DNA of 64,000 nucleotides from Selaginella moellendorffii (lineage: Eukaryota > Plantae > Lycopodiophyta). Shown piece by piece: positions 1 through 64,000 of this stretch. The notes below the pieces were generated by a model. The model did no database searches and was not told the origin of the DNA. It was given only the letters and a program-made list of their open reading frames with translations. Numbering within the stretch: position 1 is the first letter of the stretch; every line of letters starts with the position of its first letter. The translations under genes and the position numbers were made by a program. The stretch is taken from NCBI RefSeq assembly GCF_000143415.4, contig NW_003314360.1, forward strand, positions 228,284 through 292,283, read 5' to 3'.

Positions 1-1640
1 TGTGAAAACTTAGCATATCTAACTTGAACACTTTGGTGCAAGGGGGCACCAAGGACAAGGTGAATGAGATGGGGACACTCAGTCTCAATTGCTATGGACC
101 CTTGGCCGGAAGGGCTGGCTTGGGCGCACTGCCAAGCGTGGGGGATGCCCCCGAGGTCATAGTCAACAACTTAAAGGTCTAGGAGACTTAGTACCTATCG
201 GCAAACCTATTAAGGTGCCGAGGTTAGATCACTAGGTGATCTTATGGATAAAACAAGGATAAAGTCCTTGTGAGGTTAAGGGATAAAGTTCCAAGTTTAA
301 AGTGTTGATTGGAACTATTGATGATGGTGTGGCTTGGTCAAGGTGACCAAGTGGGAAGGACACCTAAGGGAAATGAAATATGTCAATGCAATGACATAGT
401 GAGTTCGAGGAAAGTAGTCTCTATAAAAGACCCATGGGAGGGTCACAAAGTTAAACCATGGATAGACCCCATAGCAGAAGATGCTAAAGAAACGTACTAG
501 GGGTGAACACCCTCCGGACTTGGCAAAGGAGAGTCTTTGCTATGAAACCGAAAAGATACCTCGAAAATGGAGGTAGCAATCCTATGTTGCTGGGTGCAAA
601 AATCAAAGATAGGAGCAAAAGACTAATGGCTAAGTAAAGAGCCATGGGAATCATGGGAAAGAATCCAAATGGCAAAGTTAGGCCAAGAACACTAAAGTGT
701 TGGGTGCTAACGGATTGTGGGAAAGGCAATGTGTTCCCAAGGATGGATTCCCAATTGTTTCAATGTGGTGAAAGTGGAAGCTCCAAGGGTGGGAGCAGTA
801 AGGTAGCCAAATGATAGGGACGTGGACAGCCCTAGCACAATTATGATAACCGGAACTTAGTGCCAAATGTGGCACGAAATCGAAGAGAGGATGATATTGC
901 CCTCGAGTAAAGAACTTATTAGGATGAGGAAGTGGAGTTGCACAATATGTGCAATGTAAGGTGTCGGAAACACCTAGGAAATTGACTTCAAGAAGTCAAG
1001 ACCAAAAGTTCCAAAGTGCAATGGCTAGCAGTAGAGATTACTCGAGAATGAGTAGTAGGATTGAGATAGAGAAGGTGTCTTTAACAAGTTTAGTGAGAAC
1101 TAAACCAATAAAAAGAGGAGACCACCACAAGTGGTCGAATGAGTCTTTAAGTTGGAAAGACTATGCCCCTTAGAGGATGGGCAAGGCATGGTGAGCCTTT
1201 AGCATCAAACCATTGATGAATCTTGGTGAGAGGCTAAGGATGGAAAGGGTAATACAAGTTGGTGTTACTTCATAAAATAGTTTATCGTTCGATGAGGACA
1301 TCGAACTTCGTCTATGGGTGGTGGAGTTGTAAGACACAAAATCCCTAGGCCCCAAAGTGGAGCCAAAAGGGCGCCACGTAGTAGTGGCCGAAGCGAAAGC
1401 CAAACGAGTGTAACACGTTTGGACTAAAAGCTCCAACTTGAAAAAGTCAAGAGTGGGAATGGAACTCCCAACGAAGTGCTCGAGGAACAAGCACGAAGTG
1501 AAAGATAAGTGAGTCTCTAGAAAAGGGACACAAGAGGACCCGAGATGGAGTCCGAGATGGACCCGAGATGGAGTCCGAGATGGACCCAAGATGGAGTCTG
1601 AGATGGACCCAAGATGGAGTCCGAATTCAAGTACGAATAG
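1..1640 (+). mobile_element. Truncated LTR retrotransposon: 3' internal region, PPT and partial 3' LTR starting at 1328; same family as 39578-46870
   Basis: Mostly matches the reverse complement of ~40700-42320. A purine-rich tract precedes TGTAAGACAC at 1328, and the GAGATGGAGTCC/GAGATGGACCC tandem units match that family's LTR. Confidence 0.85.
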
Positions 1641-1989
1641 TGATGACTTTCCTTTCGGCCATTTCTATGTAAACCTTGCAGAATGCATCCCTGGACAATC
1701 TATCGTGCATGAGAAAAGCGTACATGGAATATGAGGAGATTAAGGATGCTAGCCAGTTTCTTAGAAGGATGCCTGAAATGATTCCAGTATAATGCGAGCC
1801 ATGATTTCATTGATGTAGTTACAGTACTCTCAATACCGTACTATTACAAACAACTTATAGAATTTGTTGGCGTGGATGAAAATTTCCATAAAAGTATGGT
1901 GATCCTGCAGCAATTTCAACTGGAAGATGTACAAATAAAATAAAATTTCTTTGCTACTTGTGCTCTTTGAGTTTACACCGAAAACACCA

Positions 1990-2305
1990 ATGGCCCTTGC
2001 AGGATTTGTGTACAGTTTAACTTGCTTGATTGTCTTATTGTCGTCTCCGGGTGTTGCTATTGATCCGTTTGAGACGGTGATTCCCGACTGGGTCGATTCA
2101 TTTCATTTCCCGCGACCTTCACTTCAGGTAGCTTACGGATCGCAGAACGTGAGCATAGAAAGGCAGTTTTCGCCGGCTGAAGTTCTTCTACAGCCCAAGG
2201 TGAGCATCCGGCAGGACTCTCTTCGGTGTCCGTGTGTTCACAGAGAATTATGATTTGGGTTATCCTGTAGATGGAGTCTTCTTCACCTCCACTCTGATTG
2301 TATAA
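1990..2305 (+). pseudogene. PEBP (FT/TFL1/MFT-family) pseudogene with an internal deletion
   Basis: Near-identical to 28875-29559, but at ~2208-2211 it jumps from QPKVSI to the last-exon RTLF sequence. About 370 bp is lost, including the DPDxP and GxH motifs, with a frameshift. Confidence 0.9.
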
Positions 2306-2579
2306 CTGATGAACTCGTATGAATAAATTGAGTAGACATGATCCCAATATCCTCTCCTCCATTGCAAGCATATATGACTTTCCATCCTCCACCTTGAGTG
2401 GTAAGATCGTCACTTAAACTTAACTATATCAAGAATGTGGATGGAAATTATCAACTCACGCTCGCTTCACCATAGCACCCATAGTTCTTATACAATTTAT
2501 AAAAAAAATCTTTTATTTATTAAATTTTTCAGCCATACACTAATAATATTATGAGAATATTCTGAAACACAATGGATAA

Positions 2580-3968
2580 CGAAATGGCTGGCAGGCCTCT
2601 GACTGAACGCTGGTCACTCCGTGCGAACTAGAAGACAATCTTTGTAGAAGCATTGAGATTCTACGTCCCCTCCATGGTATTCACAGGGGAAAGAACTTCT
2701 GTATGTGGGTTGATTGAATTCGTGCGACGAAGGTTGGGGACGTTACTTGGGTTGTCAAGTTTGATAAGTGGCAGCGAACGAGTACGTTAAGTTCTTCTTT
2801 CTGAGTCATATGCATTATTTTATTGCTGGTGCATTCCAGACGAAGAGCTGAATTATCGCTTGACAACTGCCATGTTTCAACTAAGGTGGTGTTCTTATCG
2901 CTTTGTTTTGGTGGAGTTATTCAGCTTTGCTTCTCTTACAGGATGACATGCCTTATGCGAGTGTATTACGAATCCATGAAACGTGGCTTGATGGTTATGC
3001 GGGAAGACCTTTGGTCCTAATGTAGGAGGCACAGCCAACGATAGGTGAAAAATAAGCAGGGACGAGTCATCGTCCAGGTAACCGTGTAAAAGTTATCAGC
3101 TCTGGAATCTAATTTTGTGGATGCTGTTGTGTGTGCAGTGGCATTCCAGGTTTACTGAGATTGATATATGGTGAAGAAACACGAGACAGATGCTCACTCA
3201 GGCCAGTGGTGCGACGATCCATGGTCGAGGTCGACTTACAACGCGTTGAAAAGGAGCCAGTTCTACACTTAATGGAATGGAATGTGGATCCAAGCGCACA
3301 CGCGTGTATATTCCACCTATGATCGACAAGTCTTTAATAATCCATTTGCGACAAGACAAGGGTATGTTCACGCATTTATACTCATTCATTCATGGTGTAG
3401 AACAGGGTGACATCAGATCAAAAGCGAGAACCAGACACACTCAGGTCGGAACGACAGGGATGAAAACTCATCAGTAGGAATGGAGAGGTTTGTATTCTGG
3501 ATTTAAATCGCGTCTCTCAACAAGCTTTCGAAAATGGAAGGAGAAGCTTTCATTCCAAAGGTTCAAGCTTTTGTTTACAGAAGTATCACGGCTGCTTTCG
3601 TCTGTTTCAGTAAAACCAGAGAAGAGAAACACTGCTACTAACTTTGACGCATAAGTTCTTTGAGGACTTTTTTAGTTGCAAAAAGAAGTACACACGCACA
3701 GCTGGAGGTAACGTTTTCTCGTGTTTCTTTCCAGTGTAAAACTCCGGGTCCTGTTCTTTCCTCCAGCTCCAAATCGAAGCACAAGCCAAGAACATGTTTA
3801 AGTTCCAGCAAAAGATTGAGGTGAACCAACAGTGCAAGAAGGAGCCCTGCAGTCGACAGTAACCGAGGCTGCAGCTAGTGTCACGTCAGACGCCAAGTGC
3901 CTTGAACCGGCCTCCAAGAAATCCAAGATTTCGGAGGAGCAAAGGCAAAATTCTATCGATGATGGGAG
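2580..3968 (+). pseudogene. Unidentified degraded multi-exon gene remnants
   Basis: Short GT..AG intron-like spacers (e.g. ~3561-3610, ~3708-3734) separate exon-like segments containing stops; no recognisable family motif. Confidence 0.3.
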
Positions 3969-4089
3969 GTATTAGTTGTTTCTTGTCAATGGCATTGCCT
4001 CTAGAAAAGGAAAGCACTCACCATGCCTCTGATAATAACTGTCATCTATTCATTTAATTTTCAGCTAGAACTTTCAGAGATCATGGACC

Positions 4090-4887
4090 TTATCGTTTCT
4101 TCTTGCTGCGCTCTTTGGAAGGTTTGGTTGCCTCCTCTTTGGCGTTGTGGTCGGCTTCAAGTCTCGCAAGCTGCAAATCAAACAATACTGTTGTGAGGAT
4201 TCCTTCTTGAGACACCACTTTACCTTGTCAAGGACGGGTTTAAGTTCTCTGTAGCATGTCTTTGCCAATTCAAATCCATCCTTCCTGAGCTCCTGATAGA
4301 TGCAAAGAGCATGAAGGATGAGCAAAAGAAAACCCGCGTCATCACCTTTCCAGTGTGTTGGATGTGATCGTAAGGTGCCAATACATGATCGTCCAAGAGA
4401 AAAAATCTCTCAGCGCTTCTCCAGGCTGAAAGACAAATCAATCACAAAACGGGAAGATGAACTACTATCATCACTCACCAAAGGTGTTTGTTGAGAATCA
4501 GCCAGGCCCAGCTCGACCTGTATTTGATCGATCTTTGATCATTTGATCGTCAGCCTCTTGCTAAGTTTTGTTGCATCCTAGAATACAAAAGGAAACATAC
4601 AAGTTTTCTTACATCCTTCTTTTTTACTACCTTGCCATCATCCTCTTTGTCTGTTCCTTTACTAATCAATCTAGCATCACTGTTGTCATTATTAGTTTCA
4701 CCATACTCCTCACTAACTTTAATTCACTCATTTTGTGTTTCCTGCTTGAAACATTAGTATGAGGCTAGATAATAGCTTGATCATAAAAACACTAACTTCA
4801 AGTTTATTTAGGTCCAGTGAGACCCTAAACCCTAAACTCACTTCTCTTTTGCCAACTTCTTTCATACATCCATACAGAAACAAAGTA
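4090..4887 (-). pseudogene. KLHDC4/Kel3-like kelch-repeat (DUF4110) gene, 3' fragment, copy 1
   Basis: Encodes HTGK/ELRKDGFELAKTCYRELKPVLDK and TLFLYGCMKEVG; duplicate of 16141-16953; frameshifted. Confidence 0.75.
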
Positions 4888-6099
4888 GATATTTGCATGA
4901 AGGTTTTGTTAAAGGATGCTTTTACAGATTTGAAGGGTGACAAATTTGCGTCATTTGAGTTACGAGTTCCTAGTGAAAAAAGGACGTGTAGTAGTTCTTC
5001 ATGTCAACAAACTCATCAAACAAATTTTGGTTGAGCGTCATGATGTCCCAAGTGCTGGGCATCCAGGGGTATTAAGAACATATATATTGGTGAAGAGGTG
5101 TTTATTTTGTCTTGGGATGAAGTCAAATGTTGAAAAATATGTATATGGTTGTTTAACCTACAAGGCAGTCAAAGTTGATTCTCATAAGCTTACTAACCTC
5201 TATCATCCTTTACGTGTACCTGAAAATAAATGGGATAGCATCTCGATGGACTTTATCATTGGTTTTCCCAAGACCTTTCGAGGACATGATGCTATTTGGG
5301 GTGTTGTGGATCATTTGACAAACATGACTCACTTCTTCCATGTGAAGACGACGATAAAAACTTCTAAACTTGCTCAGTTATTTGTAGACTAATTATTTAA
5401 TCTCTATGGTTTGCCGGTGACATTGTGAGTGATCAAAATCCCAAGTTAACGTCCAAGTTTTGGCAAACAATCTTTGAGAAGCTAAAGACTAAGTTGAGCA
5501 TGAGTAATGGTAAACATCCACAATCAGATGGGTAAATAGAGCACATGAATTAGCTATTAAAAGATATGCTAAGGTCTTTTATGGGAAACTTGACTTGAAA
5601 GGGAGTATGGGAAAAGTATTTGCCTTTGCTTTAGTTTACTCACAATAGAGCTCATCAATTGGCTATTGGCATGTGTAGAACTGAGGGAATATTCCATTTG
5701 CCACCACGTCAGTATTAGGGCCACGACCATTGGGGACACTTAAGGGGGAAAAAACAGGGGATCAAATGTATATGTGTGGAAGTGAAGAAGAGAATAAAGG
5801 AAAAAGGATGCCTCGACGAAGAGGTCCTCGGCGAAGCGCCCTCGATCGTGTGAACGAGCGACTTCGGATACCACGAGAAGCAAGAGAACGACTAGCCACT
5901 ATGAGCATACCCTGTCCTCACTGTGGGCAGCGGTTCTATTTTAGAGCAAACTCCTAGATATTCCCTGGGGTGTCTTCACTGGTGCACTGCCCAAACCCAT
6001 TCTTCAATAAACCTACAGAGTTCGAGCGAGGAGAGCCGAACCAAGTAGCGTCATTGAACAATTGGGACTAGACAGCAGCACGATCGTTTAGTTAAAATC

Positions 6100-7755
6100 T
6101 TGCTGGATTCCGAGCGGGAGGAGCAAATCCGACGCCAGCAGGACGAGCGGGCAGCCCGCTACGCACGACGTCAGGCGCTTTCTACGCCACTTTCGTCTCC
6201 TCGCATAAGACCCTCGTCACCAAGCGAGGAGCCTTCTTCCCCACCAGATCTTGACGAGGAAGTTTGGGGCGAGTACCAATCGTCCCCACCACCAGCCCCT
6301 CCTCCACCCATCTCAGTTTCTACTCCTCCAAGAATGAGTGGCGCTGGCGGATCCGGAGGTGCACCACCACCGCCGCCGCCGCCAATTCCTCCTCTGCCAG
6401 GACGGCATTTTACACGCATGAGGTATCCTTCTTTCTCGCCCATCGCGGGCAATGATGCGGGCAATGATGCGGACGCACATCTCAATTCCTTTGAGACTGT
6501 TGGCATCGCCAAACAAGAAGCCGATGAAGCCGATCGCCTTCGGTTCTTCCCTGCTACACTCCAAGACGCTGCTCTGGAGTGGTATCTCCAAGCCCAGCGT
6601 TCTGCACCAGCCAGTATTGCGACCTGGGACCTGCTTCGATCAGCCTTTCTCGCTGCTTTCCGACCCGTGGGATTCGCACAGCGAGTTAGTGAGGAACTTA
6701 ACTACATTCGATTGCTACCAAACGAAAGCTTACAAAGTTTTATCATCCGGTTTCGGCGACTAGTCGCTAAAAAAGACCCTCCTCCCAGCGAGGACGATCA
6801 GGTTCGCTTCTTCACGAACGGCCTACCTCCTGAATTGGCTTTCTTCACGAAGGGCCAGACCCCCACAACACTTGCTGAGGCTATTTCCACGGCTTCCAGT
6901 TGGGAGCAAGCACGCGTGAGCATGGCTCGCTTCCAGCAGCCTTTCTACTCTGTTCCTTCAGTGCTTGGCGGTCCACCAGTGATCCCGCCAACCTTTCCTT
7001 CCCTGCAAACATCAGCAGCATCACAGCCATATTCTTCGCTTACTGACCCAGCAACCTTACCTTTTCCTGGAACCGTCGATTACAGCCGCCTCCAGCAGCA
7101 TGTACTTCCTGCTGCGGCTCCTTCCTCTTCAGCTCTGCCACAGTCGCAAGAAATTTCCAAAGTCCGTGATGACTTGGAAACACTCACCAAGAAAATGTCC
7201 GAGCTTCAGCTTAACTGGATTCGAGGAGTCCAGACACCTCCTCAGCCTGTTACTGAACGTGAGAATATCTGGTGTACTCGTTGCAACGGATATGGACATT
7301 ATCCCAGCGACTGCCCAAGTCCTGCACCAGCTCGAGTCAAGTGCCAGCACTGCGGAAGAAATAATCACAGATCAGAGCACTGCATATATAAACCCGGTAC
7401 CTCAGCTCAGCCAGCTCCTCGCATGCCTGCACGTCCCAGCTACCACGTCCAGCCCCAGCTTCTTCAAGATCCATCGCCACCTCTGGTTCTACAAGGTTAC
7501 ACACCCGATCTAGTACCCGTTTATGCAGCAGCTCCAGCACGAACGAGTAATGTACCTGGAAGGGGTCGAGCTCGACGTATTATCTGCTTTCGTTGCAGAC
7601 AGCCCGGCCATATCGCTCCCGAGTGTCCGAATGCACGAGCACCAGTTGAGTACCAACCCATCTGCGGCATCTGTAACACGCAAGGTCTTCATGCCCAAGA
7701 CGACTGCCCTCACCGTCTTCGTCGCGATCAAGGCGGACAAGGCAATCCTCCATGA
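6100..7755 (+). CDS. gag: Gag with four CCHC-type zinc knuckles (first ATG at 6334)
   Basis: Retrotrans_gag-like LQDAALEWY...TWDLLRSAFL...FTNGLPP; knuckles CTRCNGYGHYPSDC, CQHCGRNNHRSEHC, CFRCRQPGHIAPEC and CGICNTQGLHAQDDC. Confidence 0.9.
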   Translation: MLDSEREEQIRRQQDERAARYARRQALSTPLSSPRIRPSSPSEEPSSPPDLDEEVWGEYQSSPPPAPPPPISVSTPPRMSGAGGSGGAPPPPPPPIPPLPGRHFTRMRYPSFSPIAGNDAGNDADAHLNSFETVGIAKQEADEADRLRFFPATLQDAALEWYLQAQRSAPASIATWDLLRSAFLAAFRPVGFAQRVSEELNYIRLLPNESLQSFIIRFRRLVAKKDPPPSEDDQVRFFTNGLPPELAFFTKGQTPTTLAEAISTASSWEQARVSMARFQQPFYSVPSVLGGPPVIPPTFPSLQTSAASQPYSSLTDPATLPFPGTVDYSRLQQHVLPAAAPSSSALPQSQEISKVRDDLETLTKKMSELQLNWIRGVQTPPQPVTERENIWCTRCNGYGHYPSDCPSPAPARVKCQHCGRNNHRSEHCIYKPGTSAQPAPRMPARPSYHVQPQLLQDPSPPLVLQGYTPDLVPVYAAAPARTSNVPGRGRARRIICFRCRQPGHIAPECPNARAPVEYQPICGICNTQGLHAQDDCPHRLRRDQGGQGNPP

Positions 7756-10700
7756 CGTTCCACTGCTCCAAGAAATGACCCAGTGATCGACACCCAAGTC
7801 GTCCAGCCCTGCTATGGCACGATTCCTGCCCTCGCCGTGGCCCATGCGGCTCAAACTGCACACGCAATGGCACCCAGTTCCTCCCTACGGCTACTCAAAC
7901 GCCAAGCACGGCGTCTACCTGCAACACCACAGCCCACCCATGCCGCTCCTGCCTTTCCTCCAAGCGCGTACCCTGATCCGGCAGTTGCTCCAAGACCCGC
8001 AATCCAGTTTGAAGCGCTTCCCTTTCCGCCATCGCAGGACCCTAATTCTGGAACTGCCACTTCATTCAATCACGCTTCACTCAGCGATCAAGAAGTTATC
8101 GCCGACAAGAAAAAGAGATATCGCCGTCTGGAGACACGTCCGTACGATATTTTGGGGGATCTGGAGCATCCAGCTCCTGTTCCTGTTCACTTTCACCTGC
8201 GCATGGCGGATCAACGCCGCGTTCAGCCGCTTGGCATCATCACGGGTGTCAAGACGGTCATTGCGGGAATTATTTTCTTTGTCGATTATGTCGTTCTCAG
8301 GATGAACGATGGCAATCTGACTTATCCACTCCTTCTTGGGCGACCCTGGCTTCTCCAAGCTCGCGCACGCCATGACTGGGCCACTGGCTTCTTGGAGATA
8401 GGTGATGGCAATTTTTCCCGCAAAATCCAGGTTCACTTTCAGCAGCGCCCTGAAGCTAGTTTCGAGGTTGAATCAAACGACTCGGATTCCTCCAACGACG
8501 AAGATGATCCAGATGAGGATGCTCCTGCTCTTTCTACTGAACCTTCGCTTACATCCCAGACTACAGCTGAGGTTCAAGCTTGGCTTTTCTGCGGCTCAGT
8601 GACAGTGGAGCCGTCCCTACCTTTGCACCAGGTTCTCGTTGCTGATCACAATGCTCCAGAACCTGCATCCCCGTTCGAGCCTCCTGCAACGACTTCCGTC
8701 AACGTTGGTACCTCCAGCGAACCTCGTGAACTCCAAGTCGGCGCCGACTTATCTCCCTTGGACCTCCAGCAGTACCAGAAGCTCTTCCATGCATACAAGG
8801 ATATCTTTGCATGGTCTTATGCGGATTTACGTGGCATCAATCCTGAGCTCGGGCAACACCGCATCGAACTCCAGCCGGACGCGCAGCCGCGACGACAGAG
8901 AATGTACCGCATGAATCCAAACTACGCTCAAGCTGTTCGTGAGGATCTGGATAAGATGCTTGCTGCGGGTTTCATCTACCCTGTCGACGCGACGGATTGG
9001 CTCTCTCCCATCGTCGTCGTTCCAAAAAAGAATGGGAAGCTGCGTGTATGTGTCGACTACCGCAAGCTTAACGCTGTGACACGCAAGGACGGGTTTCCCC
9101 TTCCCTTCACGGATGTGGTGCTCGACAACGTAGCTGGACACACGACTTACTCGTTCCTTGATGGCTTTAGTGGCTATCACCAGGTTCTTATCCATCCTGA
9201 TGATCAACATCTCACCTCGTTTATCACTCCGTGGGGATGTTTTTGCTACAGGGTGATGCCATTCGGACTCACGAATAGTCCCGCGACTTTTCAACGAGTC
9301 ATGCAAGCAGCCTTTCAACGGCTCCTTGGAGATTTTCTGGAAGTTTTTCTTGATGATTTCAGCGTTTATAGCGACGCTATATCTCATTGCATAAAACTCG
9401 AAAAATGTTTTGAACGTTGCCGTTTCTATGGCATTTCTCTAAATCCCTCCAAGTGTTCGTTTGGCGTTCCCCGTGGCATTCTTCTCGGTCGAGTGGTCTC
9501 CCGGGAAGGATTAGCTGTGGATCCAGCTAAGGTGGCTATCGTGAAGAACCTGGAACCACCGCGCGTTAAAAAAGATCTTCAAGCTTTCTTGGGCCATGTC
9601 GGCTACCATCGCCGCTTTATCTACGATTTCGCCACTAAAGCTTTGCCTCTGACGAAACTCTTGAAGGCCGGCGTGCCTTATGAGTGGACACCAGCGTGTC
9701 AGGACGCATTTGAGCTTCTCCGGGGAGCTCTGATCACTGCTCCGATTTTAGCCGTTCCTGACTGGACAGTTATTTTCCACGTCCACGTGGATGCTTCTGC
9801 CTTTGCTGTCGGCGCTGTTCTTTGCCAGCCGCGAGAGGGCATCGATCACCCTATTTTCTACGCAAGCCGCCAACTCTCCTCTGCCGAGCGCAACTACTCC
9901 GCCACTGAACGGGAAGGCTTAGGCATGATCTTTGCTATTCAGAAGTATCGCCACTACCTGTTGGGCACACACTTCAAATTTTTCGTGGATCACCAAGCCC
10001 TCAAGTACCTCGTCAACAAGCCTTGCCGCACAGGTCGCATATCTCGCTGGCTCATCATCCTCCAGGAATTTGACTTTGAGGTGATCCTGAAACCCGGCCG
10101 CGCTCATGCCATGGCCGATCACCTTTCACGATTGCCAGGCCCTCCCTCCTCCCAGGACCTTGAGGATGACCCAGCTGATGCAACTCTGTTTTCTTGCGAC
10201 ACCACGGATCTCTTTGCGGTCGACGCTGTTCCCGAATGGTATCAAGGGATTGCAGATTATCTGGCTACCGGCGAGTTCCCTGCTGACTTTACGGTCACCG
10301 CACGCAAGCGACTTATTATCCAGGCTCGTCCATACTCTCTCCTGCATGGCCAGCTCTACATCCTTGGCCGTGACGATGTTCTACGCCGTTGTATCCTTCC
10401 TCATGAGGTGGAGACAGTCATAGCATCATGCCATGACTCACCTTATGGCGGCCACTTCTCCTCACAAAGAACAATTCGGTTGGTTCTCCAAGCAGGCTAC
10501 TGGTGGCCAACGCTTCACAAGGATGTTGCTGCCTACGTTCGGACCTGCGATCCCTGCCAGCGTACTGGTCGCCCAACTCGTCGTGATCTGATGCCGCTTA
10601 ATCCTCTACTTCCGGTGCTTCCTTTTGAGAAGTGGGGCATCGATTTTGTGGGACCGATCAAGCCAGCCAGCCATCCTTCCCGTTGCCGCTACATTCTCGT

Positions 10701-11544
10701 GTGCACGGACTATGTCACGAAGTGGGCCGAGGCAGAAGCTCTCACGGAAGACACAGCTGCCAAGGTTGCGACTTTTCTTTACAAGAACATCATCACGAGA
10801 TTTGGCTGCCCTTTGGAGCTGGTGAGCGATAGAGGTACTCCCTTTATCAATCAAGTGATCGCGACCTTGGTGGAGAAGTATGGCATCGCTCATCGTAAGT
10901 CCACTCCCTATCACCCTCGTGCTAACGGACAGGTGGAGCGCACCAATAAGATACTGTGCGACATTATCACGAAGCTTGCCAGTGCTTCTCGCACAGATTG
11001 GGATCAACGCTTGTTGGATGCTCTCTGGGCATACCGCGTTGCTTACAAGGTCACCACCAAAGCTTCACCGTTCCAGCTTGTTTATGGACAAGAAGCCATC
11101 CTACCACTCGAGCTTGAGATTCCATCTCTCCGTATGGCTGTCGAGCACAACTTGGACTGGGACAACACTCTTCAAGCTCGACTGGACACACTTCTCCAAC
11201 TCGACGAGCGTCGACTTCTCGCTTTCCAAGCTCGCGAAGCACTTCAGAAGCGCCGCAAAGTCTGGTACGATCGTCATTTGCGTGCTAAAAATTTTTCTGC
11301 TGGTGATCAGGTTCTCCTTTACGATAGCAAGCACTGGAAAAAGCCTGGGAAACTCCGTATTCGCTGGCTTGGCCCATATCGCATTGTTGAAGTTTTTACC
11401 AATGGCTCAGTCCAGCTTGAAGATCTTAGTGGGAACTTGTTACCTACTCGTGTTAATGGAGCTCGCCTGCGCAAGTACCATGAGCGAGATGAAGCTGCCG
11501 TGGAGCTGTGTGCTCCGGGACGGAGCCCAATAGGTGGGGGGTGA
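7756..11544 (+). CDS. pol: Pol (partial protease, RT, RNase H, integrase), in frame with gag after one TGA
   Basis: LLLGRPWL (protease C-terminus); LRVCVDYRKLN, MPFGL and FLDDF (RT); VDASAFAVGAVL (RNase H); H..H..CDPC, IDFVG, SDRG, NGQVERTN and GPY (integrase). Confidence 0.93.
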   Translation, partial: RSTAPRNDPVIDTQVVQPCYGTIPALAVAHAAQTAHAMAPSSSLRLLKRQARRLPATPQPTHAAPAFPPSAYPDPAVAPRPAIQFEALPFPPSQDPNSGTATSFNHASLSDQEVIADKKKRYRRLETRPYDILGDLEHPAPVPVHFHLRMADQRRVQPLGIITGVKTVIAGIIFFVDYVVLRMNDGNLTYPLLLGRPWLLQARARHDWATGFLEIGDGNFSRKIQVHFQQRPEASFEVESNDSDSSNDEDDPDEDAPALSTEPSLTSQTTAEVQAWLFCGSVTVEPSLPLHQVLVADHNAPEPASPFEPPATTSVNVGTSSEPRELQVGADLSPLDLQQYQKLFHAYKDIFAWSYADLRGINPELGQHRIELQPDAQPRRQRMYRMNPNYAQAVREDLDKMLAAGFIYPVDATDWLSPIVVVPKKNGKLRVCVDYRKLNAVTRKDGFPLPFTDVVLDNVAGHTTYSFLDGFSGYHQVLIHPDDQHLTSFITPWGCFCYRVMPFGLTNSPATFQRVMQAAFQRLLGDFLEVFLDDFSVYSDAISHCIKLEKCFERCRFYGISLNPSKCSFGVPRGILLGRVVSREGLAVDPAKVAIVKNLEPPRVKKDLQAFLGHVGYHRRFIYDFATKALPLTKLLKAGVPYEWTPACQDAFELLRGALITAPILAVPDWTVIFHVHVDASAFAVGAVLCQPREGIDHPIFYASRQLSSAERNYSATEREGLGMIFAIQKYRHYLLGTHFKFFVDHQALKYLVNKPCRTGRISRWLIILQEFDFEVILKPGRAHAMADHLSRLPGPPSSQDLEDDPADATLFSCDTTDLFAVDAVPEWYQGIADYLATGEFPADFTVTARKRLIIQARPYSLLHGQLYILGRDDVLRRCILPHEVETVIASCHDSPYGGHFSSQRTIRLVLQAGYWWPTLHKDVAAYVRTCDPCQRTGRPTRRDLMPLNPLLPVLPFEKWGIDFVGPIKPASHPSRCRYILVCTDYVTKWAEAEALTEDTAAKVATFLYKNIITRFGCPLELVSDRGTPFINQVIATLVEKYGIAHRKSTPYHPRANGQVERTNKILCDIITKLASASRTDWDQRLLDALWAYRVAYKVTTKASPFQLVYGQEAILPLELEIPSLRMAVEHNLDWDNTLQARLDTLLQLDERRLLAFQAREALQKRRKVWYDRHLRAKNFSAGDQVLLYDSKHWKKPGKLRIRWLGPYRIVEVFTNGSVQLEDLSGNLLPTRVNGARLRKYHERDEAAVELCAPGRSPIGGG

Positions 11545-12489
11545 TGTAGAACTGAGGGAATATTCCATTTGCCGCCACGTCAGTATTAGGGTCACGACCA
11601 TTGGGGACACTTAAGGGGGAAAAAACAGGGGATCAAATGTATATGTGTGGAAGTGAAGAAGAGAATAAAGGAAAAAGGATGCCTCGACGAAGAGGTCCTC
11701 GGCGAAGCACCCTCGATCGTGTGAACGAGCGACTTCGGATACCACGAGAAGCAAGAGAATGTCAAGCCACTATGAGCATACCCTGTCCTCACTGTGGGTA
11801 GCAGTTCTATTTTAGAGCAAACTCCTAGATATTCCCTGGGGTGTCTTCAGCATGTCTCCTTTTATGACAATATATGGCTATGAGCCTAGGTCTCCTATGA
11901 GTTTGAATTTAGCTTTGGTTCAGGTACCTCATACTTATGATTTCCTGGAGGATATGCAAGACAAGCTTGAGTTGGCAAAGTTGAACATGAGGCAATCACA
12001 AGAGCGAGACAAAAGATTGGCTGATAAGCATCGTTGTCATCAAAGTACAAAGTTGGTGATAAGGTTTTCCTTAAGTTATCGGATGCACAATAGGGGGATT
12101 TTGCATACACTTTGGATTTGCCAACTATTTCGAAGATTTTCATATAAGCAAGCTTAAAGCGTGTTTGCACTTTTGTGATGTCATGGACCAGTCCATCATC
12201 CAGGTCCCAGAGATTGATGCAAAGAAGGCTGGTCTGGCCAATATTCTTGCTCAAAGATTGGTGAAAACAGGCCGAAAGACAACTAAGGAGTTGTTAGTTC
12301 AGTGGAATAATTATTTTATGAATGAAGCTACATGGGAAACTGAAGATGACACAAAGAGAGTGTTTCTGAGTTTTGGTTATGACTTGGATGACATTCTTGA
12401 GGAATGGGAGAATTGAGTTCTATAGCCATATTGCTATATGATTTGGGCCATTTTTTCTATTCTCATTCTTTTGTTTCCATGACTGTATT

Positions 12490-15400
12490 TGTCAGGAATC
12501 CCCCAATTCTTGCCACATTCCTGACTCTTGCCAGATTCTTGACCTGTAGACCACATTCCTAACTCTCGAGACACTTCCCTATTCCTGACTCTCTAATTTC
12601 CCGTACGATTCTTGAGTCTCAAGCCACATTCCTGATGATGATGTGGCACCTCCTCGACCTCAACTATATTTAGGCCATCTTCGATCCAAGAGTGGTGGAG
12701 CTTCATCAACCTATAGTATATATAGGTTAGCCTTGTTCGATTTCTCCACAATCTGAATCAACACTAATCTAAAGCCTTTTCTTCATTTCCACTAGCTTTT
12801 TTCTTTGTCTTCTACAATTTCCAATCTTGATCTTGTTGGGGGTCTTGACAGTTTGATTCAGATTGTGTTTTTTCGTTTTTGCTTTAGCTCGTTTTGATTG
12901 TTTGACTGCCTTTGCCTTTTTCCCCCTTTTTCTTTCTTCTTTGCCGATGAGTCTCCAAGCCATCCTGATTTCTTTGCCGAAGTCCTTGCAAAAATCCAAT
13001 CTGAGAATACCGATTTGAAGGCGACCCTTCTTCACATGCAGCAGGAGCTTACTTCACTTTCGGCTCAAGGATCCAGCAAAGGTCTTGAACCAAAGGTGAG
13101 TTTCCTAACAAAATTTTCAGGCAAGCGTTCAGAGCTTTGCAAATTCCTGAATCAAATAGAGCTGATCTTCGCACTTCAACATCAGCGGTACCCCACTCCC
13201 GAGTCTCAAATTGGCACGATCAGGATGTTGCTCGAAGGTGCAGCTTTGTCATAGTTTTCTCATTTCCTGGAGAAGAGCATGAAAGGGGTCGTGGTTCTGG
13301 AGCTGATGGATCTTCAGTTGTTCAAAGAGAAGCTCGAAGCATGTTTTGGCAAGACAGATCGGGTTCGGGTTGCCACCACAAAGATGAGACGTCTCTCTCA
13401 GGGGTTTCGTCCTGCCTCAATCTATGCTGCAGAGTTCCAACTCCTTGCCTTGGACACTCAGTGGGATGAGCGGGCTCTGATTGATCAATTTCGTTTTGGC
13501 CTCAACAACGCTGTCAAGGATTTGTTGCTTACCATGGAGGATCCCACGGACCTGTCGGACGCCATCAACAAAGCTGTTCGATGCGACAATCGTCTCTTTG
13601 AACGTTGTCAGGAAAGTCGCTGCACCGCCATTTTTCCGTCCCAGACTCAGGAATCCCAGCTTGAGTCTTCTGGGCATACTCCTGAACCTACTACTCCAGT
13701 CCCGATGGATATTTCTGGTATTCCCTAACTCATCAGAGGGAAGTTGAGTCCTACTAAGAAGCAACGTCAAATATCTCATAATCTTTACCTCTACTGTACT
13801 GATCCTAATCACAAAGCAGTTGTGTGTCCCAAGAAGCCTCATCGACTACTCGAGTTCACTCTGCCTCAAAGTCCACCTCTGTTGCAATCGGGAAACGACC
13901 CTGTCCAAACAGAGTAGGAGCTATCTGTTTGGACTCCCTGAATAAAAATCACTTTTCTTCTTTATCAAGCTCCTCACCACCTTTCATCAAAGCCACCACC
14001 AATTCCCGCAACTTTCGCATCCCATGTCTCCTTTCTTTCAACGGACAATCAGGACTCAAGGCTTTGGCGCTACTGGACTCAGGTGCAACTTCCTGCTTCA
14101 TGGACACAGGCTTTGCTGCCCGACATCACATTCCTCTTTCTCCTACCATACGGGATCTGAGGGTTGAAGGCATCGACGGGCATTTTGTGTCTCCATCTTC
14201 TGGACTTAGGGAAACGTTAACCGTTCGAGTACACATCGGGTCCACCATCGGCTTGATGAGAGAGCCCTTAGTGGCTATTTTATCCCCATTTATCCCCCAA
14301 GGTTCCAAGAATCCACGGTAACAGTATATCTAAATCTCATCCCATGATCATATGCGCTACAGGATTCCTGCAGATGTGGTTTCGGATCGGGGACCTTAGT
14401 CCATCTCTCATTTCTGGCAATGGTTCTTGCAGCTGCTTGGAGTGAAGGCCAACCTCTCTTCGGCATATCATCCTCAAACTGATGGACAGTCCGAGCGAAT
14501 GATTCAGAAGTTGGAACAATTCCTGAGATGCTTCATCAACTATCATCAGGATAACTGGTTCGATATCCTTCCCCTTGCTAAGTTCTCCTATAACAATTCT
14601 GTTCACTCCTCCCTTCATGTTTCCCCCTTCTTTGCAAACTCTAGCCAAAATCCCTGATTCAATCTCTCACTTCCTTCTCCATCCGAATCCTCTCATTCAA
14701 ATCCCCGCTCTGAGGCATTTGTCTCCAAACTCCAGGAAATCCACAACTCCATCTCCTTCCACCTCCATCATGCTCAAGAATCTCACAAAACATTTGCCAA
14801 TGTCCATCGTCAAGATTGTCCCCCTTACAATATCGGGGATAAAGTCTGGCTCCTCAAGCGAAATATCTCCACCACCAGGCCATGTCCCAAACTTGATTTC
14901 AAATGCCTCGGTCCTTTCCGTATCATTGCCATCATTAATCCTGTCACTTATCACCTTGCACTTCCCTCCTCATATCAAATTCACCCCGTTTTTCACTCCT
15001 CTCTCCTTGAGCCTTATATTCCCAGTCCTATTCCAAATCGGGTCATTCCTCCACCTCCACCAGTGCAGCTCAAGGATGGGTGTGAGTACGAGGTCTAGGA
15101 CATCCTTGATTCCAAGATCTCACGGTCTCAACTCTACTATCTGGTAGATTGGAAGGGTTACAAACCTAAGGAACGCACTTGGGAACCTGCGGATAACCTG
15201 ATTCATTCTCTTGACCTTGTTCAAGACTTCCACCGCTGCTATCCTTCTCGTCCCAGTCCTCATTCTTTTTCTCCATCTCCTATCCCTCGCCGCCCATCTC
15301 ATCCTCCTCTTCGTTCTCATTCACGTCTTCGTTCCACTCGTTCTTGAGGAGGGGGTGCTATTAGGAATCCCCCAATTCTTGCCACATTCCTGACTCTTGC

Positions 15401-15747
15401 TGGATTCCTGACTTGCAGACCACATTCCTGACTCTCGAGACACTTCTCTATATTCCTGACTCTTGAGACACTTCCCTATTCTTGACTCTCTGATTTCCCG
15501 TACGATTCCTAAGTCTCAAGCCACATTCCTGATGATGACGTGGTGCCTCCTCGACCTCAACTATATTTAGGCCGTCTTCGATCCAAGAGTGGTGGAGCTT
15601 CATCAACATATAGCATATATAGGTTAGCCTTGTTCAATTTCTCCACAATCTGAATCAACATTAGTCTAAGGCTTCTTCTTCATTTCCACTAGCTTTTTTC
15701 TTTGTCTTCTACATTTTTCAGTCTTGATCTTGTTGGGGGTCTTGACA
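12490..15747 (+). mobile_element. Internally deleted Tf1/Tcn1-type chromovirus (gag, PR, partial IN, chromodomain; RT and RNase H missing)
   Basis: LTRs 12490-12850 and 15359-15747; TSD GTATT/ATATT; PPT GAGGAGGGGG; gag FSGKRSEL...FRFGLN; protease ALLDSGATSCFMD; integrase SAYHPQTDGQSER; chromodomain YLVDWKGYKPKERTWEP; several stop codons. Confidence 0.92.
13890..13974 (+). promoter_or_regulatory. -1 ribosomal frameshift signal (G GGA AAC plus stem-loop or pseudoknot)
   Basis: Slippery heptamer 13890-13896 in the gag frame, 6-nt spacer, then a perfect 11-bp stem GTCCAAACAGA/TCTGTTTGGAC (13903-13934); the -1 frame contains the protease. Confidence 0.85.
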
Positions 15748-16140
15748 ATATTGTCATGCAAGAAAACTGTATTGAATTTTTTTTTTTATATCCATTTGTC
15801 ACAATGTTAGTGTTGCCGTTTGCATATCATTTCTCCATGGCTCTATTGCTTTAGACTCCTTTCATGTGAAATTTGTTTAGCTTCTCAAGGCTGCCATATG
15901 TGGCTAGGTTATGAGGGAGGTGAAAATGACACAAACCACAAGAATATTCTGAGACCATTTCATGGCCTAAGGCTGTAACACTTTAAGAGTTAAGAGGTTA
16001 ACCTAGGGTTCACTCTCTTGTTTGTTTCAAGAGATATTAGTTGTTTTGTGTCAATGCATTGCCTCTAAAAAAGGAAAGCACTCAAGAATAACTGTCATCT
16101 ATTCATTTAATTTTCAGCTAGAACTTAGAGGTCACGGACC

Positions 16141-17738
16141 TTATTGTTTCTTCTTGCTGCGCTCTTTGGAAGGTTTGGTTGCCTCTTCTTCAGCATTGTG
16201 GGCGGCTTCAAGTCTCACGAGCTGCAAATCAAACAATACTGTTGTGAGGATTCTTTCTTGAGACACCACTTTACCTTGTCAAGGACGGGTTTAAGTTCTC
16301 TGTAGCATGTCTTTGCCAATTCAAATCCATCCTTCCTGAGCTCCTGATAGATGCAAAGAGCATGAAGAACGAGTGAAAGAAAACCCATGTTGTCACCTTT
16401 CCAGTGTGTTGGGTGTGATTGTAAGGTGCCATTTGCCAATACATGATCGTCCGAGAGAAAAAATCTCTCAGCATTTCTCCAGGTTGAAAGACAAATCAAT
16501 CACAAAATGGGAAGATGAACTACTATCATCACTCACCAAAGGTGTTTGTTGAGAATCAGCCAGGCCCAGCTCGACCTGCATTTGATCGATCTTTGATCAT
16601 TTGATCATTAGCCTCTTGCCAAGTTTTGTTGCATCCTAGAATACAAAAGGAAATATACAAGTTTTCTTACATCCTTCTTTTTTACTACCTTGCCATCATC
16701 CTCTTCATCTGTTCCTTTACTAATCGATCCAGCATCACTATTGTCATTATCAGTTTCGCCATCCTCCTCACTAACTTTAATTCACCCATTTTGTGTTTCC
16801 TGCTTGAAACATTAGTACGAGGCTGGATGATAGCTCGATCATAAAAACACTAACTTCAATACATCGAGTTTATTCAGGTCCAGCAAGAAAAGGTCGTCGA
16901 GTGTCACTTCTTTTTCGCCAACTTCTTTCATACATCCATACAGAAACAAAGTATCCCATTCCAGCATTGATTCTTCCACAAGGCAACAGCCTTCAAGCAG
17001 AACGCTCAACGTGCAGACGCATTTTCCACACTTGGATCGACCACTTTCTTCTGCTTTGGATGCACACTTAACCACCACACAATCTCAGATTGCCATACCT
17101 TATACATCTCGATCATAAAAACGCTGTGCAGAGAATCACCTGCAAAAGACATTAGTTTTTTCAATGCATGCATTCAAACCGTAATCAACTACACCACCAA
17201 ACAAGATGGCTCATCTCTTGGTGGACAAAAATCCTGCTCTTGGCCCAGGAGCCATACCGGATTTTTTCACCTTCACAAAACACAGCAAAAAACTAAAACT
17301 CCAAACGAGAATGTAAAAGAAGCAAACCTTGTCCCACTCCCAATCCGTGGATCTACACCTTTGTCGGATTGATCTTTGTCAGAGGCAGGCTCTTTGAAAT
17401 AGCCACCGTACAAGAAAATCTGGAAAAGAAAAAATGTTCACAACGCGCAAAACTATACATTTAGTTCATCTAAATAAACAGCAAGCTGAAAACCATTTTT
17501 AGCTGAAGGCCAGGCAGCTCCAAGCTTGGGTTTTATTTCTTGCCACTGCAAAAGGAAATCAGTTTAGTTGTTAAAAAACAAGGAAGAACTACGAGGGACA
17601 GAAACAAACCTTACAATCGTCTAAATCCAGCACTTAAAGATCATTGAAGTACCTGTGTCAAAAATTCAATATTAAACATTTACACTGCTGAAACAGCCGA
17701 CCTTTCTTCCCTCAACGTGTCATAAAATCCACCAAATG
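16141..17738 (-). pseudogene. KLHDC4/Kel3-like kelch-repeat (DUF4110) gene, 5'-truncated pseudogene, copy 2
   Basis: Exons encode GGFYDTLRE, YFNDL*VLDLD, WQEIKPKLGAAWPSA, IFLYGGYFK, DTLFLYGCMKEVGEKEVTLDDL and RTIMYWQMAPYNHTQHTGK/ELRKDGFELAK; in-frame stop present. Confidence 0.8.
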
Positions 17739-17849
17739 GAATCATTTTATGTTTGTTTCTGGTCTTGTCCTTTCCCTTTAATTCCTAAATTACTCTTGCA
17801 TTACAGCTGTGGCAAGGTTCACTTTTAGAAGTTTACTAGTCCGACTTTG

Positions 17850-18672
17850 GTGCTTGAAGCTTAGGTCCTCGGCAGCTTTCTCGGCGTCCTCACGCGTGGT
17901 GTAAGTGATGAAGGCGCAGGCCCTCTGCGGGACGAGCCGGAGCGATTCGATCTCTCCATACGAGTAGAAGTTGTCTTTGAGATCCTCGGTGGTGACTCTC
18001 TCGTCGAGGCCACCAACGTAGAGCGTCCTCACGGTGGCATCGTCGGGAGTGAGCGTCGACATCTCCTCGGCCTTTTTCAGGAGCTTTGCAGCAACGGGAT
18101 CATTCAACCTGCAAAGAAAAGAACTCTCAAAGTGAGAAGAAACGCGAAGAAGAGAACACAACTTACCCGTAGTGTGAGAGCTCGCCAGTGACTGGCATCT
18201 CGTGCCTGTAGGGACAAGCATCACCTCTTTGGCATCCACCACGGACAAAGAAGCTGCAAACGTGTGCTCGGTTGCGCTTGTAGTATGGGCTCGTCCTCTG
18301 GAGCTTGAGGATCATGTCATTCGGCCGGACTTTACCAAAGGACGACTCGTGATCCACCTTGCGGTCGTGTTCTTCCGCAAAGTACTCGCGATTGACATCG
18401 CTCTTGGGTATGACATCGTTGGTGGCCAGGGCGCTATCCCGGGCCTGGACGGGCAGCCCATACTCGCTGGAGCTTGCTACACGTCTGGCAAATCTCAGTC
18501 TTCTTGTATCGCGAGTCACGGCCGGCCTTCCAGCGAAAGACGGTGAAGGGCCTGGCGCAAATCTTACACTCCTTGTCGAAATTCGCCTTGGTCTGTGCCA
18601 AAGAAAACAAACAATGTGAGCTCCACGGTGAGAAATCGCGGCGCTTACCATGCGAACATAGGGATTATCCCA
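17850..18672 (-). pseudogene. RBM22/ECM2/MAC5-type CCCH-RRM splicing factor, truncated at both ends
   Basis: [48 protein letters not shown] and RRM TLYVGGL..CAFITY. An internal deletion with frameshift follows CQTCSKL; the N-terminus and C-terminal tail are missing. Confidence 0.9.
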
Positions 18673-19539
18673 CGTAAAATTCGTGGATATGATTTTAGGG
18701 CTCTAGCAAAATTATCCGTGGTCCAAGCAATACTCTGATGGTGAGGCCACCACTTCTCGAGAGAAAAATCTCAGCTCTCACAAGGCGACAAGCCACAGAG
18801 AATTTTGGAAGTCTAGTGTTGAGGTCTCAGTTTACTGTTGCCGCTGCCAGCCCGATGTCAGTATCTTGAGATTGCTGGTCGCTGCCAGTTCGTGACTCGG
18901 CTTGCTGTATGCGTGCGCAAACATTTCGAATCACGATGGAGGAAGGATCAAAGCTTAAAAGGATCCCGAGAGCTGTTGTCAAAGTAGCTCCAACCAGGTA
19001 TATGGTCGATCCTATGACAGGGATGCCACAGTCTCAGTCGAGCGATTCAGGTATCACTACGTAGCTCAAAGGAACACGACAGGACAAGACATATCGATCA
19101 CCAGGTTTGACACATGCACGCTTCATGCATCCGTTTCGTATTTCAAAGAGAGGGGCTTGACGTGTGCAATGGCTATGTTTCCTGGTGACTTCTTTCTCAG
19201 GTTTCTTTTCTCCTGGTACCATTTTCGTTGATGTTGTCACGTGCTTGATGGTCTGCGGAAGATAGAAACCATTGTTGCCAACAAAGAAGCAGGATTGTGA
19301 TAAACCATTTGTGTGAGTAATGATCTTCGTTTGGAACTTGTTTTCAAGTCTTAATTGCTGTCATTGCAGAGAGTTATCTGCAACTGAGGGAAGGGAGCCA
19401 CAAAGGCAGCAAAAGACTGCCTCTCAGCTGAGAAAAGATTCAGCACTCCTCGCTTATGACTTGCTCGATTGTGCACCCGGCCGCATCTTGGGGTATAGTA
19501 TGACGATGCTATTGCAGGTAAAACTGAGTTCGGATCGGG

Positions 19540-20330
19540 AGAACCTCATTGAAGAACAACAATCTGTCACAGTTTTCAAGCTCTATCGGCAAGTGTATCA
19601 GCGAAAGAGATGATACTGGCTGGCGGGGGAGCAGCCGGCGGGCTTGTTCTGGGCTCTACGGGGAGGAACATTCGGAGTTGTGCTCTCGGCGACGCACAAG
19701 ACTTTTCCAGCTCTCGACAGCCTCGTCTTCATTCCACGATACCACCACCTTTCAGGGGCTGCTCACTCTGTTCACGAGGTTGAATCCCTCTCTGTCCGAT
19801 GCCGGCTGGTTTGGCTACTTCTTCTCCACGAGCCAGGTAACGTTCCTGCTTCCCAACCGGAACGTCTCGTATGCTTCCGCCACCTTGGCCCCGCTGCTAT
19901 CATACACGGGCATCCGGATCGACGAGCTTGGAGACCTTGGCACTTGCAGTTTCAGTGTGGAGGGCTTGGGCCTCAACAACTTGGGAGTCTGATGTCTTCG
20001 CAACGAGGCTGATCCCGAGATCGCTCTTCAACCACGAACAAGACCTCCTCCCAAAGGCCATGATGCGTGTCATGACCGAACTGCAACTTCCAGCTACATA
20101 TGCGATCCTCGGCGTGAATCCGGCGTATCGCGACGGCTCGTATCGCCCCTGACTTGGTGGGACGACAATGCGACCGTGGCGGAGATGAGGGCTGCTGCGA
20201 ATCTAGTGTCGCAGGCGAACAAGCTCTTCATCACTTACGTGAACGAGGCACGAGCCCAATTGGCAGCAGTCCTTATTTGAGGAAGAACTATCCTCACCTT
20301 TACCACATCAAGCGCAAGGTCGGTCCCACC
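19540..20330 (+). pseudogene. FAD-linked (BBE-domain) oxidoreductase pseudogene
   Basis: FWALRGG-TFGVVLSATHKTFP, TRLIPRSLF and a BBE-like C-terminus KNYPHLYHIKRKVGP lie in different frames. Confidence 0.7.
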
Positions 20331-20436
20331 TATCCATCACTGCGTGGGCAGCGAATTCAACTGAGAATCAACATAGCGAACAAAGCAAACTTTTAAAATC
20401 TATCAATCAAAATTTAGGGTTCTTCCTTACTATGAG

Positions 20437-22006
20437 ATGGGGCTTCTGAGCGTTGTTCTTGGGCTCTGGATTGCCGCTCTAGCAGCTGCCAAGACGGTGA
20501 AGCGAGACGGTGAGTCCATCCTCTCCACCTGCATTCTCGATCTAGCCAGGGATTAAGCGACGATCTTGCCAATTCCAGTCAAGGCATTGAACGAGCTCAA
20601 GGCAGCTGGAGGATGGAAGGTCATGTACGCTTGGAATGGAGAGGATCCCTGTGGCGATGGAGACGCGGCGTTGTGGCCGGGAATCACCTGTTCCTCCCCA
20701 AATGACAATGGCTATCGAGTGGTCACGGAATTGTGAGTTTTAATACCTCTTATCACTTTGATCGTCACTTGGTTCGTTCTTTCCAGGGAGCTCTTTCAAG
20801 TGTCGATCATTGGAACGTTCCCGATCGGTGTCACGAATTTGCTGGATCTCAGGAAACTGTACGTTTGCGTGTGTTGATTTTCTTTTTCCATGTACTGAGT
20901 TCTTGCGTTCTTCTCTGGCAGAGACTTGCATGGCAACAAACTCACCGGATCGATTCCTCCTCAGATAGGACGCCTGGAGAAGCTTGTGACTCTGTAAGCA
21001 GTCTGGCCGAAAGAGTCTCGACTTGATTTGATTTTTCTTTGCAGGAACTTGAGATGGAACAAGCTGCAAGACGCCATACCTGTTGAGATTGGGCAGCTGA
21101 AGAAACTGCAAAACTTGTGAGTAGAGTTTTATTTCCGTTCTAAGTTCTTTCTTTCATCGTGTTTGTCCGTCAGGTTCTTAAGTTTTAACAGCCTTAGAGG
21201 ACCTATACCGAAGGAGCTCACGTATCTGCAGGAGCTTCGATACGTGCATCTTCACGAGAATAAGCTCATCGGCCGGATCCCTCCGGAGTTTGGAGAACTT
21301 CCTTATCTCCGACAATTGTAAGCTTCAGTTTCATCCATGCAGACAGATTTTCTATATGCCATTATATTATTCTCTCGCAGGGATGTCAGCAACAATCATC
21401 TTGTGGGAACCATCAGAGAACTGCTAAGAAGCGAACAGAATCGTGCTAAAGATGCATTTCCATCTCTACGAAATTTGTAAGCTTTTCTTCTTTTGTGCTT
21501 GGAGTCTTAAGCTCGACGTCCCCGCAGGTACCTAAACAACAATTACCTCACCGGAGGAATACCAGCAGAACTTTCGTACTTGCGCAATCTAGAAATCCTG
21601 TAAGTTCGACGCTAGAGTTGTCCTCGCCTGCTGATTCCCCCCGTGGCTATGCAGGTACTTGTCTTACAACAAACTTACAGGTCCGGTACCGGACGCACTC
21701 GCAAGCATCCCGAAGCTAACCTACCTGTGAGTTCTTTACGCCTCCATCAATTTTTCTCACGCAAAAGCTCGTTTTTGTCGTAGATACCTGGATCACAATG
21801 CTTTGAATGGCCGACTATCGTCAGCCTTCTACAGCCATCCGAGCCTGAAAGAGATGTACGTTGGCTCTTTCGCTTGATTATCGATGTAGTAATATCCAAG
21901 CGTTTCTTTTTCCAGGTATATTGAAGGGAACCAATTCAGCTCTTCCGCCAAACCAGTTGGTATACACAGGACAATGGAAGTATCCGACGCCGACTTCATT
22001 TTTTAG
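20437..22006 (+). CDS. Secreted plant LRR protein (LRRNT plus ~9 LRRs, At5g61240-like), multi-exon, apparently intact
   Basis: Spliced by eye: MGLLSVVLGLWIAALAAAKTVKRD/VKALNELK..DPCGDGD..GITCS..YRVVTEL/ELFQVSIIGTFP../DLHGNKLTGSIPPQIG/NLRWNKLQDAIP..YIEGNQF..DFIF*; canonical short GT-AG introns. Confidence 0.9.
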
Positions 22007-22719
22007 AAAGCAAGAGTTTTATTTATGCAGTCTCTGGTCCACGATTACGCTAGAAGAAGTTGCCAAGGAGAGATTCAGGGAGAATATTACTTTTTCACGT
22101 GCTAGTGAGTTCGATTCCCGGTACCAGTCACTTTTCAGCCGTGAAGCGTTTCATGCTGTTGTCTGAGACTGCAAAATGCATCCCTGGACAATCTATCATG
22201 CATGAGAAAAGCGTACATGAAATATGAGGAGACTAGCAATTGCCCAGCAAATGCTGGGTGGTTGGCAAATTTGATGCCATTTGAAGAGGTTTTCTAAGCT
22301 TAGTTATGTTTGCTGTTTAATCAACTCCACAATTGAAAGACATTCTCATAACCAAATGTGTTATGAGCATTATATAAGCTAGATTAGATAACTGTTGAGT
22401 TGCATTCCTCCATTTTGAACACAAAAAGCCCAAAGAATACTTCCAAGTCCATCTTTGGTGCAAGTGTTGGTACTTGCTCCTCAGCCTGCTAGAGAGGTTC
22501 CTGGGATGAGCAAGAAACCATTATATTGCAATGAGAGTTGCACTCAAAAAGCAATAGGATGAAAACTGTACCTCTGCCATTAGCAACTAAATAGCACATG
22601 CCATAACCAAAATGGGACAGCACCCAAGGCACACTTGTTAATGCCAGCTTTGTTGTGGTGTGCATTTGAAACTCACAACTTCATGGTTGGATATAGAATT
22701 GTGCCATGTTTTTGTCAGT

Positions 22720-25700
22720 CTACTTAAGAATTTCAGCATAGACTGTATTCACAGTGTAAAAGTGTTGATCATGTGGTATAAGATTGCCTTGAAGGGGGGT
22801 TGCAAGCACTTGAACACGAAGTTGTTCAGGTGATCTACACCTTGACAGAGCAACATAAAGTTGACCATGTGTGAAAACAGGTTGGGGGAGGTAAATGCCA
22901 ACACGGTCGAAAGTTTGGCCTTGGGCTTTAGAAATAGTTAAGCAATAACCCAGACGAACTGGGAATTGTCTTCGAGACATCTTGAAAGGGATTTCAACAT
23001 CAGAAGGTGTAAGGGTAATACGTGGAATAAAAACTCGCGATCCCTTGAATTGTCCTGTGATAATTTCACAATCTAAAACGTTTTGAGATGCTTGCTTGAG
23101 AATGAGGCGTGTGCCATTGCATAAACCAATTTGTGGAGATATGTTCCTAAAAAGAATCAAAATCACATTTTGTTTTAGAATTAATTTGTGTGGTGGTAGT
23201 CCCAATGGGGTGATTGAATTTAAGAATTCAATTGGGAACTCTTCCGGTGATCTGAGTCAACTGTGTCAATGCTCAAATAAATATATGGATCACCTGGTAG
23301 TCTTTCAACAATGTCATTATTTATTCTGAATGTGTCGTCATTGAGTGGGGTGAGAATAACCTTTGATGCAGCTGTATAAGTATTTATAATATCATCGGTA
23401 TTTGGGAAAACAAAGTTTACAACAAATGTAGTGATAGATAATGCATGTGGTATTTTGATAATATCTGGTGGGAGACATGGCAACTGTAAATTACTATGCC
23501 AAGCTTGAGAAGCCATTCAGAAAAACAAAGATTACTTGAACGCATGTTTTTTGTTAATGTTAGTGTTGTAAAGAGTGACCATAGTCTATTCATTTTAACT
23601 GAGTTTGAAATAATAAAGGTTCTATGGCCATGGGGAACAACAGGAAGGGTTTGACGAAAGTCACCACTTGTAATCACTATAACGCTTCCAAATGGTTTAA
23701 AATTACATTTGAGATGTTTTAAACATTTATCAACCACAGAGAAAGCATGTGTATGAACCATACTAATTTCATCCATATGAGAACATTTGCTTGTTTAATG
23801 GTTTTTCCAACATCACTATTAATTGTTAAAGCAGAGATAGAAGTTTCATTTAAAGGAACAGGAAGTTTAAAAGTCATATGTGCTGTTTGACCATATTTTA
23901 GCAAAATGCTTGCAATCCCAGTCCATGCCATACTGATTACTTTTATTTTTTTTAATTGTAATGCTGTAATGATGGTATTAAGTAGAAAAGTTTTTCTAGT
24001 ACCACCAGGTCCATCAATAAAGAAACATTGATGTTGGTTAGTATCAATGGCATTTATAATGAGTTCAAAAATATAACGTTGTTCATAACTGAATTGATTT
24101 ATGTTTGCATTTATTTGGTCTTGTGATGGGTCAAGGATCTTTGTATTAAGCATGTGTTTGATAATAGGAGTAAGAGTTGGAGTGGTAAACCAAAATCACA
24201 ATTAGATTTATTGTGTAGTTGGAATTTTGAATTAATATCGACTAAAGCAATGTCAAAATAGTTTATGTCATTTCTAGCATAATCCTCAGACATATCAATT
24301 TTGAATTGATCCCATAATAGATTTGGATCTTTTGGTGAACAATACAAACAAATAAAAATAAATAACTGTCTTAATTGGGATGGCATTTTAAAAGTAGAAG
24401 CTTCTTGCATGTAGTGTTGCCATTCTGAATCATCTGCTAAAAGTCCCATTGCCATAGCTGCTTGTTTAAAAGAGGAGAAAGTAACACCTTCGACAGTACA
24501 TATATCCTCAAATGATATAGCACCTTTTTTATAGAGTAATATAAGCCGTAAGTGGTATAACTCACTATTAGAAGAAGATATGGAATACATTCTTGGTATG
24601 AGTTTAGTTTTTCGCTGGTGTAATTGCCATTTATGAAAGGATTTGTTATATGTGTAATGTAATGGAATTTGAGCATATGTATATTGCCTTGCATTAGTAT
24701 TTTGCATGTTTAAATTGAACCATTGTGTAAGCATTGTTCCATTTTGAGTGGCTCTTTCTAGTGCTTCTTTTTCATGACCTGGTCTGAAATAAACGTTTTG
24801 AAAATTGGGTAAATGAACTGGAAGACGTATAATAGTTAGTGATTTATCATGCATATGAAACTTAAATATACGCCACATGGCTTTAGGAGCAGAAATATAT
24901 CAAGCATTAACAAAACTTGAGATTTCGTCCCAATTTAAAGTCCCTCGTTCTTCAGATGCAGTTAAAAATTCTAATGTTGCACAGTCATAACCTTTGTATA
25001 CATATTGAAATAAATATTTAATACTTTTAATAGAAGCGCAGATCTCTACATTGATGTGTGCTTAATATTTCTTACAAAGGTATTTATTATAAGGAACAAC
25101 CCATCTGTTGTCAATAGTACAACCATTTTTTATGAAAGTGTGCCCGTTATTGGGACGGTAGTAATTAGGATAACCATCAACACAATAAATGGTTTCAACA
25201 TTAAATTCTTTTGGATAATTCTTAGAGCATTTGTTATTTTCCATGCAAGGGCTTCTAGGATTTAAATTACCACATGGACCATGTATCATATGATTTATAA
25301 TTATGTTATGCAATTCTGGTTCTAACAGTGGGTGTGGCAACTGTGCAGTGATAAATTCATCAACTGAGTCTCGATTTCTTATCTTATCTTCGCTTGATAA
25401 CATTGCTAAGAAATGACAATGAGGCAAACCTCTTTTCTGGAATTCAATAACATAAACATATGCGATGCACTTCCCAAAAATTCCTTTGATACTTATGTCA
25501 TGTAGGAATTTTTTAAGCTTTAAGTTGAAAACTCTTGAAATAAGAGCAGGTCGATCCTCAGGTGATTCATTCAGCTGTAAGTTTTGCACAATTTCAGGCC
25601 ACTTTGGGTTGCATGTAAATGTAATAAATAAGTCAGGTTTTCCAAAATGTGTGACAATAGCAATAGCATCTTGATAATGTTGTTGCATTGCTCGTGGGCT

Positions 25701-27050
25701 ACCAGGAAATGTAGAAGGCAAAATTACAATTTTTCCAGGTTCAACATTATTAGTAGCAGCTCTATTGCTAACATAGTCCATAAGACCTGTGTAGTAATCC
25801 ACTTTTAAGTGTTTTTGATGAGTGCGAAAGAAATTAAAGTTGTTAGATTCAACCTTTACATAAGCATCAACTATAAATTGTTGAGTGAGTTTCCCAGCAT
25901 GTAGCAATTGATCATAAAGGAAAGAGTTGCCAATGCTATCTCGTTGAGATAATCGATATGCATAGTACTGGAGTAGCATTATATGCGACTCATTGTAATA
26001 GATTTTTTCATGCCAACCTTTATCACCAAATGGTAAAAGTAAAGGATAAACCATAGGATCACAATTTTCATTACGAATAGAGATTTTTATTGGCTGTGAA
26101 TTATATGGATGTATGCATATTTCTCTGTCAAGAGATGGCTCACCCTCATCAATAGCGAAAACAATAGCAACATCATTAGTCTGTGGCAAATTATAACGAT
26201 GTAGATTAGTACTTTCACTTTTAACAATCATGTAAACACCACGTTTTGGGGTTCCATTGCAAATTGAGCGATGTTGTTCTTGTGATTCAAGATTATACAT
26301 CATTTGAAAAGCTTGTGCATACGGGTTTATTATTCTTAGCAAGTTATCTAATTGTAATAATAAATTAGAATCACAATTTGTGTTGAATGGGTTTTGCTTT
26401 CTAATATTTGTAGCCTCAGAAGCGTCAAGCATGTAAAGTTGTCCATATGATGGTGGCACATTAGCTGCAGGATATGCTGAAGCAATTTTGTGATAAATTT
26501 GACCATGTATTCTAAAGCAATATGGGCCTTTACCACTTAAATTATCAATATTAGCACCCATTGATGCAAAAGCCAAAGCACTGTTGAAATTTCTTATGTT
26601 AATTTTAAAATTGGGGTTTCTATTTTCATTAAAAAGCATACGCAATATAGTAGGTAAAGATGAAAGCTGGGGAAGGGAAACCTTTCCATTCTGGCAGCAC
26701 ATTAATCTTGACTCATTTTCAAAATGTAATGCACCACAAAAGACACATACGGATGATATATTTCCAATATTAAACAGTTGTATTGTATGGTCATTATAAT
26801 TCTTTTGATGTGCTAATTTATAGATAGTATAACTGTGATGATTACATGTATTTGTATTAGTTTCATTAGCATTTTCAAGGTTTATATTTGTATGACCTTC
26901 ATCAGCATATGCTATGTTTGTATTAGCATTGTCAAGATTTGAAGTAATTTTTGCATTAGCATGTTCAAGGTCTAGATTAGTTTCTTCATTACTATATGCA
27001 AGGTTGTTGTGAATATGATTATATGTGCTAGTGTCAATAGTTGGAGGCAA
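22720..27050 (-). pseudogene. Helitron Rep/PIF1-helicase, frameshifted
   Basis: Rep motifs PDLFITFTCNPKW and VIEFQKRGLPHCH; helicase motifs GPGGTRKT (Walker A mutated), DEISM, GDFRQTLPV, QFPVRLGYCLTISKAQGQT and GQLYVALSR, spread over six ORFs. Confidence 0.95.
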
Positions 27051-27692
27051 ATGGTGACGTATGCCTCTTAATACTTCACAAAGCGAGGCATATTTGCTAG
27101 GGATGATAAATGAGATGAAATAACCTATCTAGTGTCAAAGCACTTATCTTAAAATTTTCAGAGATTCTAAGTAAAAGCCAGAACTTGCCTTCTTCTTACA
27201 CTGGAAAAAAAATTAAAAAAAATTAAAAACGAAGACTATACAATGAGAGCACAATCTATACACACCTTAATCTGTAAACAAAAGAGACTAATCTAGCAAC
27301 CAATAAAACCTAGACACAGGACTGGCACACCTTTTCCAGGGTGTGGTGAGCAACTGTGAGAGGTGGGTGGGGTTTGCAAGTTAGAGAACTCACCTTGGGC
27401 TTGTTCTCTCTCGCAAAAGGACAGCGACTGCAAACTCTCTGATGGTTCTGGCTGTGAAGGCTGGCTCTGGCTTCAGCTCTGCCACTGGATAGCATCCACA
27501 AACCCAAATGAAGACATTTCAAAATTTCACAGCACACAAAAATCCAGATTGTTGGGGTTGGGGGCCAAATTAGCGGCTGCCGGGCTGACTGTGAACACAG
27601 ACCTTTGCAGGAAGAAGCACAATTGCTGCGATTGCCACTGATCCGGCAAGCAAGCGTTAGCTCAATTGCGGCAGGGCATCCAGGGCGAGCTA

Positions 27693-28520
27693 AGAAGAAC
27701 GGGCACGGGGGCAGGACACCACTGGCACACGTGTTGCTGTGCCTTCTTCTCCCGCCCCACGCGGCTTGGCCGCCTCCCATTGGCCGGGAGCAAACATCAG
27801 CAAGTCTGTGAACAGCATCAGGTTATTCCGAGAGCCACCACCCGACGCCGCTGCCTTTTTCGCCACGTCCCTGAATTCCCTCGCTCTCGCCTTTCGAGCT
27901 TTGTCGCTAAAGATCCTCACAATGGCCTCAGCAATCTCCTCCCGCTTCACAAACGCGTCGCAGCTCCTCCCGTCCGAAACTTCCACCCCGATGCGGCACC
28001 TCTCCGCCATGATCTTGCGGTTGAGCCCCTGCTCGTATATCCGAGGCCAGCAGATGATCGGCACGCCGCTGGAGACGCTCTCCAGGACCGAGTTCCATCC
28101 GCAGTGGCTCACGAATCCAGCCACTGCCCTGTGCGCCAGAACTTCTCTCTGCGGCGCCCATGAAACCACCAGGCCTCGTCCCTTGGTCCGCTCGACGAAG
28201 TTCTTGTAGAAGTCACTGTTCTTCACCAGGACTGTCGTGTCGCCCTCGTCCACGAACTGGGGCGGCCTGACTGTGAGCAAGAACGGCACCTTGCTCGCCT
28301 CCAAACCGAGCGCGAGCTCCTCGAATTCCTCCTGCGAAAGCTTCGCTATGCTGCCGAATGCAACATAGAGGACTGAGTCTGGCTCCTGCGTGTCGAGCCA
28401 GTCGAGGCATTCAGAAGAACGGGCACGGGGGCAGGACACCACTGGCACACGTGTCGCTGTGCCTTCTTCTCCCGCCCCACGTGGCTTGGCCGCCTCCCAT
28501 TGGCCAGGAGCAAACATCAG
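27693..28520. repeat. 108-bp direct repeats (27693-27800 and 28413-28520) flanking the UGT fragment
   Basis: AGAAGAACGGGCAC...CAAACATCAG occurs twice with 3 mismatches, 720 bp apart. Confidence 0.95.
27801..28412 (-). pseudogene. Captured C-terminal half of a family-1 UDP-glycosyltransferase
   Basis: CLDWLDTQEPDSVLYVAFGS and the PSPG box WAPQREVLAHRAVAGFVSHCGWNSVLESVSSGVPIICWPRIYEQ; GC-rich against the AT-rich RepHel. Confidence 0.93.
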
Positions 28521-28874
28521 AAAAATTTCTCGCGCAACCATGGCTACCGACCCTGGCCCGGGCCTGGGATCCAACGGCCGGCGAGCCTCCCCACTATCGC
28601 TTTATATGTATAGATTAAGGATGCTAGCCAGCTTCTTAGAAGGATGCCTGAAATGATTCCAGCATAATGCCAGCCCATGATTTCGTTGATGTAGTTATGT
28701 TCCTTGATGTACTCTCGATACCGTACTATTACAAGCAGCTTATAGAATTTGTTGGCGTGGATGAAAATTTCCACAAAAGTATGGTGATCCTACAGCAATT
28801 TCAACTGGAAGATGTACAAATAAAATAAAATTTCTTTGCTACTTGTGCTCTTTGAGTTTACACCGAAAACACCA

Positions 28875-29559
28875 ATGGCCCTTGCAGGATTTGTGTACTG
28901 CTTAACTTGCTTGATCGTCTTATTGTCGTCTCCGGGTGTTGCTATTGATCCGTTTGAGACGGTGATCCCCGACTGGGTGGATTCGTTTCATTTCCCGCGA
29001 CCTTCACTTAGGGTAGCTTACGGATCGCAGAACGTGACCATAGAAAGGGAGTTTTTGCCGGCTGAAGTTCTTCTGCAGCCCAAGGTGAGCATCACGAATG
29101 CTGGAAATAGAGACCTTTTTACACTTGTAATGGTGGATCCTGATCCTCCCGGTCCACAAATTCCCATTTTGAGGAACATTCTACACTGGATTGTAGTTAA
29201 TATCCCGGCTCAATCTACCAGTAAGCTCTTATTTCCAAAAGAAATCAGGACCGCTTGAGTACATTTATAATGAATTTGCAGATGTATCAGAGCAAGGAGA
29301 TCATCTTGCCCCTTATTTATCTCCTACACCAGTCCAGGGAGTCCACTGTTATTATTTTCTTCTCTTCAGACAGGTGAGAAAGACTTTGAGCAGTCCTCGG
29401 ATGACTTGAACATTGTGATTGCAGAAGAAACAAATTCATGCTGGAAGTCTGTCTGGAAGTCTTAGCAGGACTCTCTTCAGTGTCCGTGTGTTCACAGAGA
29501 AATATGATTTAGGTTATCCTGTAGATGGAGTCTTCTTCACCTCCAGAGTGATTATATAA
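28875..29559 (+). CDS. PEBP (FT/TFL1/MFT-family) protein with N-terminal signal peptide; exons 28875-29220, 29282-29373, 29425-29559
   Basis: FTLVMVDPDPPGP..LHWIVVNIP, YLSPTPVQGVHCYYFLLFRQ and RTLFSVRVFTEKYDLGYPVDGVFF; the frame is kept across GT-AG introns (191 aa). Confidence 0.88.
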
Positions 29560-30499
29560 CTGATGAACTCGTATGAATAAATTGAGTAGACATGATCCCA
29601 ATATCCTCTCCTCCATTGCAAGCATATATGACTTTCCATCCTCCACCTACCTTGAGTCGTAAGATCGTCACTTAAACTTAACTATTTCAAGAATGTGGGT
29701 GCACGCTCGCTTCACCATAGCACCCAGTAGATTGAAATTTTTTCTTTCTTTTATTTATTGTGTTTCAGAATATTCCCAGAATATTATTAATGTATGGCTA
29801 CAAGGGGAAAAATTTAATAATTTCTTCTTCCTATGGATCCCCGTGAATGATCTCCTTGTCGTGAGTGTAATGTAGAGCTGAATCTGGCCGTCTGGGAGGA
29901 TCCAAGTTGTACATGCATACTCCACGTTCATGAGTGAGCCTGGCAATTGCTGAAGAAGGGCGTGTTGTTACGAGTTCAGCTGCGGCTGTCGACCTTGTTG
30001 AGTCGGAGAGGGCCAGTCTTGGGATTAGCAAGGATGAACTGGTTTGGTTCCTTAAAGTCTTTCCACTTAGGTCTCTCCTTGAGCAGCTTACCACACTGAT
30101 AGCGAGGTGTATACTGTAGTCTAAGCATTCTCACACAGGAATGCCTAGAAACTCTTAGCTTGCTTACACCGCAAGCCGCTAGCATTTTATGAGAAAGTTG
30201 GTATAAGATTGTTTCGGGTGCTAGTGTTCTTGCATAAGTCGCTGGAATTAAGCTTTGCTTCCATCACCAAATACAAGAGACACTGGCCGATTTCTTGTGG
30301 CTCAGGTGCTACCCAATGTCACTAATGTAGAGATCCCAAAGCATACTATGATGAGACCACTTAATCCATCAAGATTCATGCTCCTTATATCAACTAGTTT
30401 GATATGGACTAAAATATGGATGCAATGCCTCAAAGTAGCAGTGACTTTTTTAAATAAGAAACAATATCAACAGAATACAAATGAGGAAAAAAACTGAAT

Positions 30500-33400
30500 A
30501 CAAAGAAACCTTCCAATTCAAAACATGAATGAGTTTTTTTGATGAAAGAAATGAACATAAATATAATAGAATTGTAAACTTCAATGCAAATTATCTGCAC
30601 ATTAATATTAAACCAAATACTAATGATAATTAAAGCTGATTAATATAGATTAACTATGGTAACAAATATGTGATAGCACATGGGTGTATTCTATATTTAC
30701 ATATGTGCAAATATATTTTCTTACTAGTTCTATTGAAAAATATTATACATTATGATTGTTATAAAAGTAAATGAGTGTGTATAGGATTTTTGTCATAGGA
30801 TATATTATATATGATGACACTTCAGACTACCACACAAGACTGATACTATATTACATCATCACTGTAAATCTAACAAGAATTTCTTTTTATTTTATTCTTG
30901 TATCATTGAGTGCAGATTTCTAAGTTTTTAATTGTTTTCTCCTTTGTGTAAAACACAAATCCTGAAGTCCCAAAGTTAACCCAAAGATATGCTATGTGGC
31001 AATGGCCAAGGCAAAAGTCTTACAAGTATAATATATTTTGACCAAAACTGCCAACTTGAAAAGTCAAAAGCAAGTCAAAACTCCTAAAAAAGCGCTCAAA
31101 GAAACAAGTATTAAACAATTGATAAACAAATATTTAGCAAGGGATAAAAAAATGATTGATGAATAACAAATGTCATAATATATGGAAATTTAAGTGTTGA
31201 AACTAAAGTCCTTAAACCCAAAGACTTGAAATTGAATGATATCAAAACCATCACTTCTTCAAATTTTTGAAGTGTTAAACATATCTAAGGTTTAATATAT
31301 TTTGAGCTAGATATATTCAAGGGTGGGGTGAAAACCCAAGTAATCATTTGCCAAACCTTGGGGGCTTTGGTAAGTCTTATGGGTTAATAAAGGGAGGACT
31401 TTAGAGGAACTAATATGATCAAGGAATGTTTTATGTGGTGGGTGATAATATGAATATTGAGGAGTCCAAATCTAAAGTGAACATAGATAGATATATGGGA
31501 TGACTTCATAAAATGTTTGATATCCAAATAAGTAGTACCACCTATGGTTAGATTAGTAGTATCATTTATTCAATCTCTCAAAAGAGCTCAAGTCAATTAT
31601 CTTATATGCCTCATCAAAACTTTGTTCTAGCCATGTGGCTAGGGCACTTGGTGGTGAAGGTAGTGGGAGTACTTATAAGGTTTGCATTTGTTTATTGTGT
31701 TTCTTACTAAGTATAATAATTTTTTCTCTATCTTGTATTGGCTTAGCAAAAACCTTTGCATGTTGAGTTTAGTCCCTCAATATTACTATATGATAACTAA
31801 CCACAAAACACCTTTGTTATTATGCCCTTGGTCATGTTTTGATTTTATATGTTATTTATGGTAAATATCTAAATCTACTCAAAAGACATTTAGAAAGTGT
31901 AGAGAGTGTTTTGAACCCCATGGTATTTTTTCTATGTCCAATTTATAATCTATTGTTACTTCATATTTAGTAAGTTTTCAAATTTGTCCCAGAGGCTAAC
32001 TCTTGGGATTGGGATGAAAGCCCAAGTGTTTGGTGAGCCTATAGAGGGTTCTAAATGTATAGTAGAGATCCAACTATCTAAGACACTAATTTGGCATTCA
32101 CTAGGTTGTGTCACTCTTTATTCTACATTTGACTTGGGTCTAATGGGGTACTTATTTGCTCGCGTTACAATATGCCAAAATTGTGTTAGACTATAATACA
32201 CTTTATTTCTTTCCCTTTTCTCATCAAGCAATAACCCCTTTTTTAATTGGTTTAGCTTTTAATGGCTATTTTAATCCCATATATCCCCTAAGGTTCCAAA
32301 GATCTACAGTGATAATATATCTAAATTTTATCCCATAATCATATCAACTATATAGACACCATCTAGCACTATTTTAGCTAAATACAAGAAGCTAGTGTTT
32401 GTAAGGGATGTTGAATGCATACTAAACTCTTATTTTGTAATACAATGGGTTTAGAGTTTAACTTTAAATTCAAGTGTGTTACATCATTCATCTCCTTTTC
32501 CATAGTTAAGGACTTTAAGATGATATTTCAAAATACTTACAAGTTCTTACTTTATGTTTATCTAGCTAAACATAGATAGAGTTTACTAACACTTGGATAA
32601 GAAGGGTTAACAAAAGGAATTAGTAGTTTTGATTTTTTTCCATCATGACAGTAAAGAAAGAGTGTTTGTAAGGATAGGTTAACAAATATGTTTTGATACA
32701 CAAAGTCAAATTTGTGACAAATGGTCTTATTACTTAGTAACCAAGGATTTGGTTATATGGTAGAGAAGTACCTTTAGTGGATTGCCCTTTAGGCCATGAT
32801 GCAATGATGGTGTTGGCAAATATTGATATGTTGGTGGGGATTAAAAAAAGAATATTAGAGAATAGTGTTCCCTCATAATTTAGGGCATCTTAAAGATCCT
32901 AAGAAATGGTTATAGAGAGACTATTTATAGAAATAGATATTCTTGTCTTAGATTTATGGTATAAATGTCTTTAAACCAAATAAGACAAGTGAGAATAGAT
33001 ATAGTTTATCAAAAGTACCTTTGGATGTTTGACATGGAATTTGTAGCACTTGGAAATGTGAGGTTAAAGTAACTTGAGGCCACCTTTGGGGACTTAACAA
33101 GTATCCTAAGTCAAGATGAGGATGCATAGAGTGAGACTCTTTTAGATGGTCAATGGTGCAGTTAGGTGACTAAAGTAGAATGAAAAATTTAATCACTTAC
33201 ACTTTGCTAATGCTGTATTCATCTTTCATTTGTGCCTCATTTTCCATGGCTTAGATGTGTATTTCAATCATAATATACTTGTGTAAGCACAATGCTTTAA
33301 TAACTCTTGCAATTTCTTCTCATTTCTTGCCACTTTTTTTATAGTATGGCACTTTAATTTAAGTAGTGATAGATTAGGATGGAGGCAAGTGCAATTAATT

Positions 33401-34694
33401 GAAGCATGAGGGCAAGTTTAAACCTTTTTTTTGGGTGTTTGAGGTGTTGATTGCAATGGTTTTTATGTGAGCACTTAGATTATATAATAGCCATGATAAA
33501 ACTTTAGCTCCATAAACTTTTTGGTTCTTGGCTTAAGCTTCATAGTTGCTACATGAGTGTATTATGGATAATGAGGAGCATTCCAACACAATGATTGCAT
33601 GTATGTAAGAAATTGATTTATACCTATTCCTCTCTGATGCACACACTAATATGTGAGTTTTTCTATTCTGGATTCTTTTCATGGCTGAGGAGTTGAGATT
33701 TTTACATCAATATGAACAACATACACTTGGGAACATAGCTATAATGTGGCAATTTATTAACTTGCTGAGCTTAGAATCTTGTATCATCTCATTGACAGAG
33801 ATACATTTTTAAGCAAGCTCTTCTTGATATGCTTTGAATTTTGAAATGCACGAAAGGTTATTTATCTCATTTATTTAGTATAGCATCAAGAATTGGGGTA
33901 TTCCTATAGGTGAGGATAGTATAATGGTAAAGTTTGCATATAGAGATATCAGTATATCTACATCATTGTTTATAAATTTCTACATATTTACACTTTTGTG
34001 GTTTTTTTTTTCTTCCCATAAGAAAGATTCATGCTCCATTGGACTAGGTGTTGGGAATTCTTAGGCATAACTTGCCATTAGTACTTGCTTGTATGTAGGA
34101 TTAAGAATGAAGACCATGTTATCCTCTTTTCTTTTGACTTAGCAAGTGTACGTATGTGGGGGTTTCTATATAACCCTCCTCTATTGTAAGTTGTAGCATA
34201 AATAGAAGATGACATTGTTAAGGGGAGTGGTAGAAGAGGATTCTACTACTATATTAATTGCAAAGGAAGTAGTGTTAGATCTTGAGAATGCATAGGAAGA
34301 AGATTTGCCAATACAAGATAATGCACTATTTTAATTTTATATCACTATAGTGGTGCTATGACATGTAGTTTATAATCAATACTAGTGGATATCCTTTGCT
34401 ATTTTATTTTATTTTTAATTGTTTGTAGGGTTATTATATATATATATTACCACGGACTCTAGGAGTGCAATTTTATATGGCATAGCATGAGGTGGTGGAC
34501 AAATGTGAGATGGTGATTGAATGTAAGGTCATTAAAGAATGTGAGGTTATAAAGGAGGACCATCATGATGATCTTATAAAAGAGGACCCTTCACACAAAT
34601 GCGAGGTGATGGTGGAGGAGGCTCAACATGGCATGATAATGAAGCCTCCTTATGACATGGATGCCCCAAACTTATAGAGAGATGCTTTATGTGA
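30500..34694. mobile_element. AT-rich, highly decayed repeat/TE relic
   Basis: No long ORFs and strongly CG-depleted; faint integrase-like GLP..GHDAMMV near 32780; 32263-32352 matches the filler at 14272-14361. Confidence 0.4.
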
Positions 34695-34794
34695 NNNNNN
34701 NNNNNNNNNNNNNNNNNNNNNNNNNNNNNNNNNNNNNNNNNNNNNNNNNNNNNNNNNNNNNNNNNNNNNNNNNNNNNNNNNNNNNNNNNNNNNN
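34695..34794. other. Assembly gap (100 N)
   Basis: Run of N. Confidence 1.
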
Positions 34795-35049
34795 TGCATG
34801 GACTCGTGATGTGGATTGGATTGCAGCTAATGAGGTGAAAGCTCTTTGTTGCATAGTGGTTCTAAATGAGGAAGTGGAGGTGCCATGTGATAGTCTCTAT
34901 CAAAAAAACATTCCAGGTAGTGAAGTGGAGACTCTTCATATATATATATATATAGATAGATAGATAGGAGAGCACAAACTTGCATAGCCATTGTCAACTT
35001 TTTCTATAAGAGTAGGCAAGTGATGTTGTATCTAAGGTACTTGTAGTTT

Positions 35050-35800
35050 TTAGTATGGTCTAGCAGGGGGTTTTCTCCTTGTTAATTGTGAGTCCTGTGT
35101 CATTGTAAAACACTACCAATATATCCAACTCACATTGGAGTTTCTCTTGAGAAGTTGTGAGGAGGATGTCATCTGTATAGAGGAGATTTGAAGATGTAGT
35201 ACATCTAAGATCACCATATAATTGAGACACATGGTGAGACATGATAGATCTGGGAGTCATGACTCTCACATGTGTATGTATAGCAATTAGGATATTTGAG
35301 TGAGAGTTTTTTCCTTTTCTTCCTCATTACAATAGGAGAAGTTGAAGGACCATACCAGTGAGGACAATTGAAAATTGAGAGCAGCTTACCATTAGAGTCT
35401 CAATGCTGTCTATGAACAGTCTAAAGAGAGTCGGTGAGAGGGGGTACCCTTGGCATACCCTTATGTCACAGGTCATGTTTGGTCTAAGATGTCTTTAGTG
35501 ACATTCTTATAGAGGCATTGTGATAAGTTCAAATGGGATGTTGAGTTTGTGGAGGTGTTGGAACAATTTGCTTCCAGAAACTTGATTGAAAGCTTTGGCT
35601 ATGTTAATGAAAGCATATATACACTAATTTGATGGACTCATTTCACAATTTGTCTAATGTGATCCACAAAGTGACCAGGTGGTCAATGCAAGAGCGATAA
35701 GGGCAGAACCCAGCATGTCCCGTCAACCTGCAGCCTTGCCACTTTGTCTATGATATAAGTCTTTTCTCTATGAGACATAATGAAAAGATTTGCATAGCAT
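35050..35800 (-). mobile_element. Non-LTR (LINE) reverse transcriptase remnant
   Basis: QGYPLSPTLFRLFID (~35410-35455) and LLYTDDILL..GLTINKEKT (35060-35190). Confidence 0.75.
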
Positions 35801-35894
35801 TCTCCTCAAATAGGATGGCTTGTAACTTTGTAATATATGGTCTAATAAAAAAATTACAACAAAATACCGACTTAGTTTGATTTTTATTTGCAAG

Positions 35895-36530
35895 AATTTG
35901 AGATGGAACAAATTGCAAGTGAAAACTTGTGAGTAGAGTGGTTTAAAGTTTTAACAACTTTAGAGGACCTATATTGAAAAGCTCATATATCAGCGAGAGA
36001 TTCAATATGTGCATCTTGACGAGAATAAGCAATTGTAACCTCAATTCCATCCTTCCGATAGATTTTTTAGATGCCATTGTTCTCTCAAGTTGTCAGAAAA
36101 CAATTATTTTGTGGGAACCATTAGAGAGAACTGCTAAGAAGTGAACAAGATCATGCTAACGAATCATTTCCATCTCTATGAAATTTGTAAGTTTTTTATT
36201 TATTTGTGCTTACAGTCTTAAACTAGACCACAGGTATCTTACTCTCTTGTACTTGTGAAATCCTGTAATTTTGATGCTAGTAGTCCTTGCTCGTGCTTAT
36301 GTAGATACTTATCTTATAACAAGCTTAAATAGGTCTAGTCCCTAGCAAGCATCCTGAAGATAACTTACTTGAGAGTTTTCTATACCTCCATTAATTCCTC
36401 TCATGCAAAAGCTCATTTTTCTCATCAACCTTCCAAGTTGACTCTTTCACTTGCCATCTATGTAGTAACATCCAAGCTTGCAATTATATTGAAGGGAACT
36501 AATTCAGCTCTATGCCAACTTCATTTTCTA
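35895..36530 (+). pseudogene. Degraded paralog of the LRR gene at 20437-22006
   Basis: Colinear exon and intron matches (TTGAGATGGAACAA, GTGGGAACCAT, TTTCCATCTCTA, TATATTGAAGGGAAC) with many deletions. Confidence 0.85.
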
Positions 36531-39500
36531 GAAGGCAAGGGTTTTGTTCACATCTTTAGCTAGAAGAAATTTAGTAAAGAATTTCAATGAAGCAAATTTT
36601 AAAATCAAAGAAAGTGTTCACCATTTTAGTGATTTTAAGGTTGGTTGTGGGGCACATCTTTTAGAAGGTGAAAAATACATTTCTTTGATATGATAATTGG
36701 ATATATCATTGTTACATGGTAAAGTAATATGATGGATGAGAAAGGCCATGCAAATCAAGTATAAAGTAGAGGTGCTAAATCTTCCTAAACCCTCTTTATA
36801 AGCCCCACCCCATTCCTTCTTGACATCTCAATACAACTTCTTGATTATTTCTCTCATTCTGGATGTAGTGCACGTGGTTTTTACCCTTTATCTTATGGTG
36901 ATTTACTATAGAATAACACTACAAAGTGGAACCTAAACCCTCCATGTGCCATGTGGAATCTGAGGTTTAGGGCCTTGGGCCACTGAACGAAGGAATGGTG
37001 CCAAACTCCCAAGCATGGAGCCAAGGAGTAACGAAACCGGACCACAAAGCAATTCCCAAGTATACAGCCCAAGGAGCAAAGGGATAGGAGCCCAGAGCAA
37101 CTTAGAACAGTCCTAGAGCAACCAGCATCCCATTGCCAGGAGTAACACACAAAACGAAACCAAATGGAGTTTAGTGCTATTTTGGCATATTGGTGGCCTA
37201 ACACAAGGACATGGGTACTCCATTAGCTAGCATGGAATGGAACTTGGGCTTAGACCCAAATTGGACACAGAACAAAGACAAGCACGCAAACAAAAACTAG
37301 ACTATGCCTCAGGTTGGCCGATTATACGCAACCTACCCACTATCCCTAATATACATTTGGAACCCCCCACAGCCCCCCCCCCCCCCTCCCTTGAGAAACA
37401 CGCGCTTTGGGCTTTCACCCTAAGCCTCCCTTAGTACCAGGAATTAGTCCCTAGGACAAGCTCGAAACTTACTAAATATGGAATGTCTCTAGATTGTGAA
37501 TTTGGACACAAGACAAACACCATTGTATTCAAGACAATCTCTACATTCTATAAGTATGCCAAATGAGTAAATCTAGACACTTTCCATAAATAGCATTTGG
37601 GACCGAAATGAGACTAACACAAAGGGCATGATAGCGAGGGTGTTTAGCAAACACAGTAAACTATCATCCAGCAATATTGAGGGACTAATTTCAATATGTG
37701 AGGGTTCTTGCCAAGCTAGTGCAAGACAGAGCAAAAGAAAACTAAGAGCCAGGCCGAGTATACTCAACTAGAAACATATAGGAGTTCCTACCTTATGTCC
37801 ATTTGGCTAAGTACAAGTGCTAAGCCCAGTAAATTAACACTTGAACAAGAGGGGCTAATAAAGGGAACTAGCAATATCGACCTCCTACCATCATGGCAGT
37901 AAGGAAAGAGTGTTCGTAAGGATTGACCGACAAGTAACTTTCGATACCCGAAATCACATTTGCGACACTCTCCCCCCCTAGGGAAGATCAACGTCCTCGT
38001 CGATGCATACTCGAGTCTAGAAAACCACTAAGAAAACAACTCTAGTAAAAGTTCACAGTATTCACACTATGTGAGAAATACACCAACTTAAATGAGTTAT
38101 GAGGCAACCTCTATATCTAACGCGGATGCGCTACTAGCTCAGACACCTTCCGGCTGTCGTCGACAAAGAAATGATCAACGGAGCTAGCCACCCTTGCTAT
38201 TTTGGGTGTCATCTAGCTTACAAAAGTGTGATATGCCCTTACCTGTAGGGATATAGAGAGAGAAGCCAAAGGTTTTAACCCTCATAAGCAAAGAAACCAA
38301 ACCTGTCAGTAAGGTTTAGATAGACTACTGTAAACAGGTAGTTAGAGTTGTTTACATGGTCACACCCTTTTTAACGAAATAAGGAACATCGACAGAGAGG
38401 CGGGTGATGTGACCAATCGATAGTAGCTACCCCATGACTAAAGATTTCACCATGCACACGAAGTGCCGAAGCCAGTCTACCTATATTAGCCTAAACTCAA
38501 AGATAAAAAAATGGACAATATCAAAGTTATAAACAATGATATCTTAGAGACTTAATCATTAATGAATAAAACTTAGATTAGAACACAAAAGTATTCCAAT
38601 GAAGTTATCATCCAATAAACCAGTAGTATAATACAGAAACCACCAAGATCATCATAATTGGTAAACATAGGATTCACCATCCAACAAAGTTCAATAACAA
38701 GTATATTATCAAGTAAACTCAATGATAAAACTTAACTACTGAAGGTTGTAGATAGTATGCTAAACAACTTACAAAAGACAACTAAAAGAACACAAAGTAT
38801 TATTAACTAACAAACACAATGCTCGCGAATGTATCACCCGAAGGAAATAACATCCTAATCTATCAAAACTAACTCGAGCAACAATCAACAAAACAAAATA
38901 AATGTGGTAAGACCAACAAACACCTGTTCATGCCAACTATCGCACTAACCAATCTGAATAGATTTCGGTCAATAATACCAAGGAATCAGAGTTGCTTAAG
39001 CAAGTGTCAACAACATCCTACTGATGTATCAATCCAGAACAAACCACAAAGAATATGTGGTATTGCGAAAAGCCAAAAGCCATCAAAGAGAATAACTAAC
39101 CATCATGAAAGATCATCAATCATCCTATCAATAAAGAGATACATAATCATTGTCAAAGAAAAAATCCACCATCCCGAAGAATAGTGAATTATTCTATATT
39201 AAAAACAATCAAACAAAACCTTTGATAAGGATAATCAACTATTATAGATGATAGTCAATCATCACTAATGATCGCCAAACGCAAATACTAACTTTAGCAT
39301 TGAAGCTAATGAGCCAAAAATGCCTTCCCCAATAACTATTAATAAATGGACCACAAGCATGAAAGCTCAAAAAACCAAAAGCTTGAAGAAACCTATAGCT
39401 AAGTCCTGCTTAACAATGATTATAAGTCTTGCACAAACTAACTTTAATGCTAAAGAAGAAATCATGGTACAACCCACAATATCCTCCTCAACACATCCAC

Positions 39501-40574
39501 AAGCCAAACTTCATAATGCCAAAGCTAATGAAAAACATATCTGCATCAATCCAAAAGCCAAGTATAATAGAGTTATGTGTAAGCGACTAAATTTTTCCAT
39601 TTTACTTTAGTCACTTAACCACATCTTCGACCACTTGGAAGAGTTTCACTCACAACCTCCATAAGTCTTATTTCGAACTTAGGCTTGCTAGCCCCGAGAA
39701 TGGCATCCCCACCACTCAACCTTTGTAACTTGGTCCAAGTGCTCCACATGTTTGATCCTATAACTGACACCCCAAGGTACCATCAACATATCAGCCTGTT
39801 ACGCTAATGCCATGCCCCTTCACCTTGGTCACCCCGGTGGTCTAACACCACCTGCATCACAGTCCTTCTCTCAAAGACTAGGCCATCCATCCACAAGTGA
39901 TCATCCTAGATCCACTCCTTAGCATCCTTAAGATGCCCACAGACATGGGGATTAGCCTTCCCCAATATCCCTTTTCCAGTTCCTACCAAGTCCCTTTTTG
40001 TCCATGGCCGTGTTCGCTAACACTGCCACTGGATCAAGGCTCACAAGCCCAACCACTAAGTCCCTCGGTCCTCTGGACTTCCTCCTCATATGACCGTATC
40101 CTTGGTCTCTACACTAGAGGATGCCTCCTCTTCCTTTTCACAGTCTGGGATTTTGGGGCAACATTTTGGAACACCGTGGCCTTATGTGAGCCTCGTGGGT
40201 ACTCTCCCCGCCTTTCGCTTTTGGGTGCTCTAGCCATGGGCTTAGAGCAAGGTTCCATTGAGCCACACTAGGTATCCAAGTAGGTAGTGACACCCACACT
40301 TGGACTGAGAGCATCGGCCAGGTGATCTCCCGAGGGAACTAGAGCCAGCTCTTGAACACTTCACTAAGCTACCCCACTTGTCGGTCCGTGTTCACTCTAA
40401 TCTTGGACTTCCCAGTGGGCAGTTCATCACCCAACATTGGGTATAGCCTTTTTGGGCCAAACTGGCCTTTTCTGGCCAAACTAGCTCCATTGAAGTCCTC
40501 CCCCTTACTATACTTTTGGAGCTCACCAAACCCCCCAGGGTCTGGGAAACGAACACTTTGGGCTTTCACCCTCT

Positions 40575-40825
40575 CAGACTCGAACTCGGACTTGGACTCG
40601 GACTCGGACTTGGTCTTGGCCTCGGCCTCGGCCTCGGTCCTGGTCTCGGTCCTGGTCTCGGTCCTGGTCTCGGTCTCGACCTCGGACTCCATCTCAGGTC
40701 CTTCTCTGACTCCATCTCGGATTCCATCTCGGGTCCATCTCAGACTCCATCTTGGACTCTGTCTCGGTCCATCTCGGACTCCATCTTGGACTCCATCTTG
40801 GGTCCATCTCGGACTCCATCTCAGA
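40575..40825. repeat. LTR minisatellite (CTCGGN hexamers, GGACTCCATCTC units); also at 46340-46640 and 1540-1625
   Basis: Imperfect 6/9/12-bp tandem units with variable copy number. Confidence 0.9.
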
Positions 40826-43467
40826 TTCTTCCACGTGTCATGTGTTGGTCCTTTTGGGTCCCTTTTTAGAGCCTCGCTTATTGCTCGCTTCGTGCTCATT
40901 CCTCGAGCACTTTGTTAGGAGTTCCACTCCCGCTCTCAACCTTTCAAATCGGAGTTTTTAGTCCAAATGAGTTACGCTCGTTTGGCTTTCGCTTTGGCCA
41001 CTACCACGTGGCACCCTTTCGGCTTGACTTTGGGGCCTAGGGATTTTGTGTCTCACAACTCCACCACCCATAGACGAAGTTCGATGTCCTCATCGAACGG
41101 TAAACCCCTTTTATAAAGTAACACCCACATGTATTACCATTTCCATCCTTGGCACTCAGCCAAAGTTTGTCTATGGTTTGACACTGAAAGCTCATTATGC
41201 TTTGTCCATCCTCTAAGGAGCATAGTCTCTCCAACTTAGAGACTTATTCGACCACTTGTGGTGGTTTTTTCCGTTTATTTGGTTTAGTCATCGCTAAACT
41301 CGTCAGAGGCACCTCCTCTATCTCAATCCCACTACTCCTTCTCGAGTAGTCTCAATTTCCCTCGATTGAACATTTGCACTTTGGAACTTTTATTTTTTGA
41401 CTTCTTGAAATCAATTTCCTAGGTGTCTTCAACATTTTGCATTGCACATATTGTGCAACTCCACTTCCTCATCTTAGGAAGTTATTTACTTGAGGGCACT
41501 GTCATCCTCTCTTCTATTTTGTGCCACCTTGGGCACTAAGTTAAAGAGACCTACTAAGGGTGAACACCCTCTGGACTTGGCAAAGCAAAGTCTTTGCTAT
41601 GGAACCGAACGGATACCTCAAGAATGGAGGTAGTGATCCAATGTTGCTGGGTGCAGCAATCAAGGATAGAAGCAAAAGACTAGTGGCTAAGAAAAGAGCC
41701 ATGGGAATCAAGGGAAAGAATCTAAAAGGCAAAGTTAAGCTAGGAACACTAATGTGTTGGGTGCTGACGAATTATAGGAAAAACAATGTGTTTCCAAGGA
41801 TGGATTCCCAACTGCTCCGATTTGGCAAAAGTGGAAGCTCCAAGGATTTTCTATTGTGGGCTCTATCCCTGGCCCCACTTTGTGACCCTCCTATGGGTCT
41901 CTTGTAGAGACTATTGTATTCAGACTCACTATGCCATTGCATAGTCACAAATTATTTCCCTTAAGTGTTCTTCCCACTTGGTCACCTTGACCAAGCCACA
42001 CTATCATCAATAGTTCAAACCTACACTTTGAACTAGGGACTTTATCCCTTAACTTCACAAGAACCTTGTCCTTGTTTTTAGTCATAAGATCACCTAGTGA
42101 CCACACTTTGGCACCTTAACAGGTTTGCCAATAGGTATTAAGTCTTCCAGATCTTTAAGTTGTTGACCATGACCCCGGGGGCATCCCCCACACTTGGCGG
42201 TGCACCCAAGCCAGCCCTTCCGGCTAAAGGTCTATACCAACTGAGACTGGGTGTCCCCATCTCATTCACCACGTCCTTGGTGCCATTCGCACCAAAGTGT
42301 TCAAGTTAGATATGCTGAGCCACACTAAGCAATCTAACCGTGCATCATGACTTCGAGGCATCCCTCGCTTGGCGGTGTGCCCAAACCAGTCTCCTCTCTG
42401 AGAGTCCATGACCACCAAAAAATGAATGTCCTCATATTCCAAACCATCACCACGCCCTAGTGATTTGGGACTCGAACCCAAGCACTAAAGGGTCAGGACT
42501 CGAACCCAGCCTCCGTATATGCATCTACGGATGGCATCACACAGGATGCCTGGCGTGACTCCCTACGCCAGTGCATCAATATATATTTAAAGCACGCTAT
42601 AGATCACAACTTAGGAACCTAGTTCCTCTGCACTGCCAAGTTCTCTCACTTGACAAGTCTGTGATCATGCATGGACTCCTCCATGCTCGGCCGCATGGGC
42701 CACCCCCTTTTGAAGTTAGCACCTTCAATTAGGGGATTTGTTCCCCTGACTCGCCAATCTTGCTTAGCAAGTCATCCGGCCATCATAACATGGTTCATGC
42801 ATAAGTGTGAAAGTCCTTAACCATCAACTTTCGTTCAAAGCCCTCTCTTTGAACACTCGGGAACTACTTCCCCAACCTTGATAGCCTCACCTCATAGCCA
42901 GTTTTAAGACTACGCTTCTGCTATGCCACTCTGATTTTGCGCGCTCTAGGAACTATTTACACTTGGCTTTCTAAGTATTTATTTACCTAGAATTGTCTTT
43001 GGGAACTTTCAAGGAACTTTGTTCCTTAGCTTGCTAAGGCTTCTCTTTCACAAACTCCCTATTCACTATAGTCTAACATGGATAATTCCACATTTTTTAC
43101 TCTTCATGGCATCACGGTTGCTAGTAGCAACATCCTTGAGCACCCTCTTGATTCTCCACTCCCAACTTACATAACCACCATTGGTTATGCCCTTCGATTT
43201 CTATGGTTTAATTCCATCCCAATACTACTTGCCTTTTGGCCCCATATATTTCCTTTGGTTATTCTCCTCTAAACTAGAAGGATACCTTTGCACATTTTAC
43301 CATGCCTTAGCAAGTATTCATAGGGATGAACCTACTCGATAACTTAGGGAGTGGTTCTTCAATCTAGGCATGCTCACTTTATAATCCCACACACCGGGAT
43401 TACCGTTGCTACTTATGGGCCTCCATATACCCATCACTAACCTTGCCAAAATCCCATTTTTAGCTTT

Positions 43468-43854
43468 TGTCAGGAATCCCCCAATTCTTGCCACATTCCT
43501 GACTCTCGCCGGATTCCTGACTTGCAGACCACATTCCTGATTCTCAAGATACTTCCCTATTCCTGACTCTTGAGATACTTCCCTATTCCTGACTCTCTGA
43601 TTTCCTATACGATTCCTGAGTCTCGAACCACATTCATGATATTGATGTGGCGCCTCCTCGACCTCAGCTATATTTAGGCCATCCTCGATCCAAGAGTGGT
43701 GGAGCTTCATCAACCTATAGTATATATAGGTTAGCTTTGTTCCATTTCTCCACAATCTGAATCAACGCCAGTCTAAGACCTCTTCTTTGTTTCCACTAGT
43801 TTTTCTCTTTGTCTTTTGCATTTTCCAGTCTTGATCTTGTTGAAGGTCTTGACA
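43468..43854 (+). mobile_element. Solo LTR of the 12490-15747 family
   Basis: TGTCAGGAATCC...TCTTGACA flanked by a perfect TSD GCTTT. Confidence 0.95.
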
Positions 43855-46231
43855 GCTTTGTCTAAATTGGGTAGACGGATTCCTCCCATCTCCACAACCT
43901 TGGACGTTTGGATAGCATCTCCTATCCATCATTCACTAGGGATTTAGTCCCTTGGGCCTTATCTATTGCCCTCGCGACACTAAACACCACCTTTTGGTGT
44001 TCCAAAGTGTTTCGGTGTCCCAATGATGGTCTCCTGGACAATGAGTATTTCCTTTTTCGACATTGACTCACTATATCGCAACATAAACAATTTATCCCCC
44101 GTAAGGGTATATCTAACTTCCTTATGCCATTAAGAAGTCTTGGGTAGCTACTTTCTACTTGTTTAACTAATTATTTCGCACCTTTTGCTTAGTTGCCTCA
44201 TAGTTGTCAAGTCTTACAACTCATTGCTGCTGCTTCCACACCTCCATCATTATCTAGATCACCACACTCTAACCGTATACCTTATAGCTTAGGCTATGCC
44301 ATTCCCATTTCCATTGGGATTCCTTTGGATGGGGTTCTCATGAACTCGCCAACTTGACCTCAAGGCAGCACGCCTTGGCACTTTCGGTGTCTCCACACCA
44401 TCAGCTCCATAAGCCTACCTTTATGACACTTTTTACTTGTGTCTAGGTCTTTTTGCCAAGACCAATATAGTTATCTCTTATGCCAATCATCCATTAGCAC
44501 TGCACCATAGAGTTTATGCACAACTTTGCGTCAAAGTTGTTTTCTTCCGGGAAACTTTTTCCCACGACTTTAGCATGGCACCTTCTGTCATCAATGAGAG
44601 ACATACTGTTCTCATGCTTGGATCTCAAGATCCTCCCCATCCTTCATGGGGCACCACACACCTCAGTCCAAATGCTTCCATCAATCCCTTAGGATTATTC
44701 CTTGACTCTATTGGAGTTATTCAACTTTTTGGACTTTGCTAATCCGACGACTCATAAGGTTTTACTTTTGAGGTGCTAGCTCACTGGAATACAACTCCTT
44801 GTATTTATGTCCTACTCACAAGGACCATATTTGCAAGTGTTACTCCGACACTTGATTTGTTCTCTAGGGGCAACCTTTTACCCCTTATGACCACTAGTCC
44901 ATGTGATGAAAATACCAACTCATCCTCTAAGTACACCCCCAACTCCTTGGGTTGTTCCAGCATTTATTAGAGGTAGCCCTGGCTACCATTTCAAGGACTT
45001 GTGTCCTCATCCACATTTGACCTCCCACGGTCATTAATTCTGGTCTCAAATTCACGAGCATCAACCTCAACTTCATGAGGGTAATTTTATGACTCCTTTA
45101 TTGTTTTGGAGTCTCTATCTTCCCCGTGACCCAACTATAGTTGTTTACCACAATTATATTAGCCAGTTTGCTGAGTCAAACACTCATCTGGATCACATCC
45201 TCAACTCCATGAGGAAAACCTTGCACTGTTCCCAAGATCCCAAAGTCATTCCATTATTGGCCCTTCTCTATCCACCACCTCATTTACAAGTTCACACATG
45301 AACTGTAATGGAGAGCCATGTCTTCCCGACCTGCTACTCCTCAAGGATAGGCCCATTCCTCGGACCTTCTGATGTGGTGATATACTTGAGCACCAATAAA
45401 AGTCGGACTAAGGAACAGCTCCGATACCAAGTTGTAAGCGACTAAATTTTTCCATTTTACTTTAGTCACTTAACCACACCTTCGACCACTTGGAGGAGTC
45501 TCATTCACAACCTCCAGAAGTCCTATTTCGGACTTGGGCTTGCTAGCCTCGAGAATGGCATCCCTGCCACTCAACCTTTGCATTTGGTCCAAGTGCTCCA
45601 CGTGTCTGATCCTATAACTGACACCCCAAGGTACCATCAACATATCAGCCTGTTACGCTAATGCCATGCCCCTTCACCTTGGTCACCCCGGTGGTCTAAC
45701 ACCACCTGCATCACAGTCCTTCTCTCAAAGACTAGGCCATCCATCCACAAGTGATCATCCTAGATCCACTCCTTAGCATCCTTAAGATGCCCACAGACAT
45801 GGGGATTAGCCTTCCCCAATATCCCTTTTCCAGTTCCTACCAAGTCCCTTTTTGTCCATGGCCGTGTTCACCAACACTGCCACTGGATCAAGGCTCACAA
45901 GCCCAACCACTAAGTCCCTCGGTCCTCTGGGACTTCCTCCTCATATGACTGTATCCTTGGTCTCTACACTAGAGGATGGCTCCTCTTCCTTTTCACAGTC
46001 TGGGATTTTGGGGCAACATTTCGGAACACCGTGGCCTTACACGAGCCTCGTGGGTATTCTCCCCGCCTTTCGCCTTTGGGTGCTCTAGCCATGGGTTTAG
46101 AGCAAGGTTCCATTGAGCCACACCAGGTATCCCAGTAGGTAGTTGCCACCACACTTGGACAGAGAGCATCGGCCAGTCGATCTCGCGGGGGAACTAGAGC
46201 CGGCTCTTGAACACTTCACTAAGCTACCCCG

Positions 46232-46331
46232 NNNNNNNNNNNNNNNNNNNNNNNNNNNNNNNNNNNNNNNNNNNNNNNNNNNNNNNNNNNNNNNNNNNNN
46301 NNNNNNNNNNNNNNNNNNNNNNNNNNNNNNN
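46232..46331. other. Assembly gap (100 N)
   Basis: Run of N. Confidence 1.
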
Positions 46332-49300
46332 ACTCGAGCTTGGGCTTGGTCTCGGGCCTCGGCCTTGGCATCAGTCTCGGTCTCGATCTCGGTCTCGGTC
46401 TCGGTCTCAGTCTTGGTCTTGGTCCCGGTTTCGACCTCGGACTCCATCTCGAATGCCATCTCAGGTCCATCTCGGACTCCATCTCGGACTCCATCTCAGA
46501 CTCCGTCTCGGTCCATCTCGGACTCCATCTCAGTCTCCATCTCGAACTCCGTCTTGGACTTTGTCTCGGTCCATCTCGGACTCCATCTCGGACTCCATCT
46601 TGGGTCCATCTCGGACTCCATCTCAGGTCCATCTCGGACTCCTCCACGTGTTATATGTTGGTCCTTTTAGGTCCCTTTTTAGAGCTTTGCTTATTGCTCG
46701 CTTCGTGCTCATTCCTCGAGCACTTTGTTGGGAGTTCCACTCCCGCTCTCAACCTTTCAAGTTAGAGTTTTTAGTCCAAACGCGTTACGCTCATTTGGCT
46801 TTCGCTTCGGCCACTACCATGTGGCACCCTTTCAGCTTGACTTTGGGGCCTAGGGATTTTGTATCTCACACTATGGTCAACAAGTGATCACTAAACGATC
46901 CTTTATGAATCCATCTATAGCAAGACGTAACTCACTTCATAACAAGCACAAGAAGAATCATCAATGATCGATATATTCCAACTCAAACCCAATAAAGATT
47001 TAAACATTCCAATATCAATTACTAACCTTTTCTCCCGTAGAGTTATAGTTGCCCACAACTAAATCACTTTTTAAAGAAAAGTTCAAATCTCAACCCCTAC
47101 TAAACAATCTCGTCTAGAACACAACTAACTCAATTTTCCATTCAATTCATTTGAACGTCAACATAGTTGTTAACTAGCAAATGCATGAATGTTAATAACA
47201 CAAAGCTATAGCTAAATCATCAACACTATTTTCATTGAGACTAATGAAACCTAATATCAATTATATAGAAAGACATCTCATCTCATTTGAATCTCAACAA
47301 CAACAATGTCAACAACAAAGCATCACTTCAATGCCATCAACACTATAATAAAGCTAATAGAAAGCAAGAATGAATCACCACTCAAAGCTCTTTAGCAACC
47401 AAGTTAACCAGAGTCGAAGAGACTATACTTAGTATTTGAGACTAATTCTTCAACAATACTTAGCTACAGATAACACTTCATCAAGGAGTGAATCACCACA
47501 TCCAAGACTTAATAAAATCTAACACTACAGACTAAACACGACTAAATGATATCGACAAAGGTAGAGTCGACATGCCAACATGGAAAACCATGTAAGTCTA
47601 ACGACACGATCCTTTGCAACACCATCCGGTAAAGCAAGTCTATCATTGCTAAATCTTCATCGAGTGAAGCAAGTGTTAATAGTTCTCAACAAAGTCTACA
47701 AGTAATCACTAGTTGCAAAGCAACTAACAATCACCCTTCAACTTGCCTTCACAAGACCCAAATACTAAACTCATGTCATCAAGTTATATACTTATCCAAG
47801 ATGAATGTAAAACCCCAAGTACAGGATAAAGGTTCATAGACAAGCACGAATTAAATGACCACTTGAATCCAACTCAACCATAATAAGCTCACTAATGCAT
47901 TTAGCCAACAGCTCTGAGCATGCTTTGAAGAGGCTAGTTATACACGATCAACACTTAGTCGAAACTAAAGTGAAGACCATGAGATGGACTCATATCGGTA
48001 CACAACCTCTTCATAGACAAAGCTATAGTACGGGTACCAACACCTCAACTTCAAACAACTAAATTGAACATCACCATCTTTAGCCAAGGCGCAAGGCCAT
48101 CAAGACTAAGTCAAAATCAGTGAGAGCTCACTACTCTCATAGAGTCTTAATGAAATGCAAGATGCAACCTACCACCAAGCATAGCACTAAGAGAAAAGCA
48201 CAAGAGTCACCTTTCTAAAAAAGCGCAATAGCCACTTTTGTATACTAACTCTAGACTCTATCCAATTCAATTGCCTTAGCTCTAAAAGTCAGCATCCCTT
48301 TTGGGTTGCATCTTACAAACTACCTACTAAAGTGTAAACTAACCAAAGTCAACTCCAACCCCTTCACTAGTTTGTATTGGCTTACAAAAACAGAATGGTT
48401 TTCGAGCAAAGTGATTAACAGATCAGCCATTGAAAAAGCCTAAGAAAATTTGTGAAAAATTTTCCATCCTAGAGAAAGAATGATTCTCAGTTTAGGAATG
48501 TAAACTTTCAAGACTCAACTAACTTCCTTCTACCTACTACTTCACATAGGCTCACCTCAACACAAATTCTCATGATCCATCAATATGCTTAAGCATCAAA
48601 CATTATGCCTATATTTTTTATTTTCGACACCAACATCTGCAAAAATGCAAAAATGAATATCTAAAGTTTGATCACGAAGACCACATCTTTGGATACCCAC
48701 ATTGCACCAACACTTTTCTTCAATCACCTTCAAGATCCAATATAAAGCTAAACACTAACAAAAAAAATGACTTGAAAAATCAAGATTTAAAGAAAAATTC
48801 CTCATCACTCAACATGACAATGTCATCTCCACTAACACAAGTGCTAGTGATGTCAATGCCTTAACTACACATCTTCTCCATCTAACAATTTACTCTAAGT
48901 GCTAATGGATCAACCAACGAGCTATAACAAATGAATGCTACCACCCTTTTCCAACACTATAATAGACAAACTCTTCAAGGAATAAGGAACCAACTTAAGC
49001 TTAGCATAATGGATCACCATTGAGAATTTAGTCAAAACTACTACAATGTTACTTCATGCAAGTAGAATAGCTTCACCATCAACCTCTTTAGGGTTGACCA
49101 TCATTTAACTAAGCAACTTCACAAACACATTACTCATTATCATATGGATATGATATAAGTATCACAATGACTTGATCATTAATTGAGCAACACTATGAGC
49201 AATGCACATGTCACTACTATAAGGGTTTATGTGAATATCAAGTGTCAACTCGACTCGACAAAATACAACATAAATGCTACACTCCACCGATAGAAACTTA

Positions 49301-51196
49301 CAACACTAACACCACTAACTTTTGTTCACAACATGGATAAGTTCATGCCATTTTTTTTTTTACCAAACTCAACACTAATCCAACACCAAGTTATTCAAAG
49401 AGCAATAGCAAAGTTCCAGAAAAAGAATTGAGCATTGTAACCCAAATCTTTTAATAGCAAGCCTAGACAAAATGGTTTAGCACTTTACTGCTATCTATCC
49501 CACAACTCACCATTTGTAGGACCATCATTTCCAATATGCACCAAGATAGGGACTTTTTATTGTATACCATGAACACAAGCAATGAGTCAACACCTCGTTG
49601 CAAATCATATCTCCAAGAAAAGAAAATGATTTACATATTTGATCCTTCGTCCTTGATGACTCTATTTTCGGTCTCATCTTTGATCAAACCTCAAGCTTGC
49701 TTCTGCATTGCCTTCAGTCCAATCTAAGAAAAGTTTATGAAAGAGCACAACAATGACTATTTGAACCAATAGACTAATCCCTACAATCTTAATTGATCCA
49801 TTCATAATCATGCCTAGGAAGGATTCACTAGTGCCGTGCTAAAAAGCTACGGACTAGCTTATTTGCCACTCATAGCAAACCCAGGGAAGGTTTACTTTCA
49901 CTTATGGTACATGGAACAACTCATGGAACTACTGATAAGCTACCATTAATCCCGCCAACTCCAAATGTAACTTCAAGTTGCTAATGTGCCTCACTCACGA
50001 GCCCAAGCGTAAACTTGTGCAAAATGATACACCTCAATATAATTGCAAAGCTTTTGCACCCAAACATGTACCCACTTAGATCATCGTTTTCATCTTTGTG
50101 TATACAACGAGACTAGTTGCCCAATCTCATTAGATAGTACTTGTCAAGACTCATCCTCTGATACCAAATGTAATGCATGTGGTTTTTACTTTTTATCCTA
50201 TGGTGATTTACCATCACGAAGCAGAACCTAAACCCTCCATGTGCCACGTGTTATATGCCACATGTCACATGCCATGTGTCCATAGGACAGTGGTGTGGAA
50301 CCCAAGATTCAGGGCCTTGGGCCACTAAACGAAGGAACGGTGCCAAACTCTCAAGCATGGAGCCAAGGAGTGATGGAACCGGACCATAGAGCAATTCCCA
50401 AGCACACAGCCCAAGGAGCAAAAGGATAGGAGCCTAGAGCAACTTAGAACAGTCCTAGAACAACCAGCATCCCATTGCTAGGAGCAATACGCAAAATGGA
50501 GCCAAATGGAGTTTAGCGCTATTTTGGCATACCGGTGGCCTAACGCAAAGACATGGGTACTCTACTAGCTAGCATGGAATGGAACTTGGGCTTAAACCCA
50601 AATTGGACGCAGAACAAAAATAAGCACGCAAGCAAAAGCTAGACTATACCTCAAGTTAGCTGATTATACCCAACTTACCCACTATCCCTACTATACATTT
50701 GGAAACTCCCACAGCCCCCCCTTGAGAAACACGCGCTTTGGGCTTTCACCCCAAGCCTCCCTTAGTACCAGGAATTAGTCCCTAAGACAAGCTCGAAATT
50801 TACTAAATATGGAATGTCCCTAAATTATGAATTTGGACACGGGACGAACACCATTATGTTCAGGACAGTCTCTACATTCTGTAGGTATGCCAAATGAGCA
50901 AATCTAGACACTTTCCATAAATAGCATTTGGGATTGAAATGAGACTAACACAAAGGGCATGATAGCGAGGGTGTTTGGCAAACACAGTAAGCTATTATCC
51001 AGCAATATTGAGGGACTAATCTCAATATGTGAAGGTTCTTGCTAAACTAATGCAAGACAAAGCAAAAGAGAACTAAGAGCCAGGCCAAGTATGCTCAACT
51101 AGAAACACATAGGAGTTCCTACCTTATGTCCATTTGGTTAAGTACAAGTGCTAAGCCTAGTAAATTAACATTTGAACAAGAGGGGCTGATAAAGGG

Positions 51197-51797
51197 TGTA
51201 AACTATTGAGTTTAGACTTCTTAGGAAGTCACCCAACCCAGTACTATTCAAACCTAAAGACACTTAACCCCAAATATCCTAAGACCTTTAACCGATTAGA
51301 AAAAAGGGTGCACTCTTATTCATGGGCCCTTTCCCTCTATATTTGAACCCCATGGATCGTCTCTCAAGTCGTTCTCTTTGGTTGCTTACAATCCACCACG
51401 CTTCCCTACAAGTTCACACCCTCGTGAACGGAAGCTGAGAGCCGCAACTCTCCCAAGAGCCACACTCTCTACCCCTCGGGTCAAGCCTAGTGGGAGCAAA
51501 CTGGACCAACCAAATGTCAATCAACATGTGGTGTGATTCCCCTAGCCAACCAACAAAGTCGGACGCGAGACCCCTCTGATACCAAATGTAAGCTCCAACC
51601 AACAAAGTCGGACTTGAGACCCCTCTGATACCAAATGTAAGCTCCTGAGTTTGAACTTCCCAGGAGGTCACCCAACCCAAATATCCTAAGACCCTTAACC
51701 GATTAGAAAAAGGGGTGCACTTTTATTCATGGGCCCTTTCCCTTTATATTTGAACCCCATGGATCGTCTCTCAAGTTATTCTCTTTGGTTGCTTACA
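51197..51797 (-). mobile_element. Cassandra-like TRIM with 5S rRNA-derived LTR segment
   Basis: LTRs 51197-51390 and 51636-51797; TSD AAGGG; tRNA-iMet PBS; non-coding ~245-bp interior; the minus strand carries TGGGTGACCTCCTGGGAAGT, matching plant 5S rRNA as I recall it. Confidence 0.88.
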
Positions 51798-52315
51798 AAG
51801 GGAACCAGCAATATCGACCTCTTGCCATCGTGGCAGTAAGGAAAGAGTGTCCGTAAGGATTGGTCGACAGGTAACTTTCAATACCCGAAGTCACATTCGC
51901 GACACTGGATCTATAACAGTAACAATGTTGGTAATTCTCATCATCATCTTCTTCTTTGCGTACTTGCCCTTGTAGCTAACAAGGACGTACTCTAGGACGT
52001 TTGTGTCGCAGACAACAATAACACTCTCACCATCAATGGCAAGGTGTGCAAGACTAGCAAAGGTTGTGGAGGACTTCAAATCAGATGCTTAAGAACTTGG
52101 CAACACTAGCAATGGGCTCGGCTTCATAGTCACTATTGCAAATGTTCCCAATTTATCTGGGCTCAACATTTTGGGCATCTCATTTATGCCTTGACTATGC
52201 TCTTGACCCACACATGCATCCCCATCACACTAAGCTTCTCTTCCTCATCTAGAGAACTCTTTATATGGGCTTTGTCACCATTGTGGTGGAATTGGCTCTT
52301 CAAGTAGACCAATTT

Positions 52316-54186
52316 GGGGGAGGATTTCCTTTTTATGGGTTTTTTTATCCCTAGTAGCCCGACAGATACATCACTGAATATATGTTTAATATTTGAATTT
52401 ATTTGGAATATGCAACGATAAATATATTGCATATTTTAGAATTTAGTAACATTAAAAGCATATTAATTAATAAATATTAAACTAATTCAAACTTTGATTG
52501 TCTTGTGCATTCTAGTGCTTTGGATAACATATTCCTCAATAAATATTAAATTAATCTTCTTCTTTACTAGGGCTTAGGTTTTCCTCTTCTTCATCAACAC
52601 ACATTCCATATTTGTCAACCCTACCATTTCTAAAGTGGTCCCCTTTTGCTTCACCATAGCCCCCCCAAATCTTTTTCGCATGGATGGGATTTGTTACTCT
52701 TGAGTTCTTCAATTTTAAAAGGTACTTCTTTATGTGCACCTCTGAAGCATCTATCTCTAAACCCTTTGTTTCCAAAAGCTTCATCCCCAAAATCTATATT
52801 TCCAAAGCCTTTGTCTTTTGATACCAAAATTTTGTCTCCTAAAAATAAGTAGTCTTCTACTAAGAATTTCAAGGCAAGGCCATCTCATTGTGCTATAGAC
52901 ACTTTTGATACTGAATGCATAGAGTGCAATTATCTTCCAACATATATTATTTTGAGCTTTGACTTTGAGGAAGAGCAAGGAAAAAACCATTCTAGGAAGA
53001 CAAGGGCAACTGAAGAGTTTGTCATATCGTACATTGATTACTATTATATAGAAGAAAATGAAGATGAAGAGATAGTGTCATTTGAAAAAGGGTTGTCTTA
53101 AACTTTTTCAGTGGCATAGAAAGCACCCTTCTCACAACTACCAACAATGTGTGGCATGACCTACACGATAAAATGAAACTTGAAAGCTATCCCACACTAT
53201 ATATAAGAAAATCCACTCTTGTATTACAATTTTTCTTCATCTTCTTTTGCATCTTTTTCATAATAATAGTCAACATAAGATGTAACAAACTCTTCAATAG
53301 CCTTTGTCTTCCAAGGACGGTGTTTTCTTAACTCTTCATTAGAATTAAAGCTCAAAATGATATATGTTGGAAGACAATTGCACTCTACACATTTAATAAT
53401 AAAAGTGTCTATAGCATAACGAGATGGCCTTACCTTGAAATTCTTAGTAGAAGACTACTTGTTTTTAGGAGATAAAAGTTTGGTATCAAAAGACAAAAGC
53501 CTTGGAGATAAATGTTTTGGGGATAAAGCCTTTGGAGACAAAGGCTTTAGAGATAGATGTTTTAAAGGTGCACATAGAGAAGGACCTTTTGAAATTGAAG
53601 AACTCAGAGGCAACAAATCCCATTCGTGTGGAGAAAGTTGGAGGGGGGCTATGGTGACCACTTTGGAAATGGTGGAGTTGACCAATTTGAAATATGAAGA
53701 AGACATCGGTAAAGAAGAAGCCATAACCAGAATAAAAAAACCCTAAACACTAAAAAAAGTGTTCTATAAAGCTATGAGTCATCTACAAATAATAAAGAAA
53801 TTACTATGTTATATTGGAAAATCAAATCAAATCAAATCCACCAATTGGAATTTGGTAATATTTAGAAAACCCAAGCAAAGCCATTCATAGCCTAAACCTA
53901 TATATGTAACATCCAAAGCATTAGGTGTCAATAGTGCATAAGATAGTCAAAGTTTGAATTAATTTAATATTTATTGAGTAATATACTATCCAAAGCACTG
54001 GCTATCAACATTGCACAAGAAGATCAAAATTTTAAATTAATTTAATATTTACTGAGAAATATGATTTAATATTACTAATTCTAAAATATTTAATATATTT
54101 ATCATTTTATATTCCAAATAAATTTGAATATTAAATATATATCTGGTGAAGGCACAAAAAAAACCTTAAAAGGGAAATCCTCTAAA
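52316..54186. repeat. Long imperfect inverted repeat (foldback or MULE-like element)
   Basis: Arms ~52316-53080 and ~53225-54186 are reverse complements; mirror ORFs MKFLVEDYLFLGDK at 52872(-) and 53435(+). Confidence 0.85.
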
Positions 54187-55365
54187 AGATGGAATTGAAC
54201 CTGTCTTACACTAGTAAGCAATGTCTAGTACCTGGAATTGCATATATCTCGTGACAATAAACTCAATTTAGTAGTGTCCAAAACAACTTTTGGGAGGCTT
54301 CTTGCTTGAAGTTGCATGTTGCAATAATTAATAACTTTTGCAATCTATAATATAATTTCAATTGCATCATTGGGTAATATTGTGGCAATTGTTCTAATCC
54401 AATCTTGTGTGTTTGTTTTTCCAATAGTCTGGTAGAAACTACAAAAAGAGTTATCATAACACAATGTGCCCACACATTGTGAAGCTATTATATATTTTGG
54501 AGACTTTGTTATTGTTGTTTTCTTGGCCCATTTTTAGCAGTGTCCATCCAAAGCATGCTCTATTCCCTCAAAAAAGGCACATGATAAATAATTAATGGAT
54601 CTCTTGGAGCAACTAAACTAATGGAAGAATTGGGGAGTGCTTAAGGATGATAATAACTTTTGTCTTTTGATCAAAAGGCAAGCTTGACTTGCCAAGATTT
54701 ATCAAATGAGGTAAAAAAAAAGTTTCTAAACATACCATCAAACCCCAAAAATGTTCATGAGTACTTGAAATACTTGGAATGGTAAACAAAATGTTCACAA
54801 GTACCTGAAGTACTTGGAGTGGTAAACATAGATAGAAATGATGCTTGGGATGTGGGATTCATGAATCTAACTTCCAAACAACTTGCTTTCATATAAGCTT
54901 TTATCCTTTTATAACCATTCAGTACCGAATTGTATTTTATATGTTTTTTTTTTTTTTCTAGTCTATTGCATTTTCATCCTCTTTGTTTTACTTCTTTATG
55001 TAGCATTCAGTCCCAATTGACGTATTGCATGGCTTTTTAATGTTTATTTGCTTTCTTATATGTGTTTTTTTTTCCTTGTGAATGCAGTTTTTTTAAAGGG
55101 TAGGGAGAGAAACCATTCGTCACTTCCAGATCAATGTCAACAAGGAGCCCATGGTGGCAGTGTCCGGGTTTAACTCGCAGAACATCGGAGTCCTAGGTTG
55201 CCAAGGCCGTGTTTGGCTCGAATCAGCCCATCTCAGACACTGTCATCGAGAGGACATTCCAATGCTCTCGTGAAAAGGCTCCAGGAGCTCGTGAGCATGA
55301 CGTAGAGAACAATGGATTTTATCTTTTGATTAATAACTTCAAAGGTAGTGTTTGCATCATTCTCA

Positions 55366-57327
55366 CTAGTTTCTCTCTTGCTCCAAGACGCTGGCGAGTA
55401 GGAGGTTTGGGGCCGCCACCCTCGAACCCAGTCCCATCACTTCACTCGCGCCAAAGGCAGCATTCTTGAGATCACGTGCTTCTCGACAAGCGCCCAGAAA
55501 GCTCGTCCAATTGGCATAATCTGCTGTCCAAGGCATGGCGGCGATCAAGTCCCGGGCTTCTTCCAGGTATCCGGACCTGCCCAGAAGATCAATGAGACAG
55601 CCATAGTGCTTCCTTGTCGCTGCCAGGCCATGATCAAAGGCCATGGATGTGAAGTAGCTCCGGCCATCATAAACTTTTCCCTGGTGGCTACACGCAAGCA
55701 GCATCGCCACGAAGCACGTCTCATTCGGGGGCTCCATTGTCTTCATCCTGTGAAACATCTCGATCGCAAAGGGGGAATTCCCACACTGGACGGATCCCAC
55801 TAGCAAGCACGTCCATGCGATGGAATCCCTCACGGGCATTCGATCAAAGAGATCCACAGCGCTGTAAATCTGCCCATTTTGCGCGAATGCAATCAACATT
55901 GCCGTCCAGGACACCAGTGACCTGTGAGGAATCGCATCAAACACTCCCTTGCATTGCTCAAGATGCCCATTTTGGGCATATGCCGCGAGCATCGACGTCC
56001 ACGTAAACGCATTTGATTGAGGCATTTGGTCGAGCATCTTCTCTGATTCTTCTAGATGCCCGTTCTGGGCATATGCCGATAGCATTGCGTTCCAGGCCAC
56101 GAGATTCCACTGGGGCATGGAATCAAAGACGTAGCGTGCTTCTTCAAGATTCCCATTTGCGGCATATACCGTTACCATTGACGTCCACGTAATAAGATTC
56201 CTCTCCTCCATTCTCTCGAAGAGTTTTTGTGCTTGTACGACTTGCCCGGTCTGGGCATACCCCGCCAGCATGGCATTACACATGGCAAGATCTGGCTCGT
56301 CAATCAAATCAAACATCTCCACCGCCTTGCCGACGTGGCCATTCTGGGCATACGCAGCCAGCAACGACGTCCAAGAGAAGAGGTCAACGCGTGGCAAAGA
56401 GTCAAACAGCTTGACCGCATCTGTGAGATTCCCTTGCTGTCCGAGCGTCGCCACAAGGGAGCTCACACACCCAATGCCGTACACTGGCATCTTGTGGAGT
56501 ATGGCCAATGCTCTATCCGTATGACCATGCTGGGCATATGCCACGAGCATCGTGCCCATGGACACCACGTTTTGCTGGGGCATCTCGTCGTAAAGTCTCT
56601 TGGTTGTCTCTAGATCGTCGTGCTGGGCAGATGCCGAGAGGACAACGTTCCACGACACGAGATTTCTCTCTGGCATCGCGTGGAAGATCTCGCGAACTCG
56701 ATCGAGCTCAAGACTGTGCACATACGCTGTGACCAAAGTGTTCCAAGAGACAATCGTTCGTTCCGGCATTTGATCGAAGAACTCTTTGGCTTTTGGATGA
56801 TCGCCGAGCTGGGCAAATGCGGCAAGCATAGAGTTCCAGCAACCGACATCTCTCTCTGGCATCTCGTTAAACAATCTGGAAGATTCGCTAAGATCGGAGT
56901 TGTGGGAATATGCAGCTAGCATGGCACTCCACGCGAGAAGGTCGTGGAATGGCATCTCGTCAAAGGTTTGCTTTGCGTGATCGACATGCCCTCTTTGGGC
57001 ATATCCTGCAAGCAGCGAAGTCCACGATATCAAGTCCCTGCCGGGCATCTCATCAAAGAGTTTCTTGACTTCGTCCACGTCGCCGCACTGGCTGTATACC
57101 GCCAGCAGTGTGTTCCACGAAACGAGGCTCCGCTGCGGCATGCCGTCGAAGAGCTGTTTAGCGTCGCCCAAGAGCCCATTACGGGCATATGCCGAGAGCA
57201 TCGCATTCCAAGAGATAAGATCGCGCTGTGGAATCCTGGCAAAGAGCAGGCGAGCTTCGTCGATTTGGCCATTGCGAGCGAGCGCACAGAGCTTGGAAGT
57301 CCAGGCAACTGTATCGGCATGCGTCAT
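55366..57327 (-). CDS. PLS-class PPR protein (mostly 31-aa short repeats) with E domain and no DYW
   Basis: About 16 repeats of ..FD.MP.R.LVSW..ML.AYAQ.G; FVAMLLACSHQG, HYGCLIDLLGRSG and WTSFLGACR; intronless, 653 aa. Confidence 0.93.
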   Translation of the reverse strand: MTHADTVAWTSKLCALARNGQIDEARLLFARIPQRDLISWNAMLSAYARNGLLGDAKQLFDGMPQRSLVSWNTLLAVYSQCGDVDEVKKLFDEMPGRDLISWTSLLAGYAQRGHVDHAKQTFDEMPFHDLLAWSAMLAAYSHNSDLSESSRLFNEMPERDVGCWNSMLAAFAQLGDHPKAKEFFDQMPERTIVSWNTLVTAYVHSLELDRVREIFHAMPERNLVSWNVVLSASAQHDDLETTKRLYDEMPQQNVVSMGTMLVAYAQHGHTDRALAILHKMPVYGIGCVSSLVATLGQQGNLTDAVKLFDSLPRVDLFSWTSLLAAYAQNGHVGKAVEMFDLIDEPDLAMCNAMLAGYAQTGQVVQAQKLFERMEERNLITWTSMVTVYAANGNLEEARYVFDSMPQWNLVAWNAMLSAYAQNGHLEESEKMLDQMPQSNAFTWTSMLAAYAQNGHLEQCKGVFDAIPHRSLVSWTAMLIAFAQNGQIYSAVDLFDRMPVRDSIAWTCLLVGSVQCGNSPFAIEMFHRMKTMEPPNETCFVAMLLACSHQGKVYDGRSYFTSMAFDHGLAATRKHYGCLIDLLGRSGYLEEARDLIAAMPWTADYANWTSFLGACREARDLKNAAFGASEVMGLGSRVAAPNLLLASVLEQERN

Positions 57328-57453
57328 GAACCAAAAGAAGGATCACATCCAGCGCTGCCCAATACGAGCACTGGAACTTGTGTGCGAGCTCTGGAAATGC
57401 CAAGGTGATAGAAGTCATCAACCATAGATTGCGAGGAATTAAAAGGAGATTTC

Positions 57454-58245
57454 TTACAAAGGTTCCTTTTCCCTTTCCTTGTTCCACCTCTCGATTTTGG
57501 CCAGCCTTTCACGATCGCTCTCTCGTCGCCAGGGCGGGCTTCTCCTCGCATGGCGCTCCCCATCACGTCTGTAATCCCGCTCCCCATCCTCCTCCCTCGG
57601 GCGACGTTTGTGATCCCGCTCCCCATCCTCCTCCCTTGGCCGACGTCTGTGATCCCGCCTTGGTGGCGATGACGATCGATCGCCCATCAGCTCCCTCATC
57701 AGAGCTCTGCTAGGATGATAAAGGTGCAAGAAGTTGCAGCATCCGCCTCGGCTGCACCCTCCTTGCTCTTCCTGCCGGCAAGACGCCTCGCGAAAATCCG
57801 TCACGGGGGAGAACTCGGCCGCGATCGGGCGCCCGGAGTAGAACCTCCCATTCAGCGCTGCCATAGCTGCGACTGCATGCTCCTCGTGCCGAAACTGGAC
57901 GTAAACATTCCCGGCCAGATGGTTGCCGAAGTTATTGCAGATCTTGAGCGCCTCCACCTTGCCGTGCTTGCTCACCTCCTTAAACACGTCCTCGTAGAAC
58001 GCATCCAAGTCCTTCTGGAGCTCTTCCTTGGAGATGGCAGTGTTTCTGTATGCCTGACCGGGGGTGATCTCCGGGCTTTGATACATGTTGTTGAGCAGCA
58101 AAGTGCAGCTCTGCTTAGGTTTTACGTGCGCTCTCGAGCATCGGTCCCCGTGTCGACAGGCGCCCATCTTGAGGTAGAAAGGGCAGTTCACTCGGTCTTG
58201 TTCCGTGCCAAAGATGTCAGCGAGGTGCTGCGCGCCACCTCCCAT
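57454..58245 (-). CDS. U2AF35: Splicing factor U2AF small subunit (U2AF35)
   Basis: [58 protein letters not shown], second CCCH finger and R/D/E tail; ATG at 58245 fits the conserved N-terminus. Confidence 0.93.
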
Positions 58246-58420
58246 AACGTTCCTCAAGAACCCTAGCCGAGACCTCTCGTATATATACACGGGTTGTCAA
58301 AAGGGTTGTCACAAAGGTGGCCAAATGCCGTTACTGGGCATTCTTATGCTTGCTTGCCCTAATTCTCGACCCAAATCTCCCGCCAGGTTTTAGGGTTCTT
58401 ATGCTAGGTTTTGGGGGTCA
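58246..58420. promoter_or_regulatory. Compact divergent promoter region with telo-box-like motifs
   Basis: 175 bp between head-to-head ATGs; AACCCTAG at ~58259, TATATA at ~58280 and TTTAGGGTT at ~58389. Confidence 0.5.
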
Positions 58421-58738
58421 ATGGGGCACGAGATCCATCCCGCGAGCTCGCCGGCTCACAGGAGATTGCAGAGTCCATCGTCGCCCTTCTCGGCGCCGCG
58501 GAGGGCCGGATTCTCGACGCGCGAGGAGCCGGATCTAAGCTGGAGGGCGCTCGTCTATCGGCACCAGTTTCTACTGCTAATGCTGGGAGTACTCTTGTTT
58601 CTGTGCACTGTCTACTTGTATTTCGCTATAACGCTGGGGACGGGTAATTCGTGCGCGGGGCTCACAGGAGTCCAGAAGGAGATTTGCAGCCTCTCCTCCA
58701 AGGACAAGACGAGGCGCGTGGGCGCGAGAGCACTCCTG
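58421..58738 (+). CDS. Small conserved plant single-pass membrane protein (first/main coding exon)
   Basis: RHQFLLLMLGVLLFLCTVYLYFAITLG..SCAGLTG.QK..C resembles a conserved ~90-110 aa plant family; GTGAG donor at 58739. Confidence 0.7.
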
Positions 58739-60838
58739 GTGAGTGATCGCAGCATTGCTTATTGTCTTGCTGGGATTTTTACTCGAGAATGTGTGTTCCT
58801 TCTAGACAGATTTAAATGCTGGGGAGCTCTGGAGAAAAGAATTAAATCTTGGTCTGTGCAGTGACGTTGGAGGAGCTGATGGTTTCTCGTGCAAGGTAAG
58901 CAAAGAGATGGATGGCATGGAAGCGTGCATTTTAGATCTGACTGGTTGCTTATATTTCTTTAGAAACTTAAAACAGGAACACAAGCTTCCTTGGAAGCAA
59001 ATAGTGGCCTGTTCGATCTGGTTTTCCTTGAGCTTCATAGCTCTCGAAACGGTACGTACGCGTCTTTAACTTGAAAACCTTTGATTTTACTTCTTTTTTC
59101 CACAGATCACAAGTGTGCTGTGGGGATCTCAAAACTGGTCAGAAAAGGTGGAGTTTTAGTGGCATCTATCGACATCTCGGAGTCCATGCAAAAACTTAAC
59201 TAGTCTTTTGTCGGAAGGTTGTCTTCGTGTGTCTCATTTTATGTGCTCTTCTGATAGTTTTTGCTTTTCCTTTTGCAGAAACCGTGACCAGGGCCAGGTC
59301 TGGCGGGCTCCTCAATAACACGCGGATTTGTCTTTTGGTAGGTAACTATGCTGTATTTTTTTATCGCAGGCTTAATCACCTAATATCGAAATGAAAAGTA
59401 TCGTGGATCAAACTTTCCAAGTCTACCAAGAGTACTGATCAGGTTTTATTATGTCTGCAAAGAGGCAGGAAACTGTGATGATCGAGACGATTGCTTCCCT
59501 TCAAAGACCTGTAAGACTTGAGTTTCTTTTGGAAGTTCTTAACTCTTTCTTTTGCCTGTGTTTCCTCTCAGGAACGCGCTTGCACTGTCAAAGTGAACTT
59601 GCTGCAAACATCATTTCGAAGATGCTGACTTTGATTGATCCCGTTATGGCGATTCCAGAACAGCAAACCAAAGGTAATCATCTGGGGTTCTTTCGATTAA
59701 TTTGAGCAGGGCGTCAGACCGTTTTGCAGGATAGTGAGCTTTTAAAATGGATGTCGCCATTTGCTTGTAGGTGGGCGATGTCCGGATCGAAGGACGTATC
59801 CATTCGACACATTCAAAGTTTCAATAGGGAGGTATCAACCAGCGCTGCTTGATAGTCTACTGATATCTATACTGATAATCTACTTGATTCCAGAGATGAG
59901 ATTTTCAACCCTGGGGTGTGGCGTGCTCAGAAGATTCTCCACATTTCGTTTGGGTTGTGGGAAGAACGCGCCTTTGAGCTTAATTTTTGCGTACTAAGCT
60001 TGCAGGGACCAAACCATCATCATCCTTTCTAGAGATTGACGACGACCAGCAAAAATTAAACCAAGCTAGCAAGCAAATCTATGGACGGATGCGATGGGCC
60101 GGAAAGCAACACTGCCATCGCAATCCCACCGTACGATTTGGACGACGCGGGCCTCGTGACTGCCGACAGTGGGGTGCTGGTGGTCGATTCCCGTCCCGAG
60201 AAAGGCATCGTTTTGGCATATACCTCGTGGGGACCAAAGCGTATCAGATATTTTGCGTGCTTTTCCAAGCCATGGACTTGGCTGCGCGTACGAACGGACA
60301 GCCCAGTACGGTCGGGCCGGCATTATTTTACTGTGGTAAATGTCAAAATCGAGGAGTGAAGGAGCTGTCAGGAAATTGTTTTTCACCGCCTCTCTTCTGT
60401 GGGTTTAAACGGGAGACTAGGTCTTTCTCGGGGTTTAGCTAGGCATTTTCTCTCGTTTGATCGGACCGATCGATCGAGCGATCTCTTTCGGTTAGGCCGG
60501 ATGCCGCCAGGAATCGGAGCGTATCATCGGGTACTAGTGATGCGTTTGACAGCAGCAGCGGTAGTGCGGCGGCATCCATCGCGAGATTTCGGCTACATTC
60601 GAGCGTTTCTTCACAAGATTTCCTGAGGCAAGTGTGTGAGAGCGAGTTCTTTCCCGTGGAGGGAGAATCCATCCCTGCATTCACAGAAATCGAGGCAGAG
60701 GGCGAGTATCTCGCAAGAATGCTAGCGAGCGAGAAAATGCTGCTACTGGGAAGAATGATCAGATAGGGCGGACAGGCATGATCATCGTCTTTCTCGTAGA
60801 AGGAAGAGAGGCAGTGTAGTCTAAGCTCCGAGGAAGGC

Positions 60839-63329
60839 ATGGGTTGCGCAGCATCGAAAGTGAGCAAGGCGGAGGATGTGAGTAGATGTCGCGCGAGACG
60901 AAGGCTCATGAAGCAGACAGTGGCGTCAAGGCATCACTTTGCGGCAACTCACGCGGCTTACATCCAAGCCATGAAGAACGTAGGGGCGGCTTTCCGGCAA
61001 TTTGGAGAGACCGAGCTTCGTGATGCTCAAGCAGCAGCCGCCGAGCGTACAAAATCGAGCTCCCTTCAGTCACCCGATCGCCCACTTCCTCCACCTCCGC
61101 CGCCAGTGTTCCTCCAAGACTCTCCTCGCATGGAGTTCCTTTCTCCTCCCGCATCTCCCATCAAGACGGAAGATCACGAGAGCGAGGAAGCCAAGGATCA
61201 GGAGCGCCGCCAACGCAAGAGAGAACAGGAGCAGCAGCAAAGTCGGTTCCAAAAGTTGGAGCAAGAGCACGAGGGCTTCTACTATCACCGTGGCGATGAC
61301 AAAGATGACAAGGGAGCGTACTACTTTACTGCTCCACCGCCTCCTCCAGTTCCCTCGAGCACAGCTCCGCCTCCACCGTCGCCTCCAAGAGACTCGGCCT
61401 GGGAGTTTCTGGATCCGTTCAGGCCGCAAGAGCACCCGGTTCTTCTTCACGACCAACGCACCTCGAAAAAGGTGGAGGTTTCTAAGCAGGACCGCGAGAG
61501 AATGGAAGATCACCACCACCACCACCACCACGATGATGATGATGACGATGAGGACGACGATGACGAGCACGAAGTGTCCAGCAACCCGGACAAGCCGGTG
61601 GTTGTCAAGAATCCCAGCGTCATTGGTTCCAGCAAGCGGGACTTGGCGATTATTCTACTCCCGAGTGGCGGGATTGGACGCAAGGACCTTCTCGACGTTG
61701 TCAAGGAGGTTGATGAGTTGTTCCTTCGTGCTTACGAGTGTGGGAAGGACGTTTCCAAGCTTCTGGAGGCGAGAAAGGTTCACTACCACTCTAATTTCGT
61801 CGACTCAAGAGGTAACGCTTTCTATCATTTGCTTTATAACTAAGTTCCAAAACATCTTGCAGGACATGAATCGCACTCGAAGAGAGTGTTGCAAGCAATT
61901 TCTCTAGGCCACAGAGGTTCGAGCAAAACCCCTTTGAAGGTAGTTGCTTCCGAGGATCACCTAAGCAGCCCCGAGGACTCTGGTAAAGCTGGAAGTCATG
62001 CCGGTACTCTGGACAGCTTGTTGGCCTGGGAGAAGAAACTGTACGAAGAAGTTAAGGTAATTTCTCGTGCTTCCTGTTGCCAGTCTTATGTTTAAATGTG
62101 TTATGGCAGAATACAGAAGTGATACGAGCTGAGTACCGGAAAAAATGTTCCCCCAAGCTCCAGGAAGAAATGAGCGACGCAACCAGGTCCATGATCAAGA
62201 CCTTGTCCACGAAAATTCAGGTGTCGCTGCAGGGTGTGGACACGGCAATCTCGGCCATTAACAAGCTCAAGGAAGACGAGCTTCATACACAACTTGTTCA
62301 ACTTATTGAAGGGTATGTACGAGGTTTTGGGTTTCTGTCAATCACTGATTTTCTTAGAACAGGCTAATGAACATGTGGAACGAGCTTTACGATTGTCACC
62401 AAAGACAACACAAGATCGCATCGGACATGAAATCCTTAGACCACTGGGGGACTGTGGAGCCGACAACTAACATCCACAGACTAGCAACTTCTCAGCTCGA
62501 ACTAGCGCTCGGTGCGTGGCTCGCAGGATTCAACAAGCTCATCTCCGCGCAGCGAGATTACCTCCACAACCTGACGGGCTGGCTTCGACTTAGCAACATG
62601 CAGCTCGAGTTGGAATCCGCCAGGGAAACTCCAGGCAGCAAGAAGAAGCAAGCCACGGCAAGGCCGGCGTGGCTGGCGTCCATGCTCCAGCTCTGCCTGG
62701 ACTGGAGCTTGGCGCTGGACAGACTGCCAGACAAGGTAGCCTCGGAGTCGATCAAGAGCTTCGAGGCCGTGGTTCACAAGCTGGTGGATCTCCAGAACGA
62801 GGAAGTGAAGCACAGGAAGAAGCTGGATGCTGTCTCCAAGGAATTCGACAAGAAGATGGCACGCTTGTCAGCGAGTACGAAGCATCGCAAAGCGAGCCGG
62901 GAAGAGCAGCAGCAGCAAGCCACTGACACTCGAAAGGAGAAAGATCCAGACAAAGAGAAGGCGGCGGCGGAGAACGATCCGCCTGGATCAGCTGAAGCGA
63001 CGAACGAAGATAGCAATCTGGTGGAGTCCATCCCGAGCATCCTGCGAGCAGCAGCAAATCGAGGCAGTGGCAAATCGAGGCGGCGGGGCTCTCCCGAGGA
63101 GAGGATGCGTCAGGCTGTGAATTCGATCCAGGCAAAGCTCGAGGAAGAGAAGGAGCGAGTGGCAAAGGTGGTGTTTGACACGAGGGCGACGACCATCAAC
63201 AGCTTACACACGGGATTGCCGAGCATCTTTCAGGCGGTGGCAGGATTCGGTCGCATCTCCCTCCATGCGTATCAGAGCCTCTACTGCCAGGCACACAATG
63301 GCGCTCTCCTCCGGATCACTCAAGCCTAG
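60839..63329 (+). CDS. DUF630/DUF632 (NRG2/APSR1-like) protein; exons 60839-61811, 61863-62056, 62110-62312, 62363-63329
   Basis: MGCAASK..CRARRRLMK..HAAYIQAMKNVG (DUF630), SAWEFLDPF, SHAGTLDSLLAWEKKLYEEVK and GLMNMW..CHQRQ (DUF632); the frame is kept across GT-AG introns. Confidence 0.93.
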
Positions 63330-64000
63330 GGACGATGACAAGTGTGCCCTAGCGCTAAATAGGGCAAAGGTAGTACTGCCACGTGTATGTAGTACTCATT
63401 GCCACGTGTATGTAGTTATTATTCTAGTTAATATTCTAGTTAATGAATCGCTTTTCCCGCGGTGATTTTCAAATTTTCTTGAGCCCCACTTGTGCGCGGG
63501 GCCTTGAGATCCGGGCAGGGCGGAAGAACCCTAATCGTGCGACACGAATCGAGCGAGGGAGAAAGAGGAGGGGAGAAATTCCTTTCCCATATCTTGCCTC
63601 GCGGAGGAGAGATTTGATTAGATTGAGGAGCCGCCCGTTGCGTGTTGGGTGCGCGCGGATTGATGTGCCCGCATTTAATTAATCCGGTCGCGCAAGGAAG
63701 GGAGAATTTCCCGTTTGTGGGCTTTTGCATCGCGGTGCGCTGCCCGATCTTCGTTTTTTGGCGCTGCCTGGCCGCGCCGCTGACAGCCACTGCCCAGGCA
63801 TTCCTTTCTTTCTTCGCTGGTCTCTCTCTCGTGTTCTGGGGATTTCTATTTCTTGTCTCCATCCAAAGCAGGCACAAGCTCTCGCTTTCGAGGTCACGAT
63901 CGTTGTTTTGGAGTGGAGATCACATTGATAGATAGATAGCTCCCCCCCTTTTTTTTAATCGCGCTCTTGTTCGTGTTCTTCCGGTGATCGATCGATGGAA

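Follow-up and report, generated by a model that had tools for sequence, protein, structure and literature searches.

The 64,000-nt stretch of Selaginella moellendorffii DNA analysed here (the window) contains, on its minus strand, a canonical RepHel-encoding Helitron that carries the C-terminal part of a UGT in its leader. The captured fragment lies between two direct copies of a 108-bp segment (unit A, with A5 upstream and A3 downstream), and a chimeric open reading frame (ORF) runs through all three parts. As a whole, the structure is probably explained by a single capture of UGT DNA in the leader of an autonomous Helitron, during which A would have been duplicated through a break, fill-in and end joining; the composite element would then have spread, with the ORF as a neutral passenger. 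The resulting scar is unusual for a captured gene fragment and informative on the route of entry. The coordinates of the features are collected in Table 1.

Table 1. Features of the Helitron and its captured UGT fragment; positions here and in the text are those of the window unless another locus is named.
Feature	Positions	Strand	Remarks
Complete Helitron, 6,382 bp	22233..28614	(-)	Between A and T, without target duplication
Helitron 5' terminus, 94 nt, including TATAAA 28601-28606	28521..28614	(-)	
Upstream 108-bp repeat A5, element positions 95-202	28413..28520	(-)	
Captured UGT fragment, 612 bp, 204 codons, C-terminal domain	27801..28412	(-)	PSPG box 28029-28160
Downstream 108-bp repeat A3, TAG stop 27690-27692 directly after	27693..27800	(-)	
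Chimeric ORF, 283 codons: 7 leader codons, A5, UGT, A3, stop	27690..28541	(-)	
Helitron leader/spacer from A3 to the RepHel start	27092..27689	(-)	44% GC
RepHel gene, broken in the window copy	22720..27091	(-)	Helitron_like_N match
Helitron 3' terminus	22233..22258	(-)	16-nt hairpin 22243-22258, 6-nt spacer, CTAG 22233-22236

The ends of the Helitron were set by alignment with six paralogous copies, the first of which was L002 (GL377567.1), the flanks of all copies being different. At the 5' end an A of the flank is followed by TCTATACATATAAAG, and at the 3' end CAATTGCTAG is followed by a T. The termini, TCTATAC at 28614 and CTAG at 22233, are typical of a Helitron and are common to all copies, with the exceptions that L003 ends in CTAA and that the 3' end of L004 lies beyond the end of its scaffold. 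The 94-nt 5' terminus is the same in all seven copies save single substitutions, and a subterminal hairpin (CCCAGC-ATTT-GCTGGG) stands 6 nt ahead of the CTAG. An A closes the 5' flank in seven of seven copies and a T opens the 3' flank in all six that are available, while no target-site duplication is present in the flanks of the seven copies. Read from 5' to 3', the element consists of the 94-nt terminus, A5 (108 nt), the UGT fragment (612 nt), A3 (108 nt) followed by TAG, about 600 nt of leader and RepHel. The leader/spacer downstream of A3 is present in all copies, where its indels are private or specific to a subgroup, and a 156-aa ORF that extends across A3 and the spacer has no homologues in a protein search. 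The closest protein matches (88-96% identity) all come from Selaginella moellendorffii.

The RepHel gene of the window copy includes an ORF at 25062-27050 that matches Helitron_like_N (Pfam, E = 7e-62) and is interrupted by five frameshifts, near 27085, 24180, 23775, 23498 and 23246, all of them private to the window. In copy L007 the gene is an unbroken ORF of 1,426 aa with matches to Helitron_like_N (2.4e-63), PIF1 (5.7e-57) and Pif1_2B (2e-14), and this copy is apparently intact. The Rep/HUH domain and PIF1-like helicase that define a RepHel protein were identified from the window ORF and the L007 ORF. The private nature of all the frameshifts and the intact gene in L007 imply that the founder Helitron was autonomous. 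A protein search with RepHel returned no Selaginella proteins, the best matches being animal or metagenomic with 44-48% identity.

A repeat scan of the window yielded a two-copy direct repeat (27693-27803 and 28413-28523) with a spacing of 720 bp and 96% identity, equivalent to 1.15 units of a 720-bp repeat. Trimmed base by base, the unit is 108 bp long and its copies differ at three positions; a 23-mer from it has two sites only in the 64 kb, with 0.00 expected. A5 and A3 both encode the same 36-aa peptide. The chimeric frame is open from the ATG at 28541 to the TAG directly behind A3, and the TATAAA lies 60 nt upstream of the ATG. The structure had been described in the first-pass annotation (repeats with three mismatches 720 bp apart, the sugar-donor-binding half of a UGT in the 612 bp between them, an unbroken frame of 283 codons with the same peptide at both ends, a TATAAA about 60 nt upstream in the Helitron 5' terminus) and proved correct, as did its central proposal of a Helitron-captured UGT domain. 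If the 720-bp insert is removed, this ATG begins a leader ORF of 43 codons with the same TAG as its stop. The extension to 283 codons results from an insert that is a multiple of three and enters in the donor's own frame, a coincidence with a chance of about one in nine. Comparison of the copies shows that all three mismatches between A5 and A3 are private to the window, including two A5 bases that differ from A3, implying that the repeats of the founder were identical at 108 of 108 positions.

The insert matches the Pfam UDPGT profile (E = 7.6e-17) over positions 272-383 of 499 and has a complete PSPG box of 44 aa (WAPQ...HCGWNS...Q, ORF residues 128-171). Homology begins at about residue 288 of the 498 of the donor, so the N-terminal acceptor-binding domain is absent; the captured span extends from the start of the C-terminal UDP-sugar-binding domain to 8 codons short of the donor stop. 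Judged from its sequence, the captured piece is not a working UGT, as the acceptor-binding/catalytic half and the last 8 codons are missing and leader peptide is attached at both ends. The search for a donor and for junction microhomologies that the first-pass annotation had recommended led to locus L001 (GL377607.1), a tandem UGT/GST cluster in which positions 10970-11581 are 97.5% identical to the insert, and to donor mRNA contigs; the microhomology was 0 nt. The mRNA contigs differ from the window at 5 of 612 positions (99.2% identical) and continue as UGT coding sequence on both sides, with loose ends at 27801 and 28412. Since four of the five differences are private to the window, the expressed donor and the insert of the founder would be about one base apart. 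L001 itself was rejected as the exact donor because of its lower identity, and the fragment probably comes from a more similar allele or paralogue in the same tandem UGT cluster. As the captured stretch has no intron, a DNA and a cDNA template would have left the same insert.

The repeat unit belongs to the Helitron. Unit A is absent at both breakpoints of the donor locus L001 and in the donor mRNA contigs; a 108-bp unit natively flanking the donor UGT, named beforehand as the observation that would contradict the capture model, was thus not encountered. Sequence 82-97% identical to the first ~70 nt of A is present at three sites in L001 and in L006 (15270-15338). At these sites the module is single-copy and lies about 115-130 nt downstream of a different, related Helitron 5' end (from 15146 in L006). 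Its single-copy recurrence at the same place in a related Helitron family indicates that A is native Helitron leader, a conserved subterminal module with two CCAAT-like motifs and one CACGTG. In L006, a second Helitron begins right after the CTAG of the first. In DNA run X25 the depth is 20 over unique flank, about 458 over the 5' terminus, 270-620 over the spacer and 76-150 over the UGT, and the lower depth over the UGT than over the terminus and spacer suggests that most members of the family lack the insert. From the related family and these depth ratios we infer that A was single-copy in the direct ancestor. Protein searches with RepHel and the 156-aa ORF did not turn up a sister element that lacks the UGT, shares the 5' terminus and has one A running directly into the spacer. 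Logan unitigs break 31 nt into A, so that contigs cannot bridge the 108-bp repeat and a joint that skips the 720 bp is not to be expected among them. An origin of the 108-bp unit in the donor locus, or through faulty assembly, has a negligible probability: the donor locus and mRNA both continue as UGT coding sequence through the two breakpoints without A, and the assembly-artefact explanation was rejected because the structure recurs on seven scaffolds and the junction of a deletion variant is found in independent RNA runs.

The history of the composite element can be read from the window copy and six other loci, taken from the annotated chimeric-protein cluster, whose models lie on seven scaffolds. 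All seven hold the same Helitron with A-UGT-A, in flanks that are all different, and the full-length copies are pairwise 98.0-99.4% identical. Common to L002, L003 and L007 are a 16-bp duplication and an in-frame deletion of 84 bp, by which the UGT loses its end and A3 its start; within this set L003 and L007 also have a GCA insertion in common, giving nested indels. These indels divide the composite Helitrons into two groups, one of full length and one with the 84-bp deletion. Because seven independently inserted copies all have repeat-UGT-repeat, the capture took place once, before the spread. The sequence comparison thus largely establishes a capture of single origin, recent as the first-pass annotation had suspected, followed by amplification of the composite to at least seven loci, between A and T, through normal rolling-circle transposition. 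By the same nesting, the scar of the founder has outlasted at least three nested rounds of transposition. The idea that the window offers a snapshot of the capture mechanism has to be given up, as the same structure in seven independently inserted copies is an inherited founder scar. Two contigs, one of DNA (X25, record 16) and one of RNA (X4, record 31), follow the window flank to 28612 and then diverge. With three junction-adjacent bases alike in filled and empty forms, 28612 is where an empty-site allele would stop, and the two contigs are suggestive only of an insertion polymorphism with an empty allele of the window site.

The chimeric ORF is transcribed within Helitron leader transcripts of the subfamily. 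RNA contigs from three runs cover 26789-27800, and the junction of the 84-bp deletion (27782 to 27867) is present in RNA runs X3 (depth 21.8) and X4 (depth 179.5), at roughly half the depth of the donor. The RepHel body, which exists in 40-100 genomic copies, has an RNA depth of zero, which argues against contamination by DNA. One RNA contig crosses from the flank of L004, where a starch-branching-enzyme-like gene has its 3' end, into the 5' end of the Helitron, indicating that this copy at least is reached by read-through and not from the TATAAA. The RNA-seq check proposed at first pass is therefore positive for the subfamily, but among the RNA contigs none was specific to the copy in the window (UGT-A3 junction 27800/27801).

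Transcription and an open frame do not make the ORF a gene under selection. Among the copies, the UGT part has accumulated 13 nonsynonymous and 5 synonymous events, many of them GCG>GTG, and its pN/pS of 0.79 does not differ from 1 (P = 0.59). The ORF is therefore a neutral, decaying by-product. A functional, selected product, such as a UGT fragment that binds UDP-sugar or acts as a dominant negative, is highly unlikely, even though the frame is open in five of seven copies, its length changes, two excepted, are multiples of three (such as the 84-bp deletion and the GCA insertion), the sequence is transcribed, RefSeq models it as a protein-coding gene and the whole ORF has a pN/pS of 0.43 (P = 0.03). 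The low whole-ORF ratio is attributable to the contribution of the A units, which derive from non-coding sequence; the UGT part shows no such constraint, L005 and L006 are frameshifted, the N-terminal acceptor-binding domain is missing, and a divergence of ~1% is too little for the chance loss of an 849-nt frame. The openness, which had been taken at first pass as a hint of recent capture or expression, follows from the youth of the insert and the donor's own frame, with no purifying selection in the UGT part. Similarly, an open ORF beside a broken RepHel is a true description of the window copy, but it does not extend to the subfamily, where L007 retains RepHel and two copies have lost the frame.

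Comparison of donor, Helitron and product defines both junctions to the base. At the 5' junction the product passes from GTTCTTCT to GAATGCC; the Helitron itself goes on to TAGCTCG here, and in the donor GGACAGG lies ahead of the captured span. The 3' junction leads from GACTTG to CTGATG; the donor goes on to TGTTCT, and in the Helitron ATTTTT lies ahead of this point. Neither junction has any microhomology or filler bases (0 nt). The insert occupies element positions 203-814, with 202 nt between it and the 5' end, and is oriented like RepHel. When the overhangs of a staggered break are filled in and the ends are joined by non-homologous end joining (NHEJ), the acceptor is expected to be duplicated perfectly around a blunt-ended insert; the founder repeats are indeed perfect and adjoin the insert, with blunt junctions. 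This route is ranked first among the mechanisms, as a tentative choice of slightly less than even probability that is reconstructed from the end product. Two nicks on opposite strands, about 108 nt apart, would have opened the leader as a staggered double-strand break, both long overhangs would have been filled in, and NHEJ would have joined a free piece of UGT DNA to both of the resulting blunt ends, after element position 202. The outcome would be a perfect duplication of leader positions 95-202, that is, an internal capture of the filler-DNA type with a scar resembling a target-site duplication. It has been shown experimentally that staggered breaks with filled overhangs give near-blunt ends, which NHEJ turns into tandem duplications (PMC8355091). 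A stagger of 108 nt is long, and the insertion of a fragment between the filled ends needs two ligations. The same outcome has reportedly been described in plants, judging by the titles of Schiml et al. 2016 and Vaughn & Bennetzen 2014.

Template switching (copy choice) in rolling-circle, second-strand or break-induced synthesis ranks second and is possible, though on the unlikely side. The leader would be copied to position 202, synthesis would jump to the UGT for 612 nt and then re-enter the leader 108 nt behind its exit, copying A again. This course gives exactly A-UGT-A with perfect repeats and an insert co-oriented with the element, and the single-stranded and circular replication intermediates of Helitrons would provide the opportunity (PMC4778049). 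However, both switches would have to be primed with 0 nt of microhomology, whereas the filler-DNA/SDSA model is said to predict short junction homologies (PMC6544945); the insert is internal, with Helitron on both sides, as that model expects, and the short homologies are absent. Moreover, single-stranded DNA folds of A and its surroundings are free of unusual structure of a kind that might stall a polymerase. The folding of A and of the 5' 215 nt is unremarkable (z = -1.4 and -0.8), and on this ground a hairpin or other structure was dismissed as the cause of the duplication; no RNA family was found in the region (Rfam, E <= 1). Campbell-type integration, in which a 720-bp circle of A plus UGT (or a rolling-circle product) crosses over with the A of the Helitron, is very improbable. 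The geometry of 1.15 units fits it and Helitron circles exist (PMC4778049), but it needs a prior molecule with A joined to both ends of the UGT, hence the same two non-homologous junctions and an extra recombination, and no such circle or longer A-UGT array is found in any of the seven copies. The first-pass annotation had offered template switching or circle integration to account for the long repeats; the product is compatible with both, but the zero microhomology is no less consistent with break, fill-in and ligation.

Other explanations fail on the structure itself. Capture by 3' end-bypass or read-through, which had already been doubted at first pass, is excluded because the insert is internal and the canonical 3' terminus is unchanged and shared by the copies. 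A simple tandem duplication after plain insertion would yield A-UGT-A-UGT or need an extra precise deletion, and a fusion of two flanking Helitrons is contradicted by a second copy that begins at element position 95 rather than at the 5' terminus. It is unlikely that the 108-bp duplication is the footprint of a Helitron-specific capture route instead of generic break repair. Such a route may be, for example, a copy-choice jump in rolling-circle or second-strand synthesis that re-enters behind its exit, or breakage by the Helitron's own nickase at specific positions in the leader; at its left edge the duplication begins where the leader module conserved between Helitron families starts. If this were true, it would constitute a third recognisable mechanism of gene capture by Helitrons, one that can be searched for genome-wide by its scar.

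Internal capture by Helitrons is unsettled. The tested model, 3' read-through, accounts for captures at the end of an element, and support for the filler-DNA model comes mainly from microhomology at the junctions. The present case is young (~1% decay) and clean, with the donor, the acceptor sequence and both junctions readable, and its perfect 108-bp acceptor duplication with blunt junctions is predicted by neither standard model. It also shows an autonomous element that amplified despite cargo in its leader. For genome annotation there is a practical consequence. The RefSeq names of the copies are isoflavone 7-O-glucosyltransferase 1, linamarin synthase 1, hydroquinone glucosyltransferase and 7-deoxyloganetin glucosyltransferase; seven or more UGT fragments carried by Helitrons thus pass, under these four names, for ordinary glycosyltransferase genes in the annotation, and UGT counts for Selaginella are inflated as a result.

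The closest known systems each share part of this structure. The Helitron captures of maize, bats and insects, explained by the filler-DNA model (Kapitonov & Jurka 2007) and by stepwise internal acquisition (PMC6544945, PMC3288121), likewise place a fragment of a host gene inside a canonical Helitron with the donor elsewhere, precede the amplification of the subfamily and put the fragment into chimeric RNA. Unlike them, the Selaginella carrier is autonomous, as seen in the intact RepHel of L007, its insert lies in the 5' leader and a perfect 108-bp duplication of Helitron sequence flanks it; in addition, the 2-13 bp junction microhomologies that support the filler-DNA model elsewhere (PMC6544945) are absent from both junctions. 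Helraiser, for which capture by read-through of the 3' end with a de novo 3' end has been shown experimentally (PMC4778049), belongs to the same transposon superfamily and uses rolling-circle and circular intermediates. In Selaginella, however, the insert is 202 nt from the 5' end and the hairpin-CTAG end is unchanged in all copies, and read-through of the Helraiser type predicts neither the position of the insert nor the flanking repeat. The captured piece itself resembles the family-1 UGTs (GT1, PSPG-box) in its C-terminal Rossmann domain and 44-aa PSPG box, ~99% identical to an expressed Selaginella UGT, and departs from them in the loss of the N-terminal acceptor-binding/catalytic half and the last 8 codons and in its fusion to leader peptide at both ends. 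Tandem duplications that arise when staggered breaks or adjacent nicks undergo fill-in and NHEJ (PMC8355091) have in common with the Selaginella scar that the segment between the nicks is duplicated perfectly and directly and that the junctions are blunt and without microhomology, but there the copies abut, whereas here a 612-bp foreign fragment lies between them, inside a transposon that went on to propagate.

Among the six other loci that carry the same UGT-bearing Helitron as the window, L007 contains a RepHel (Helitron Rep/helicase protein) reading frame that runs without interruption for 1,426 aa and includes the Helitron_like_N, PIF1 and Pif1_2B domains. Judged by its sequence, this copy is a candidate for an active autonomous Helitron in S. 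moellendorffii. At another of these loci, L006, the 3' CTAG of the UGT-bearing element abuts the 5' TC end (TCTACTACTATAAGG...) of a second Helitron, which belongs to a related family, so that the two form a head-to-tail junction; the second has one module resembling the 108-bp leader repeat, ~125 nt from its 5' end.

The Helitron-borne UGT fragments in L002, L003, L004 and L005 are annotated as gene models (P0001, P0250, P0248 and P0241), to which RefSeq gives four enzyme names: isoflavone 7-O-glucosyltransferase 1, hydroquinone glucosyltransferase, linamarin synthase 1 and 7-deoxyloganetin glucosyltransferase. Half of the four models place a predicted intron within the downstream copy of the leader repeat, and no joint supporting it was found in the three RNA runs compared with the window.

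At the donor locus, L001, the UGT is situated inside a tandem segmental duplication of roughly 17–20 kb that also holds GST genes and kinase fragments. Gene model P0003 (498 aa, spanning 20.6 kb) seems to fuse both UGT duplicates and is therefore probably a mis-model. The locus also has three 5' ends of related-family Helitrons, and ~730 nt downstream of one of them, in the same orientation, there is a protein-kinase fragment, possibly another capture.

Features of the window and of related loci
Feature	Location	Remarks
RepHel N-terminal ORF	window 25062-27050	
Tandem units, five, degenerate	window 26854-27014	33-36 nt; very start of RepHel ORF; 61-79% identical to reference copy
PEBP-like ORF	window 28836-29258	plus strand
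Donor UGT duplication	L001:10001-30607	
Related-family Helitron 5' ends (n=3)	L001:17900-18250, 35000-35250, 36750-37000	each with conserved A-like module (A, 108-bp leader repeat)
Head-to-tail junction	L006:15140-15400	
Intact RepHel ORF	L007:10345-14622	

The 5' end of the window Helitron lies ~220 bp upstream of the PEBP-like ORF, in divergent orientation. Contigs of one DNA run and of one RNA run lose their match exactly at window position 28612, and since an empty-site allele would also end matching there, the insertion may be polymorphic.

Within this Helitron, the tandem units code for an Asn/Thr-rich low-complexity RepHel N-terminus, and RNA contigs stop around them. The nearest database homologues of the RepHel N-terminal ORF are animal (nemertean, hairworm, sea urchin, spider and Hydra) and metagenomic, with 44–48% identity, angiosperm matches reaching only 35–37%; no Selaginella proteins were among these homologues. 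Such a pattern may stem from the masking of transposable elements in annotation, or from a Helitron lineage that differs from those typical of plants.

What the first reader, a model, noticed from the sequence alone, without database searches (positions are those of the whole stretch)
28875..29559. Divergent FT/TFL1/MFT-family PEBP with a predicted secretion signal
Seen: the N-terminus MALAGFVYCLTCLIVLLSSPGVA|IDPF looks like a cleavable signal peptide and is kept in the pseudogene copy. The position equivalent to FT Tyr85/TFL1 His88 (Trp in MFT) is Ile, and GxHR is GVHC. The canonical introns near TLVM and LHW are absent, and an intron follows LFRQ. Known: plant FT/TFL1/MFT proteins lack signal peptides, whereas animal PEBP4 is secreted. 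Inference: a distinct, possibly apoplastic PEBP subfamily.
Basis: partly seen in the sequence, partly recalled or inferred. Interest (0 to 1): 0.75.

Follow-up and report, generated by a model that had tools for sequence, protein, structure and literature searches.

The report
Secreted-type PEBP gene in Selaginella
This spikemoss gene encodes a relative of the flowering hormone FT with an export-signal-like leader; it belongs to an old branch of the family (liverworts to ferns) that the papers I could search do not describe, and this copy has lost one otherwise invariant pocket residue and may be decaying.

Summary
Window 28875-29559 (+) is an intact three-exon gene of Selaginella moellendorffii, in GenBank as 'TF1-like protein, partial'. 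It encodes a PEBP-fold protein with a 23-residue hydrophobic leader, Ile102 at the FT-Tyr85/TFL1-His88 site, and GVHC in place of GxHR.

The gene sits in a well-supported clade (99/97) of leader-bearing PEBPs from liverworts, Selaginella, Equisetum and ferns. An AU test rejects grouping this clade with land-plant MFT/FT/TFL1 (p 0.0017).

The clade shares its own gene structure: no introns at TLVM or LHW, and one after LFxQ. I found this structure in Marchantia, Sphagnum and Klebsormidium. Members are rich in N-glycosylation sequons and are under purifying selection (Marchantia dN/dS 0.19).

So a distinct, secretory-type subfamily is supported. Export itself is untested.

GVHC is not a family trait. 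It is a private CpG-to-TpG change (R138C) at a residue invariant in 76/76 relatives. The two sister copies are dead, and three RNA runs gave no reads. This copy may be decaying.

The scan has noted secreted PEBPs before on other DNA of this genome (s1-420264, s1-398904, s1-346912). This report adds the spread beyond lycophytes.

The parts
28604..29954 (+). Duplicated unit shared with the two other copies of this young gene trio (271 bp upstream of the ATG to about 395 bp past the stop)
   Evidence: blastn: window 28604-29093 / 29465-29726 matches window 1729-2208 / 2211-2481. Window 28604-29025 / 29020-29954 matches L001 7118-7524 / 10510-11447.
28875..29220 (+). Exon 1 (residues 1-115 plus the first base of codon 116). 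It holds the leader, IPDWVD, DPDPP and LRNILHW.
28875..28943 (+). Signal-peptide-like leader, residues 1-23 (predicted cut after Ala23)
   Evidence: Hydrophobic core at residues 6-17, KD 2.83; Gly at -3, Ala at -1, Pro at -4. AF2 shows helix 4-17 at pLDDT about 64, apart from the core. Conserved in both decayed copies.
29031..29039 (+). N-x-T sequon at Asn53 (N-V-T). A second sequon, Asn116 (N-V-S), spans the exon 1/2 junction.
29178..29180 (+). Codon of Ile102, the site of FT Tyr85 / TFL1 His88 / MFT Trp
   Evidence: Aliphatic (I/V/L) in 9 of 10 clade members; Phe in one Adiantum protein.
29221..29281 (+). Intron 1 (61 nt, GT..AG, phase 1). Same alignment position as in SmPEBP3-1, Marchantia, Sphagnum and Klebsormidium. 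Probably canonical intron 3 with the acceptor 15 nt further upstream.
   Evidence: The homology to intron 3 is an inference.
29282..29373 (+). Exon 2 (residues 116-146), holding GVHC and LFRQ
29347..29349 (+). Codon 138, TGT (Cys), where every relative has Arg. The paralog has CGT.
29374..29424 (+). Intron 2 (51 nt, GT..AG, phase 0) right after LFRQ. The acceptor is tandem NAGNAG (29424 or 29427).
   Evidence: An intron at the same position is present in SmPEBP3-1, Marchantia, Sphagnum and Klebsormidium.
29425..29559 (+). Exon 3 with the stop codon (29557-29559)
29576..29581 (+). AATAAA, a possible polyadenylation signal
1729..2481 (+). Decayed copy of the same gene. The leader and residues 1-73 are fused to residues 159-189; the PEBP core is deleted.

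Best explanation
The locus is an intact three-exon gene of Selaginella moellendorffii for a secretory-pathway type PEBP.

Shown here:
- The protein has the FT/TFL1-like PEBP fold.
- It carries an N-terminal add-on of 23 residues with the build of a cleavable ER signal peptide.
- It belongs to a clade of leader-bearing PEBPs found in liverworts, Selaginella, Equisetum and ferns. I call this the 'WVD clade' after its IPxWVD motif.
- The clade has its own conserved exon-intron structure and is separate from the land-plant MFT/FT/TFL1 genes.

Inferred:
- The leader takes the protein into the ER and is cut after Ala23. The mature protein then starts exactly where cytosolic PEBPs start.
- Family members are N-glycosylated and released to the apoplast or vacuole.
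- There the conserved pocket (Asp88, Asp90, His104, His137) binds a small anionic ligand or a protein partner. One candidate partner is a secreted serine protease or carboxypeptidase, as with yeast Tfs1 and its carboxypeptidase Y.
- The protein cannot act through cytosolic 14-3-3/FD as florigen does.

This particular copy belongs to a young trio (dS about 0.1). Two of the three are visibly dead. This one has a private CpG-to-TpG change, R138C. That change removes the invariant Arg that salt-bridges the second Asp of DPDxP. The copy may therefore be impaired or on its way to becoming a pseudogene.
For: Fold and family.

Leader. No alternative start exists. The leader is retained in both decayed copies.

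Clade: 99/93 in tree 1 and 99/97 in tree 2. The AU test rejects a WVD + land-plant MFT/FT/TFL1 clade, p 0.0017. One fern genome (Adiantum capillus-veneris) holds a canonical MFT, a leaderless relative and WVD proteins side by side.

Gene structure: the same three exons occur in SmPEBP3-1, Marchantia polymorpha, M. paleacea and Sphagnum. The LFxQ intron also occurs in Klebsormidium, while Parasponia MFT has the canonical layout.

Sequons: 1.74 versus 0.22 per 100 residues, p 1e-8, with three conserved positions.

Selection:
- Marchantia orthologs: dN/dS 0.19 overall, 0.42 in the leader, 0.16 in the rest.
- Window copy versus paralog: 0.25, binomial p 0.0007.

R138C: Arg is invariant in 76/76 relatives, and the paralog codon is CGT. 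The role of this Arg is described in PMC8793217.
Against: No dedicated signal-peptide predictor could be run. The n-region has no Lys or Arg.

There were zero RNA-seq reads over the gene in about 12% of each of three runs. The tissue is unknown, and I ran no positive-control gene.

The window protein lacks the three sequons conserved in the clade. SmPEBP3-1 has none at all.

R138C, the two dead siblings and the transposon-rich setting all argue that this copy is decaying.

The sequon statistic ignores relatedness among the sequences.

The grouping of the WVD clade with its leaderless relatives is only weakly supported in tree 2 (77/58).
Confidence: 0.65

Rival explanations
1. This copy is already a non-functional gene. 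It is unexpressed and inactivated by R138C, and its open frame only reflects its youth. This reading does not contradict the family-level conclusion.
For: R138C hits a residue invariant in 76/76 relatives, through a CpG transition typical of methylated DNA. Both sibling copies are dead: one by internal deletion, the other by a 3-kb insertion plus a stop. No RNA reads were found. The gene abuts a Helitron, with only about 260 bp of its own upstream sequence.
Against: All three exons, both splice-site pairs and the stop are intact. dN/dS against the paralog is 0.25, significantly below 1, although that ratio averages over the whole time since duplication. The three RNA runs cover an unknown tissue at partial depth.
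Confidence: 0.4
2. The leader is an uncleaved signal anchor. The protein would then be membrane-tethered (ER, plasma membrane or tonoplast) rather than soluble and secreted.
For: The n-region has no positive charge and the hydrophobic core is strong. Related Sphagnum proteins carry an internal hydrophobic segment 20-40 residues from the start, which looks like an anchor.
Against: The hydrophobic core is only 12 residues, too short for a typical membrane span. It is followed by a helix-breaking Pro and small residues at -3 and -1.
Confidence: 0.15
3. It is simply a fast-evolving cytosolic MFT-like gene of lycophytes, as published surveys class all lycophyte PEBPs. On this reading the hydrophobic N-terminus has no targeting role.
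For: Bennett & Dixon 2021 report only MFT-like PEBPs in bryophytes and lycophytes. An Equisetum member of the clade is deposited under the name 'mother of FT'.
Against: The AU test rejects the clade as kin of land-plant MFT/FT/TFL1. The gene structure differs. Trp at the MFT site is replaced by an aliphatic residue (Phe in one member). The leader and conserved sequons are present from liverworts to ferns.
Confidence: 0.07

Closest known systems
Selaginella moellendorffii PEBP3-1 (SELMODRAFT_165348, UniProt D8QU61; P0006)
   Same: It is the nearest intact relative (45-49% identity). It has the same three-exon structure, a hydrophobic leader, the IPxWVD motif and an aliphatic residue at the Tyr85/His88 site.
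   Different: It keeps GVHR, has no sequons, and has a longer leader region. It lies among ordinary genes on another scaffold. Only automatic annotation exists for it.
Plant MFT / FT / TFL1 (canonical EuPEBPs; structures 1wkp, 1wko, 3axy)
   Same: The fold is the same (TM 0.80). DPDxP, the LHW histidine and the GxH histidine are shared. Sequence identity is 36-41%.
   Different: They have no leader and almost no sequons. They have four exons with introns at TLVM and LHW and none after LFRQ. They carry Trp, Tyr or His at the key site. FT-type 14-3-3 contact residues (Hd3a Arg64, Phe103, Arg132) are not conserved in the clade. They form a separate clade.
Animal secreted PEBPs (mammalian PEBP4; helminth Tm16, PDB 5tvd)
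   Same: The layout is the same: a PEBP domain behind an N-terminal secretion signal (PMC8793217; Tm16 hit).
   Different: The origin is independent, since animal PEBPs form their own clade. Identity is only about 30%. That Tm16 is secreted is my own knowledge, not tested here.
Yeast Tfs1 / carboxypeptidase Y inhibitor (PDB 1wpx)
   Same: It has a PEBP fold (Foldseek E 1e-8). It is a precedent for a PEBP acting as a protease inhibitor, which is a plausible job in the protease-rich apoplast.
   Different: Tfs1 is cytosolic. Identity is 22%.
Leaderless relatives ('NL' group: Ceratopteris, Adiantum, Picea sitchensis D5A9C2, Pinus taeda) and the Sphagnum groups
   Same: They share the 5-residue loop extension (SQEIW-type) and the RN-x-LHW motif. 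In Sphagnum the three-exon structure is also shared.
   Different: Ferns and conifers have no leader and no sequons, and carry Trp or Phe at the key site. The sister relation to the WVD clade has support 93/87 in tree 1 but only 77/58 in tree 2.

Membership tests
PEBP superfamily (Pfam PF01161) | Profile match above the curated threshold | tested here: met
   Exon 1 alone scores 31.1 bits against a cut-off of 24. The database protein P0001 carries PF01161.
PEBP superfamily (Pfam PF01161) | PEBP fold | tested here: met
   AF2 core pLDDT is above 90. Foldseek's top hits are FT, TFL1 and Hd3a with TM 0.77-0.83.
PEBP superfamily (Pfam PF01161) | Conserved quintet Asp71, Asp73, His87, His118, Arg119 (FT numbering; PMC8793217) | tested here: not met
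   Four of the five are present (Asp88, Asp90, His104, His137). Arg119 is replaced by Cys138, while 76/76 relatives keep Arg.
Canonical plant MFT-like | Trp at the FT-Tyr85 site; no N-terminal extension | tested here: not met
   The site is Ile102, and there is a 23-residue hydrophobic leader.
Canonical plant MFT/FT/TFL1 | Four exons with three introns at fixed positions | tested here: not met
   There are three exons. The introns at TLVM and LHW are absent and there is an extra intron after LFRQ. The canonical layout is stated in PMC4995033 and seen in Parasponia MFT.
Canonical plant MFT/FT/TFL1 | Phylogenetic placement within the land-plant clade | tested here: not met
   The canonical clade (96/87) excludes it, and the AU test gives p 0.0017 against joining them.
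FT (florigen) type | Tyr85, Gln140, segment-B YAPGW, and 14-3-3 contact residues | tested here: not met
   The window protein has Ile102, Thr161 and no YAPGW. The equivalents of Hd3a Phe103 and Arg132 are Thr and Ile.
TFL1 type | His88 (and its partner Asp144) | tested here: not met
   Ile102 aligns with His88. The Asp144 partner was not mapped.
Leader-bearing 'WVD' PEBP clade (defined in this report) | Hydrophobic leader, IPxWVD motif, aliphatic residue at 102, 5-residue loop extension, FS(V/I)R motif, three-exon structure | tested here: met
Leader-bearing 'WVD' PEBP clade (defined in this report) | Conserved N-glycosylation sequons (alignment positions near window residues 63, 96, 167) and GxHR | tested here: not met
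   The window protein has two other sequons (Asn53, Asn116) and GVHC.
Secreted proteins (classical pathway) | Cleavable signal peptide called by a trained predictor; experimental secretion | not testable with these tools
   Only heuristics were possible: hydrophobic core length, the -3/-1 rule, and the absence of KDEL/HDEL at the C-terminus.

The most novel reading that the evidence does not exclude
The florigen (PEBP) family has a second, ancient branch in streptophytes that the papers I could search do not describe. Its gene structure (an intron after LFxQ and a 5-residue loop extension) is already present in Klebsormidium. One arm of the branch became a glycosylated, secreted protein that is kept from liverworts through lycophytes and horsetails to ferns. 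No seed-plant member appeared among the hits. This arm would be an extracellular counterpart of the intracellular FT/TFL1/MFT signals.
Probability: 0.5. Interest if true: 0.75.

Novelty: new variant of a known kind. Interest (0 to 1): 0.6.

Why it matters
Surveys of plant PEBPs state that bryophytes and lycophytes have only MFT-like proteins (PMC8408984). A 2022 review lists secreted PEBPs only from animals and bacteria (PMC8793217).

A conserved, leader-bearing, sequon-rich clade with its own intron pattern would change two things. It would add an extracellular arm to a family known in plants for cytosolic, phloem-mobile signals. It would also push the first split of the family back towards the streptophyte algae.

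The clade is directly testable. The one Marchantia polymorpha member found here lies in a conserved neighbourhood, and Marchantia is genetically tractable.

For this locus, the private R138C change is a natural experiment on the Arg that is most conserved in the whole superfamily.

Tried and rejected
- The first listing of cluster members timed out.
- DNA of the Adiantum loci could not be fetched because the sample file is too large. Fern gene structures are therefore unknown.
- RNA evidence: three raw-read RNA-seq runs and one contig set gave no read on the gene. The reads at 28612-28737 come from another copy of a repeat, since they carry two base differences, one deletion and loose ends. 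With one read-laying run allowed, no control gene could be laid.
- Seven of my eight literature searches looked for a plant secreted PEBP, this gene or its relatives and found nothing relevant. The eighth returned a 2022 review that lists secreted PEBPs only from animals and bacteria.
- I did not send a self-joined spliced protein to any tool. The exons were searched one by one by reference. The whole protein was represented by database entry P0001. That entry uses the second NAG acceptor and lacks the last three residues.
- I considered that a transposon carries the gene trio, because all copies share a 5' edge at 28604. I found no terminal structures and left this open.

Full report
**What is there**

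The window is from Selaginella moellendorffii. The product of the gene is 100% identical to GenBank 'TF1-like protein, partial' (P0001, 186 aa).

The gene has three exons: 28875-29220, 29282-29373 and 29425-29559. Its GT..AG introns are 61 and 51 nt, typical of this genome. The second acceptor is a NAGNAG tandem, and P0001 uses the second AG. An AATAAA lies 17 nt past the stop.

The PEBP assignment rests on several results:
- Exon 1 alone passes the Pfam PBP threshold.
- Exon 1 matches TFL1, Hd3a and FT among solved structures at E 5e-17 to 4e-15.
- An AlphaFold2 model built on 77 relatives has pLDDT 86, with the core above 90.
- Foldseek puts FT (1wkp) first, with TM 0.80.

I did not submit a self-joined spliced protein anywhere. 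The exons were searched by reference, and the whole protein was represented by P0001.

All of them are in the sequence.
- Residues 1-23 form a 12-residue hydrophobic core followed by S-S-P-G-V-A, with small residues at -3 and -1 and a Pro at -4.
- The residues after the predicted cut (I-D-P-F-E-T-V-I-P-D-W-V-D) align with the extreme N-terminus of cytosolic PEBPs (D-P-L-V-V-G-R-V-I-G-D-V-L-D). The leader is therefore a pure add-on.
- There is no other in-frame ATG before Met86, and a stop lies upstream. A whole domain cannot be made without the leader.
- In the model the leader is a separate helix (residues 4-17) of lower confidence.
- Ile102 aligns with TFL1 His88 / Hd3a Tyr87, and residues 135-138 are GVHC.
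- There is no intron at TLVM or LHW, and there is one after LFRQ.
- The second copy, at window 1729-2481, keeps the leader but has lost the core.

**Relatives**

An exhaustive HMMER search found 1896 PEBPs. Among the best 150, only nine carry the motif [IVM]-P-x-[WY]-[VLI]-D. One of the nine is a fused gene model. Seven of the other eight have a hydrophobic N-terminal leader; Adiantum P0032 does not.

These relatives are:
- SmPEBP3-1;
- Marchantia paleacea, plus M. polymorpha and Riccia from a profile search;
- Equisetum bogotense, deposited as 'mother of FT';
- two Adiantum proteins;
- a Pteridium transcript;
- one unnamed Logan contig.

The Pteridium entry is a transcriptome ORF with 102 nt of 5' UTR. 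At least one member is therefore transcribed with its leader.

**Phylogeny**

Two maximum-likelihood trees (LG+C20) place the window protein in this 'WVD' clade, with support 99/93 and 99/97.

Land-plant MFT, FT and TFL1, together with most streptophyte-algal PEBPs, form another clade (96/87). An AU test rejects uniting the WVD clade with land-plant MFT/FT/TFL1 (p 0.0017).

One fern genome, Adiantum capillus-veneris, holds a canonical MFT, a leaderless relative and WVD proteins. These are therefore paralogous lineages, not species differences.

The nearest other group is leaderless ('NL'). It includes ferns, Picea sitchensis D5A9C2 and Pinus taeda. Two Sphagnum groups with hydrophobic N-termini also fall here. 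The union of these groups with the WVD clade is supported at 93/87 in tree 1 but only 77/58 in tree 2.

**Gene structure**

This is independent evidence. The same three-exon layout occurs in:
- SmPEBP3-1 (L002);
- Marchantia polymorpha (L003);
- M. paleacea (L006), which is syntenic with M. polymorpha next to a cobW gene;
- Sphagnum magellanicum (L004).

Klebsormidium nitens has the LFKQ intron and the 5-residue loop extension as well, plus one further intron. Parasponia MFT shows the canonical layout, with no intron after LFRQ. That layout is described as characteristic in PMC4995033.

The AU test does not reject a clade of WVD, the leaderless groups and Klebsormidium (p 0.37).

I infer that intron 1 is canonical intron 3 with its acceptor moved 15 nt upstream. 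In Sphagnum the upstream exon ends the same seven residues after 'IP' as in MFT (four in the two Selaginella genes). The five extra residues sit at the start of the next exon. The phase of the window intron (1) matches the phase of FT intron 3, which I take from my own knowledge of the FT exon lengths.

**Secretory signature and constraint**

Leader-bearing members (WVD plus Sphagnum group B) carry 1.74 N-x-S/T sequons per 100 residues. The other 64 aligned PEBPs carry 0.22 (Mann-Whitney p 1e-8, not corrected for relatedness).

Three sequon positions are shared between liverworts, ferns, Equisetum or Sphagnum. The leaderless relatives have none.

Marchantia orthologs give dN/dS 0.19. The value is 0.42 in the leader and 0.16 elsewhere, the usual pattern for signal peptides.

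The 14-3-3 contact residues of Hd3a are not conserved in the clade.

**This copy**

It belongs to a trio that shares a unit from 28604 to about 29954.
- The copy at 1729-2481 has an internal deletion.
- The copy on GL377616 (L001) has a 3-kb insertion in exon 1 and a stop codon.

dN/dS of the window gene against the L001 copy is 0.25 (23 changes, binomial p 0.0007). Against the deleted copy it is 0.42 (p 0.06). The trio was therefore constrained for most of its history.

The window protein departs from near-invariant residues at three sites:
- Glu57 and Pro91, both shared with the paralogs;
- Cys138, which is private. The paralog has CGT and the window TGT, a CpG transition. All 76 aligned relatives have Arg.

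This Arg is one of the five most conserved residues of the superfamily. It salt-bridges the second Asp of DPDxP, and charge changes there alter FT activity (PMC8793217).

The gene also lacks the clade's conserved sequons.

About 12% of each of three RNA-seq runs gave no read on the gene. The tissue is unknown and no control gene could be laid.

The surroundings are rich in transposons. There is a Ty3 element at 6100-11544, and a Helitron Rep gene at 25062-27050 on the minus strand. The Helitron's end lies about 260 bp upstream of the ATG.

**Literature and earlier notes**

In the library I could search, no paper describes a plant PEBP with a signal peptide. Bennett & Dixon 2021 report only MFT-like proteins in bryophytes and lycophytes. 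The 2022 review lists secreted homologs only from animals and bacteria.

The scan itself has noted secreted PEBPs at other places of this genome. One of those notes says the family is known only from lycophytes, and my results extend it to liverworts, horsetails and ferns.

**Verdict**

A distinct, secretory-type PEBP subfamily is supported at the family level, though export is untested. GVHC is a private lesion of this copy rather than a family trait. I put the odds that this particular copy is still functional at about even.

Noticed in passing
window 1729-2481: A decayed copy of the PEBP gene. The upstream 261 bp, the leader and residues 1-73 are joined directly to residues 159-189, so the whole PEBP core is deleted. 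It is 90-93% identical in DNA to the intact gene.
   Followed up: yes
L001 (GL377616.1) 7118-7524 and 10510-11447: A third copy. It is split by a 3-kb insertion in exon 1 and carries a stop at the codon of Ser51, yet keeps the canonical GVHR. Gene models P0002, P0003 and the fused model P0008 (BBE-like enzyme plus PEBP leader) are built on such debris.
   Followed up: partly
window 28604-28737: All three PEBP copies begin their similarity at the same base (28604). RNA reads and contigs from other genomic copies fit only 28612-28737, with a different left flank. A repeat or transposon edge therefore lies here, right against the end of the minus-strand Helitron. Whether a mobile element spread the PEBP unit is open.
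   Followed up: partly
window 24111-28574 (-): A Helitron. A Helitron_like_N Rep ORF lies at 25062-27050.
   Followed up: partly
window 6100-11544 (+): A Ty3/gypsy retrotransposon with open gag and pol (RT, RNase H, integrase).
   Followed up: no
window 55366-58290 (-) and 60839-63329 (+): Ordinary genes: a PPR protein (653 aa ORF), a CCCH zinc-finger/RRM protein, and a DUF630/DUF632 protein.
   Followed up: no
L007 (Klebsormidium nitens DF237413.1) 1001-4103: The Klebsormidium PEBP gene has an intron after LFKQ and the 5-residue loop extension, like the Selaginella, Marchantia and Sphagnum genes and unlike canonical MFT/FT/TFL1. This hints that this layout is the older one in streptophytes.
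   Followed up: partly
proteins P0033, P0344, P0345 (Picea sitchensis D5A9C2, Pinus taeda): Conifers keep a leaderless member of the non-canonical group (RNFLHW, GCHR). The wider lineage is therefore not absent from seed plants. I did not see it named in PEBP surveys.
   Followed up: partly
proteins P0039 (Mesotaenium), P0064/P0218 (Closterium), P0166-P0171 and P0210-P0252 (Sphagnum): Many algal and moss PEBPs carry N-terminal hydrophobic segments that look like anchors or signals. Sphagnum group B also shares two conserved sequon positions with the WVD clade. On the tree the leader state changes at least 5 times.
   Followed up: partly
window 29422-29427: A tandem NAGNAG acceptor (CAG|AAG) at intron 2 allows products that differ by one Lys. 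GenBank's model uses the second AG.
   Followed up: no
L005 (Logan SRR2103708 contig, 1410 nt) 134-748: An uninterrupted 204-codon ORF for a WVD-clade protein with a leader and four sequons, from an unidentified organism. It is either a transcript or an intronless gene.
   Followed up: no

Follow-up and report, generated by a model that had tools for sequence, protein, structure and literature searches.

The window, a stretch of 64,000 nucleotides of Selaginella moellendorffii DNA, contains at 51197-51797 on the minus strand what is most likely an old, inactivated copy of an abundant TRIM family that carries the 5S rRNA internal control region (box A, IE and box C) in its LTR. This is the Cassandra design (also known as 'TRIMp3'), in which a sense-oriented 5S control region occupies the 3' end of the LTR and is closely followed by a tRNA-iMet primer-binding site (PBS). 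A Cassandra-like TRIM bearing 5S Pol III promoter sequence had been proposed for this position by a sequence-only reading of the window, and the box geometry, the Rfam score and the TRIM anatomy all uphold that proposal.

The element is complete and 601 bp long, with terminal repeats, PBS, polypurine tract (PPT) and target-site duplication (TSD), and without an open reading frame; at less than 1 kb with two LTRs it has the anatomy of a TRIM. The 3' LTR (51390 to 51197 on the minus strand; 194 bp, TGTAAG...TTTACA; 223 bits with nhmmer) holds the fuller 5S-derived segment. The 5' LTR (51797 to 51636, minus strand; 162 bp) has lost box A and IE to a 32-nt deletion and retains box C. LTR termini read TGTAAG...(C/T)TTACA, forming a 6-bp inverted repeat, TGTAAG/CTTACA. 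Two nucleotides (TT) past the 5' LTR lies the PBS TGGTATCAGAGG (51622-51633, minus), which matches the iMet PBS TGGTATCAGAGC at 11 of 12 positions; no tRNA gene was present in the window or in four further loci against which the twelfth base could be checked. The non-coding internal domain (51391-51635, minus; 245 bp) includes a 49-bp tandem duplication, whose two units (51546-51594 and 51595-51643, minus) are 96% identical and each comprise the last 8 nt of the LTR, TT and the PBS, so that a duplicate PBS occurs at 51573-51584 on the same strand. A polypurine-type tract, AGGGAAGCGTGGTGGAT (51391-51407, minus), abuts the 3' LTR, and the same tract is found in the best-preserved family copy, L017. 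Perfect AAGGG duplications adjoin the 3' LTR at 51192-51196 and the 5' LTR at 51798-51802. The sequence-only reading had thus correctly described a 601-bp non-coding element with TG..CA LTRs, a tRNA-iMet PBS and a perfect AAGGG duplication, and the LTR strings it quoted read as written in the window. It had overlooked the 32-nt loss in the 5' LTR, the 49-bp tandem duplication and the absence of the 5' half of 5S.

The flanks of the TRIM are the 5' LTR (50174-51904, minus) of a second LTR element, as had also been suggested, and the 3' LTR of that host element provides an uninterrupted paralogue. This flank copy (36952-37969) contains a single AAGGG (37861-37865) and no TRIM. Logan contigs assembled from public runs under two organism labels likewise join 51190 to 51797, skipping 606 bp that correspond to the 601-bp element plus one TSD. 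Since both an empty paralogue and TRIM-less contigs exist, the insertion is real. Together with insertions that have different duplications (AAGGG here; ATGAA in L017), these empty sites identify the family as mobile.

The interrupted host element (36865-51904, minus; ~14.4 kb, TSD TCCAG) is itself non-coding. With 1.1-kb LTRs, a G-rich PPT and no reading frame of 230 aa or more, it is LARD-like. Its PBS, TT-TGGTATCAGAGG at 50155-50168, has the same 12-mer as the TRIM although the two elements are unrelated, and the junction of LTR end and PBS (TACATTTGGTATCAGAGG) is identical to that of the TRIM at 18 of 18 nt. Because the junctions are identical, the two elements may use the same helper. The LTR pair of the host element (K2P 0.105; 99 transitions, 3 transversions) is slightly more diverged than that of the TRIM (K2P 0.094), which fits the order of nesting. 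An apparently intact Ty3/gypsy element lies elsewhere in the window (6100-11544, plus), with gag (551 aa) and pol (1,253 aa) in one frame separated by one stop codon. The nearest proteins, from metagenome and liverwort entries, are 50-56% identical, and no Selaginella protein was among the matches to its Pol. We rejected this element as the helper of the TRIM, as no TGGTATCAGAG occurs nearby and its ends have no similarity to the TRIM.

The suspected lycophyte host was confirmed by a neighbouring gene. A U2AF35-like intronless reading frame (57457-58245, minus) matches SELMODRAFT_123490 of S. moellendorffii at 99% identity along its entire length, the next best matches being 40-64% identical; matches to a PPR reading frame were ~35% identical across land plants and gave no information on the host. 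The SELMODRAFT_123490 locus (L001; GL377636.1, GCA_000143415.2) is 97.7% identical to window positions 55122-64000, and therefore represents the other haplotype. At L001:13094-14760 this haplotype lacks ~23.5 kb (window ~31300-54870) and ~11.3 kb (~19300-30600). The former block comprises the whole host LTR element with the TRIM and the latter a Helitron region; these are either large haplotype-specific transposable element blocks or deletions in the other haplotype.

The 5S-derived segment was identified by its promoter boxes and by alignment to the 5S rRNA model. The Cassandra signature of Kalendar et al. 2020 (PMC7215508) consists of RGTTAAGYRHGY, 18 nt, RRRATRGGTRACY and then TGGTATCAGAGC. 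In the 3' LTR, box A, GGTTAAGTGTCT (51258-51269, minus), and box C, GGGTTGGGTGACT (51227-51239, minus), each deviate from this signature by one mismatch, box C begins exactly 18 nt past box A, and the same is true of L017. The PBS of the TRIM lies 32 nt past box C, within the 5-200 nt that characterize Cassandra. When two mismatches were allowed, box A-N18-box C occurred at one site in the 64 kb and in none of 100 shuffles. A T-run at 51300-51305 (minus) lies 31 nt upstream of the GTTAAG of box A and is a candidate Pol III terminator, one that would set the limits of the R region; across all Selaginella LTRs the distance from T-run to GTTAAG was measured as 36-38 nt. It is T6 in the window copy and T4 in both L017 and the family majority, which has G for A at 51304/51305.

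Alignment of the LTR to Rfam RF00001, the check proposed with the original reading, gave 22.2 bits over 51200-51296 (minus), with E-values of 0.21 (3 kb, all families) and 0.015 (LTR alone). The true match covers the 3' two-thirds of this interval only. At the gathering cut-off of 38 bits the window yielded no match, and the best family copy reached 32.9 bits; that every score of the family falls below the cut-off counts against the 5S assignment. Alignments of the window copy and L017 leave out 29-40 positions of the model and form none of helices I-III. A near-complete ~120-nt 5S domain that folds like 5S RNA was not found; what is present covers positions ~50-104, comprising the internal control region and a portion of the tail. 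Ahead of box A comes instead a second, box A-like unit, itself preceded by the T-run. In L017 the two units, GGTTAAGGGTCTTGGG and GGTTAAGCGTCCTTGGG, are 16/18 identical with one additional indel and spaced by 25 nt. The duplicate stands in place of the missing 5' half of 5S, and the LTR cannot yield a 5S-like RNA, which also counts against the Cassandra-type reading. Compared with cellular 5S (RF00001), LTR positions equivalent to ~50-104 are recognisably 5S (internal control region and helices IV-V) whereas positions 1-49 are not; helix I cannot form, and the segment is embedded in an LTR.

The 5' LTR, despite its deletion, contains a perfect 20/20 match to plant 5S (51655-51674, minus; plant 5S positions 85-104). 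The sequence-only reading had matched this 20-mer to the plant C-box region, and it indeed coincides with the published primers 623 and 2721 of Kalendar 2020 (PMC7215508). Its perfection may owe something to C>T decay, since the better-preserved L017 reads CCCGAG where the window copy has CCTGGG. At two other sites, 51227 and 51255, the family-majority letters restore 5S matches lost from the window copy (GACCTCC and CTTGGG).

Contigs resembling the 5S genes of the host itself aligned to 51228-51268 only, at an identity of at least 85%, and ran on from 51268 and 51228 into a 5S-like 5' half and a tail ending in a T-run. We read these contigs as the cellular 5S genes of the host. If this reading is right, the core of the LTR segment is at least 85% identical to host 5S and the likeness ends at the edges of the control region. 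The putative host sequence is known from 30-nt loose ends only, and six S. moellendorffii loci (135 kb, L012-L017) contained no 5S gene at the Rfam gathering threshold.

To calibrate these scores we obtained reference Cassandra elements by scanning metagenome contigs for GTTAAG..GGTRAC..TGGTATCAGAG. Two of the seven matches were genuine, and the other five (L005, L006, L007, L009 and L010) were chance matches and not Cassandra. One genuine match (L011:5933-6443) is a complete fern Cassandra with 188-bp LTRs, a PBS that abuts the LTR and the duplication ATTTT, matching the Nephrolepis exaltata LTR primer 1118 at 26 of 26 positions. It was found in a JGI metagenome contig beside (TA)n(TG)n microsatellites, and plant DNA in metagenome collections is thus usable as a source of reference transposable elements. 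The other genuine match (L008) is a grass-type Cassandra copy. Fern Cassandra LTRs scored 28.8 and 20.8 bits on RF00001, and no match was reported for the grass copy at E<=10. Because of these values, the 22.2 bits of the window LTR, although below the gathering cut-off, are what a true Cassandra LTR gives, and the scores of the family lie within or above the range of the reference copies. In addition, a hidden Markov model of the Selaginella LTR detected the fern Cassandra LTRs (E ~5e-05), across the 5S core only, and an alignment of L017 with the fern copy from box A to the LTR end gave z=13.7 in a shuffle test.

The TRIM belongs to a highly repeated family in S. moellendorffii. In each of two host DNA runs ~28,000 contig pieces fell on the 1.8-kb stretch made up of the TRIM and flanking host LTR, and 712 pieces did so under the second organism label. 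At 51390 and 51636 the loose ends are heterogeneous and mark many TRIM copies in different contexts. Ten S. moellendorffii loci were sampled via host genes, and three contained family copies: a decayed copy with box C deleted (L001:1-338), a fragment (L014:22154-22249) and the well-preserved copy on the minus strand of L017 (1906-2458, TSD ATGAA). The remaining loci, six with PPR genes and L013, had none. L013 did contain a partial 18S rRNA (L013:3131-4586; Rfam 399 and 124 bits) within the limits of a called Macro-domain gene; it is probably a piece of rDNA inside an intron.

The L017 copy has box A GGTTAAGCGTCC (GGTTAAGCGTCT in its 3' LTR), the 18-nt spacer and box C GGGCTGGGTGACC. Its LTRs scored 32.9 and 26.2 bits on RF00001, with an E-value of 6.7e-05 (641 nt, all families), and helices IV-V are intact. 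Comparisons within the family rest on such natural copies and on site-by-site majority letters. While the internal domain varies in length (51 bp in L017, ~90 bp in L001 and 245 bp in the window), the LTR, PBS and PPT are conserved, as expected of an element that needs cis signals only. L017 also has part of an additional LTR (positions 1-115, cut off just past the box A-like unit) fused head-to-tail to its 3' LTR, giving the layout LTR-PBS-PPT-partial LTR-LTR inside a single ATGAA duplication.

The window copy itself is no longer able to transpose by the route proposed below, since box A and IE are missing from its 5' LTR and C>T and G>A decay pervades both LTRs. The 32-nt deletion leaves the box A-like unit just 10 nt from box C. 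Over 162 aligned positions the LTRs are 91.4% identical (8.6% diverged), differing by 13 transitions, 1 transversion and the one 32-nt indel. Where the window copy departs from the family majority, as judged from site-wise contig letters, its letter is mostly A in place of G or T in place of C. The transition bias is extreme in both LTR pairs (13:1 in the TRIM, 99:3 in the host element 36865-51904), and together with the A/T for majority G/C it indicates the heavy cytosine-methylation decay of silenced transposable elements.

We then compared the Selaginella family with known 5S-bearing elements. Like published Cassandra (PMC7215508), it is shorter than 1 kb, lacks an open reading frame, has sense box A, 18 nt and box C in each LTR (box A being deleted from the 5' LTR of the window copy), a T-run upstream of box A, an iMet PBS and a 5-bp TSD, and includes copies with rearranged LTR and internal parts (L017). 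It differs in its lycophyte host, published hosts being ferns and seed plants; it is off the published degenerate query by one mismatch per box and one in the PBS; and it has the duplicated box A-like unit in place of the 5' half of 5S. The fern Cassandra (Nephrolepis exaltata type, AY860313; L011) is of similar size (LTR 188 versus 194 bp, element 511 versus 439-601 bp), and likewise ends its LTR with the 5S core, followed within a few nucleotides by the PBS, and has a 5-bp TSD. The distance from GGGTGAC to the LTR end is 36 nt in the fern and 31 nt in Selaginella, and that from T-run to GTTAAG is 43 nt in the fern, 34-41 nt in grass and 36-38 nt in Selaginella. In contrast, the fern element retains part of 5S positions ~40-50 (GGAAACCTTGCA before GTTAAG), which Selaginella does not, and its LTR termini (TGTTGG..CAACA), U3 and internal domain are unlike those of Selaginella. 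Angiosperm Cassandra retains 5S positions ~30-50, also absent from the Selaginella LTR. The nemertean TRIM Ajax (Kojima 2024, PMC10886601), to which we likened the family by description, similarly has the promoter part of 5S only (box A, IE and box C) as well as a PBS, a PPT and a 5-bp TSD, and its use of Pol III was likewise deduced from motif conservation. Ajax has an animal host and is certainly of independent origin. By its control-region-only 5S content the Selaginella element is closer to Ajax than to angiosperm Cassandra.

Two origins of the family are compatible with these likenesses, and both alternatives offered by the sequence-only reading, Cassandra at the base of vascular plants or an independent capture of 5S, still stand. 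The family could well be a true Cassandra lineage, passed down vertically from before lycophytes and euphyllophytes diverged and changed beyond recognition outside the 5S core and the PBS. Its architecture and spacings match the fern element L011. Grass, fern and Selaginella LTRs all have a T-run 34-43 nt ahead of box A, within the part that would be transcribed in 5S, which points the same way. As Cassandra has been reported from both ferns and angiosperms, a single earlier origin would be a small step. Outside the core, where the comparison covered one fern copy (L011), shuffle tests gave no significant likeness in U3 (p=0.076), from T-run to box A (p=0.31) or in the internal domain (p=0.63). 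The U3 value is borderline and reflects a block at matching offsets in both elements (GTTCAAAT..ATAGA..GG.CCC), a hint of common descent. However, where Selaginella has the box A duplicate, 5S positions ~30-50 persist in the Cassandras of ferns and angiosperms, and functional constraint alone could force a shared geometry.

About equally plausible is an independent capture of a lycophyte 5S fragment, or of a 5S-derived SINE, into the LTR of an ordinary TRIM, where it was fixed as a portable promoter. Counting Cassandra and Ajax, the design would then have arisen three times. The restriction of the captured part to the 5S promoter, as in Ajax, the repeated origin of 5S-derived mobile elements and the lack of likeness to fern Cassandra outside the core all favour such a capture. 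Past box C, L017 has the tail CTCCCGAGAAGTCCAA; its CCCG and GTCCAA also occur in the putative host 5S loose end CACCCGGGAAGTCCAAG, and angiosperm 5S primers read CTCCTGGGAAGTCCTCG, unlike the L017 tail. These host-like characters number only two or three and come from a 30-nt loose-end consensus of putative cellular 5S, and the high conservation of 5S makes it a poor discriminator. The close match in geometry to the fern element also speaks against separate origins. We consider the odds of the two origins to be roughly even.

Type-1 Pol III genes have their transcription start ~50 nt ahead of box A. From this promoter geometry and published Cassandra work we infer how an intact copy would be propagated, including its use of Pol III, the transcription start and the length of R. 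TFIIIA, TFIIIC and TFIIIB would assemble on box A, IE and box C of the 5' LTR, and Pol III would begin at that distance from box A, near LTR position 74. It would read through the nearby T4 run, transcribe U5 with its promoter and then the PBS, the short internal domain, the PPT and U3, and stop at the T-run of the 3' LTR. With the T4 run at positions 88-91, the predicted terminal redundancy is ~18 nt, the figure given for Cassandra in Kojima 2024 (PMC10886601). An autonomous LTR element would supply Gag, reverse transcriptase and integrase in trans, reverse transcription would be primed by tRNA-iMet, and integration would generate the 5-bp target duplication. As the promoter would lie within the transcript, every new copy would carry it. 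In L017 a TATA-like AAATATAGA is found in U3, ~20-28 nt ahead of the predicted Pol III start, a place where plant 5S genes, from work in Arabidopsis, also have such a motif. The T4 run 14-18 nt past that start counts against the mechanism, because read-through would be needed. Other sense-strand T4 runs were not significantly avoided (P=0.50 for the window copy, 0.84 for the fern).

Alternatively, the 5S piece could be a passenger in a family transcribed by Pol II from U3 as an ordinary TRIM, which we regard as unlikely. Box C or box A has been lost in L001, L014 and the 5' LTR of the window copy, and the TATA-like AAATATAGA in U3 could serve such a promoter. However, the copies without boxes are the most decayed ones, the best-preserved copy, L017, keeps box A, the 18-nt spacer, box C and T4 in both LTRs, and the TATA-like motif is placed relative to the predicted Pol III start as in plant 5S genes. 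A chance resemblance to 5S, or an immobile locus in which a 5S pseudogene happens to lie between repeats unrelated to it, would account for an Rfam score under the curated threshold but is highly improbable given the absence of the signature from all 100 shuffles, the L017 E-value of 6.7e-05, the match of the Selaginella LTR model to fern Cassandra, the TSDs, the empty sites and several insertions with different TSDs.

The statement that 5S-bearing TRIMs are described mainly from ferns and angiosperms agrees with three surveys. Cassandra was found in ferns and angiosperms by Kalendar 2020 (PMC7215508), and neither the text nor the supplement names a lycophyte. The one large TRIM survey to cover Selaginella, Gao et al. 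2016 (PMC4717578), reported complete Cassandras in 17 flowering-plant species and 5S in no other TRIM family, and their eight S. moellendorffii TRIM subfamilies, SmoRetroS1-8, include none named Cassandra. Kojima 2024 (PMC10886601) traced Cassandra back to an ancestor shared by ferns and angiosperms and, for Selaginella, listed a tRNA-type TRIM only, Helenus-1_SMo, whose promoter is tRNA-derived and not 5S-derived as in the family described here. In the searchable literature we found no report of a 5S-bearing TRIM in lycophytes. SmoRetroS1-8 (PMC4717578) are from the same genome and of the same class, and from a comparison by description only the 5S family may be one of them, catalogued anonymously; SmoRetroS4 is excluded by its size (393 bp, 104-bp LTR).

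The family extends the Cassandra-type 5S TRIM design to lycophytes. For annotation this means that the published degenerate Cassandra query and the Rfam 5S threshold both miss such elements. How, and how often, LTR elements swap Pol II for Pol III becomes testable in a small sequenced genome. A 5S-promoter TRIM in a lycophyte either moves the origin of the design to the base of vascular plants or represents its third independent birth. Lycophytes and euphyllophytes separated more than 400 million years ago, and Cassandra would be older than that split if the family is orthologous to it, a possibility to which we give close to an even chance. In that case it would be among the oldest continuously maintained non-autonomous retroelement lineages, recognisable by its Pol III promoter, T-run and PBS only.
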